Origin: Malacoraja senta
Taxonomy: Eukaryota
Direction: 5' to 3'
Assembly (NCBI GenBank): GCA_038087875.1
Contig: CM075993.1
Span: forward strand, 9,798,001-9,862,000
Length of the DNA stretch: 64,000 nt
How positions within the stretch are numbered: the first letter of the stretch is position 1; each line of letters starts with the position of its first letter. Position numbers and translations under genes: made by a program. Positions 1 through 64,000 of this stretch are shown here, piece after piece. The notes beneath the pieces are model-generated. The model was given only the letters and a program-made list of their open reading frames with translations. It ran no database searches and had not been told where the DNA came from.

Positions 1-180
1 GCAAACATTGTCTCCACTTTTCAAGAAGGGCAGCAGGAAAGAAGAAACTACAGACCAGTGGGCCTAAAATCAGTGGTGGGAAAAATATTGGACACAATTT
101 CAGAGGGAGAGGATTAGTGATCATTTGGAAAGAGTGGGACTGGCCAGAGGTGGTTAACGTGGCCTTGTCATGGACAGATT
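1..180 (+). mobile_element. Degenerate CR1 LINE reverse-transcriptase fragment
   Basis: Frameshifted match to the ANVTPLFKKG..NYRPVSLTSVVGK motif also present in the adjacent CR1. Confidence 0.7.
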
Positions 181-231
181 CTATTGATGGAGGCATGGAA
201 TGGAATACTTTGTCACATGTGACAAGGCACA

Positions 232-2081
232 TAGAAACATAGAAAATAGAAAATAGGTGCAGGAGTAGGCCATTCAATATGATCATGGCTGATAATCCAA
301 CTCAGTACCCTGTACCTGCCTTCTCTCCATACCCCCTGATACCTTTAGCCACAAGGGCCACATCTAACTCCCTCTTAAATAATAGCCAATGAACTGGCCT
401 CAACTACCTTCTGTGGCAGAGAGTTCCAGAGATTCACCACTCTCTGTGTGAAAAATGTTTTTCTCATCTCGGTCCTAAAGGATTTCCCCTTTATCCTTAA
501 ACTGTGACCCCTTGTCCTGGACTTCCCCAACATCGGAACAATCTTCCAACATCTAGCCTGTCCAACCCCTTAAGAATTTTGTAAGTTTCTATAAGATCCC
601 CCTCAATCTTCTAAATTCTAGCGAGTACAAGCCGAGTCTATCCAGTCTTTCTTCATATGAAAGTCCTGCCATCCAGGAATCAGTCTGGTGAACCTTCTCT
701 GTACTCCCTCTATGGCAAGAATGTCTTTCCTCAGATTTGGAGACCAAAACTGTACACAATACTCCAGGTGTGGTCTTACCAAGATCCTGTACAACTGCAG
801 TAAAAACCTCCCTGCTCCTATACTCAAATCCTTTTGCTATGAATGCTAACATACCATTTGCTTTCTTCACTGCCTGCTGCACCTGCATGCCTACTTTCAA
901 TGACTGGTGTACCATGACACCCAGGTCTCGTTGCATCTCCCCTTTTCTAATCGGCCACCATTTAGATAATAGTCTACTTTCCTGTTTTTGCCACCAAAGT
1001 GGATAACCTCACATTTATCCGCATTATACTGCATCTGCCATGCATTTGCCCACTCACCCAGCCTATCCAAGTCACCTTGCAGCCTCCTAGCATCCTCCTC
1101 ACAGCTAACATTGCCCCCCAGCTTCGTGTCATCCGCAAACTTGGAGATGTTGCATTCAATTCCCTCGTCCAAAATCATTAATATATATTGTAAATAGCTG
1201 GGGTCCCAGCAATGAGCTTGCGGTACCCCACTAGTCACTGCCTGCCATTCTGAAAAGTACCCGTTTACTCCTACTCTTTGCTTCCTGTTTGCCAGCCAGT
1301 TCTCTGTCCACATCAATACTGAACCCCCAATACTGTATGCTTATAAGTTTGTATACTATTCTCTTATGTGGGACTTTGTCGAAAGCCTTCTGAAAGTCCA
1401 GATATAAAACATCCACTGGTTCTCCCTTATCCACTCTACTAGTTACATGCTCGAAAAATTCTATAAGATTCGTCAGACATGATTTACCTTTCGTAAATCC
1501 ATGCTGACTTTGTCCAATGATTTCACCACTTTCCAAATGTGCTGTTATCCCATCTTTAATAACTGACTCTAGCAGTTTCCCCACTACCGATGTTAGACTA
1601 ACTGGTCTGTAATTCCCAGTTTTCTCTCTCTCTCCCTTTTTAAAAAGTGGGGTTACATTAGCTGCCCTCCAATCCTCAGGAACTACTCCAGAATATAAAG
1701 AGTTTTGCAAAATTATCACTAATGCATCCACTATTTCTGGGGCTACTTCCTTAAGTACTCTGGGATGCAGCCTATCTGGCCCTGGGGATTTATCGGCCTT
1801 TAATCCATTCAATTTACCTAACACCACTTCCCGGCTAACCTGGATTTCACTCAGTTCCTCCATCTCATTTGACCCGCGGTCCCCTGCTATTTCCGGCAGA
1901 TTATTTATGTCTTCCTAAGTGAAGACAGAACCAAAGTAGTTATTCAATTGGTCTGCCATGTCCTTGTTCCCCATGATTAATTCACCTGTTTCTGACTGCA
2001 AGGGACCTACATTTGTTTTAACTAATCTCTTTCTCTTCACATATCTATAACAACTTTTGCAATCAGTTTTTATGTTCCCAC
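232..2081 (-). mobile_element. 5'-truncated CR1-clade LINE (RT domain to 3' tail), frameshifted
   Basis: ORF pieces 1231-1863, 897-1316 and 589-936 contain KSPGPD, YRPVSLTS, LDFQKAFD, GVPQ, KFADDTKL and RPHLEYC. A tail of ctatgttt-type repeats sits at ~232-255. AGGCACA at 225-231 and 2082-2088 is a likely TSD. Confidence 0.95.
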
Positions 2082-2239
2082 AGGCACAGTGGAATCCTTT
2101 GCTGCATACCCAATGTGTACAAATAGTCACCACATAAACGGCACTGACAGAGTATCCTGCGCCGGCTCCTCCTTTGTTCTCTCCCCCCCCCCTCATGGCG
2201 GTCCACCCGCGCCATCGACCACCGCCGCCGCTGAGGTCT

Positions 2240-3476
2240 CACCGTCTCACGAGACCATCTCCTGCCCCACTGAACTCATCTCCACATACCTTGGTTCCAT
2301 TCTATCCCCCCTTGTCCAGTCGCTTCCCATATGTCCGATGCACCCCACCACCATGGATGTCCGGTCCCTCTCCACCTCCACCCCCCACCAGGAAAGTCTC
2401 AAGGCCCTCCATTTCTTCCTTGAACAAAGACTCTACCAATTTCCCTCTACTATCTCTCCTCCGCCTGAAGGAACTTATCCAAACCCTTAACAACTCCTCT
2501 GTTAACCTCTCACTTCCTCCAAGTTAAAGGTGTAGCCATGGGTACTCACGTGGGCCCCAGCAATGCTGCCTTTTAGTCGGTTACGTTGAACAATCTTTGT
2601 TTCAGGCATGCAGTGGCCCCATCCCCCAACTCTTTCTCCACTACATCTATGACTGCATCGGGGCTGCCTCCTGCACCCATGCAAAACTTGTGGATTTTAT
2701 TAACTTTATCACTAACTTGCACCCTCCTCTGGAATTAGCAGAGTCAGGAGATATGGGGAGATGGCAGGAACGGGGCACTGATTGGGGATGATCAGCCATG
2801 ATCACATTGAATGGCGGTGCTGGCTCGAAGGGCCAAATGGCCTGCTCCTGCACCTATTGTCTATTGTCTATTGAATTCACCTGGACTTCAGCTAGCGCCT
2901 CTCTCCTGTTTCTTGATCTGTCTCCATCACAGGGGACAGTATCGACTGACGTTTACTACAAACCTACCGACCTTCTACACTTCCACCCGTCCTGCATCTT
3001 ACAAAGATGCTACCCCCTACTCTCAATTACTCCGTATACACCGCATCTGCTCCCAAGATGAGACTTTCCATTCAATGACATCTGTGACATCCTCTTTCTT
3101 TAGTAAACAGATGTCATAGATGGATCCCTCACCCTCAACTCTTCTCTCCTGTAGTTCTACTCTTGCTCCCCCTCCTCCCGGATGGAACAAGGATAGGGTT
3201 CCCCTGGTCCTCACCTTTCACCCCACCAGCCTCCTCATCCAACACGTCATACTCCGACATTTCTGCCATCTCCAACGTGATCCCACCACTAGTCACATCC
3301 TCCCATCTCCACCCCTTTCTGCCTTCCTTGGTTCACTCTTCCCTTCCCACCCAAACCACCCCATCCCCAAGTACTTTCCCTGCAACCTCACCTCCATCCA
3401 GGAACCCCAGCAGTCCTTCCAGGTGAGACAGAGGTTCACGTGCACCTCCTCCATCCTCGTCTACTGCACCCGGTGT
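2240..3476 (+). mobile_element. Degenerate Penelope-like retroelement (RT and start of the GIY-YIG region)
   Basis: Fragments SCPTELISTYL..ILSPLVQSLP, TMDVRSL, KGVAMGT, LFLDL, TDVYYKPTD, PYSQLLRIHRICS, RVPLVLTFHP and FTCTSSILVYC are typical of vertebrate PLE ORFs. Confidence 0.85.
2737..2872 (+). mobile_element. CR1 3'-end fragment inserted into the Penelope element
   Basis: Matches the CR1 3' UTR seen in reverse at 250-330 and 9670-9795; ends in (ctattgt)n; flanked by the GAATT duplication at 2732-2736 and 2873-2877. Confidence 0.8.
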
Positions 3477-4299
3477 CAATATATATAAAATTCACAACAA
3501 TTTCTACATTTACATCTTTCAAAAGATGTTTGGACATATACAGATAGGAAGGGTTGAGACGACAATGAGCCACATGCAGGTAAATGAGACCGGCCCAATA
3601 TGGGCACGATAGGCCAAAGGGCCTGTTTCTGTGCTGTACAGTTCTATGATACCATGACTCCAATAATAAATTGGATTTAAACTAAAAAAAGATGCAGTAA
3701 CTCAGCAGTTCAGGCAGAATCTCTGGAGAAAATAGATCTGTGACATTTCGGGTCGGCACCCTTCTTCAGACATGACATGAAATGTCACCTATCCATGTTC
3801 TACAGGAATGCCGTCTGACCCGCTGAATGAGCCCAGCACTTTGTGTCTTTTTTGTTGTTGTAAACCAGCATCTGCAGTTCCTCGTTTGGATAATTAAATC
3901 TTGGATTTAAATTAGTTGTGCTTTACGACACTGGCAGTCAGACGACAGTGCATTCAATAATGAAACTACTCGTTGACTTCTATAGCACCTTGTGAGCTAG
4001 TTGTTCTTTTCACTGTCCGTGGGTTCCACTCTGGAGATGACAGAGTCTATTGTCCCCCTGACTGCACCCACGTTTCCTCTGCTTTAGACCCCACTCGGTA
4101 CACAGCAAGAGAGTGAGTATCCGTGAATGTCTTCACACAGTGGGTTTAAGGTCAGCACATTGCCCATGAAGCGTTCATCCATGGTTACTGTGACTCAATG
4201 GCCTCTGTCGGGCTGACGCTTCATACATTTCCCAGTTGATCGTTCTAGTTTTGTTCAATGTTGCAGAGTTTGGCCTAGGCAAGGAAACCCAATGGGTTG

Positions 4300-4495
4300 C
4301 GGTCACGGTGGCACAGCGGTAGAGTTGCTGCCTTACAGCCAGAGACCCGGGTTCGATCCCGACTACGGGTGCTGTCTGTATGGAGTTTGTACGTTCTCCC
4401 CGTGGGTTTTCTCCGAGATCTTCGGTTTCCTCCCACACTCCAAAGACGTGCAGGTTTGTAGGTTAATTGGCTTGATAAAAATGTAAAATTGTCCA
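4300..4495 (+). mobile_element. tRNA-derived SINE (V-SINE/HE1-like)
   Basis: A box TGGCACAGCGG, B box GGTTCGATCCC, and central domain tgtctgtatggagtttgtacgttctccc...ggtttcctcccacactccaaagac. Confidence 0.85.
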
Positions 4496-6742
4496 AGTTG
4501 GCGATATGCAGAGTACTGCCCTGCCGACTACAAAATTCAGAAGGTTCAATGCCTCACTTGTGGAACAAATCCATAGGTGATGTTTCTCTCTGCACAGATG
4601 CTGCCTGACCTGCTGAGTATTTCCAGCACCTTAGACATAGACATAGAGTCATACAGCAGGGAAACAGGTCCTTTGGCCCAACTCATCCATGTCCCTCCAA
4701 ACTAGGACCATTTGACCATGCCTGGCCCATATCCATCTAGACATTTACTATCCATGTAGATGTCCAAGTATCTTCTCTGGAGAAAAGGAATATATGACGG
4801 TTTGGGTTGAGACCCTTCTTCTGACTGAGCGTGTCTCGGTCCGAAACGTCACCTGTTCCTCTTCTCCAGAGATGCTGCCTGTTTCTCCAGTATTTTGTGC
4901 CCATCATCGGTGTAAGCCAGCATCTGCAGTTTCTTCCTGCACGTATCTTCTCTATTTATTTCAGAGATGGCGGAGATATGGGAAAGATGTAGGTATTGGT
5001 TTCGGCTTATTATTGAAAGAGAGGTCAAGGACACAGGGTCAAGTTGGGTGAATTAGGGGTAAAGAGAAGAGGCACAAATCAGCCTTAATATTCATGAAAA
5101 TCAGAGGAGGTTGGAAAACCTGATCAACTTCATGCTGTTCCCAATGTTCTCATGTTTCAGGAGCAAAAGAGTTGGTTCTGTAGAGTTCCAGTAATGACCA
5201 TGCAACAGAATGAAAAACAACTTTTGAATCTTCTGTCGCTTTTGATTAAGGGTGAGGAAGGGCAGTGGCAGAAGAGGCAGCAGAGAGGAAACACTTTGAA
5301 GTCTCTGCTTCTCCGGAGGCAGTGATGACTCAGTTCCCAATGTACGGAGCCTCTGACGTAATCGTGCAGTTTCACTGGAGCGAAAGCCCGTGGACCAGTG
5401 GAATGTTGCAGAATCTCAGCTTGGAAAAGTCCAGTTGGTGGTTGCACTATTGTTCAATCAAACAGTTTGTCAGGCAACCCCATGAATGAGGCTCAGTCCC
5501 CGTTCTGGGCTGCCGAATAAAAGGACTAATATTCTATGAACAAACCATTCATACAAACTTAATTACAAATTGCCATTTAAGCCATGGTCAGCACCTGCTA
5601 TGACCCTGGGGTGAACTTTATGCTTGAGTCACCACTCGTTGGAGTTATTGAGTGAATTGTCCCAACATGTAGCAGGCACACAAATTATGAAGGAGCCAAA
5701 GTGTGTGAAAAGGAAGCCCGACATGGTCCCATCATTCTGGACGAGCACAGTCCTCTTAATTTAATTGGCTTCTTTTGAAGCCTTTTGAACTCCCTCATTA
5801 ACTTTCCTGGCGAGACGTCAGAACCATTCTCGTCATCTACCCGCCCGTCCAGAGTCTGGGAGGAAACTGGGTCACCGTGCGTCAGGAGGCATGGACATGA
5901 TCTCACCTGCCCTCACAGACCAGCACGTTGCAAAGTGCTGGAGTAACTCTGCGGGTCAGGCAGCATCTCGGAGTCTGAAGAAGGGTCCCGACCCAAAACG
6001 TCCCCCGTCATTTTTACTTGCCTGACCCGTTGAGTTATTCCAATACTTTGTGTCCATCTTCGGTAGAAACCAGCATCTGCAGTTCCTTTCTGCACAGCTC
6101 ATTGCAAAGCATGGCTTTAGTTGATAAGCTGTGCTTTGCATGCTTGCTAAGCACATCAGATAATACCATACATAACACAATCAAGTCAAGGTCAGATAAG
6201 ATAGAGCAAAGAGGAAGATACAGAGTGCAGAATACAAATTCTCAGCATCGCAGCATATCAGTTCCATACACAAAGTCCAATGGGGTAGAGGTGAAAGATT
6301 TGTACTTTGAATGATACCACTCATAGTCCTTGCACATCTCAGCATGAGTGTGCTTAGACCAGAGTTGGCTCAGTGTGGGAAGTACCACAGCCAAATCAAA
6401 ATAAGTGCTGATGATGGAAATCTGGAAAATGCTGAAAACACTCAGCAGGGTCAGTCAGCATCTGTGGAAAGAGAAGCAGAGTTAATCTTTGGTTCTGACG
6501 AGGGGTCTCCGACATGGAACGTTGACCCTGTTTCTCTTTCCACAGATGCAGCCTGCCCGCAGAGTATTTGTTTTAAACTCCCACGGCAGGGATGCAATAA
6601 ATGTTCACATTGTTTGGCGAGGGTGTTTAATGGTTAAACATGAGCCCAGGACCTGAAATCACTTCCCATTCCTAGTGGAAACCATGGTCATTCAGCTGAC
6701 ACATGGTAAATTCAGCAACCTTGCCTGATTCCTTCACACTGA

Positions 6743-6929
6743 TGTTTAAGAAGGAACTGCAGATGCTGGAAAATCGAAGGTAGACAAAAATGCTGGAGAA
6801 ACTCAGTGGGTGAGGCGGCATCTATGGAACGAAGGAAATAGGCAACGTTTTGGGCCGAAACGGGTCTGAAGAAGGGTTTCAAACGTTGCCTATTTCCTTT
6901 GCTCCATAGATGCTGCCTCACCTGCTGAG
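6743..6929. mobile_element. Palindromic short repeat, probably derived from a Penelope terminal repeat, with 14-bp TSD
   Basis: aaggaactgcagatgctgg...ggcaacgttt...ctgaagaagggtttcaaacgttgcc...atagatgctgcctcacc. TTCCTTCACACTGA occurs at 6729-6742 and 6930-6943. Confidence 0.75.
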
Positions 6930-8020
6930 TTCCTTCACACTGACGCTGTGATCAGCATATTTACCTTCTTAGGCGGCCAAGAACATATGAGATTTTCCTG
7001 AACTTCTACAGATGTGCTATTGAAAGTATTCTGATGCTTCTCAATGTGGTATGGCAACTACTCTGCTATTGACCACCTGAACCTGCAGAGAGTGGTGAAC
7101 ACAGCCCAGTCCATCACAGGCTCGTCACTTCCTTCCAGTCCATCTTCATGGTATGTTGCATCAGGAAAGCTGGACATATTGTGATGGTTGCCTGCCACCC
7201 TGGCCAGTCCCTTTTCTCTCTTCGCCCTTCTGGGAGAAGATACAGGAGCCTGAAAGCCCAGATGTCCAGACTTAAGAACAGCTTTTTCCCCACTGCTCTC
7301 AGACTTGTGGACTAATCACCCTCTAATCCAGGCAGCACCCTGGCAAACCTCCTCTGCACCCTCTCCAAAGCCACCACATGTATCCTGTAATGGGGTGACC
7401 AAAACTGCACACAACATTCCAAATGTGGCCTGACCAGAATTTTATACAGCTGCAACATGACTTCCTGACTCTTGTACTCAAACCCCCAACCAATAAATGC
7501 AAGCAGATTATGTACATTTAATTCATATATTAAAAAGCTGTGAAGAAATTTATGAAGACAGATGTTATAGTTAAACCTGGATTAAATACCCTTTCACTGG
7601 AGACCAGGACACTTCCTGTAAAGATGTCTTTCATCCACAAATAGCTGAAGAGAGACCTTCTGGTAATTGCCCAGGGCTTCCTGCCCTCTACACTCCAGCC
7701 CCATGAGATGAAAACCAATCTTCCATTAGGCACTTTGGCTGGTGATGTTTCCGCACTTGCTTTTAGTGGTTGGTGTAGAGGGAGCCAGAACTCCCAGCCT
7801 CACTCTCTTGGTCTTTCTCCATTCACCAATCGTTCCTTTTTGCTCTCTTGGATCTAGAGTGACCTCTCCCCCCTCCCCACATTCTCCAGTAACCTCCACC
7901 GGCCATAGTTTTATCCACTAACTCTAACTGATTGCGTCTCAGAGTTACCTCCCTCCCCTCTTTAGTCCTGCATTCAATTGTGTTGGCCTCTCTGTTCCCA
8001 CATCCCACTGAGTGATACTC

Positions 8021-8093
8021 ACTTACCTGCCTGGGCAGAATCAGTGGTCACCATGGCCAATCTCCCAGGACGAGGCAATCCCACTGCACTTGG
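8021..8093 (+). pseudogene. Degenerate 5' fragment of U1 snRNA (mirror 63055-63127, minus)
   Basis: ACTTACCTG CCTGGGCAGA...TCCCAGGACGAGGC...CCACTGCACT aligns without gaps to vertebrate U1 nt ~3-72 as recalled (49/70 matches counted by hand). No Sm site or 3' half. Confidence 0.7.
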
Positions 8094-8429
8094 TCCCAGA
8101 CAAAACTGGAACTAAAAATCTGTTGAAATTAAAATAATTTATTTCAGAGGAACAGGATGGAAACTGATCTTTGGCCCACCAAGTCCGCACCGACCAACAA
8201 TCACCCATACACTAGTTCTATCCTAGACATTAGGGCCATTTTACAGAGGCCAATTAACTGAAAAACCTGCGTGTATTTGGAATGTGGAAGGAAAGGACAC
8301 TGGATAGGTTTGGAGGGATATGGGCCAAACGCGGACAGCTGGGCCTAGTGTAGCTGGGCGGTGTGGGCACGTTGGGCCGAAGGGCCTGTTTCCACACTGT
8401 ATTACTCTCTCGCTCTTTGACTCTCTAAA

Positions 8430-8562
8430 CCGGAGCACCCGGGGAAAACCCACGCGGTCACTGGGAGAACGTGCAAACTCCATATTGATAGCCCCCATAG
8501 TCAGGATCGAACCCGGTTCTCTGGGGCTGGGAGGCAGCAGCTCTACCGCTGTGCCACAATGC
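8430..8562 (-). mobile_element. V-SINE 5' part
   Basis: Reverse complement reads gtggcacagcggtagagctgctgcc...gggttcgatcctgactatggg. Confidence 0.75.
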
Positions 8563-11500
8563 TGCCACACATGCTCGATCCTACAGCCTCGCTGTACAAC
8601 CAGGACAGCTGCTGCATTGTCCCCAGTCAGAGGTTGTTGGGGAAGGGTTGTCCACGTCCATCTCCCTGCAATCACACTCGGCGGGAATGGCCCCATCCTC
8701 CTGCAGAGTCAGTAGGCTAATTGTCCACTGCAAATTACACCCAGCGTGTAGGTAAGTGGTAGACTCTGGGGAAGTTGAAGATAATATGCGTGGTTAAAAA
8801 AACAATGGGATTAATATAGGATTAGTGTAAAGTGGGTGGTTGACAGTCAGTGTATTCGATGGCCTTTAGGGCCTATGTCCACGCTGTAACTCCCTATGAG
8901 GATCCTAATATTTGGGATCACTGCCGGTATCCCATTATGCTGGTAACCCTCAACATCCAATATTACTGCCAATATCCCACTTGGAATATCTAACAATCTC
9001 CATCAATATCCTAACATCGCGACAGCCCGCAAAAATCCAGGTATCAATCTCTGCATCCTCAAGCCAAACATCAATGGTGGAGTCAATGGCCTGAACATTG
9101 GGACAGCGTTGATGTTTGGGTACAGGAGGGATTTAGGATCCTGATATTGGTACCTGGATTTTGGGGGCTATCAGGCTGTGTTGTAGTCTGATGACGGTGG
9201 GGAAGAGGCTGTTGCTGAATGGTGGGACGTGCTTTCAAGCTTTTGTACTTCCTGCCCAGCAGGAGAGGTGGAAAGGGGAATGATCTGGGTGAAAATGGTC
9301 CTTGAATATGTTGGTAGCCTTCCTGAGGCAGTGTGAAGTGAAGATGGAGTCGATGGCGGGGTGGGGGGGTGAATCTGGACTGGGCCACATCCACAAGCTG
9401 TTGCCAAACCAAGCTGTGATTTATCGCGATTGGATGCTTTCTATGGTGCATCTGTAGAAGTTGGTGTGAGTTGTCGCAGACATGCCAAACTTCCTTTATC
9501 CTCTGAGGAAGTAGAGGCATGGGTGTGCTTTCTGGACCATGGCTTCTCTGTGGTTGGTCCAGGACAAACTGTTGGTGATATTTACACCCATCCAAGAGAC
9601 CTGTCAGAGCACCCCATGATTTCTGGGCAATCAGTGACTCTGCTTCAGACTGGGTTTGGAATGAGGTGCAACATAGAAACATAGAAAATAGGTGCAGGAG
9701 TAGGCCATTCGGCCCTTCGAGCCAGCACCGCCATTCAATATGGGCATGGTTGATCTTCCAAAATCAGTACCCCGTTCCTGCTTTCTCCCCATATCCCATG
9801 AAACGCAAGCAGTCTGTGGGAGTGTGTGAGGCTCAGCCTGTACTTGCCCCATTAATCCTCTTCTGTGCCACAGGTTGACGAGTAAGTTTATCAAAGTGCG
9901 ATTTATCGATGCCGTTTCCTGGCGTTCCATTTTTTGAGTGACCTCCAACCAGCTGAGGGTGGTCAGGGCAGCTCAGAACCAGATGCTGTTCCTGCAGCCT
10001 CTGCCTGGACTAATGTGACACAGAGCGAGTGTCACCTCAACTCAATCAACGTCAGGTCAGCCCCCGGGGTCTGCCTCTCTCCGAATTATAAAAGACAATT
10101 AGATTGAGAAGCAGAGGCGTAATTTCCATACTCTGCTGCAGATTCAGGAGCGCCCTGGCTGACTGGAGGAGTGGAGGCCTGTCGTGGAATGGCTGCTGTG
10201 ATGGTGATTGAGGAGAGTACGATGGGACCACAGATTCTTCACACTCCAAATGTCTCTGGTATTCACAGTGAATGGAGACTGAACATTCACAACATAAGAA
10301 GCAACATCAGAGGGTCATTAATCCTCACCAGCCTGAACTACAGAGAGAGCTTGGACAGGCTGGGATTTTATTCCTAACAGCACAAGAGGCTGAGGGGTGA
10401 TCTTATAGAGGTGTATAAAATCATAAGTGGAACAGATAGTGTGAATGCACAGTCATTTATCCAGAGTTGGGGAATTAAGAGCTAGAAGGTATAGTTTAAG
10501 GTGAGAGGGGAAAGATATAATAGGAACCGGAGGGGCAACTTTTTCACACAGATGGTGGTGGGAATGTGGAACGAGCTACCGGAGGAAGTAGTTGAGGCAG
10601 GTACTGTAATAAAACAAACAGAAATAACCACGACAGCACACCAAGTCTGGGCCGACCATCGACCTCTTGTTTACATTAATCCTGCTCAAGTCCCACTTTA
10701 TTTTCTCCACATTCCCACCAATTCCCTCCTTACTTGGGGCAATTTAATTCAGCCCATTAACTCATCGACCTGCGTTTTTTGGGGGGATGTGGGAGGAAAC
10801 TGGAGTTTCCGGTGGAATCCCACCCGGTCACAGAGAGAAGGTGCCAACTTCACACAGACCGGATCGATCTGCGCTGCCTTCTGGACTGAAAACAGGAAAT
10901 TCTGGAAATATTCAGCATGTCAGGCAGCTTCTGTGGTGAGAGAAACTGAGTAAGTGTTTCAGGTCAGTGGCCTTTCATCAGAAGTGGGAAACAGACACAC
11001 CAATTTTCTTCCTCATGGTTCTGTTCACTTGCACATATTACGCGTAGCAAGACCCAAGTATCTCTGTAATCTTTGCTAAATCATGTGCTCTACCCAAGAC
11101 CACAAGAAATTGCAGAGAGCACAGAAGATGTAGCCCAGGACATCACACAAACTAGACTTCCCACCGTTGACTCCATCTACACTTCACGCTGCCTTGGAAA
11201 AACAGCCAACATAATCAAAGATTTGTCCCATTCCTTCTTCTTCCTCCACCTGTGCAGCAGAAGGTACAGAAGGTTGAAGGCGCGCACCGCCAGACTCAGG
11301 AACAGCTTCTTCCCCTCTGTTATCAGGCTTCTGAACGGTCCTTCCATGGGCTAAGGTATTGTCCAATTCAATTCCACCCCATTGTGGAAATTGGACTTTG
11401 TCAATGGAACTGATGTGTTGCAGTGCTGAGAACTATATTCTGCACTCTTCCCCTTTGCTCTCTCTATTGCAGTTGAGTTCGACTTGATTGCATTTATGTA

Positions 11501-11630
11501 TTGTATTATCTGATCTGATTGGATAGCGTGCAAAAGAAAGCTTTTTGCTGTACCTCAGTACACGCGACAATAATAAACCTAAACCTTAACCTAAACCATG
11601 TCACACAGCGTAAATTGAAATAGTTTGGAG

Positions 11631-11930
11631 GGGGCAGCACAGTGGCGCAGCGGTAGCGTTGCTGCCTTACGGCGCCAGAAACCCAGGTTTGATCTTGACT
11701 ATGGGTGCTGTCTGTACGGAGTTTGTACATTCTCCCTGTGACCGCGAGGGTTTTCTCGGGGTGCTCTGGTTTCCTCCCACACTCCAAAAGACGTGCTGGT
11801 CTGTAGGTTAATTGGCTTCTGTAAATTGTCCCTAGTGTGCAGGATAGAACTGGTGTACGGGTGATTGCTGTGCGGCGTGGACTCGGTGGGCCAAAGGGCC
11901 TGTTTCCACACTGTATCTCTAAACTAAAAT
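11631..11930 (+). mobile_element. Full-length tRNA-derived V-SINE-type element (mirror ~59220-59517, minus)
   Basis: tRNA-like head, V-type central domain, and CR1-like 3' end gggcctgtttccacactgtatctctaaactaaa. Confidence 0.85.
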
Positions 11931-12703
11931 GAAGCAGCTTATGTGGTGGGGGGTGATCGCAGAAGGAAGCGGAGATGAATCATCTCTGTGGCACATCTGG
12001 TGGAACCAGTTAGAGCACTGCCATGATGATTATCTTTAGCCTGTTATTATTCACTCATCCACTAATAGCCATCAAACATCGGTGCAGCTATGTGGGACAA
12101 GGGTCGTGATTAAATGGAAACACATCTGCTCAACTTTCTTGGGAGCCCCCCCTGCCCCTCCTCTCACCATCTGCAGGATATAATTGAAGCAATTGACATT
12201 CCACAACATAGTTTAATGCTGCCCAGGAGGGTGGTGAATCATCAACGCTGCTGCCCATCTAATAACTATCAGCTTCAGATCAAGTTAGGTTAGATAGTAA
12301 AGTATTGTATGCTTTCAACAGTTTTTGCACTGGTATCACACATGATAAAGAGGATAGAACTATTAAACAAATATGATAATTGTCCTGTTTCCATTGACAT
12401 GATGACAGGATCCCAAGACATGCTGTGTACAGTCAAAGACTGTGGACTGGTTTTAATAATGCACTATTATGGTTAACTAGTAATATCATTATTAATTTAT
12501 TATATTATCATAATTCACGGGCAGAGTTTGCGTCAGGCTGTAAAGGAGACGTCAGAGGCAGCAGAGCAAAGCAATAAGTGGATCTGGTGAAGAAACAGTG
12601 TCAGTTGGAGGCAGAAATGAAATGTATAACGTGTTGGAAGGAACTGCAGATGCTGGTTTAAGCCGAAGATAGACACAAAAAGCTGGAGTAACTCAGTGGG
12701 ACA

Positions 12704-12737
12704 GGCGACGTTTCAGGTCGAGACCCTTCTTCAGAAT
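12704..12737 (-). ncRNA. Minimal hammerhead-ribozyme-like motif (mirror 58411-58444, plus)
   Basis: Minus strand att CTGAAGA a GGGT ctcg ACCT GAAA CG TC gcc; keeps the palindromic ACGT of stem III. Confidence 0.55.
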
Positions 12738-13255
12738 TCGTCACCCAGTCCTTCCCTCCAGAGATATTGCTTGTCCCACTGAGTTACTCCAGCTTTTTTG
12801 TGTCTATCTTAGGAAATGTCTAACACCCAGTAAGTGCATTCCTTCCGGTTTTATATGTGAGGTTGATATTAGTGGCACTACAATTGTTTGATGGAGGGTT
12901 AGGATAAATGTAAGACAAGACACAAGTGTTTAGCATTTGTTTAAGTGTTGAATCAATCGGCTGTGATTTCTTTTATTTAGTAAACATTTACATAGTTAAC
13001 TGCTTAGTACTGCATACTGGTAGCATTGGGTGGTCAGAGCAGGTATTGAGGGGTGGTGGTTCTGGAACACCAGAACTAACTGTTGAGCCTTCCCAAGGTG
13101 TTGTGGGCCTAACTCAACAAAGCACCAGTGAAGGGAGGTGCCCATTTGATAACCCCAATGATATACTGGCATCTACACACCTAGTTTTTGTTGTCCCATA
13201 GTTTAACTGAGTTCGATTCTCAAAAAGGATTGGGATAGGGTTTCTTGGTTAAACA

Positions 13256-13441
13256 GTTCAAGAAGGAACTGCAGATGCTGGAAAATCGAAGGTAGACAAA
13301 ATTGCTGGAGAAACTCAGCGGGTGAGGCAGCATCTATGGAGCGAAGGAAATAGGCAACGTTTCGGGCCGAAACGTTGCCTGTTTCCTTCGCTCCATAGAT
13401 GCTGCCGCACCCGCTGAGTTTCTCCAGCAATTTTGTCTACC
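13256..13441. mobile_element. Palindromic short repeat, probably derived from a Penelope terminal repeat, with 14-bp TSD (mirror ~57707-57892)
   Basis: Arms fold about the centre ggcaacgtttcgggccgaaacgttgcc (13353-13379). TTCTTGGTTAAACA occurs at 13242-13255 and 13442-13455. Confidence 0.8.
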
Positions 13442-14619
13442 TTCTTGGTTAAACATTTAGCCTGTGTGTTTGATAACATGTAGATAGCATATTACTGAAT
13501 AAGAAGTTAGTTATTGTCCTATAGCATAAGTGTGTATAGGTAGTTTAGATCTGTTAGTTCAGCCTGAAGAAAGGTCTTGACCCGAAACATCACCCATTCC
13601 TTCTCTCCAGAGATGCTGCTTGACCCGCTGAGTTACTCCAGCATTTTGTGTCTATCTTTAGTTTAGATACTACTTTATAAGGCTTGGTTTTATTGGTTGA
13701 GCTCTTATCCTGGTGTTATAGTACCTACATTGTGTTTTAACAGCAAAGTAATAGATTTATCTGGAGTTATTGTGTTTACTGGTCTGTTAAGCTGCAGCAA
13801 GAAAGAATTTCATTATTCCGTTGTCAGTACATTTGATAATTAAACATTCTTAACTTGTGACTCAAAAATTACATTAAAGTAGTCAGTCTGGATCCTGGCA
13901 CCACACCAGATTGATCATCCAGGGCCTTCTTAACCTCTAGTGACCCAGAGTTACTTAGAATGTAGAACAGTGCAGCATAGGAACAGGCCCTGCGGCCCAC
14001 AATATTTGTGCCGAACATGATGCCGTTAAACTGATATCTCCCTACATGATCCATATCCATCCATTCCGTGCACTTCCTTCCATGCCCACCTAAAACCTTT
14101 TAAACGCCACTATCATATCAGCCTCTACAATCACCCCCCGCAATACAGTCCGGGTCCCCACCACTCTGTGTAAAAAGCTTGCCCCACACATCTCCATTAA
14201 ACTTTCCACCTCTCACCTTACTGAAAGCCAACAAGTTATTGGAGACACCAGGTTCAATGGGTCAGGAAGCACCTCTGGAGAAAGTGGATAGGTGACGTCT
14301 TGGGTTGGGACCCATCTTCAGATCCATATTCTCCAGAGATGCTGCCTGACACGCTGAGTTTCTCCAGTATGTTGTGTCTCCCATTGATGAGATGCTTGTG
14401 GCTACACTGCCCTCTGGTGTCCATATTGTTGGCAACGATGGGAGAGAACCAGAGGTTTCCCTCACCAGAGGTATCTACCGGTTCTAATTTCTGATTGAAT
14501 GAGTGTCATGACATGAGTATTAAATGTACAGATTATACTCAGCATAGATGTTAAATCAACTTAATTTATTGGTATTATAAACTGAGAATAAGTTAGATTT
14601 TTGATGTGCCAGAGAACAA

Positions 14620-14962
14620 AGGCTGCCAACATCATCAAAGACCCACACCATCCTAGCCACACACTCATCTCTCCGTTGCCATCGGGAAGAAGGTACAGGA
14701 CCCTGAAATCTGGAACATCCATGTTCAGGAACAGTCTCTTCCCCACAGCCATCAGGCTATTAAACTCGCCATCAAACAAACTCTGAACAATAACAGCCTA
14801 TTGCACTTTATCTGTTTATTTACTGTGTATATATATGGTCTATGGTATAGACACACTGAACTTTTATCTCCCGTTCTGTATTATGTTCTGTTGTGCTGCA
14901 GCAAGCAAGAATTTCATTGTCCTATCTGGGACACATGACAATAAAACTCTCTTGACTCTTGA
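14620..14962 (+). mobile_element. Rex/Babar-type LINE 3' fragment (similar fragments at ~7000-7320 +, 9180-9590 -, 11100-11598 +, 23395-23758 -, 27080-27445 -, and mirrors)
   Basis: C-terminal motif IIKDPHHPSHTLISPLPSGRRYR..FRNSLFPTAIRLLN followed by a 3' UTR ending caataaa and short tandem tails. Confidence 0.75.
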
Positions 14963-16020
14963 CATTTATGTTACTTTTTTAATAGAAACAATGGATTATA
15001 CAAGGGGGTCACTGGTGGATATAGGACCAAGTCTCTCATCCTGTGCCTTGTCAGTGATGTGGTCACCCTTTGTCGACCCAGCATGGTCTGACACATTGCT
15101 TCTCATCCTTCCCCGCCGCTGCCAATGGATACTCTTGAACTTCTTCCATACTCTGATCACCTCCTCTATAATGTATGCATGCCATTAAGAATCACAGACA
15201 ATGGTAGCATGAAGGAGGCAGACTAGCCTTTTTGGAGGAGGTACCACACTGACAACCTCCCTTTTTTGTCCATAACCCAGTAAGTTACTCAACCTTGAGT
15301 ACGTGTCCAACTCTAAAAATGTTCATCATCTTAAAAGGTTTTGTAATGTAATAAGATCATAATAGAAGCAGGAGTTGGCTGTACAGTATATTGTGCTGAT
15401 CGTGGTGACAGATTGAAGAAGGGTCCCAATCCCAAATGTCACCCATCCATGTCTTCCAGAGATGCCATTGACCCACTGAATTACTCCAGCACTGTGTTTT
15501 ACTCTTGGTCACAGTTCCTTGCTGCTGGTTGTTTCCCAGACCCTGGGATTCCCATGAAGTTCACATTATTATCTCAACAGTCCACAGTGTCTCAGCTTCT
15601 TAGATAAAGAACTCCAAAGATTTAAAACCCATGGAAAAGACGACATTTCTCCTCTTCTCATTCTGGTAACTGACCACTTACTCTGAGACTGTGCCCTCTA
15701 GTTCACAACGGAAGCATCCTCTCAACATCCACCCTGCAAAACCCCTCAGGATATCATAAGTTTCAATATCTTCTAACTTCTTCTAATTGATGATGATGAA
15801 AAATAAACTTGTAGCTATTAAAGACCTTTATTTCTGAAAATGCTGCAGGAGAAATATAACTTTGATATTACAAGTCCCAAACATCTCAGATCCTATTAAA
15901 ATCTTTCCCCTATCACTTTAAACCAATGCCCTCTAGTTGTTGACAACTCTACCCTAAAGCCACAACTTAGTCTCCTGTGCTGAAGGGAAAACAGAGCCTG
16001 TCTATCCAGTATCTTATCTC

Positions 16021-16675
16021 TCCCTGGAGATCCCGAGAGAGGGGGAGGATGAGATCTCTAATAGGACGGACCAAAGGTTATTGACCCACGCAAACGACCT
16101 GACTACGAGTACAAGATGCATTTGCGGAAACCTGTGTAAGAACCACTGTGGCCTAAAAATCCATCAGGCAAGAATGAAATGCTCGGAGGAGAAAGAGGTG
16201 CAGCGTACAGGCCTTGAACCTGGTGAGACGCAGGAGGAGCCCAGCCAGGACTCACCCCTCAGGGCCCAGTCCCTCCACTCACTGGAGTCTCCCAACCCCT
16301 GCAGAGTAGTTCCACAGCAATGAATTGAGTGGCCCCCAGCCAGCAACCGGAATGAATGGCTGCATGAGCCCATAGAGGAGGGCTGTAGAGGCTTTGCAGG
16401 ACACTCGCTCTGCAAAGTCCTCAACCAGTTGGGCATTACGGGGCTGGCAAAGAAGAGGGCCATTCAATCCGCAAGCGAAGCCGCAGAGAGAGCCACTAGG
16501 TGGCTTTGGATTAAGAGGGCTGATCCGTGGGCGGTTGCTACTGGGACGCAAGTCGGGGCCTGATCAACCCCAGCTGGGTCGCCTGGGCGAGGGTGTCTGA
16601 TGTTGTGAGACCCGAAACACCCGATGACCCCAGATCACATCACTGAGGATGCATCCCAGCGCATCTAGAAGATGT
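16021..16675 (+). mobile_element. Internally deleted HERO-like (RLE-type) non-LTR retrotransposon (mirror ~54473-55127, minus)
   Basis: N-terminal zinc finger CICGNLCKNHCGLKIHQARMKC is joined in frame to the C-terminal EPIEEGCRGFAG..AAERATRWLWIKR motif, then the 3' UTR gggtcgcctgggcgagggtgtctgatg. No RT domain. The clade call is from memory. Confidence 0.7.
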
Positions 16676-17859
16676 ATCTTTCACACAAGACCTGCAGATC
16701 TTGCAAATTTTGTCTTGCACTATTTCCAGTTTAATGACTTCCTTCCTATCGCACAAAATTACACATAATACTCCAAATGTGGCCGTACCAATGTCTTGTA
16801 CAGTGGCAACATAACATCCCAACTCCTGTACTCAAGACATTGATCAATGAAGGCGAGTGTATCAAACACCTTCTTCACCACCTTGTCCAGCTGTGTTGCC
16901 AACTTCATTGCACTATGTACCTCTCATTTGTTTCTGTTCTGCAATACTCCCTCGAGTCCTACCATTTATTACATACTTCCTGCTCTAGATTGTGTAGTGG
17001 GCTGAGTGTACCAGTGGCAAAGGGGATGCAAGCTCACATAACCAGTAGTTTGAAGAAGGGTCTCGACCCAAAACGTCACCTATTCCTTCTCTCTAGAGAT
17101 GCTGCCTCTCACTGAGTTACTCCAGCATTTTGTGTCTGTCTTCGGTGTAAACCAGCATCTGCAGTTCCTTCCTACACAGCCGCCATTGCATGCAGGGTTT
17201 TGTTCAATGCAGATCACGGGAGCCTTGAGTTGTGCTGAGATTGTCAAGAACAAACTTTAAACAGTATAATGAGTGATTGTTAACGTGCAAAAATAAAGCG
17301 GTTGTTTTCAAATCATACATTGTTCACTACTTTGAGCGTGATTTTTATTTATTTTTTGGGATGTAAGCATCAGCATTTTTGTGCATATCTAATTAACCTG
17401 GGAAAGCCACCTACTTGAACTGCTGCACTCCTTTTGATGAAGGTGTTCTTGCAGTGTCCCAGGGCAGGGAGTCTGGGATTGTGCAGTAATGAACGACCAG
17501 CAATGTCTTTCCAAGTCAGTATGGAGGTAGCAGCGACTTGCACTACGACCTGTAGGTGGTAGTGTTCCTCTGCATCCACTGCCCTCAGTCTTGTTGGTGC
17601 AGAATTCGCAGGATTGGGAGCTGAAAAAGCTACTAAGGTTACCAAGGTAAAAATTAGAAAATCCAGTAATAAAAGTCAGGTAGCTTTAGGATATTATTAT
17701 ATTTTATATACATACTTATTTAATGTGAGTAGGCTGCGAGTGGAGACACAACGGACTCCAGATGCTGGTTTACAAAAAAAGACACAGTGCTGGAGTAACT
17801 CGTCGGGTCAGGCAGCAACTCTGGAGAACATGGATGGATGTTTTGGGTTGGGATCCTCA

Positions 17860-18001
17860 CAAGATTAGAAGTTGTTCAGCCAGAGCTGAACACACTTCTC
17901 GGCATCTGCACAATGGTGTCTGTCTTGCGCTTCTTGTGCGTGGTGATGGAAAGATTGGTGGAAACTGGTCTGCGACGTGCACGCTCTTTCCTTGACTCCA
18001 G
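17860..18001 (+). repeat. Unclassified ~145-bp dispersed repeat (second copy ~24335-24491; both mirrored)
   Basis: cacaagattagaagttgttcagccagagctgaacacacttctcggcatctgca...acgctctttccttgac occurs at both loci in the same orientation. Confidence 0.8.
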
Positions 18002-19488
18002 TCTCATAGTAATGTGATATGAAGATGTTGGCCTTGGGACAGTGAGATATCAGGGTGATCAAGGGGTGTGGGGTATGAGGGTGCTGATCTGTGTCAAGGG
18101 TGTTCATGCAACAATTTTAGAATTAATTCCATGTACACGGAAAAGAATCATGAAACCTATTCTGATTATTGATTAAAAGACAACATTTTGGTGTACTCAT
18201 ATGGTGGGTAATATACCAGCCTTGGAAAAGACTCAGAGGAAAGCTACAAGAATGATAAACAGTTTCAAAAAATTTCACTTGGATAACTAGACAAAAAGAC
18301 ATAGGTCACTGAAAGTGATACGTTAATCAATGGCCAACATTGATTGTCACGATATATTGGATGATTTCGATAGACTGATAAGAATAAAGCAACAAAGAAT
18401 TAAACTAAACACCAATAGAACATTATTAGATGTTGGGCTGTTCTTCCTTGCCGTAGTAAAGAATGTCAGGAGTATAATTACGAGCAGTTTCTGGTGTTAT
18501 AGGGTTGGAATTCTTCTCTCTCTATTGGATTGCACAGTAACAATATTACACACATATCCTTCCATGTATCAGCTATTAGCACAATTTTTACAGTTAATAA
18601 ATCCTAGACCCAGTTGTTCAGTTTGCTCCTATCTATATTTAATCTTCCTGATAATAATACAAATTAATAATTTCCTGAAATCTTAGGATTCAGAATACAG
18701 ATTCCTCAATGTACCAGCTATAATTATACTTTAACAAATATTGCTGTTGAACTTGTATTTGCTTTACAACACATTGGTTAATAGCAGAATGTATAACAGA
18801 AGTAAAAACAAGAACAATGTATCTTATTTTAAAGTGGAATATATTTGAAAGTATATTTTGTATTCTCATTCTCATCCAATTATCCCCTGACACCTGACCC
18901 TAAGTGAGCTGAAAACTGAATCAGGTTCCAATGCCCAGTGTAACAATGAAAAGCTTTATGACATTTTTGCACTTACCATCTGAAAAGTCCATTACTAATC
19001 AATTAATTAAATGCGAATAGATATCCATTTAACACACAGATCTCTTTATAGCTATCTTTAAAGATTAGTAGTGTCTTACTGCAAAAGTGAATTTGTCCAC
19101 TTGCATCAGAGTAAAAACTTATGTGAACTGCAAAATAAGGGACGAAACAGCACTCCAGGTCTGATACAATTATGCCATTACTCACTTTGTTCCCATCCCA
19201 GATAGTTTTTGCAGAATTACACTAATGCGCTGGGAGGGCTACATGTAAAGGCATTTAACAAAACAAATGCTTGTATGAGTAGCATTAAACCTTCAAAAGT
19301 TCACTCAATGAAAGATCAGCAAATGTTAATTCTGTAACCTTTTGCTAAATAGCTTAAAATTGCTACAACACATCCCAACTTAAGATCAAAGACTTGAAGA
19401 TGATACAGCATTTTACTCATTCAACATCGGCACAACAAACAAAATCAGAATGAATCGATTTCCTTTTTCTGCATACATGCCACATTTA

Positions 19489-21088
19489 CAGTGCATTCAG
19501 AAAGTATTCAGACGCCTTCACTTTTTCCACATTTTGTTACGTTACAGCCTTATTTTTAAATGGATTAAATTATTTTCTTTTTTATCATCAATCTACACAC
19601 AATACCCCAGAATGAAGAAGCGAAAACAGGTGTTTATAAATTTTTGCAAAGTAATTAAAAATAAATAACTGAAATATCACATTTACATAAGTATTCAGAC
19701 CTTTTGCCAATAAACACTCATTTGAGCTTAGGTTCATCCTGTTTCCATTGATTATCCTTGAGATCTTTCTACAACTTGATTAGAGTTCACCAGTGGTAAA
19801 TTAAATTGATTGGACATGATTTAGAAAGGCACACACCTGTCTATATAAGGTCCCACAGTTGACAGTGCATGTCAGAGCAAAAACCAACCCACGAGGACGA
19901 AGGAATTGTCTGTAGACCCCCGAGACAGGATTGTGTCGTGACACAGATCTGGGGAAGGGTATAAAACAATTTCTGCAGCATTGCAGGCCCCGAAGAGCAC
20001 AGTGGCCTCCGTCATTCTTAAATGGAAGAACTTTGGAACCACCAGGACTCTTCATGGAGCTGGCCGCCCAGCCAAAATGAGCAATTGGGGGAGAAGGGCC
20101 TTGGTCAGGGAGGTGACCAAGAACCCGATGGTCACTCTGACAGAGCTCCAGAGTTCCTCTGTGGAGATGGGAGAATCTTGCAGAAGGCAACTATATCTGC
20201 AGCACTCCATCAATCAAGCCTTTATGGTAGAGTTGCCAGATAGAAGCCACTCCTCAGTAAAAGGCACATGACAGCCCACTTGGAGTTTGCCAAAAGGCAT
20301 GAGTAACAAGATTATCTGGTCTGATGAAACCAAGATTGAACTCTTTGGCCTGAATGCCAAGCATCATGTCTGGAGGAAACCAGGCACCGCTCATCACCTG
20401 GCAAATACCATACCCATGGTGAAGCAGGGTGGTGGCAGCATCATGCTGTGGGCATTTTTCTCAGTGGCAGGAACTGGGAGACTAGTCAGGATCAAGGGAA
20501 TGATGAACGGTGCAAAGTACAGAAAGATCCTTGATGAAAACCTGCTCCAGAGCGTTCTGGACCTCAGACTGGGGCGGAAGTTCACCTTCCAACAGGACAA
20601 CAACCCTAAGGACACAGGCAAGACAACACAGGAGTGGTTTTGTGACAAGTCTGTGAATGTCCTTGAGTGGCCCAGCCAGAGCCTGGACTTGAACCCCCCC
20701 TCTAGAGGGACCTGAAAATAGCTGTGCATCGACGCTCCCCATCCAACTGAGAGAGCTTGAGAGGATCTGCAGAGAAGAATGGGAGAAATTACCCAAATAC
20801 AGGTGTGCCAAGCTTGTAGCGTCATACCCAAGCAGACTTGAGGCTGTAATCGCTGCCGAAGGTGCTCAACAAAGTACTGAGTAAAGGGTCTGAATACTTA
20901 TGTAAATGTGATACTTCAGTTATTTCTTTTTAATTACTTTGCATACATTTCTAAACACCTGTTTTCGCTTTTTTATGATGGGGTATTGTGTGTAGATTGA
21001 TGATAACAAAAATGAATTTAATCCATTTTAGAATAAGGCTGTAAATGTAGAAAAAGTGAAGGGGTCTGAATACTTTCTGAATATACTG
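19489..21088 (+). mobile_element. Tc1/mariner DNA transposon with long IR/DR termini; transposase disrupted
   Basis: TA|CAGTGCATTCAGAAAGTATTCAGAC ... GTCTGAATACTTTCTGAATATACTG|TA, with ~210-bp TIRs carrying inner direct repeats. Transposase motifs [27 protein letters not shown] and [10 protein letters not shown] lie in frameshifted ORFs 19981-20271 and 20287-20715. Confidence 0.95.
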
Positions 21089-21274
21089 TACACTCAGGTT
21101 AACAAAATATCTGAGTATATGTGAAACGAAATTGGTTTCTGGTTCTGTGGACCTCCATGACTGGGGTTTAGTAGTGTCCTACAGTGAGGGTGCATGTAAG
21201 AGCCAAAGTTTTACACAGCAGCAGTAATAAACGCAAAACATTTTTGTGCACTTTATTCCAATGCAATACTGGTT

Positions 21275-21462
21275 TTACCAACGTCTAGTTGCCACTAATT
21301 CTTCCTTTAAACTAATCTTTTCAATGTTTCGTAACCAACCACTAAGGCAAGAGCTGTTGGAGCTGTCGATAAGATGCGAGCGGTGAGCCCCTTGGTGAAG
21401 CCCCACACACCTTCCTCTCTCAGGAGCTGCCTGAAAGTGTCACTTATCGATTTGTCCCCCAC
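21275..21462 (-). CDS. slc25a44: Last coding exon of SLC25A44, arm 1 copy, with an apparent 1-nt deletion near the C-terminus
   Basis: Acceptor ttcag|GTG; reads VGDKSISDTFRQLLREEGVWGFTKGLTARILSTAPTALALVVGYETLK. 188 nt versus 189 nt in the mirror copy (A4 versus A5 run near 21320). Confidence 0.88.
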
Positions 21463-21890
21463 CTGAATGTGAGAAAAAAATTTGACAAGTCCCATGAAGT
21501 TGCACGGATTGAGACATTTCAGTGTTTCCGATTGATTGAGTAGACAAAATATGTATGAAGGAACTGCAGATGCTGGTTTAACCCAATGATAGACGCAAAA
21601 AGCTGGAGTAACTCAGTGGGACAGGAGGCATCTCTGGAGAGAAGGAATGGGTGACTTTTCGGGTCGAGACCCTTCTTCAGACTAGAATTGGATGGACCTT
21701 GAATTCTACTCAACATCATGTCTATCTTGCTTATACTATTCTTCAAACTTGGATAACAACCAAAACATACAGAAAACAGTATCTCCTTCCTTGAAGGCAG
21801 ACACGGAGTGATTGTTTAATTCTTCTGCCCTATAATACATTCTCTGTCTGCAAGGACTCGCACTTGGGATCGTTGTTTTTTTCCATTGTA

Positions 21891-22965
21891 TCTAACTATT
21901 TATTACTAAAACTATCATCTTGTTTGTACCTATATTTGTTTATTTGTTTGTTTGTATGTTTGTACCTATATTTGCGCAAAAACGTACATGATAGCGCGAC
22001 AGGTTTTGGCCCACCTTACTCACCATTGTCCTGCGATGTAAATGAAACAAGTTTTGTTCAGATTGATGTTATATTTTACAAGTTATTGACATTTAAAACT
22101 AAAATAACTTAAAACAGCGTCCCTATTTGCCCCCTGCGCGTGCGCAGTGGGCCCGATATCCGCTGCGTGCGCAGTTGAGGCCTTTCCGCATATTCAGATT
22201 GCCTTTTTTTTTGCCTGCACTTGCCTGGCCCTGAGGCTGGGGCTGGGTCTGGAGCGGCGCTGCTGCTCCGGGCCCGCGGGGAGGGAGAGGAGCGGGACCC
22301 GGGGCAAGGACTAGGCCGCACTTCATCGCTGACGTGGAGGAGAAAACGGGGCCGGCGGTGGTTTACATCGAGAACCTGGAGAGGTGAGGAGGGAAAGTCG
22401 GGGGGGATTGAGGGAGAGGAGGGGGTAGGGAGGGGAAAGTGAGGTGAGGAGGGAGAGTGGGGGAGGGGGATAGAGGGAGAAGGGGGGGGAGGTGGGGGGA
22501 GGTAGGGAGTGGGGGATAGAGGGAGAGGAGGGGGCTAGAGATGGGAGAGGGGTTATGGAGGGAGGGGGGAGTGACTGAGGGCAGGGGAAAGGAGAGGGAG
22601 GGAGAGGTGAGGGACGGAGTGGGGGAGGGAAGGAGGAGGGGAATGAAGAGGGTGCTGGGGGAATGGAGGAGGATGGGGTTAGGAAGAGGGATGGCCAGGT
22701 GATGGGGAAGGGAGAAGAGAGAGGAGGGAGAGGGTGAGGGGAGAAAGCAGAGGAGGGTTGGTGGAGGGTGGGTAATGGGAGGATAATGGACGAGAGGAAT
22801 AAAGGACAGAAGAGGGAGGGTGAGATGCGTTCACATTGCTTATTTTTTTACAAGTTATTGCCCTTTTAAACACTAAAAACGTCGGCCGCGCCTAAGCAGT
22901 TGGGGGCTATGGGTGAGTGGTGGAATATTGCGTTGGGGGAACGGGACCCGATGGGTCCCACTTAT
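21891..22965 (+). mobile_element. Putative non-autonomous Helitron, solo copy in the last slc25a44 intron (mirror ~48184-49252, minus)
   Basis: 5' A|TCTAACTATTTATTACTAAAACT; CpG-rich body; purine tract 22380-22820; 3' hairpin GGGACCC-GAT-GGGTCCC (22943-22959) followed by ACTT. The terminal CTAG is missing. Confidence 0.55.
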
Positions 22966-25900
22966 TATACCAATAAAAGTCCCCGCAGTCCAGTTTTCTC
23001 ATGAGTCTACACTTTGATTTTATCTTCCCTTTCTTTATCGATTTTGGGTCTTCCTTCAATGGGTTCTAAAATATCATTAATCCTCAGGTTTACTGCGACT
23101 TTTGGCAACTTTGGGTCTCTGTTCTTAATTCTCTCATCAGTCTTAGTTGAACCACTTTTCCTGTTGGATTTTTGTGCTTGAAAGAATGTTTTTGTTACTC
23201 TCTACCCACGGTTTCACACTTTGCTTTGTTTAGACTTAAGACCCTTGTTTCACATTAAACTACTTCACATTCAAACACTATGTCAAATGTTATCACATGC
23301 TCACTCATTCCCAAAGACCCCTCAACAACAAGGCTATCAATTAACCCTTTCTGCACAAGACTGAGATATATGATAGCTTTCTTCCCAGTTGATTCAAGTC
23401 AAGTCAAGTCAAGTCAAGTGAGTTTATTGTCATGTGTCCCTGATAGGACAATGAAATTCTTGCTTTGCTTCAGCACACAGAACATAGTAGGCATTTACTA
23501 CAAAACAGATCAGTGTGTCCATATACCATAATATACATATATACACACATGAATAAATAAACTGATAAAGTGCAGATAACAGATAATGGGTTATTAATAA
23601 TCAGAGTTTTGTCCGAGCCAGGTTTAATAGCCTGATGGCTGTGGGGAAGTAGCTATTCCTGAACCTGGTTGTTGCAGTCTTCAGGCTCCTGTACCTTCTA
23701 CCTGAAGGTAGCAGGGTGATGAGTGTGTGGCCAGGATGGTGTGGGTCTTTGATGATACTATTGACCCAGTAAAGTCTCTTATTTATAATCCACAACTTCA
23801 TCTTTCACTTCATTGGGGCAAATGAAATTTGCTTTAATCTATATGAAGGTTAAAGTCTCCCAGTGTCACTATATTTAGTCATACAGCATGGAAACAGGCC
23901 CTTCAGCCCAACTTGCCCGTGCTGACCAAGATGCCCTCTCTACACTGGTCCCACCTGCCCGTGATTGGCCCATATCCTTCTAAACCATCCTTATTCATGT
24001 GCCTGCACAAGTGTCTTTTCTCGTTTCAACTGCTCGAGTTTCCTGGTTTAGGTCAAGCCCTGTACTACAAATATTTGAGCCCTATAAATAACTTCTCTCA
24101 CTGTTTCCTGACTGTGGCTATTTCTTAGCTCAACCCAAGTTGATTCTAGTTAAGCATCATGATATGATAGGCCAAGATCAGTTAATACCACTGCACAGAT
24201 CTCCTCCCATATTAATATTTTATCACCTCCCTTTCCTTTTCATCTGTCTTTCCTAAATGTGAACGCCTGGAATATTTAACTCCAAGCTCTCATGTAACCA
24301 CCTGTCAGTGATGGCAATCTTCTTATCATCCACACACAAGATTAGAAGTTGTTCAGCCAGAGCTGAACACACTTCTCGGCATCTGCATACAATGGTGTCT
24401 GTCTTGTCGCTTCTTGTGCTTCTTGTGCGTGGTGGTGGAACAATTAGTGGAAACATGGCCGCGACGTGAACGCTCTTTCCTTGACACCAGTAATGGCTAT
24501 GAGATCCTCTCCATTTACTTTGATTTATACCATTAATTCATTTGCCTGATTACAAATTTGGCAAGTGGTCAGCACCCTTAATATGGTCATGTTTAATATT
24601 GTGTCTGTACTTTGACCCACTTTGCTGCATGGTTGAGTTTTTGCTATTTGTTTATTTTGGTTTACCACTTTTTTAACTTCCCCTTCCTGCTTGGTTTTCT
24701 CCTTCCTGAATTCCCTTTGAGGTGACTAGCACAATTATTGTTCAGTAAGATTACACTGAAGCATTTATCAGTGTGTTGGTAAAATGACTAACTAAATCTT
24801 TGATTTTTGCTAAAGTATAAACTGGAGATCTTGAGAAATGAATAAGGTCCACATTTGGAAGTGAAAATGATGAAACAATGCAATAGGAGTAACTAGTATA
24901 ACAGGTAAAATATGCAGTCTATTTGAAACTGCATCAACTCCATTATCTGAGCATTTATTCTGGCCATCAGCGTGGTATTGAGGCTACTTGGTGCACTGTA
25001 GAATAGGTGATGAAAATCATACATCAAGAACTGGGATAAACCTTTTAAAATTGTGATGAGAAATGTATTCAATAGCTAACTGATGAACTTTTGGAATTCT
25101 CTATCACGAGCTGTGTTGAGGCTCAGTCATTGTGTTCATTCATAACATCGGTGAATAGGTTTCTAGCCATTTATGGAATCAAGAGCTACGGGGGAAATGG
25201 CACTGAGGTATAAGATCAGACATGATCTCAACAAATGGCAGAGCAGACTCCAAGGGATGGATAACCAAATATTGGTGCTATTTCTTCCAGAATCTGAATG
25301 GTGGCAGAGTCTTAAATCCAACAAACGAGACAGGGGTTCTAACCTCATCATGGCAGAAATTATATATTTTGTTATAAAAACCCATCTAGTTCACTAACGT
25401 TCTTCAGGAAAGAAATCCATTGCTCTTACAATGGGCCTGCAGAACTGAACATCATTCAAAACTGCTGTACTAAAGAGGAACAAGGACAAAGCTGATGGAA
25501 CACTAAATCCCAACACAACGTAGTCAGTCCCAATGGACCAACATCGTAAAGACTTCATTGTCTTCTGGAAAGTTTATATGCTGTCTCACAGACTCATCAA
25601 TCAACAGCCTGAGACAGCAATTCTGGGTACAATTAGTCTCATTGACAGAATACAATTTTGAGAGGTGAGGACAGTGGTTTTAAAATGGGAGGGAGTAGAC
25701 CTGGGAGTCCTCAACATGATTCCAGATAACACAGCGCCTCACGGTTTCAGGCCAAACAAGGGGAAATCTTCTGATGACCATCTGGTGCCCTCCCTAAGCT
25801 AATCTTCTTCTTCTTGCGTATGGCATGCACAGCCTAAAGTTGTAGGACAACTTGTTCTATTTGATCTTATTTGATTGGTAGCTGGATGATTCCCAAGGGG

Positions 25901-26150
25901 GTATATGAAAGATTAGGTCTGTGGCAGGAAGTGAATGAACAACATGAAGGATAAACCTATTGACCTTCTCATCGCCAAATCTACATATTGTAGCAGCTTG
26001 AAAACACAAGGAACCACAGATGCTGGAATCTTTAGCATAGGAGCATCTTGAGTGTTGGAGACACTCAGCAGTTCAGGCAGCATCTGTGGGGAATGTACAG
26101 AAGATGATTCAGGTTCAGTCACTTGAGAGCAGTGAGGGATCCCAACCTTT

Positions 26151-26452
26151 GGGGCGGCACAGTGGCACAGCAGTAGAGTTATCAGAGACCTGGGTTCGAT
26201 CTTGACTACAGGTGCTAGTTTGTACGGAGTTTAAACGTTCTCCCGTGACCTGCGTGGGTTTTCTCCAGGATCTCCGGTCTCCTCCCACACTCCAAAGATG
26301 CACAGGTTTGTAGGTTAATTGATTTGGTATAATTGTATATTTTCCCTAGTGTGTGTAGGATAGTATGTGTATGGGGATAGCTGGTCAACGTGGACTCGGT
26401 GGGCCGAAGAGCCTGTTTCCGCACTGTATCTCTAAACGAATCTAAACTAAAC
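26151..26452 (+). mobile_element. V-SINE-type element (mirror ~44691-44992, minus)
   Basis: Same head, body and tail as 11631-11930. Confidence 0.85.
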
Positions 26453-27957
26453 CTGAAATGTCGTCTGTCTATTTCCATCCACAGATATCTGACACGCTGA
26501 GTTCCTCCAGCAGTTTATTTCTTGTTGTGGCCACATATCACGATTGTGCAGAGAAAATGCCACCTTCAGCTGGAAGTTAATCTCCGTCCTGCTTAATGGA
26601 AGCTCACACGGGCTTCAATGAGGAGCTGAGAGTCAGCAGGGGCAGCAGAACTGTATTATTATCAGAACCGGCAATCTCATGCCCTGGCATAATCTTACTT
26701 GACCATGACAATCAAGGTTATGGACCAACACAAGTTCAATGAAGTGCAGAAGGGAATGCTGGCAACAGCTCCAGAGGTACCTCAACCTGAGTTGCTAACA
26801 TTGCAGCAACATATGAGGTACACAGCAGAGGGACCATACAATAAACAATATGATAGATTGAACTAAAGAAATAAAAACAGCGACACAAGGAACTGCAGAT
26901 GTTGGTTTACTAAAAAACAGAAAGTGCTCGAGTAGTTCAGCTGGTCAGGTTGCATTTCTGGAGGACATGGATGGGGGATGTTTTGGTCGGTCCCTTCTTC
27001 ATACTGCAAGAAAGGGCAATGTATAGTGCTGATGATGTACTGTGGACTTCCAAACAAACTTCTTTAGTTCAATCTATCATAGAATAGAATAGAATAGAAT
27101 AGAATAGAAACTTTATTTGCCACACGACCAGGGTTGGTGGTAATTGGGTTCGGTACATGATGGTACACTGCTTTAGCACATTAACACTAACAACAATAAT
27201 AATAAAGCACATCACAAATCACAAATCTCACCAACAATACATAGTGCAAAAGAACAGACAAAAACCATAGACAAGACACTGTATACATCAAAGTCAAAAA
27301 GTTATTGGAGGGAATTAAGTGTTCTTATTGCTGAGGGGAAGAAACTGTTTTTAAAACGGGTGGATTTTGTAGCAAGTGACCTAAGGCGCCTCCCTGAAGG
27401 GAGAGACTGGAAAAGGTGGTTTGCTGGATGGGAGGGGTCCTTTATTGCATGGTCCTTCTGCTGTGCAGCTCATATGAGGGAGATAGAAGAAGCAAACCTG
27501 GAGACCAATGTCTGACAAGTTCAAAAACAATGGCATGGTAATATGTGGAGATTTCAATGACTTTAATCTTAACTTGGGTAGAGAATTATTTTATCACATT
27601 CTGGAGCTTTATGTTTTAGTCAATAGTTAGCGTGATCAGCAAAAGGGGAGCGGTGGATTCTGGATTTAGTTTTGGATGATGAAGCTGTGAAGTAAGAAGA
27701 ATGGTGGGGGGGATAAGATTCTCAATTCAGATAGATGGCATTGTCAGTACAAAAAGGCAAAACAAATAGGACTAAAGGTTTGAAATTGGGGGAAGTGAAA
27801 GCCGAGAAGTGAAGTTAGCTTCGGGGATTGGAAACAGCTACTTGAAGGTCAATCAATCTCAGAAAAATTAGAGGCAATCCATTTTGGGTAAACACAAAAA
27901 ATAAGATTGGACTGACAAATTTAGAGTTCCCAGAATGACTAGCTGTATCGAGAGTAA

Positions 27958-28444
27958 AGGGCCTGTCTCACGAGCATGCGACTGCATGCGCGACCAAACC
28001 GGAAGCGGGGGCCGCGCGGAGGTCGAGTGATCCCCGTACAGGGCCTGTCCCACGAGCATGCGACTGCATGCAGCGAGCGCGGCCAAACCGGAAGCGGTGG
28101 GCGCGCGGAGGTCGAGTGAGTGACGTGAAGTTCGCGCAAAGTCAGCGGGAAGTTTGCGCGTGACGTACGGCGTCAAGACGCTGCGTACGGCGTCGAGACG
28201 CTGCACACGCCCGTCGAGGCGGTGCGTACGCCGTCAGGGCGGCTGCGGGCCGGCTGGCCGTTGCCGCGCGGAATTTTTGAACAGTCAGTTTTTCGGAGTC
28301 CCGCGCGATGTCGGGACCAGCTCCGCACAACTTCATACGGCTCCGGCGATCGAAGTGGGACCGGCCCCGCGAGGCCGTACGGCTCAAGCGACCACGTTAG
28401 GTCGCGCTTGCCGCATGCAGTCGCATGCTCGTGGGACAGGCCCT
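27958..28444. mobile_element. PIF/Harbinger-like MITE with duplicated left terminus (mirror 42697-43185)
   Basis: 32-bp TIR AGGGCCTGTCCCACGAGCATGCGACTGCATGC with its reverse complement ending at 28444; TAA and TTA flanks; CpG-rich; second left TIR copy at 28040. Confidence 0.8.
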
Positions 28445-29500
28445 TTAGATAAGACAATGATAATGTGTGAATGATTGTGGACATTTAAATTGATAATAAG
28501 AGAAGAGTCTAAAGACATCCACCAGATTATATACCAGGGAAAACAAAGAACCACAGTCATTGCTGTTGGTTCAGTGTTCCATGTTACTGTGACCCAGTAA
28601 TTTGGGACTGTGAAATGTTACTTGGACATGCTGCTGTTACAGTATGCAGATTGTTTGAAGGAAAAATGTTAAACTAAAAAAAGAGCTAAAATGCTTGCAG
28701 CTCTTTCACTCTTTTAGAGCTCGCAAGTCAGATAAATGTTTAAAGGCATTAAACGTTGAACCTGAAGATAACAATGTATCTGTTTACTCTGCTAACCTTT
28801 TGTTAGCCAACATCCTCTGAAGGCTTGCATCAGTGACATTGCATGTCAAAGGATGACTCTTGCTTATCTCCGCCATGAACTGTTTCTTCAACACAAACAT
28901 GAGCAAGCAGTGCCAACAAGCTAGTCAACCCTGAAGTGTGTTTCAATTAAGTTTGAAATATGATACTGATCCGGAAACAAAATCTCTAATGGGTAATCAA
29001 AATCGACACAATAACCTGTAGCAACTTGCCAAACTTCATCGGCAACTCTTGGCCAACTAAATGACAGAGTAGAGAAATGGAAATGCTATCACCTTCACGT
29101 CCCTCTCAAGTCTCACCTCCCCAATTTGGACAAATTGTTATTCTTTTCCATCGTCACTGGGTAAAAATCCTGGAAGCTCAAACTGGCTGCACTTTACTGT
29201 ATGGGGGACAGTCTAAAGTAGGGTCTCAACCCGATATGTCACCCATCCTTTTTATCCAGAGTTGTTGCCTGACCCGCTCAGTTACTGCAGCACTTTGTCT
29301 TCTATCTTTATAAACCAGTATCTGCAGTCATTTGTTTCTGCAGGGGTTGAAGCCCTTTGTTAACTAACATCTTCTGAAGGCTTGCATTCGTGACATTGCA
29401 GGTTAAAGGATGACACTTGCTTTTCAAAGCCACCTGGAATGCACATTAAATGTTGGCCTTGCTGATGGTATTGGCAAGCTTAGAATGAATGCACCCTCAC

Positions 29501-29628
29501 CTGAACCCTTGTTTTGATCACATCCATTGGGTTGGTGACTGTAGCTGCTGTGATTGCTGCCATTGGTCCAGCTATTCCTTGAATAATCAGATGAGGCCAT
29601 TCACTGGGAGTCCAATTTGAAATTTGCT
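29501..29628 (-). CDS. slc25a44: Penultimate coding exon of mitochondrial carrier SLC25A44 (or a close paralogue)
   Basis: 128-nt exon bounded by tttag| and |gtgagg. It translates to (E)QISNWTPSEWPHLIIQGIAGPMAAITAATVTNPMDVIKTRVQ, with the carrier signature PxDxxKxR and similarity to human SLC25A44 as I recall it (EQLSYLCPKECPHIVFQAVSGPLAAATASILTNPMDVIRTRVQ). It splices in phase 0 to the last exon. Not in the ORF track. Confidence 0.9.
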
Positions 29629-29749
29629 CTAAATGTTAATGGAAAAACGGAATGAATGCATTCAACAAGATATTTTTTCACCCAGATACTTCTTACAATC
29701 TTGCAAGCATGTGAGGCTTTTCCACAGATAAGTTGTTTTAAACTTGTTT

Positions 29750-30068
29750 GGGTGGCACAGTAATGCAGCCGGTAGAGCTGCTACCTTACAGCGCCAGAGA
29801 CCCAGGTTCAATCCTGACCTCGGATGCTGTATGTGTGGAGTTTGCACGTTCTCCCTGTAACCACGTTAGTTTCCTCCGGGTGTTGTGGTTTCCCCCCACA
29901 TCCCAAGGATGTGTGGGTTGTAGATTAATCGGCCTCTGTAAGTATGTAGGGAATGGGTGCGAAAGTGGGGTAATATAGAACTAGTGTGAACAGGTGATCG
30001 ATGGTCAGCGGGGATTTGGTGGAGTGAAGGGTCTGTTTCCATGCTGTATCGCCAAAATAAAGTAAATA
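29750..30068 (+). mobile_element. V-SINE-type element in an slc25a44 intron
   Basis: tRNA head with GGTTCAATCC B box, V-type domain, tail gggtctgtttccatgctgtatc. Confidence 0.8.
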
Positions 30069-31010
30069 AATGGTTACCAAGTATGACTAACATATGTCCT
30101 TCAATATCTATCTTGTTTGAACAACTAATTCTATAAATGGAAGATTATTTCTTCACCTTTATACACTATTAGAATCCACAGCTAGAGCATATATGATAAT
30201 ACCAGGAGGAAATGCTTTAGGTCCTTGCACCACCATTTGAGACCATTTTTCTTTCCAATTCTCTGAATCTTCAATTTCTTTATAATCCATAATCTCTCTG
30301 TTCTAAATATACTTTATTGATCATCCATGCAACAGAGAATGCCAAAAAATCATAATTCTCCGACAGCAGAAAGTCTTCCTCCTCTGCATTAAATACTAGT
30401 CCCTTATCCTGTTGAGATCTGGTTGATATTGTATTAAAAACAATCTGCCTTGGCTAATGCAAACCCATTCTGAGCCTTTTAAATTTTCTGATACTCAAAC
30501 TGATCAGAAATGAATGTTTATTACTGGGTCCCTGGAATGGACGGATTAGCCTTTGAAGGTAGGACGGAGAGTAGATTTGTATCCACTAGAGTTTAGAAGA
30601 GTGAATAGGGTTAAACATATAACATTCTGAGGAGTCTTGCCAAGGGTGATGTGGAGAGGATGTCTTCTTTTGTGCAATTTCTGTGAATGGCTTGGACCAA
30701 GCTGGAATAGGCATGATGAGGAAGTTTGCAGCTGATACTTCATATTAAGATGTACTGTACTTGGCACAACTTTTGCCTATATGTTTGTCTATAGATTCAT
30801 GGCCTGATAATAATGGTAGTACAAGGGCCATGTTGAGCTATTAAAATTGTAGACAGCAGTGGTGTACAATGTTGTTTACAATCACCAGTTTTGAATCCAT
30901 GCCATTATGCCTATTGGTAATGCTAAGCATGCACAGAATGGAAGGTGAAGAAGGGGCCTGGTCTCTACAAAGGCTGTAAAATGTGCACTCCTACCACTCT
31001 TGCGGGTCTG

Positions 31011-31142
31011 GTCTAGTCTAGTCTAGTCTAGTCTAGTCCGTCCGTCCGTCCGTCCGTCCGTCCGTCCATCCATCCATCCACCCACCCATCCATCCACCCA
31101 CCCATCCACCCATCCATCCATCCATCCACCCATCCATCCATC
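31011..31142 (+). repeat. Compound microsatellite (GTCTA)5-(GTCC)n-(ATCC/ACCC)n
   Basis: Read directly from the sequence. Confidence 0.95.
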
Positions 31143-32793
31143 AAACTCTGTGGCTGCCTGACTTGTGTCCGCCTGACTTCCACCAAATCCCCAAAGACAT
31201 TTATCTTTACGAATAGCCACTCCTGATTAAATCCGGTCCTGTTTATGTACACGTTTTTAATAAAATCCACCCCCCCAACCCCCACTCGATTTTCTCCGAT
31301 TTTCTCCGAAAACGACGCCATCTTTTTTTTGCCGATTTTCTCAGAAAACGACGCCATCTTTTTTCGCCGATTTTCTCCGATTTTTTCCGAAAACGACGCC
31401 ATCTTTTTTTAGCCGATTTTCACCCCGTGGTCTGAAGCACCTTCGGGAACAACACCCCGGGGTGTGAAGCACTTTCGGGGACCAGACCCAACGGGTCTGC
31501 ACTTGGTCTAGTAATATATTAAAACTCTGTGGCTGCCATCCGTCCGGCGGTCCGGCCGCCTGACTTGTGCCACCAAGCCCCTACGCCCACACCGCACGCG
31601 GAAACGCAGATATTTTTTTCAATTACTAAAGAGATTTCATTTATCTTTACGAATAGCCACTCCTGATTAAATTTGGTCGTGTTTATGTACACTTTTTAAA
31701 AATAAAATACTTCTCCCTCCCCCCAACATTTCAAAATGTTAAAAAACTAGCTCTCAGCAATAGAATGTTAATGAAGGTTCCGTTGTGTGATGTCACAATG
31801 CCCAATGCTCACAGATGTCCAATGGGAATGGATCCATTTACATATGCCTTTGCAGCAGCCCCAGCACCAGCCCCTCCCCCCACCCCCGCAGCTGTGTCGA
31901 AGGGCGTTGTCACGTATGTGGGAATAGAGAAAGAGGATTTTGGGTGATAGGGAATGGGGAACAGATGGACTGTCCCTACCCCTCCTACTTCCACTCTCCC
32001 TCCCCACTCTTCCCCCTCCCTCTCCTCCCACACCCTCTCTTCCCCCTCCACCACCCCTCTTCACCCCCATCTCCCCCCATCCCCTTCCCCTCTCTCTTGC
32101 ACCACTCCCCTCTACCCCTCTGCCCCTCACTCCCCACTCTTCCCCTCTCCCTCCCCCACCTCTCTCCCTCCACCCTCCCTCTCTCCCTCCTACTCCTCTC
32201 CCCTTCCCCTCATCCCCTCTCTCCACCTCTAACATCCCCTCCCCCCTCTCCCCCCTTCCTGCCCTCCCCGCTCTCCTCCCACTCCCCACTCCTCCCACTC
32301 CTCCCCCACCCTCCTCCCCCTCCTCCCCCACCCTGCTCTCTTCTCCCTCACCAATCTCTCCCCTTTCCTCCTCCCCCTCTCCCCCTCTCCTCTTCTCTCC
32401 CCACCCCGTCTCCCTCTCCCCTCTTCTCTCCCCACCCCGTCTTCCTCTCCCCCTCCCCCCGCCTGTGTTTGGGGGGTGGTTAGTGTGAGTGTGATGCCGC
32501 AGCCCACCCCCCCCCTCCCACAAACGCGCTTTGGGAAAACAGCCCGCCAACAGTCTCTCTGTCTTTAAGACGGAACTGCTGGAAAATCGAAGGTACATAA
32601 AAAAATACTGTAAAACCTCAGCGGGTGCAGGAGCTTCTATGGATCAAAGGAAATAAGCAACTTTTCAGGACAAAACCCATCTGAGGATGGGTTTCGGGCA
32701 AAAGAGTTGCATATTTCCTTCGCTCCATAGATGCTGCTGCACCCGCTGTGTTTCTCCAGCTTTTTTTTGTGTGCCAGTCTCTCTGTCTCTCAC

Positions 32794-32830
<37 letters not shown>

Positions 32831-33994
32831 CTTCTCTCTTCACAGCCCGCGGATCGACTCATGCACGCCCGCTCCAACCCCCCCTTCACCTCTCTCCCCC
32901 ATGGTCTCCTTCCTCACTCCACCCCTCTCCTCTCTCCCCCTCCTCTCTCCCCACCTTCCTCTCCCCCCTTCCTCTCCACCCTCCTCCTCCCCATCACAAT
33001 TTTTTATTTAATAACATTAAATTTTCTCTCTCTGCCCCCCCCCCTCGAGACGCACCTGAGAGGCGAGGGCTATTCGTCAGTGGATAGGGTGAAGATGGGA
33101 TAAAAGAAGAAAATTAAAAAATTAAGATAATATCAAGGGGTGTGATGAGTGTGTGTGTTTGTGGGTGCCAGATTCCCACCCCGCAACCGTGCTTTGGAGG
33201 AAAGGGGGTGGTTAGTGTGACGCCACAGCCCCCCCCCCCCGCCCGCAAACGCACGTTCAGTGTCCAGACCCAACGGGTCTGCACTTGGTCTAGTAATATA
33301 TTAAAACTCTGTGGCTGTCATCCGGCCGGCGGTCCGGCGGTTCGCCTGACTTGTGCCACCCTGCCCCTTTGATACTGCCCAACACCCACACCGCACGCGG
33401 AAACGTCGATATTTTTTACAATTTCTAAAGAGATTTCATTTTTCTTCACGAATAGCCGCTCCTGATTAAATTTGGTCGTGTTTATGTACACTTTTTAAAA
33501 TAAAATACTTCTCCCGCCCCCCCCCCCCCCACAACATTTCAAAATGTTTAAAAAAACAGCTCTCAGCCATAGAATGTTAGTGAAGTTTCCATTGTGTGAT
33601 GTCACAATGCCCGATGCTCACACATGTCCAATTGGAATGGATCCATTTACATATGCCTTTGCAGCAGCCCCAGCCCCAGCCCCTCTCACCCAACCCCACA
33701 GCCTGTGTCGAAGGGCGTCGTCACGTGTGTGGGGGTGATAGGGAATGGGGAAATTTCAAAATGTTTAAAAAACAGCTCTCAGCAATAGAATGTTAATGAA
33801 GGTTCCGTTGTGTGATGTCACAATGCCCAATGCTCACAGATGTCCAATCGGAATGGATCCATTTACATATGCCTTTGCAACAGCCCCAGCCCCTCCCCTC
33901 CACACCCGCAGCCTGTGTCGAAGGGCGTCGTCACGTGTGTGGAAATAGAGAAAGAGGATTGGGGGTGATAGGGAATGGGGAACAGATGGACTGT

Positions 33995-36060
33995 CCCTAC
34001 CCCTCCCCCTTCCACTCTCCCTCCCCACAATTTCCCCTCTCTCCCCCCCACCGCTCTCCCCCTCCCTCCACATTCTTGCCCCTCACTCCCCTAACCCATC
34101 TCCCTCCTCCCCTCCACCCTCCCCCACACCTCTCTACCCCTCCCCTCGCCTCTCCCACCCCTCTCTCCTCCCCCTCTGCATCACCCTCTCCTCAACCCTC
34201 TGCCTCTCCTCCCCCTCCTCCTCCCACCCCCATCATTCTCTCCCCCATCCCCCTTCCCTCTCTACCCCACCCCCTTCCCTCTCTCCCCCCGTCCCCTTCC
34301 CCCTACCCCGCTGTCCCTCTTCCACCACTCCCCCTACCCCTCTCCCCCTCCCTTTCTCCCACTTCACCACTCCCCCTACACCTCTCCCCCTCCCTCCCCA
34401 TTCTTCCACGTCTCCCAAACCCATCCCCACCCCCTCCCCCACCCCTCTCCCCTCCCTTCCCTCTCCCTCCCCTCTCTTCCCCCTCTCTCCCCCCACCCCT
34501 CTCCCCCTACCCTCAACACTCTTCCCCATCTCCCTCCCCCACCCCTCTCTCTCCACCCTCCGCTCTCGCTCCACACTCTTCCGCCTCCCTCCCCTACCCC
34601 CACCCCTATCCCTCTCTCCCCCACCCCCCTACCCCATCTCCTCTCCTCCTTCACACCTCTCTTCCCTCCCCATCACTCTCCCACACCTCTCTCTCCATCC
34701 CCATCCCTCTCTCCCCCTCCCCATCCCTCCCCCTCTCCATCTCCCTCTCCTCAGCATCTCCCTCTCCTCCCCCTCCTCCCACCCCCATCCCTCTCTCCCT
34801 CACCCCTTCCCTCCCCCACCCCTTCCCTCTCTCCCCCACCCCCTTCCCCCTCACCACTCTTCCCCCTCCATCCACACTCTTCCCCCTCTACCCACTACCC
34901 CATCTCCCTCCTCGCCTCCCACCACCCTCCCCCACACGTCTCTACCCCTCCCCTCACCTCCCCCACCCCTGTCCTCCCCCTCTCCATCCCCCTCTCCTCA
35001 CCCCTCTCCCTCTCCTCCCCCTCCTCCTCCCACCCCCATCACTCTCTCCCCCATCCCCCTTCCCTCTCTCCCCGTCCTCTCCCCCTACCCCGCTGTCCCT
35101 CTTCCACCACTCCCCCTACCCCTCTCCCCCTCCCTCTCTCCCACTTGCACCACTCCCCCTACACCTCTCCCCCTCCCTCCCCATTCTTCCACTTATCTCC
35201 CAAACCCATCTCCCTCCCCCACCCCTCTCCCCATCCCTCTCCCTCCCCACTCTTCCCCCTTTCCCCCTCTCTCCCCCCCACCCCTCTCCCCTACCCTCAA
35301 CAATCTTCCCCATCGCCCTCCCCACCCCTCTCTCCCCCCCTCCCTTTCCTCTCGCTCCACTCTCTTCCCCCTCCCTCCCCTACCCCACCCCTATCACTCT
35401 CTCCCCCACCCCCTTCCCTATCCCCCACCCCCTACCCCACCTCCTTCACACCTCTCTCCCCTCCCCATCACTCTCTCCTCCCCTCCCCACCCCTCTCTCC
35501 TCCCCCTCTCCCTCTCCTCCCCTCCTCCTCCCACCCCATCCCTTTCTCCCCCACCCTCCCACCCCACTCTTCCCCCTCCCTCCACTCTTCCCCCTCTCTC
35601 CCCTACCACATCTCCCTCCTCCCCTCCCTCCACCCTCCCCCACCCTTCTTCACCCCCATCTCCACCCCATCCCCTTCCCCGTTCTCTTGCACCATTCCCT
35701 GCTACCCCTCTCCCCCTCCCTCTCCACTCTTCGTCTCTCCCTCCCCCCTCCCTCTCTCCCCCTCTCTTCCACCTACTCCTCTCTCCCCTTCCCCTCATCC
35801 CCTCTCTCCACCTCTAACAACCCCCCCCCTCTCTCACCCCCCTACCACTCTCCCCCTTCCTGCCCTCCCTGCTCTCCTCCCACTCCACACTCTCCTCCCC
35901 CTCCCTCTCCCCCACCCTGCTCTCCTCTCCCTCCCCAATCTCTCCCCTCCCTCCCCCTCCCTCCCCTCCCCTCTTCTCTCCCCACCCCATCTCCCTCTCC
36001 CCCCCTCCCCTCCCCTCTTCTCTCCCCCCCTCCCTTCCCTCCCCTCTGTCCCCCCACCCC
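33995..36060 (+). repeat. Long homopyrimidine (C/T-rich) low-complexity tract; others at ~31972-32460, 39485-41050 and 41990-42075
   Basis: Almost G-free, C-dominated sequence built from degenerate CCCCTCT/CCCCACT motifs. Confidence 0.95.
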
Positions 36061-37135
36061 TTGGATGGGGGAGGGGGGAGGGAGGAGATTAGGGAGATGG
36101 GGTAGGGGAGGGAGTAGGAAGAGTGTGGAGGGAGGGGGAAGAGTGTGGTGGAAGAAAGAGGAGAGACCCAAGATAAAATAACTGAATATGTCGAGGATCA
36201 ACGAGAAAGAACACAAAACATGGAGCAAGAGACACAACAAAAATGAACATAACTGAATACATTTTATCATTACAATTTAAATTGTTGTATTTTAAGTTAT
36301 TTACATTTTAAGATTTAATAAATCACTTTTCCACTTGCAGCGCCTGTCAGCCGCTATCTCTGCTCTCTCACTCTTTGATCTTTATCTTTTTCTCTGCACT
36401 CTCTCTCTTCCACTGTCTGTGCACACTCTCTCTGCCCCCCAACCCCCCTCGAGACGCACCTGAGAGGTGAGGGCTATTCGTCAGTGGATAGGGTGGAGAT
36501 GAGATAAAAGAAGCCAATTTATAAAATTAAGATAATATCAAGGGGTGTGATGAGTGTGTGTGTTTGTGGGTGCAAGATTCCAACCCCGCAACCGTGCTTT
36601 GGAGGAACAGACGCCGCAGCCCCCCCCCCACCCCGCAAACGTGCGTTGGAGAGACACTTGCACTTGGTCTAGTAATATATTAAAACTCTGTGGCTGCCGT
36701 CCGCATGCCGTCCGTCCGCCTGACTTGTGCCACCCAGCTCCTTTGACACCGCCCTACGCCCACACCGCACGCAGATACGCCGATATTTTTTTCCATTTCA
36801 AAAGAGATTTCATTTTTCTTTTAAATTTCAGAATTTCATTTAAATAAAATACTTCCCCCCCCCCCCCCCAAAATTTCAAAATGTTAAACAAACAGCTCTC
36901 AGCCATAGAATGTTAATGAAGGTTCCGTTGTGTGATGTCACAATGCCCAATGCTCACAGATGTCCAATCGGAATGGATCCATTTACATATGCCTTTGCAG
37001 CAGCCCCAGCCCCAGCCCCTCCCCCCCACCCGCAGCCTGTGTCGAAGCGCGTCGTCACGTGTGTGGTAATAGAGAAAGATAATTGGGGGTGATAGTGAAT
37101 GGGGAACAGATGGACTGTCCCTACCCCTCCCCCCA

Positions 37136-38631
37136 CCAAATTTCTTATTTTATTTTTGGGCAGTCCATATGAAAAACATGAATTTCTGGCTGGAAGAAAT
37201 GGATCAATATCCAGATTGGTTAAGGATGGAAAAGGAAGACTGTTCACCTTTTGAAATTGGTTCGATTATATTTGCTCCCACAAAATTGCATAAAAAAACC
37301 AATAAGGAAAACCCTATAATACATAGTGGAATACGAATTTGGAAACAATTAAAGAAAGCTTTGAAACTGAATAATATACCACTATGTCTTCCCATTGTAA
37401 ATAATCCTTTATTCAAGCCATCCATATTGGATAGAGGTTTTATACAATGGAAAAATTATGGAATTAAAAAGATTGGACATCTTTATAGGGAAGGCGTGTT
37501 TTTGTCATTTCAAGAGTTACAACAGAATCATGGACTGCACTCAAATATTTTTTTTAGATATCTACAAATTAGGGATTATGTTAAATCTAATACACAAGTA
37601 TATAGGACTAGGGAACCAGAAATTCTTGATGAATGTTTGAATAAGCATCCTAACACTGAAAAATTAATAGCTTATATTTATAACACCCTCTTAAACAATG
37701 AGGTACCACCGATGGAATTATATAGACACACATGGGAAAATGAGTTAGGTCATTCTATAACGAAAGACATTTGGGACGAAAGTTTACAACATATACATCA
37801 ATGCTCGTTAAATGCCAGACATGCTTTAATACAATTTAAAGTCTTACACAGATTACATTATTCCAAAGTAAAACTAAATAGAATCTTCCCACATATTTCT
37901 TCTATCTGTGATAAATGTTTACATCTAGAGGCCAATTTAACACATACTTTTGCCAATTGTATAAAAATTAAAAACTTCTGGATTGATATTTTTGAAATAA
38001 TTTCTTAAGTTGTTAATACAAAATTGGATCCATACTCAAAATTAATAATACTTGGGATATCAGAACAAAGTTTAACACTCACAACAAACCAAAGAAACTT
38101 CCTTGACTACAGTATAATAACAGGGAAAAAATTAATATTAAAATTTTGGAAAGGTCCTATAACCCCCACAATTAAAATGTGGATTGTGGAAATGTCGGAG
38201 ACCCTACATCTAGAAAGAATTAGACTTGTCTTAATGGACAAACAAGAACTTTTTGTTAAAATATGGGCTCCATTCATTAACTATTTGAAGGGATAGATGG
38301 GCCAAGCACGAAAACCCAACTGAAGCTTGAACAGGATTAGATGTAAAAATATATTTCATAACCTACGAACTTATCTCCAAAGACGTATTATAAGTAGTTC
38401 ATTCCACCTTTCTTTTTTCTTTTTTTCTCATGATATTTGTAATGCTTTTTTCTTTCTATCTTTCTTTTTCTATCTATATTTTAAAAAACCACTAGAAGCA
38501 GAATTAATCGACAATTGACAATTTTAATAATGTATGATTGATGTATATGAAAAGTTTTTATTTCTATTATAATATGTTACCATACCTTATAATATGTTTG
38601 CTTCTAATAAAAATATTAATCCCAAAAAAAA
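37136..38631 (+). mobile_element. 5'-truncated L1-clade LINE (ORF2 C-terminal region, 3' UTR, A-rich tail)
   Basis: PNFLFYFWA start; FKVLHRLH; zinc-knuckle-like CDKC...HTFANC; LERIR..WAPF C-terminus. One in-frame TAA at 38006-38008 and the stop at 38296. AATAAA at 38606-38611, then an A-run. Strongly AT-rich against its flanks. Confidence 0.9.
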
Positions 38632-41600
38632 CAATTTAAATTGTTGTATTTTAAGTTATTTACATTTTAAGATTTAATAAATCACTTTTCCACTTGCAGC
38701 GCCTGTCAGCCGCTATCTCTCTGCTCTCTCACTCTTTGATCTTTATCTTTTTCTCTGCACTCTCTCTCTCACTTCCACTCTGTCTGTGCACACTCTCTCT
38801 GCCCCCCCACCTCCATCGAGACGCACCTGAGAGGTGAGGGCTATTCGTCAGTAGATAGGGTGGAGATGGGATAAAAGAAGCAAATTACAATATTAAGATA
38901 ATATCAAGGGGTGTGATGAGTGTGTGCGTTTGTGGGTGCCAGATTCACACCCCGCAACCGTGCTTTGTAGGAACAGACCCAACGGATGGGTGGTTAGTGT
39001 GACGCCACAGCCCCGCCCCCCCGCAAATGCACGTTGGGGATACAGACCCAACACGTCTGCACTTGGTCTAGTCTATATTTAAAACTCTGTGTGTGTATGC
39101 GTGTCTGCTTGACTTGTGCCAGCCAGCCCCTTTGATACCGCGCTACGCCAACACCGCACGCAGAAACGCCGAGATTTTTTCCATTTCGGTAGAGATTTCA
39201 CTTTTCTTTACCAATAGCCGCTCCTGATTAAATTTCGTCGTGTTTATGTACACGTTTTAAAAAAACAGCTCTCAGCCATAGAATGTTAGTGAAGGTTCCA
39301 TCGTATGACATCACAATGCCCAATGCTCACAGATGTCCAATCGAAATGGATCCATTTACATATGCCTTTGCAGCAGCCCCAGCCCCAGCCCCTCCCCCGC
39401 AGCCTGTGTCAAAGAGCGTCATCACGTGTGTGGGAATAGAGAAAGAGGATTGGGGGTGATAGGGAATGGGGAACAGATGGACTGTCCCTACCCCTCCCCC
39501 TTCCACTCTCCCTCCCCACTATTTCCCCTCTCCCCCCACCCCTCTCCCCCTCCCTCCACACTCTTCCCCTTCCCCTAACCCATCTCCCTCCGGCCCTCCT
39601 TCCCCCATCCCTCCCCCCTCCCCCACTCCTCTCTCTCCCTCCCCATCCCTCTCTCCCCCTCCCCCATCCCTCTCTCCTCCCCCTCTCCATCTCCCTCTCC
39701 TCACCATCTCCCTCTCCTCACCATCTCCCTCTCCTCCTCCCACCACCATCCCTCTCCCCCACCCCCTTTCCCCTCTCCCCTTCCCTCCCACACCACCTTC
39801 CCTCTCTCCCCAAACCCCTTCCCTCCCCCACCCCCTTCCCTCCCCCACCCCCTTCCCTTCCCTCTCCCCCCAACCCCTTCCCCATCCCCCTTCCCACACC
39901 ACCCCCTTCCCTCTCTCCCCAACGCCCCTTCCCTCCCCCACCTCCCTCTCTCCCCCACCCCCTTCCCCCTCCCCACTCTTCCCCCTCTATCCACACTCTT
40001 CACACACTACCCCCTACCCCATCTCCCTCCTCGCTTCCCTCCCCCTCTCCCCCACCCCTCTCTCCTTCCCCCCCCTCCATCTCCCTCTCCCTCTCCTCAC
40101 CCCTCTCCCTCTCCTTCCCCTCCTCCTCCCACCCCATCCCTCTCTCGCCCACCCCCTTCCCTCTCTACTCCACCCCTTCCCTCTCTCCCCCGCCCCCTTT
40201 CCCCCGCCCCCTTCCCCCTACCCCTCTGTCCCTCTTCCACCATACCCCCTCCCCCTCCCTCCCTCCCCACTCTCCCACTTCTCTCCCCTTACCACACACC
40301 TCTCCCTCCCCCACCCCTCTCTCTCCCCCTCCCTTCCCCCTCCCTCCCCCACCCCTTCCCCTACCCCTCTGTCCCTCTTCCACCACTCCCCCTGTCCCTC
40401 TTCCACCACTCCCCCTACCCCTCTCCCCTCCATCCCTCCCCACTCTTCCACTTCTCACCCCCTGCCCCCTCCCACTCTCCCTCCCCACTCTTTCCACTCT
40501 CTCCGCTCTCCCCCTCCCTCCACACTCTTCCCCCTCTCTCCTCACCCCTCTCCCTCCTCCCCTCCCACCCCCTCTCTTCCCCCTCCCCCACTCCTCTTCA
40601 CCCCCATCTCCCCCCCACCCCCTTCCCCTCTCTCTTGCACCACTCCCCGCTACCCCTCTCCCCCTCACTCCCCACTCTTCCCCTCTCCATCCCCCACCTC
40701 TCCCCCTCCCCCCTCCCTCTCCCCCCACCCTCTCTCTCCCCCTCTCTTCCTACTCCTCTCTCCCCTTCCCCTCATCCCCTCTCTCCACCTCTAACATCCC
40801 CTCCCCCCACTCCCAGCCCCCTACCCCTCACCCCCCTTCCTGCCCTCCCCGCTCTCCTCCCACTCCCCACTCTCCTCCTCCCTCTGTCTCCCCCACCCTG
40901 CTCTCCCTCCCCAATCTCTCCCCTTTCCTCCTCCCCCTCTCCCCTCCCTCCCCCTCTCCCCTCCCGCCCCTCTTCTCTCCCCACCACGTCTCCATCTCCC
41001 CCCCTCCCCTCTTCTCTCCCCACCCCGTTTCCCTCGCCCCCCCCTCCCCCCGCCTGTGTGTTTGGGGGGTGGTTAGTGTGAGTGTGATGCCGCAGCCCCC
41101 CCACCCCGCAAACGCGCGTTGGGGAAACAGCCCGCCAACAGTCTCTCTGTCTTTAAGAAGGAACTGCAGATGCTGGAAAATCGAAGGTACACAAAAAAAA
41201 GCTGGAGAACCTCAGCGGGTGCAGCAGCATCTATGGATCGAAGGAAATAGGCAACGTTTCGGGCCAAAACCCGTCTGAAGATGGGTTTCGGACCAAAGCG
41301 TTGCCTATTTCCTTCGCTCCATAGATGCTGCTGCACCCGCGGCTCAACATGCACGCCCGCTCCAATCCCCCCCTTCAGCTCTCTCCCCCATCCTCTCCTT
41401 CCTCTCTCCACCCCCTCCTCTCTCCCCCTCCTCTCTCCCCCTCCTCTCTCCCCCTCCTCTCCAACCCTTCCTCTCCCCCCTTCCTCTACACCCTCCTCCT
41501 CCCCCTCCTCCTTTTTTTCTAACATTAAATTTTCTCTCTCTGCTCCCCCCCTCTAGACGCACCTGAGAGGTGAGGGCTATTCGTCAGTGGATAGGGTGGA

Positions 41601-42075
41601 GATGGGATAAAAGCCAATTAATAAAATTAAGATAATATCAAGAGGTGTGATGAGTGTGTGTGTTTGTGGGTGCCAGATTCCCACCCCGCAACCGTGCTTT
41701 GGAGGAACAGACACAACGGGTGGTTAGTGTGATGCCGCAGCCCCCCCCCCCCGCTAATGCGCGTTGGGGAAATAGACCCAACGGGTCTGCACTTGGTCTG
41801 GTCTATATTTAAAACTCTGTGTGTGGTGGCTGGCTGCCGCCTGCTTGACTTGAGCCAGCCAGCCCCTTTGATACCGCGCTACGCCAACACCGCACGCAGA
41901 AACGCCGAGATTTTTTTGAATTTCGGTAGAGATTTCATTTTTCTTTACGAATAGCCACTCCAGATTAAATTTCGTCGTGTTTATGTACTCTCTCCACCAC
42001 CACCTTCCCTCCCCCACCCCCTTCCCTCTCTCCCCACCCCCTTCCCTCTCTCCCCCTCCCCACTCTTCCCCCTCC

Positions 42076-42275
42076 NNNNNNNNNNNNNNNNNNNNNNNNN
42101 NNNNNNNNNNNNNNNNNNNNNNNNNNNNNNNNNNNNNNNNNNNNNNNNNNNNNNNNNNNNNNNNNNNNNNNNNNNNNNNNNNNNNNNNNNNNNNNNNNNN
42201 NNNNNNNNNNNNNNNNNNNNNNNNNNNNNNNNNNNNNNNNNNNNNNNNNNNNNNNNNNNNNNNNNNNNNNNNNNN
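42076..42275. other. Assembly gap (200 N)
   Basis: Run of exactly 200 N, typical of a fixed-size scaffolding gap. Confidence 0.99.
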
Positions 42276-45200
42276 ATAAGCAAGAGTCATCCTTTGACAT
42301 GCAATGTCACTGATGCAAGCCTTCAGAGGATGTTGGCTAACAAAAGGTTAGCAGAGTAAACAGATACATTGTTATCTTCAGGTTCAACGTTTAATGCCTT
42401 TAAACATTTATCTGACTTGCGAGCTCTAAAAGAGTGAAAGAGCTGCAAGCATTTTAGCTCTTTTTTTAGTTTAACATTTTTCCTTCAAACAATCTGCATA
42501 CTGTAACAGCAGCATGTCCAAGTAACATTTCACAGTCGCAAATTACTGGGTCACAGTAACATGGAACACTGAACCAACAGCAATGACTGGTTCTTTGTTT
42601 TCCCTGGTATATAATCTGGTGGATGTCTTTAGACTCTTCTCTTATTATCAATTTAAATGTCCACAATCATTCACACATTATCATTGTCTTATCTAAAGGG
42701 CCTGTCCCACGAGCATGCGACTGCATGCGGCAAGCGCGACCTAACGTGGTCGCTTGAGCCGTACGGCCTCGCGGGGCCGGTCCCACTTCGATCGCCGGAG
42801 CCGTATGAAGTTGTGCGGAGCTGGTCCCGACATCGCGCGGGACTCCGAAAAACTGACTGTTCAAAAATTCCGCGCGGCAACGGCCAGCCGGCCCGCAGCC
42901 GCCCTGACGGCGTACGCACCGCCTCGACGGGCGTGTGCAGCGTCTCGACGCCGTACGCAGCGTCTTGACGCCGTACGTCACGCGCAAACTTCCCCGCTGA
43001 CTTTGCGCGAACTTCACGTCACTCACTCGACCTCCGCGCGGCCACCGCTTCCGGTTTGGCCGCGCTCGCTGCATGCAGTCGCATGCTCGTGGGACAGGCC
43101 CTGTACGGGGATCACTCGACCTCCGCGCGGCCCCCGCTTCCGGTTTTGGTCGCGCATGCAGTCGCATGCTCGTGAGACAGGCCCTTTACTCTCGATACAG
43201 CTAGTCATTCTGGGAACTCTAAATTTGTCAGTCCAATCTTATTTTTTGTGTTTACCCAAAATGGATTGCCTCTAATTTTTCTGAGATTGATTGACCTTCA
43301 AGTAGCTGTTTCCAATCCCCGAAGCTAACTTCACTTCTCGGCTTTCACTTCCCCCAATTTCAAACCTTTAGTCCTATTTGTTTTGCCTTTTTGTACTGAC
43401 AATGCCATCTATCTGAATTGAGAATCTTATCCCCCCCACCATTCTTCTTACTTCACAGCTTCATCATCCAAAACTAAATCCAGAATCCACCGCTCCCCTT
43501 TTGCTGATCACGCTAACTATTGACTAAAACATAAAGCTCCAGAATGTGATAAAATAATTCTCTACCCAAGTTAAGATTAAAGTCATTGAAATCTCCACAT
43601 ATTACCATGCCATTGTTTTTGAACTTGTCAGACATTGGTCTCCAGGTTTGCTTCTTCTATCTCCCTCATATGAGCTGCACAGCAGAAGGACCATGCAATA
43701 AAGGACCCCTCCCATCCAGCAAACCACCTTTTCCAGTCTCTCCCTTCAGGGAGGCGCCTTAGGTCACTTGCTACAAAATCCACCCGTTTTAAAAACAGTT
43801 TCTTCCCCTCAGCAATAAGAACACTTAATTCCCTCCAATAACTTTTTGACTTTGATGTATACAGTGTCTTGTCTATGGTTTTTGTCTGTTCTTTTGCACT
43901 ATGTATTGTTGGTGAGATTTGTGATTTGTGATGTGCTTTATTATTATTGTTGTTAGTGTTAATGTGCTAAAGCAGTGTACCATCATGTACCGAACCCAAT
44001 TACCACCAACCCTGGTCGTGTGGCAAATAAAGTTTCTATTCTATTCTATTCTATTCTATTCTATGATAGATTGAACTAAAGAAGTTTGTTTGGAAGTCCA
44101 CAGTACATCATCAGCACTATACATTGCCCTTTCTTGCAGTATGAAGAAGGGACCGACCAAAACATCCCCCATCCATGTCCTCCAGAAATGCAACCTGACC
44201 AGCTGAACTACTCGAGCACTTTCTGTTTTTTAGTAAACCAACATCTGCAGTTCCTTGTGTCGCTGTTTTTATTTCTTTAGTTCAATCTATCATATTGTTT
44301 ATTGTATGGTCCCTCTGCTGTGTACCTCATATGTTGCTGCAATGTTAGCAACTCAGGTTGAGGTACCTCTGGAGCTGTTGCCAGCATTCCCTTCTGCACT
44401 TCATTGAACTTGTGTTGGTCCATAACCTTGATTGTCATGGTCAAGTAAGATTATGCCAGGGCATGAGATTGCCGGTTCTGATAATAATACAGTTCTGCTG
44501 CCCCTGCTGACTCTCAGCTCCTCATTGAAGCCCGTGTGAGCTTCCATTAAGCAGGACGGAGATTAACTTCCAGCTGAAGGTGGCATTTTCTCTGCACAAT
44601 CGTGATATGTGGCCACAACAAGAAATAAACTGCTGGAGGAACTCAGCGTGTCAGATATCTGTGGATGGAAATAGACAGACGACATTTCAGGTTTAGTTTA
44701 GATTCGTTTAGAGATACAGTGCGGAAACAGGCTCTTCGGCCCACCGAGTCCACGTTGACCAGCTATCCCCATACACATACTATCCTACACACACTAGGGA
44801 AAATATACAATTATACCAAATCAATTAACCTACAAACCTGTGCATCTTTGGAGTGTGGGAGGAGACCGGAGATCCTGGAGAAAACCCACGCAGGTCACGG
44901 GAGAACGTTTAAACTCCGTACAAACTAGCACCTGTAGTCAAGATCGAACCCAGGTCTCTGATAACTCTACTGCTGTGCCACTGTGCCGCCCCAAAGGTTG
45001 GGATCCCTCACTGCTCTCAAGTGACTGAACCTGAATCATCTTCTGTACATTCCCCACAGATGCTGCCTGAACTGCTGAGTGTCTCCAACACTCAAGATGC
45101 TCCTATGCTAAAGATTCCAGCATCTGTGGTTCCTTGTGTTTTCAAGCTGCTACAATATGTAGATTTGGCGATGAGAAGGTCAATAGGTTTATCCTTCATG

Positions 45201-48200
45201 TTGTTCATTCACTTCCTGCCACAGACCTAATCTTTCATATACCCCCTTGGGAATCATCCAGCTACCAATCAAATAAGATCAAATAGAACAAGTTGTCCTA
45301 CAACTTTAGGCTGTGCATGCCATACGCAAGAAGAAGAAGATTAGCTTAGGGAGGGCACCAGATGGTCATCAGAAAGATTTCCCCTTGTTTGGCCTGAAAC
45401 CGTGAGGCGCTGTGTTATCTGGAATCATGTTGAGGACTCCCAGGTCTACTCCCTCCCATTTTAAAACCACTGTCCTCACCTCTCAAAATTGTATTCTGTC
45501 AATGAGACTAATTGTACCCAGAATTGCTGTCTCAGGCTGTTGATTGATGAGTCTGTGAGACAGCATATAAACTTTCCAGAAGACAATGAAGTCTTTACGA
45601 TGTTGGTCCATTGGGACTGACTACGTTGTGTTGGGATTTAGTGTTCCATCAGCTTTGTCCTTGTTCCTCTTTAGTACAGCAGTTTTGAATGATGTTCAGT
45701 TCTGCAGGCCCATTGTAAGAGCAATGGATTTCTTTCCTGAAGAACGTTAGTGAACTAGATGGGTTTTTATAACAAAATATATAATTTCTGCCATGATGAG
45801 GTTAGAACCCCTGTCTCGTTTGTTGGATTTAAGACTCTGCCACCATTCAGATTCTGGAAGAAATAGCACCAATATTTGGTTATCCATCCCTTGGAGTCTG
45901 CTCTGCCATTTGTTGAGATCATGTCTGATCTTATACCTCAGTGCCATTTCCCCCGTAGCTCTTGATTCCATAAATGGCTAGAAACCTATTCACCGATGTT
46001 ATGAATGAACACAATGACTGAGCCTCAACACAGCTCGTGATAGAGAATTCCAAAAGTTCATCAGTTAGCTATTGAATACATTTCTCATCACAATTTTAAA
46101 AGGTTTTATCCCAGTTCTTGATGTATGATTTTCATCACCTATTCTACAGTGCACCAAGTAGCCTCAATACCACGCTGATGGCCAGAATAAATGCTCAGAT
46201 AATGGAGTTGATGCAGTTTCAAATAGACTGCATATTTTACCTGTTATACTAGTTACTCCTATTGCATTGTTTCATCATTTTCACTTCCAAATGTGGACCT
46301 TATTCATTTCTCAAGATCTCCAGTTTATACTTTAGCAAAAATCAAAGATTTAGTTAGTCATTTTACCAACACACTGATAAATGCTTCAGTGTAATCTTAC
46401 TGAACAATAATTGTGCTAGTCACCTCAAAGGGAATTCAGGAAGGAGAAAACCAAGCAGGAAGGGGAAGTTAAAAAAGTGGTAAACCAAATAAACAAATAG
46501 CAAAAACTCAACCATGCAGCAAAGTGGGTCAAAGTACAGACACAATATTAAACATGACCATATTAAGGGTGCTGACCACTTGCCAAATTTGTAATCAGGC
46601 AAATGAATTAATGGTATAAATCAAAGTAAATGGAGAGGATCTCATAGCCATTACTGGTGTCAAGGAAAGAGCGTTCACGTCGCGGCCATGTTTCCACTAA
46701 TTGTTCCACCACCACGCACAAGAAGCACAAGAAGCGACAAGACAGACACCATTGTATGCAGATGCCGAGAAGTGTGTTCAGCTCTGGCTGAACAACTTCT
46801 AATCTTGTGTGTGGATGATAAGAAGATTGCCATCACTGACAGGTGGTTACATGAGAGCTTGGAGTTAAATATTCCAGGCGTTCACATTTAGGAAAGACAG
46901 ATGAAAAGGAAAGGGAGGTGATAAAATATTAATATGGGAGGAGATCTGTGCAGTGGTATTAACTGATCTTGGCCTATCATATCATGATGCTTAACTAGAA
47001 TCAACTTGGGTTGAGCTAAGAAATAGCCACAGTCAGGAAACAGTGAGAGAAGTTATTTATAGGGCTCAAATATTTGTAGTACAGGGCTTGACCTAAACCA
47101 GGAAACTCGAGCAGTTGAAACGAGAAAAGACACTTGTGCAGGCACATGAATAAGGATGGTTTAGAAGGATATGGGCCAATCACGGGCAGGTGGGACCAGT
47201 GTAGAGAGGGCATCTTGGTCAGCACGGGCAAGTTGGGCTGAAGGGCCTGTTTCCATGCTGTATGACTAAATATAGTGACACTGGGAGACTTTAACCTTCA
47301 TATAGATTAAAGCAAATTTCATTTGCCCCAATGAAGTGAAAGATGAAGTTGTGGATTATAAATAAGAGACTTTACTGGGTCAATAGTATCATCAAAGACC
47401 CACACCATCCTGGCCACACACTCATCACCCTGCTACCTTCAGGTAGAAGGTACAGGAGCCTGAAGACTGCAACAACCAGGTTCAGGAATAGCTACTTCCC
47501 CACAGCCATCAGGCTATTAAACCTGGCTCGGACAAAACTCTGATTATTAATAACCCATTATCTGTTATCTGCACTTTATCAGTTTATTTATTCATGTGTG
47601 TATATATGTATATTATGGTATATGGACACACTGATCTGTTTTGTAGTAAATGCCTACTATGTTCTGTGTGCTGAAGCAAAGCAAGAATTTCATTGTCCTA
47701 TCAGGGACACATGACAATAAACTCACTTGACTTGACTTGACTTGACTTGAATCAACTGGGAAGAAAGCTATCATATATCTCAGTCTTGTGCAGAAAGGGT
47801 TAATTGATAGCCTTGTTGTTGAGGGGTCTTTGGGAATGAGTGAGCATGTGATAACATTTGACATAGTGTTTGAATGTGAAGTAGTTTAATGTGAAACAAG
47901 GGTCTTAAGTCTAAACAAAGCAAAGTGTGAAACCGTGGGTAGAGAGTAACAAAAACATTCTTTCAAGCACAAAAATCCAACAGGAAAAGTGGTTCAACTA
48001 AGACTGATGAGAGAATTAAGACAAAGACAGAGACCCAAAGTTGCCAAAAGTCGCAGTAAACCTGAGGATTAATGATATTTTAGAACCCATTGAAGGAAGA
48101 CCCAAAATCGATAAAGAAAGGGAAGATAAAATCAAAGTGTAGACTCATGAGAAAACTGGACTGCGGGGACTTTTATTGGTATAATAAGTGGGACCCATCG

Positions 48201-49459
48201 GGTCCCGTTCCCCCAACGCAATATTCCACCACTCACCCATAGCCCCCAACTGCTTAGGCGCGGCCGACGTTTTTAGTGTTTAAAAGGGCAATAACTTGTA
48301 AAAAAATAAGCAATGTGAACGCATCTCACCCTCCCTCTTCTGTCCTTTATTCCTCTCGTCCATTATCCCCATTACCCACCCTCCACCAACCCTCCTCTGC
48401 TTTCTCCCCTCACCCTCTCCCTCCTCTCTCTTCTCCCTTCCCCATCACCTGGCCATCCCTCTTCCTAACCCCATCCTCCTCCATTCCCCCAGCACCCTCT
48501 TCATTCCCCTCCTCCTTCCCTCCCCCACTCCCTCCCTCACCTCTCCCTCCCTCTCCTTTCCCCTGCCCTCAGTCACTCCCCCCTCCCTCCATAACCCCTC
48601 TCCCATCTCTAGCCCCCTCCTCTCCCTCTATCCCCCACTCCCTACCTCCCCCACTCCCCCCCTTCTCCCTCTATCCCCCTCCCCCACTCTCCCTCCTCAC
48701 CTCACTTTCCCCTCCCTACCCCCTCCTCTCCCTCAATCCCCCCTGACTTTCCCTCCTCACCTCTCCAGGTTCTCGATGTAAACCACCGCCGGCCCCGTTT
48801 TCTCCTCCACGTCAGCGATGAAGTGCGGCCTAGTCCTTGCCCCGGGTCCCGCTCCTCTCCCTCCCCGCGGGCCCGGAGCAGCAGCGCCGCTCCAGACCCA
48901 GCCCCAGCCTCAGGGCCAGGCAAGTGCAGGCAAAAAAAAAGGCAATCTGAATATGCGGAAAGGCCTCAACTGCGCACGCGCGGATATCGGGCCCACTGCG
49001 CACGCGCAGGGGCAAATAGGGACGCTGTTTTAAGTTATTTTAAGTTTTAAATGTCAATAACTTGTAAAATATAACATCAATCTGAACAAAACTTGTTTCA
49101 TTTACATCGCAGGACAATGGTGAGTAAGGGTGGGCCAAAACCTGTAGTGCTATCATGTACGTTTTTGCGCAAATATAGGTACAAACATACAAACAAACAA
49201 ATAAACAAATATAGGTACAAACAAGATGATAGTTTTAGTAATAATAGTTAGATACAATGGAAAAAAACAACGATCCCAAGTGCGAGTCCTTGCAGACAGA
49301 GAATGTATTATAGGGCAGAAGAATTAAACAATCACTCCGTGTCTGCCTTCAAGGAAGGAGATACTGTTTTCTGTATGTTTTGGTTGTTATCCAAGTTTGA
49401 AGAATAGTATAAGCAAGATAGACATGATGTTGAGTAGAATTCAAGGTCCATCCAATTCT

Positions 49460-49494
49460 AGTCTGAAGAAGGGTCTCGACCCGAAAAGTCACCC
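49460..49494 (+). ncRNA. Minimal type I hammerhead-ribozyme-like motif within a Penelope-derived repeat (mirror ~21649-21683, minus)
   Basis: agt CTGAAGA a GGGT ctcg ACCC GAAA ag TC accc: CUGANGA core, 4-bp stem II, GAAA, UH site. Activity is not shown. Confidence 0.6.
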
Positions 49495-49681
49495 ATTCCT
49501 TCTCTCCAGAGATGCCTCCTGTCCCACTGAGTTACTCCAGCTTTTTGCGTCTATCATTGGGTTAAACCAGCATCTGCAGTTCCTTCATACATATTTTGTC
49601 TACTCAATCAATCGGAAACACTGAAATGTCTCAATCCGTGCAACTTCATGGGACTTGTCAAATTTTTTTTCTCACATTCAG

Positions 49682-49870
49682 GTGGGGGACAAATCGATAA
49701 GTGACACTTTCAGGCAGCTCCTGAGAGAGGAAGGTGTGTGGGGCTTCACCAAGGGGCTCACCGCTCGCATCTTATCGACAGCTCCAACAGCTCTTGCCTT
49801 AGTGGTTGGTTACGAAACATTGAAAAAGATTAGTTTAAAGGAAGAATTAGTGGCAACTAGACGTTGGTAA
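49682..49870 (+). CDS. slc25a44: Last coding exon of SLC25A44, arm 2 copy, frame intact
   Basis: ttcag|GTG GGG GAC ... GYETLKKISLKEELVATRRW*, matching the SLC25A44 C-terminus as recalled (GYESLKKLSLRPELVDSRHW). An AATAAA lies about 18 nt after the stop. Confidence 0.9.
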   Translation: MGDKSISDTFRQLLREEGVWGFTKGLTARILSTAPTALALVVGYETLKKISLKEELVATRRW

Positions 49871-50056
49871 AACCAGTATTGCATTGGAATAAAGTGCACA
49901 AAAATGTTTTGCGTTTATTACTGCTGCTGTGTAAAACTTTGGCTCTTACATGCACCCTCACTGTAGGACACTACTAAACCCCAGTCATGGAGGTCCACAG
50001 AACCAGAAACCAATTTCGTTTCACATATACTCAGATATTTTGTTAACCTGAGTGTA

Positions 50057-51659
50057 CAGTGTATTCAGAAAGTATTCAGACCCCTTCACTTTTTCTACAT
50101 TTACAGCCTTATTCTAAAATGGATTAAAATTCATTTTTGTTATCATCAATCTACACACAATACCCCATCATAAAAAAGCGAAAACAGGTGTTTAGAAATG
50201 TATGCAAAGTAATTAAAAAGAAATAACTGAAGTATCACATTTACATAAGTATTCAGACCCTTTACTCAGTACTTTGTTGAGGCACCTTCGGCAGCGATTA
50301 CAGCCTCAAGTCTTCTTGGGTATGACGCTACAAGCTTGGCACACCTGTATTTGGGTAATTTCTCCCATTCTTCTCTGCAGATCCTCTCAAGCTCTCTCAG
50401 GTTGGATGGGGAGCGTCGATGCACAGCTATTTTCAGGTCCCTCTAGAGGGGGGGTTCAAGTCCAGGCTCTGGCTGGGCCACTCAAGGACATTCACAGACT
50501 TGTCACAAAACCACTCCTGTGTTGTCTTGCCTGTGTCCTTAGGGTTGTTGTCCTGTTGGAAGGTGAACTTCCGCCCCAGTCTGAGGTCCAGAACGCTCTG
50601 GAGCAGGTTTTCATCAAGGATCTTTCTGTACTTTGCACCGTTCATCATTCCCTTGATCCTGACTAGTCTCCCAGTTCCTGCCACTGAGAAAAATGCCCAC
50701 AGCATGATGCTGCCACCACCCTGCTTCACCATGGGTATGGTATTTGCCAGGTGATGAGCGGTGCCTGGTTTCCTCCAGACATGATGCTTGGCATTCAGGC
50801 CAAAGAGTTCAATCTTGGTTTCATCAGACCAGATAATCTTGTTACTCATGCCTTTTGGCAAACTCCAAGTGGGCTGTCATGTGCCTTTTACTGAGGAGTG
50901 GCTTCTATCTGGCAACTCTACCATAAAGGCTTGATTGATGGAGTGCTGCAGATATAGTTGCCTTCTGCAAGATTCTCCCATCTCCACAGAGGAACTCTGG
51001 AGCTCTGTCAGAGTGACCATCGGGTTCTTGGTCACCTCCCTGACCAAGGCCCTTCTCCCCCAATTGCTCATTTTGGCTGGGCGGCCAGCTCCATGAAGAG
51101 TCCTGGTGGTTCCAAAGTTCTTCCATTTAAGAATGACGGAGGCCACTGTGCTCTTCGGGGCCTGCAATGCTGCAGAAATTGTTTTATACCCTTCCCCAGA
51201 TCTGTGTCACGACACAATCCTGTCTCGGGGGTCTACAGACAATTCCTTCGTCCTCGTGGGTTGGTTTTTGCTCTGACATGCACTGTCAACTGTGGGACCT
51301 TATATAGACAGGTGTGTGCCTTTCTAAATCATGTCCAATCAATTTAATTTACCACTGGTGAACTCTAATCAAGTTGTAGAAAGATCTCAAGGATAATCAA
51401 TGGAAACAGGATGAACCTAAGCTCAAATGAGTGTTTATTGGCAAAAGGTCTGAATACTTATGTAAATGTGATATTTCAGTTATTTATTTTTAATTACTTT
51501 GCAAAAATTTATAAACACCTGTTTTCGCTTCTTCATTCTGGGGTATTGTGTGTAGATTGATGATAAAAAAGAAAATAATTTAATCCATTTAAAAATAAGG
51601 CTGTAACGTAACAAAATGTGGAAAAAGTGAAGGCGTCTGAATACTTTCTGAATGCACTG
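50057..51659 (-). mobile_element. Mirror copy of the Tc1 element
   Basis: Same TIRs, TA flanks and ORFs (50433-50861, 50877-51167). Confidence 0.95.
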
Positions 51660-54600
51660 TAAATGTGGCATGTATGCAGAAAAAGGAAATCGATTCATTC
51701 TGATTTTGTTTGTTGTGCCGATGTTGAATGAGTAAAATGCTGTATCATCTTCAAGTCTTTGATCTTAAGTTGGGATGTGTTGTAGCAATTTTAAGCTATT
51801 TAGCAAAAGGTTACAGAATTAACATTTGCTGATCTTTCATTGAGTGAACTTTTGAAGGTTTAATGCTACTCATACAAGCATTTGTTTTGTTAAATGCCTT
51901 TACATGTAGCCCTCCCAGCGCATTAGTGTAATTCTGCAAAAACTATCTGGGATGGGAACAAAGTGAGTAATGGCATAATTGTATCAGACCTGGAGTGCTG
52001 TTTCGTCCCTTATTTTGCAGTTCACATAAGTTTTTACTCTGATGCAAGTGGACAAATTCACTTTTGCAGTAAGACACTACTAATCTTTAAAGATAGCTAT
52101 AAAGAGATCTGTGTGTTAAATGGATATCTATTCGCATTTAATTAATTGATTAGTAATGGACTTTTCAGATGGTAAGTGCAAAAATGTCATAAAGCTTTTC
52201 ATTGTTACACTGGGCATTGGAACCTGATTCAGTTTTCAGCTCACTTAGGGTCAGGTGTCAGGGGATAATTGGATGAGAATGAGAATACAAAATATACTTT
52301 CAAATATATTCCACTTTAAAATAAGATACATTGTTCTTGTTTTTACTTCTGTTATACATTCTGCTATTAACCAATGTGTTGTAAAGCAAATACAAGTTCA
52401 ACAGCAATATTTGTTAAAGTATAATTATAGCTGGTACATTGAGGAATCTGTATTCTGAATCCTAAGATTTCAGGAAATTATTAATTTGTATTATTATCAG
52501 GAAGATTAAATATAGATAGGAGCAAACTGAACAACTGGGTCTAGGATTTATTAACTGTAAAAATTGTGCTAATAGCTGATACATGGAAGGATATGTGTGT
52601 AATATTGTTACTGTGCAATCCAATAGAGAGAGAAGAATTCCAACCCTATAACACCAGAAACTGCTCGTAATTATACTCCTGACATTCTTTACTACGGCAA
52701 GGAAGAACAGCCCAACATCTAATAATGTTCTATTGGTGTTTAGTTTAATTCTTTGTTGCTTTATTCTTATCAGTCTATCGAAATCATCCAATATATCGTG
52801 ACAATCAATGTTGGCCATTGATTAACGTATCACTTTCAGTGACCTATGTCTTTTTGTCTAGTTATCCAAGTGAAATTTTTTGAAACTGTTTATCATTCTT
52901 GTAGCTTTCCTCTGAGTCTTTTCCAAGGCTGGTATATTACCCACCATATGAGTACACCAAAATGTTGTCTTTTAATCAATAATCAGAATAGGTTTCATGA
53001 TTCTTTTCCGTGTACATGGAATTAATTCTAAAATTGTTGCATGAACACCCTTGACACAGATCAGCACCCTCATACCCCACACCCCTTGATCACCCTGATA
53101 TCTCACTGTCCCAAGGCCAACATCTTCATATCACATTACTATGAGACTGGAGTCAAGGAAAGAGCGTGCACATCGCAGACCAGTTTCCACCAATCTTTCC
53201 ATCACCACGCACAAGAAGCGCAAGACAGACACCATTGTGCAGATGCCGAGAAGTGTGTTCAGCTCTGGCTGAACAACTTCTAATCTTGTGAGGATCCCAA
53301 CCCAAAACATCCATCCATGTTCTCCAGAGTTGCTGCCTGACCCGACGAGTTACTCCAGCACTGTGTCTTTTTTTGTAAACCAGCATCTGGAGTCCGTTGT
53401 GTCTCCACTCGCAGCCTACTCACATTAAATAAGTATGTATATAAAATATAATAATATCCTAAAGCTACCTGACTTTTATTACTGGATTTTCTAATTTTTA
53501 CCTTGGTAACCTTAGTAGCTTTTTCAGCTCCCAATCCTGCGAATTCTGCACCAACAAGACTGAGGGCAGTGGATGCAGAGGAACACTACCACCTACAGGT
53601 CGTAGTGCAAGTCGCTGCTACCTCCATACTGACTTGGAAAGACATTGCTGGTCGTTCATTACTGCACAATCCCAGACTCCCTGCCCTGGGACACTGCAAG
53701 AACACCTTCATCAAAAGGAGTGCAGCAGTTCAAGTAGGTGGCTTTCCCAGGTTAATTAGATATGCACAAAAATGCTGATGCTTACATCCCAAAAAATAAA
53801 TAAAAATCACGCTCAAAGTAGTGAACAATGTATGATTTGAAAACAACCGCTTTATTTTTGCACGTTAACAATCACTCATTATACTGTTTAAAGTTTGTTC
53901 TTGACAATCTCAGCACAACTCAAGGCTCCCGTGATCTGCATTGAACAAAACCCTGCATGCAATGGCGGCTGTGTAGGAAGGAACTGCAGATGCTGGTTTA
54001 CACCGAAGACAGACACAAAATGCTGGAGTAACTCAGTGAGAGGCAGCATCTCTAGAGAGAAGGAATAGGTGACGTTTTGGGTCGAGACCCTTCTTCAAAC
54101 TACTGGTTATGTGAGCTTGCATCCCCTTTGCCACTGGTACACTCAGCCCACTACACAATCTAGAGCAGGAAGTATGTAATAAATGGTAGGACTCGAGGGA
54201 GTATTGCAGAACAGAAACAAATGAGAGGTACATAGTGCAATGAAGTTGGCAACACAGCTGGACAAGGTGGTGAAGAAGGTGTTTGATACACTCGCCTTCA
54301 TTGATCAATGTCTTGAGTACAGGAGTTGGGATGTTATGTTGCCACTGTACAAGACATTGGTACGGCCACATTTGGAGTATTATGTGTAATTTTGTGCGAT
54401 AGGAAGGAAGTCATTAAACTGGAAATAGTGCAAGACAAAATTTGCAAGATCTGCAGGTCTTGTGTGAAAGATACATCTTCTAGATGCGCTGGGATGCATC
54501 CTCAGTGATGTGATCTGGGGTCATCGGGTGTTTCGGGTCTCACAACATCAGACACCCTCGCCCAGGCGACCCAGCTGGGGTTGATCAGGCCCCGACTTGC

Positions 54601-57600
54601 GTCCCAGTAGCAACCGCCCACGGATCAGCCCTCTTAATCCAAAGCCACCTAGTGGCTCTCTCTGCGGCTTCGCTTGCGGATTGAATGGCCCTCTTCTTTG
54701 CCAGCCCCGTAATGCCCAACTGGTTGAGGACTTTGCAGAGCGAGTGTCCTGCAAAGCCTCTACAGCCCTCCTCTATGGGCTCATGCAGCCATTCATTCCG
54801 GTTGCTGGCTGGGGGCCACTCAATTCATTGCTGTGGAACTACTCTGCAGGGGTTGGGAGACTCCAGTGAGTGGAGGGACTGGGCCCTGAGGGGTGAGTCC
54901 TGGCTGGGCTCCTCCTGCGTCTCACCAGGTTCAAGGCCTGTACGCTGCACCTCTTTCTCCTCCGAGCATTTCATTCTTGCCTGATGGATTTTTAGGCCAC
55001 AGTGGTTCTTACACAGGTTTCCGCAAATGCATCTTGTACTCGTAGTCAGGTCGTTTGCGTGGGTCAATAACCTTTGGTCCGTCCTATTAGAGATCTCATC
55101 CTCCCCCTCTCTCGGGATCTCCAGGGAGAGATAAGATACTGGATAGACAGGCTCTGTTTTCCCTTCAGCACAGGAGACTAAGTTGTGGCTTTAGGGTAGA
55201 GTTGTCAACAACTAGAGGGCATTGGTTTAAAGTGATAGGGGAAAGATTTTAATAGGATCTGAGATGTTTGGGACTTGTAATATCAAAGTTATATTTCTCC
55301 TGCAGCATTTTCAGAAATAAAGGTCTTTAATAGCTACAAGTTTATTTTTCATCATCATCAATTAGAAGAAGTTAGAAGATATTGAAACTTATGATATCCT
55401 GAGGGGTTTTGCAGGGTGGATGTTGAGAGGATGCTTCCGTTGTGAACTAGAGGGCACAGTCTCAGAGTAAGTGGTCAGTTACCAGAATGAGAAGAGGAGA
55501 AATGTCGTCTTTTCCATGGGTTTTAAATCTTTGGAGTTCTTTATCTAAGAAGCTGAGACACTGTGGACTGTTGAGATAATAATGTGAACTTCATGGGAAT
55601 CCCAGGGTCTGGGAAACAACCAGCAGCAAGGAACTGTGACCAAGAGTAAAACACAGTGCTGGAGTAATTCAGTGGGTCAATGGCATCTCTGGAAGACATG
55701 GATGGGTGACATTTGGGATTGGGACCCTTCTTCAATCTGTCACCACGATCAGCACAATATACTGTACAGCCAACTCCTGCTTCTATTATGATCTTATTAC
55801 ATTACAAAACCTTTTAAGATGATGAACATTTTTAGAGTTGGACACGTACTCAAGGTTGAGTAACTTACTGGGTTATGGACAAAAAAGGGAGGTTGTCAGT
55901 GTGGTACCTCCTCCAAAAAGGCTAGTCTGCCTCCTTCATGCTACCATTGTCTGTGATTCTTAATGGCATGCATACATCATAGAGGAGGTGATCAGAGTAT
56001 GGAAGAAGTTCAAGAGTATCCATTGGCAGCGGCGGGGAAGGATGAGAAGCAATGTGTCAGACCATGCTGGGTCGACAAAGGGTGACCACATCACTGACAA
56101 GGCACAGGATGAGAGACTTGGTCCTATATCCACCAGTGACCCCCTTGTATAATCCATTGTTTCTATTAAAAAAGTAACATAAATGTCAAGAGTCAAGAGA
56201 GTTTTATTGTCATGTGTCCCAGATAGGACAATGAAATTCTTGCTTGCTGCAGCACAACAGAACATAATACAGAACGGGAGATAAAAGTTCAGTGTGTCTA
56301 TACCATAGACCATATATATACACAGTAAATAAACAGATAAAGTGCAATAGGCTGTTATTGTTCAGAGTTTGTTTGATGGCGAGTTTAATAGCCTGATGGC
56401 TGTGGGGAAGAGACTGTTCCTGAACATGGATGTTCCAGATTTCAGGGTCCTGTACCTTCTTCCCGATGGCAACGGAGAGATGAGTGTGTGGCTAGGATGG
56501 TGTGGGTCTTTGATGATGTTGGCAGCCTTTGTTCTCTGGCACATCAAAAATCTAACTTATTCTCAGTTTATAATACCAATAAATTAAGTTGATTTAACAT
56601 CTATGCTGAGTATAATCTGTACATTTAATACTCATGTCATGACACTCATTCAATCAGAAATTAGAACCGGTAGATACCTCTGGTGAGGGAAACCTCTGGT
56701 TCTCTCCCATCGTTGCCAACAATATGGACACCAGAGGGCAGTGTAGCCACAAGCATCTCATCAATGGGAGACACAACATACTGGAGAAACTCAGCGTGTC
56801 AGGCAGCATCTCTGGAGAATATGGATCTGAAGATGGGTCCCAACCCAAGACGTCACCTATCCACTTTCTCCAGAGGTGCTTCCTGACCCATTGAACCTGG
56901 AGTCTCCAATAACTTGTTGGCTTTCAGTAAGGTGAGAGGTGGAAAGTTTAATGGAGATGTGTGGGGCAAGCTTTTTACACAGAGTGGTGGGGACCCGGAC
57001 TGTATTGCGGGGGGTGATTGTAGAGGCTGATATGATAGTGGCGTTTAAAAGGTTTTAGGTGGGCATGGAAGGAAGTGCACGGAATGGATGGATATGGATC
57101 ATGTAGGGAGATATCAGTTTAACGGCATCATGTTCGGCACAAATATTGTGGGCCGCAGGGCCTGTTCCTATGCTGCACTGTTCTACATTCTAAGTAACTC
57201 TGGGTCACTAGAGGTTAAGAAGGCCCTGGATGATCAATCTGGTGTGGTGCCAGGATCCAGACTGACTACTTTAATGTAATTTTTGAGTCACAAGTTAAGA
57301 ATGTTTAATTATCAAATGTACTGACAACGGAATAATGAAATTCTTTCTTGCTGCAGCTTAACAGACCAGTAAACACAATAACTCCAGATAAATCTATTAC
57401 TTTGCTGTTAAAACACAATGTAGGTACTATAACACCAGGATAAGAGCTCAACCAATAAAACCAAGCCTTATAAAGTAGTATCTAAACTAAAGATAGACAC
57501 AAAATGCTGGAGTAACTCAGCGGGTCAAGCAGCATCTCTGGAGAGAAGGAATGGGTGATGTTTCGGGTCAAGACCTTTCTTCAGGCTGAACTAACAGATC

Positions 57601-60600
57601 TAAACTACCTATACACACTTATGCTATAGGACAATAACTAACTTCTTATTCAGTAATATGCTATCTACATGTTATCAAACACACAGGCTAAATGTTTAAC
57701 CAAGAAGGTAGACAAAATTGCTGGAGAAACTCAGCGGGTGCGGCAGCATCTATGGAGCGAAGGAAACAGGCAACGTTTCGGCCCGAAACGTTGCCTATTT
57801 CCTTCGCTCCATAGATGCTGCCTCACCCGCTGAGTTTCTCCAGCAATTTTGTCTACCTTCGATTTTCCAGCATCTGCAGTTCCTTCTTGAACTGTTTAAC
57901 CAAGAAACCCTATCCCAATCCTTTTTGAGAATCGAACTCAGTTAAACTATGGGACAACAAAAACTAGGTGTGTAGATGCCAGTATATCATTGGGGTTATC
58001 AAATGGGCACCTCCCTTCACTGGTGCTTTGTTGAGTTAGGCCCACAACACCTTGGGAAGGCTCAACAGTTAGTTCTGGTGTTCCAGAACCACCACCCCTC
58101 AATACCTGCTCTGACCACCCAATGCTACCAGTATGCAGTACTAAGCAGTTAACTATGTAAATGTTTACTAAATAAAAGAAATCACAGCCGATTGATTCAA
58201 CACTTAAACAAATGCTAAACACTTGTGTCTTGTCTTACATTTATCCTAACCCTCCATCAAACAATTGTAGTGCCACTAATATCAACCTCACATATAAAAC
58301 CGGAAGGAATGCACTTACTGGGTGTTAGACATTTCCTAAGATAGACACAAAAAAGCTGGAGTAACTCAGCGGGACAAGCAATATCTCTGGAGGGAAGGAC
58401 TGGGTGACGAATTCTGAAGAAGGGTCTCGACCTGAAACGTCGCCTGTCCCACTGAGTTACTCCAGCTTTTTGTGTCTATCTTCGGCTTAAACCAGCATCT
58501 GCAGTTCCTTCCAACACGTTATACATTTCATTTCTGCCTCCAACTGACACTGTTTCTTCACCAGATCCACTTATTGCTTTGCTCTGCTGCCTCTGACGTC
58601 TCCTTTACAGCCTGACGCAAACTCTGCCCGTGAATTATGATAATATAATAAATTAATAATGATATTACTAGTTAACCATAATAGTGCATTATTAAAACCA
58701 GTCCACAGTCTTTGACTGTACACAGCATGTCTTGGGATCCTGTCATCATGTCAATGGAAACAGGACAATTATCATATTTGTTTAATAGTTCTATCCTCTT
58801 TATCATGTGTGATACCAGTGCAAAAACTGTTGAAAGCATACAATACTTTACTATCTAACCTAACTTGATCTGAAGCTGATAGTTATTAGATGGGCAGCAG
58901 CGTTGATGATTCACCACCCTCCTGGGCAGCATTAAACTATGTTGTGGAATGTCAATTGCTTCAATTATATCCTGCAGATGGTGAGAGGAGGGGCAGGGGG
59001 GGCTCCCAAGAAAGTTGAGCAGATGTGTTTCCATTTAATCACGACCCTTGTCCCACATAGCTGCACCGATGTTTGATGGCTATTAGTGGATGAGTGAATA
59101 ATAACAGGCTAAAGATAATCATCATGGCAGTGCTCTAACTGGTTCCACCAGATGTGCCACAGAGATGATTCATCTCCGCTTCCTTCTGCGATCACCCCCC
59201 ACCACATAAGCTGCTTCATTTTAGTTTAGAGATACAGTGTGGAAACAGGCCCTTTGGCCCACCGAGTCCACGCCGCACAGCAATCACCCGTACACCAGTT
59301 CTATCCTGCACACTAGGGACAATTTACAGAAGCCAATTAACCTACAGACCAGCACGTCTTTTGGAGTGTGGGAGGAAACCAGAGCACCCCGAGAAAACCC
59401 TCGCGGTCACAGGGAGAATGTACAAACTCCGTACAGACAGCACCCATAGTCAAGATCAAACCTGGGTTTCTGGCGCCGTAAGGCAGCAACGCTACCGCTG
59501 CGCCACTGTGCTGCCCCCTCCAAACTATTTCAATTTACGCTGTGTGACATGGTTTAGGTTAAGGTTTAGGTTTATTATTGTCGCGTGTACTGAGGTACAG
59601 CAAAAAGCTTTCTTTTGCACGCTATCCAATCAGATCAGATAATACAATACATAAATGCAATCAAGTCGAACTCAACTGCAATAGAGAGAGCAAAGGGGAA
59701 GAGTGCAGAATATAGTTCTCAGCACTGCAACACATCAGTTCCATTGACAAAGTCCAATTTCCACAATGGGGTGGAATTGAATTGGACAATACCTTAGCCC
59801 ATGGAAGGACTGTTCAGAAGCCTGATAACAGAGGGGAAGAAGCTGTTCCTGAGTCTGGCGGTGCGCGCCTTCAACCTTCTGTACCTTCTGCTGCACAGGT
59901 GGAGGAAGAAGAAGGAATGGGACAAATCTTTGATTATGTTGGCTGTTTTTCCAAGGCAGCGTGAAGTGTAGATGGAGTCAACGGTGGGAAGTCTAGTTTG
60001 TGTGATGTCCTGGGCTACATCTTCTGTGCTCTCTGCAATTTCTTGTGGTCTTGGGTAGAGCACATGATTTAGCAAAGATTACAGAGATACTTGGGTCTTG
60101 CTACGCGTAATATGTGCAAGTGAACAGAACCATGAGGAAGAAAATTGGTGTGTCTGTTTCCCACTTCTGATGAAAGGCCACTGACCTGAAACACTTACTC
60201 AGTTTCTCTCACCACAGAAGCTGCCTGACATGCTGAATATTTCCAGAATTTCCTGTTTTCAGTCCAGAAGGCAGCGCAGATTGATCCGGTCTGTGTGAAG
60301 TTGGCACCTTCTCTCTGTGACCGGGTGGGATTCCACCGGAAACTCCAGTTTCCTCCCACATCCCCCCAAAAAACGCAGGTCGATGAGTTAATGGGCTGAA
60401 TTAAATTGCCCCAAGTAAGGAGGGAATTGGTGGGAATGTGGAGAAAATAAAGTGGGACTTGAGCAGGATTAATGTAAACAAGAGGTCGATGGTCGGCCCA
60501 GACTTGGTGTGCTGTCGTGGTTATTTCTGTTTGTTTTATTACAGTACCTGCCTCAACTACTTCCTCCGGTAGCTCGTTCCACATTCCCACCACCCTCTGT

Positions 60601-63600
60601 GTGAAAAAGTTGCCCCTCCGGTTCCTATTATATCTTTCCCCTCTCACCTTAAACTATACCTTCTAGCTCTTAATTCCCCAACTCTGGATAAATGACTGTG
60701 CATTCACACTATCTGTTCCACTTATGATTTTATACACCTCTATAAGATCACCCCTCAGCCTCTTGTGCTGTTAGGAATAAAATCCCAGCCTGTCCAAGCT
60801 CTCTCTGTAGTTCAGGCTGGTGAGGATTAATGACCCTCTGATGTTGCTTCTTATGTTGTGAATGTTCAGTCTCCATTCACTGTGAATACCAGAGACATTT
60901 GGAGTGTGAAGAATCTGTGGTCCCATCGTACTCTCCTCAATCACCATCACAGCAGCCATTCCACGACAGGCCTCCACTCCTCCAGTCAGCCAGGGCGCTC
61001 CTGAATCTGCAGCAGAGTATGGAAATTACGCCTCTGCTTCTCAATCTAATTGTCTTTTATAATTCGGAGAGAGGCAGACCCCGGGGGCTGACCTGACGTT
61101 GATTGAGTTGAGGTGACACTCGCTCTGTGTCACATTAGTCCAGGCAGAGGCTGCAGGAACAGCATCTGGTTCTGAGCTGCCCTGACCACCCTCAGCTGGT
61201 TGGAGGTCACTCAAAAAATGGAACGCCAGGAAACGGCATCGATAAATCGCACTTTGATAAACTTACTCGTCAACCTGTGGCACAGAAGAGGATTAATGGG
61301 GCAAGTACAGGCTGAGCCTCACACACTCCCACAGACTGCTTGCGTTTCATGGGATATGGGGAGAAAGCAGGAACGGGGTACTGATTTTGGAAGATCAACC
61401 ATGCCCATATTGAATGGCGGTGCTGGCTCGAAGGGCCGAATGGCCTACTCCTGCACCTATTTTCTATGTTTCTATGTTGCACCTCATTCCAAACCCAGTC
61501 TGAAGCAGAGTCACTGATTGCCCAGAAATCATGGGGTGCTCTGACAGGTCTCTTGGATGGGTGTAAATATCACCAACAGTTTGTCCTGGACCAACCACAG
61601 AGAAGCCATGGTCCAGAAAGCACACCCATGCCTCTACTTCCTCAGAGGATAAAGGAAGTTTGGCATGTCTGCGACAACTCACACCAACTTCTACAGATGC
61701 ACCATAGAAAGCATCCAATCGCGATAAATCACAGCTTGGTTTGGCAACAGCTTGTGGATGTGGCCCAGTCCAGATTCCCCCCCCCACCCCGCCATCGACT
61801 CCATCTTCACTTCACACTGCCTCAGGAAGGCTACCAACATATTCAAGGACCATTTTCACCCAGATCATTCCCCTTTCCACCTCTCCTGCTGGGCAGGAAG
61901 TACAAAAGCTTGAAAGCACGTCCCACCATTCAGCAACAGCCTCTTCCCCACCGTCATCAGACTACAACACAGCCTGATAGCCCCCAAAATCCAGGTACCA
62001 ATATCAGGATCCTAAATCCCTCCTGTACCCAAACATCAACGCTGTCCCAATGTTCAGGCCATTGACTCCACCATTGATGTTTGGCTTGAGGATGCAGAGA
62101 TTGATACCTGGATTTTTGCGGGCTGTCGCGATGTTAGGATATTGATGGAGATTGTTAGATATTCCAAGTGGGATATTGGCAGTAATATTGGATGTTGAGG
62201 GTTACCAGCATAATGGGATACCGGCAGTGATCCCAAATATTAGGATCCTCATAGGGAGTTACAGCGTGGACATAGGCCCTAAAGGCCATCGAATACACTG
62301 ACTGTCAACCACCCACTTTACACTAATCCTATATTAATCCCATTGTTTTTTTAACCACGCATATTATCTTCAACTTCCCCAGAGTCTACCACTTACCTAC
62401 ACGCTGGGTGTAATTTGCAGTGGACAATTAGCCTACTGACTCTGCAGGAGGATGGGGCCATTCCCGCCGAGTGTGATTGCAGGGAGATGGACGTGGACAA
62501 CCCTTCCCCAACAACCTCTGACTGGGGACAATGCAGCAGCTGTCCTGGTTGTACAGCGAGGCTGTAGGATCGAGCATGTGTGGCAGCATTGTGGCACAGC
62601 GGTAGAGCTGCTGCCTCCCAGCCCCAGAGAACCGGGTTCGATCCTGACTATGGGGGCTATCAATATGGAGTTTGCACGTTCTCCCAGTGACCGCGTGGGT
62701 TTTCCCCGGGTGCTCCGGTTTAGAGAGTCAAAGAGCGAGAGAGTAATACAGTGTGGAAACAGGCCCTTCGGCCCAACGTGCCCACACCGCCCAGCTACAC
62801 TAGGCCCAGCTGTCCGCGTTTGGCCCATATCCCTCCAAACCTATCCAGTGTCCTTTCCTTCCACATTCCAAATACACGCAGGTTTTTCAGTTAATTGGCC
62901 TCTGTAAAATGGCCCTAATGTCTAGGATAGAACTAGTGTATGGGTGATTGTTGGTCGGTGCGGACTTGGTGGGCCAAAGATCAGTTTCCATCCTGTTCCT
63001 CTGAAATAAATTATTTTAATTTCAACAGATTTTTAGTTCCAGTTTTGTCTGGGACCAAGTGCAGTGGGATTGCCTCGTCCTGGGAGATTGGCCATGGTGA
63101 CCACTGATTCTGCCCAGGCAGGTAAGTGAGTATCACTCAGTGGGATGTGGGAACAGAGAGGCCAACACAATTGAATGCAGGACTAAAGAGGGGAGGGAGG
63201 TAACTCTGAGACGCAATCAGTTAGAGTTAGTGGATAAAACTATGGCCGGTGGAGGTTACTGGAGAATGTGGGGAGGGGGGAGAGGTCACTCTAGATCCAA
63301 GAGAGCAAAAAGGAACGATTGGTGAATGGAGAAAGACCAAGAGAGTGAGGCTGGGAGTTCTGGCTCCCTCTACACCAACCACTAAAAGCAAGTGCGGAAA
63401 CATCACCAGCCAAAGTGCCTAATGGAAGATTGGTTTTCATCTCATGGGGCTGGAGTGTAGAGGGCAGGAAGCCCTGGGCAATTACCAGAAGGTCTCTCTT
63501 CAGCTATTTGTGGATGAAAGACATCTTTACAGGAAGTGTCCTGGTCTCCAGTGAAAGGGTATTTAATCCAGGTTTAACTATAACATCTGTCTTCATAAAT

Positions 63601-64000
63601 TTCTTCACAGCTTTTTAATATATGAATTAAATGTACATAATCTGCTTGCATTTATTGGTTGGGGGTTTGAGTACAAGAGTCAGGAAGTCATGTTGCAGCT
63701 GTATAAAATTCTGGTCAGGCCACATTTGGAATGTTGTGTGCAGTTTTGGTCACCCCATTACAGGATACATGTGGTGGCTTTGGAGAGGGTGCAGAGGAGG
63801 TTTGCCAGGGTGCTGCCTGGATTAGAGGGTGATTAGTCCACAAGTCTGAGAGCAGTGGGGAAAAAGCTGTTCTTAAGTCTGGACATCTGGGCTTTCAGGC
63901 TCCTGTATCTTCTCCCAGAAGGGCGAAGAGAGAAAAGGGACTGGCCAGGGTGGCAGGCAACCATCACAATATGTCCAGCTTTCCTGATGCAACATACCAT

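What the first reader, a model, noticed from the sequence alone, without database searches (positions are those of the whole stretch)
31143..42075. Macrosatellite-like head-to-tail array of Helitron-type elements upstream of the penultimate slc25a44 exon
Seen: six adjacent units (about 0.4, 1.8, 3.4, 2.4 and 2.7 kb, plus one cut by the gap). A perfect 7-bp hairpin CAGACCC-AAC-GGGTCTG (31483-31499, 33265-33281; variants near 39043 and 41773) lies 12 nt before the end of a terminal CTAG or CTGG. The next unit starts immediately, and at 39071/39072 and 41801/41802 the junction is literally CTRR|TC. No TSDs and no RepHel ORF. Known: 5'-TC, a 3' hairpin plus CTRR, and no TSD define Helitrons, and rolling-circle replication can give tandem concatemers. 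Inference: a non-autonomous Helitron family is forming a satellite-like array inside an intron. I am not aware of a description in this lineage, but cannot check.
Basis: partly seen in the sequence, partly recalled or inferred. Interest (0 to 1): 0.75.

Follow-up and report, generated by a model that had tools for sequence, protein, structure and literature searches.

The report
Chain of mixed Helitron copies
At least six related pieces of jumping DNA, likely Helitrons, sit end to end beside an exon of a mitochondrial carrier gene; they are of different types and likely piled up by landing one in front of another, which is a known and fairly ordinary arrangement rather than a new satellite.

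Summary
The array is real. There are six same-strand units (369, 1782, 3379, 2399, 2730 bp, one cut by a gap) with five gapless CTRG|T junctions. The hairpin-plus-CTAG end is a very abundant repeat in three sequencing runs and runs into diverse flanks, so these are likely non-autonomous Helitron1 elements.

It is not a macrosatellite. Only 2 of 5 junctions read CTRR|TC, and 3 of 5 ends keep the hairpin. The 5' ends fall into two types about 20% apart, U1 is a third type, and internal insertions cross these types. The best reading is repeated insertion of different family members directly in front of an existing 5' end, perhaps with some rolling-circle dimers. Consecutive insertion was already proposed for a maize pair (PMC2267711), and Helitron1 families are already listed for skates and rays (PMC11417382 supplement). 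The scan noted a similar dimer before in another genome (e1-9183853).

DNA beyond the gap is an inverted 99.8% copy of the left flank, likely a haplotig, so array size and intron position are unproven. Empty sites and the autonomous partner were not shown.

The parts
31006..31142 (+). Compound microsatellite (GTCTA x6.6, then GTCC/ATCC x26) that hides the left boundary of the array; no A|TC junction visible
   Evidence: masked by the tool
31143..31511 (+). U1: short element of a third type with 36/45-bp internal repeats, perfect hairpin 31483-31499 and CTAG end; start uncertain
   Evidence: its interior (31300-31399) is deeply covered in X17 and has no cover in X1, X6, X8
31512..33293 (+). U2: head type A (starts TA), core module, CT-rich tract, nested palindromic repeat, tail module, perfect hairpin 33265-33281, CTAG
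32551..32788 (.). Palindromic interspersed repeat nested in U2, flanked by a 14-bp duplication (32551-32564 / 32775-32788); relatives are dispersed in the window (6744-6937, 13256-13444)
   Evidence: family name not established (Penelope-like by recall only); no Rfam match at gathering score
33294..36672 (+). U3: head type A, internally duplicated core (33536-33732 / 33753-33942), about 2.1-kb CT-rich tract, module shared with U4 (36272-36612), hairpin deleted, CTAG
36673..39071 (+). U4: head type A, LINE fragment in place of the CT-rich tract, module shared with U3, degraded hairpin 39043-39059, CTAG
37140..38630 (+). 3' fragment of a non-LTR retrotransposon ORF2 (zf-RVT-like C-terminus, one in-frame stop, A-rich tail) inside U4; no target duplication seen; L1 clade by recall
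   Evidence: ORFs; ESM Atlas top hits are zf-RVT clusters, score 0.98, recognition value below the tool's threshold; no Pfam hit; junctions
39072..41801 (+). U5: head type B (starts TC), core, CT-rich tract, the same nested palindromic repeat as U2 (41153-41340) with its right part deleted at a 5-bp microhomology, 6-bp hairpin, CTGG
41802..42075 (+). U6: head type B, jumps to the CT-rich tract after about 190 bp, cut by the assembly gap
42076..42275 (.). 200-N assembly gap; beyond it lies an inverted copy of 7148-28867
29501..29628 (-).
   Evidence: PF00153, E 1.1e-06
21307..21462 (-). Coding part of the last exon of the same gene, in phase with the exon above; mirrored on the + strand beyond the gap
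   Evidence: (PF00153, E 4.2e-09)

Best explanation
The region is a head-to-tail chain of at least six related elements of three or more types, likely non-autonomous Helitron1 transposons, which likely grew by repeated insertion of new copies directly in front of an existing copy's 5' end. Shown: the units, their ends, their mixed make-up, and the dispersal of the same 3' end. Inferred: a RepHel transposase encoded elsewhere joins an incoming CTRR-3' end to a T in AT-rich DNA. The 5' end of a resident copy (host A, then T and about 12 AT-rich bases) is such a site, so insertion there gives a gapless CTRR|T junction without a duplication, and it can repeat. Neighbours with the same head (U3-U4, U5-U6) may instead be rolling-circle dimers. 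Nested retro-type inserts and CT-rich tracts changed unit lengths before or after arrival. No host function is indicated.
For: (1) Ends: five exact CTRG|T junctions, none elsewhere in the window; hairpins in U1, U2, U5; no terminal inverted repeat longer than 7 bp. (2) Dispersal: summed contig depth over the hairpin/CTAG is about 2.0e6 in X17, 1.7-1.8e6 in X8 and 1.8e5 in X1, against 8-54 in the uniquely covered flank bins. It falls to 4%, 8% and 1% at 33306-33317, so most 3' ends are not followed by this head. Contigs that leave into long, dissimilar flanks (agreement 0.36-0.40, median 255 nt) behind 33305/33306 number 102 of 538 partly laid (X17), 100 of 350 (X8) and 71 of 311 (X1). (3) Mixed templates: heads split into U2-U4 and U5-U6 at 14 of 89 non-CpG columns, 19-21% between and 3-7% within, while cores and tails differ only 3.5-7.4%. 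U1 differs 26-38% from the others in the aligned head. The palindromic insert is shared by U2 (head A) and U5 (head B), and the other module by U3 and U4. All four tail-type x head-type pairings occur across the four junctions U2-U6, but only three within elements, as expected if the element, not the junction, is the inherited unit. (4) Loose letters after CTAG that were not aligned to the stretch still give a consensus like the family's own 5' end in three groups (X1 33295 n=18, X1 33296 n=22, X8 33296 n=26); simulated chance is 0.001-0.017 each. (5) Literature: consecutive insertion for a dissimilar head-to-tail maize pair (PMC2267711, passages); Helraiser prefers AT-rich DNA, most strongly on the side flanking the 3' end (PMC4778049, section 10).
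Against: Cores and tails are star-like at 3.5-7.4%, close to the 3.2-5.0% divergence between this species' flank and three relatives, so these modules alone fit identical copies decaying in place. Same-head units are adjacent (A A A B B), as dimers or trimers would be, though a sorted order has chance 2 in 10. The pile-up at 33305/33306 can come from how contigs are picked up: 143, 77 and 17 are expected at 70% AT with up to 2 mismatches, against 102, 100 and 71 seen (the copy numbers used are rough). The three consensus groups were picked after the fact from 18 shown of 280 loose-end rows, and one has median length only 29. Three heads begin TA, not TC. The host A before solo 5' ends, empty sites and an autonomous partner with these ends were not shown. 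0 of 24 listed contig pieces bridge the junction by 31 or more letters on both sides (5 of 24 cross it by 10 or more).
Confidence: 0.65

Rival explanations
1. One reading: one rolling-circle event, or later unequal exchange, made a concatemer of one Helitron, which then diverged in place and is on its way to a satellite.
For: Gapless CTRR|TC junctions are the known signature of Helitron circles and tandem arrays (PMC4778049, PMC5876387, passages). Cores and tails are uniformly 3.5-7.4% apart, and same-head units are adjacent. Arrays of 2-7 copies with 121-1,996-nt monomers are reported in Xenopus laevis (PMC12001565, passages).
Against: Two head types about 20% apart sit on tails about 5% apart, and U1 is a third type. 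Inserts shared by non-adjacent units cross the head types. The best inter-unit BLAST blocks longer than 100 bp reach only 94%. It may hold for the sub-blocks U3-U4 or U5-U6.
Confidence: 0.2
2. A small tandem array was later remodelled by ectopic recombination or gene conversion with dispersed family members, which swapped heads and internal modules.
For: U2 and U5 share an insert but not the head. The family is abundant enough to supply donors.
Against: The head switch falls exactly at the CTAG|T junction in both U5 and U6, and U1 is a whole different type. Several independent conversions ending at element borders would be needed.
Confidence: 0.1
3. The units are not Helitrons, or the chain is an assembly product at a contig end.
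For: The array abuts a gap that is followed by a likely misplaced haplotig. Three heads lack TC. No contig shown spans a whole unit.
Against: The units differ from each other far more than sequencing error and carry coherent shared features. Junction-crossing contigs occur in three runs (tables 2, 5c, 8). Hairpin + CTRR + T with diverse flanks is the Helitron1 definition (PMC11417382, passages).
Confidence: 0.05

Closest known systems
Non-autonomous Helitron1 / HLE1 (definition in PMC11417382; Helibat/Helraiser in PMC4778049)
   Same: 3' hairpin about 12 nt before CTRR, followed by T; no duplication at junctions; no TIR; AT-rich 5' end (TC in U5, U6); captured internal sequence.
   Different: Heads of U2-U4 start TA. 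U3 lacks the hairpin. No autonomous partner identified here.
Batoid HLE1 families (Helitron-1_AmRa, Helitron-2_AmRa; 11,154 HLE1 copies in Leucoraja erinacea, 4,818 in Mobula birostris, 1,651 in Hypanus sabinus; PMC11417382 Tables S1, S10)
   Same: Same class, in the lineage I infer for this window. The lineage is recalled from its SINE and palindromic repeats, not shown by a call.
   Different: Their terminal sequences were not in the text I could search (0 hits for the hairpin core), so identity with these families is untested.
Adjacent dissimilar maize Helitrons explained by consecutive insertion (PMC2267711)
   Same: CTAG followed directly by the next element's start; the neighbours are different elements.
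   Different: A pair in maize, against a chain of six or more here with three or more types in a vertebrate.
Helitron tandem arrays from rolling-circle replication (bats and plants as cited in PMC5876387 and PMC2267711; Xenopus laevis in PMC12001565)
   Same: Precise head-to-tail junctions; 2-7 units of up to about 2 kb.
   Different: Those are repeats of one monomer; here the monomers are of mixed type.
Macrosatellites / Helitron-derived satellite DNA (e.g. oyster and Drosophila papers seen only as search listings)
   Same: Kilobase units in tandem.
   Different: Few units, 9-fold length range, no homogenisation. The standard definition is from my own knowledge.

Membership tests
Helitron1 (HLE1), non-autonomous | 3' short hairpin followed by CTRR | tested here: met
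   CTRR in 5 of 5 ends; hairpin in 3 of 5 (U1, U2, U5), degraded in U4, deleted in U3
Helitron1 (HLE1), non-autonomous | 5' TC dinucleotide | tested here: inconclusive
   TC in 2 of 5 starts that follow a junction, TA in 3 of 5; U1 start hidden. 5' ends of solo copies not seen
Helitron1 (HLE1), non-autonomous | Insertion between host A and T, no TSD | tested here: inconclusive
   T follows CTRR in 5 of 5 and no duplication is visible at junctions. The host A and an empty site were not seen; one search masked 30999-31148
Helitron1 (HLE1), non-autonomous | Dispersed copies with sharp 3' boundary and unrelated flanks | tested here: met
   tables 2 and 7, three runs
Helitron1 (HLE1), non-autonomous | Autonomous RepHel element with the same ends | not testable with these tools
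   No genome held. HLE1 RepHel entries exist for a skate, but their ends could not be compared
Helitron2 / Helentron (HLE2) | Short terminal inverted repeats, insertion in TT, no CTRR end | tested here: not met
   Longest exact inverted match between first 80 and last 120 nt is 7 bp or less in U2-U5; ends are CTRR
Macrosatellite | Many near-identical kilobase monomers in one homogenised array | tested here: not met
   369-3379 bp units; heads 3-21% apart, U1 further; best long blocks 94%. Array length beyond the gap unknown
Single rolling-circle concatemer | All monomers derived from one template | tested here: not met
   Two head clades plus U1; inserts cross the clades. Still possible for U3-U4 or U5-U6

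The most novel reading that the evidence does not exclude
This Helitron family homes on a sequence that mimics its own 5' end, so resident copies act as preferred landing pads and mixed chains grow leftwards across the genome. A few percent of all 3' ends would sit in such chains (4%, 8% and 1% by summed depth in three species), and the order of units would record the order in which subfamilies were active. The leftmost unit U1 belongs to a type seen only in X17, as that would predict.
Probability: 0.35. Interest if true: 0.5.

Novelty: new member of a known kind. Interest (0 to 1): 0.25.

Why it matters
As it stands, this is one more locus of an abundant Helitron1-type family in a lineage where such elements are already catalogued, with no sign of host function. 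Its modest value is as a test case for an old question: do head-to-tail Helitrons come from rolling-circle concatemers or from consecutive insertions? A family this abundant, in several related species, would let that be counted genome-wide. If self-targeting holds, CTRR|TC junctions could not be read as proof of concatemers, and chains would give an insertion chronology.

Tried and rejected
- Own-genome search: no genome is held, so solo copies could not be extracted.
- The 3' terminal pattern found 0 matches in viral contigs and 0 in metagenome contigs.
- Empty-site test in relatives failed. The tool skipped 30999-31148 as a repeat, and the flank contigs of X17, X1, X6 and X8 end 36, 78, 60 and 38 letters past 30998. 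A SINE at about 29770-30050 filled the loose-end table.
They are used only as a hint.
- The loose-end pile-up at 33305/33306 was first read as a target motif, then set aside because chance pick-up can give it.
- Rfam: 0 of 46 matches reach a gathering score; all are hairpin or low-complexity noise. A scan for a hammerhead core (motif recalled) printed nothing.
- Pfam found nothing in the four array ORFs tested.
- The Helraiser cryo-EM paper (Kosek 2021), which I recall as likening target sites to the left end, is not held. A follow-up search found no such statement in the listings, so that point is recall only.
- Searches for a description of Helitrons or their arrays in cartilaginous fishes (listings only) showed no dedicated paper. 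The little skate genome paper has 0 occurrences of 'Helitron' in its main text (supplements not read). Repbase and Dfam could not be searched.
- The scan's earlier notes gave nothing by sequence or in this genome.
- One search used a mis-specified pattern and was repeated correctly.
- A left-edge 14-mer at about 31003-31017 resembles a shortened 3' end, but the DNA upstream is single-copy in four runs; left unresolved.
Full report
Observation. A 12-nt end motif occurs at five places, all on the + strand and all inside 31.5-41.8 kb. It defines units of 369 (start uncertain), 1782, 3379, 2399, 2730 and 274 bp, the last cut by a 200-N gap. The 30-nt junction pattern matches five times in the window and never in 100 shuffles. 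Perfect 7-bp hairpins lie 12 nt before the end of U1 and U2. U5 has a 6-bp stem, U4's is degraded and U3's is deleted. Two junctions read CTRR|TC and three read CTAG|TA. U1 has no visible start: it emerges from a compound microsatellite at 31006-31142. No terminal inverted repeat longer than 7 bp exists in U2-U5. No ORF in the array looked like RepHel (low-complexity ORFs filtered out; four array ORFs scanned).

Anatomy. U2-U5 share a head (about 180 bp), a core (about 230 bp), a CT-rich middle of variable size and a tail (about 280 bp). Heads fall into two types, U2-U4 and U5-U6, separated by 14 diagnostic columns of 89 non-CpG columns (19-21% between, 3-7% within). Cores and tails are star-like at 3.5-7.4%. 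U1 shares only part of the head and the last 45 or so bases. U2 and U5 carry the same nested palindromic repeat at the same site. It has a 14-bp duplication in U2, and its right part is deleted at a 5-bp microhomology in U5. Relatives of that repeat lie elsewhere in the window. U3 and U4 lack it and share another module (36272-36612 / 38631-38978, 93.7%). In U4 a 1.5-kb 3' fragment of a non-LTR retrotransposon, with an A-rich tail, stands where the CT-rich tract would be. Its nearest Atlas clusters are zf-RVT at 0.98, with a recognition value below the tool's threshold.

Setting. The array is 5' of the internal exon and antisense to the gene. Right of the gap, 42276-64000 is an inverted copy of 7148-28867 with 16 mismatches and 21 gap openings in 21.7 kb. 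That looks like a second haplotype or a false duplication joined at the gap. The array's right end, its size and the upstream exon are therefore not seen, and 'intronic' is an inference.

Related sequence. No genome is held, and two collection scans were empty. Of 17 runs listed, I laid four on the left boundary and three on the U2/U3 junction. X17 matches the flank with 0 differences in 1,630 bp and may be the window's own source, so it is not independent. X1, X6 and X8 differ by 3.2%, 4.6% and 5.0% (from table 8). Summed depth over the hairpin and CTAG is about 2.0e6, 1.7-1.8e6 and 1.8e5 in X17, X8 and X1, against tens in unique flank; the tool warns this is no copy number, but the gap is four to five orders of magnitude. 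Depth drops to 4%, 8% and 1% at 33306-33317. Contigs that pass CTAG and leave into long, mutually unlike flanks number 102 of 538, 100 of 350 and 71 of 311 partly laid contigs at the two main positions. Junction-crossing pieces occur in all three runs (5 of 24 listed cross by 10 or more letters on each side, 0 of 24 by 31). One contig each in X8 and X1 joins a junction and a head directly to the tail, which suggests a short derivative in tandem elsewhere (table 5c). The host A before solo 5' ends and an empty site were not seen.

Mechanism. Established (PMC4778049: passages and section 10; PMC5876387: passages): Helitron1 elements end in hairpin + CTRR, insert between A and T without duplication, form circles with precise head-to-tail junctions, and prefer AT-rich DNA most strongly on the side flanking their 3' end. 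Shown here: the chain is made of at least three template types, and internal inserts cross the head types. Across the four junctions U2-U6 all four tail-by-head pairings occur, while within elements only three do. Inferred: new copies inserted at the A|T formed by host DNA and a resident copy's first base, repeatedly. Weak extra support: loose letters after CTAG in three contig groups give a consensus like the family's own start (chance 0.001-0.017 each, chosen after the fact from 18 of 280 rows shown). Against: cores and tails alone fit decay in place; same-head units are adjacent, so U3-U4 and U5-U6 may be rolling-circle dimers; and the main loose-end pile-up can arise from pick-up bias. I put serial insertion, with or without some dimers, at 0.65, a single concatemer at 0.2, conversion-remodelled tandem at 0.1 and artefact or non-Helitron at 0.05. 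That the units are Helitron1-type I put at about 0.9.

Comparison with what is known. The HLE1 definition is in PMC11417382 (passages). Its supplement (searched rows of Tables S1, S3, S10) lists two HLE1 RepHel entries from Amblyraja radiata and 11,154, 4,818 and 1,651 HLE1 copies in three batoids. That the window is from this lineage is my inference from recalled repeats. Dissimilar head-to-tail Helitrons were attributed to consecutive insertion in maize (PMC2267711, passages), where bat tandem junctions are also cited. Xenopus laevis has 43 Helitron-derived arrays of 2-7 units, four of them from a Helitron1 family (PMC12001565, passages). PMC13286980 (passages) confirms AT targets in wheat. 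PMC10115646 (passages) does not mention Helitrons in its main text; its supplements were not read and may. Searches (listings only) showed no paper on such arrays in cartilaginous fishes; subscription journals, Repbase and Dfam were out of reach. An earlier AI note of this scan (e1-9183853) reports a head-to-tail Helitron-like dimer in another skate genome; I did not check it.

Verdict. The feature is real and the Helitron reading is likely right, but it is a mixed chain, not a macrosatellite, and both the element class and the arrangement are known. New member of a known kind; interest 0.25. The boldest reading left open is self-targeting that builds ordered mixed chains genome-wide (probability 0.35, interest 0.5 if true).

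Noticed in passing
window 7148-28867 and 42276-64000: A 21.7-kb inverted copy at 99.8% identity (16 mismatches, 21 gap openings) on the far side of the gap. It duplicates the gene's last exon; likely a misplaced haplotig, though a recent inverted duplication is not excluded.
   Followed up: partly
window 6744-6937, 13256-13444, 32565-32774, 41153-41340: A palindromic interspersed repeat with 10-14-bp flanking duplications at three of these sites; Penelope-like by recall, not tested; no Rfam family at gathering score.
   Followed up: partly
window 37140-38630: LINE 3' fragment with a 311-codon open stretch that replaces, rather than interrupts, the CT-rich middle of U4.
   Followed up: partly
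window 31003-31038: A (GTCTA)n microsatellite that repeats the CTAG|T junction letters, preceded by a 14-mer like a shortened element end; it may have grown from a junction. Flank contigs of all four runs break 36-78 letters past 30998.
   Followed up: partly
window 28796-28868 and 29353-29425: A 73-bp local direct duplication (86%); the mirrored contig beyond the gap begins at the end of the first copy.
   Followed up: no
window 27954-28443: GC-rich element with terminal inverted repeats and 20-bp internal tandem repeats, MITE-like.
   Followed up: no
window 19487-21090: Tc1-like transposon remnant with about 220-bp inverted ends and a broken transposase frame (named by recall; no Pfam hit at E 0.01 for 20272-20712).
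   Followed up: no
window 592-1914 (-): Broken LINE with a reverse transcriptase domain (PF00078, E 5.4e-13), CR1-like by recall.
   Followed up: no
window 30453-30628, run X1 record 7: One relative's contig skips about 176 bp of the unique flank, an insertion or deletion between species.
   Followed up: no
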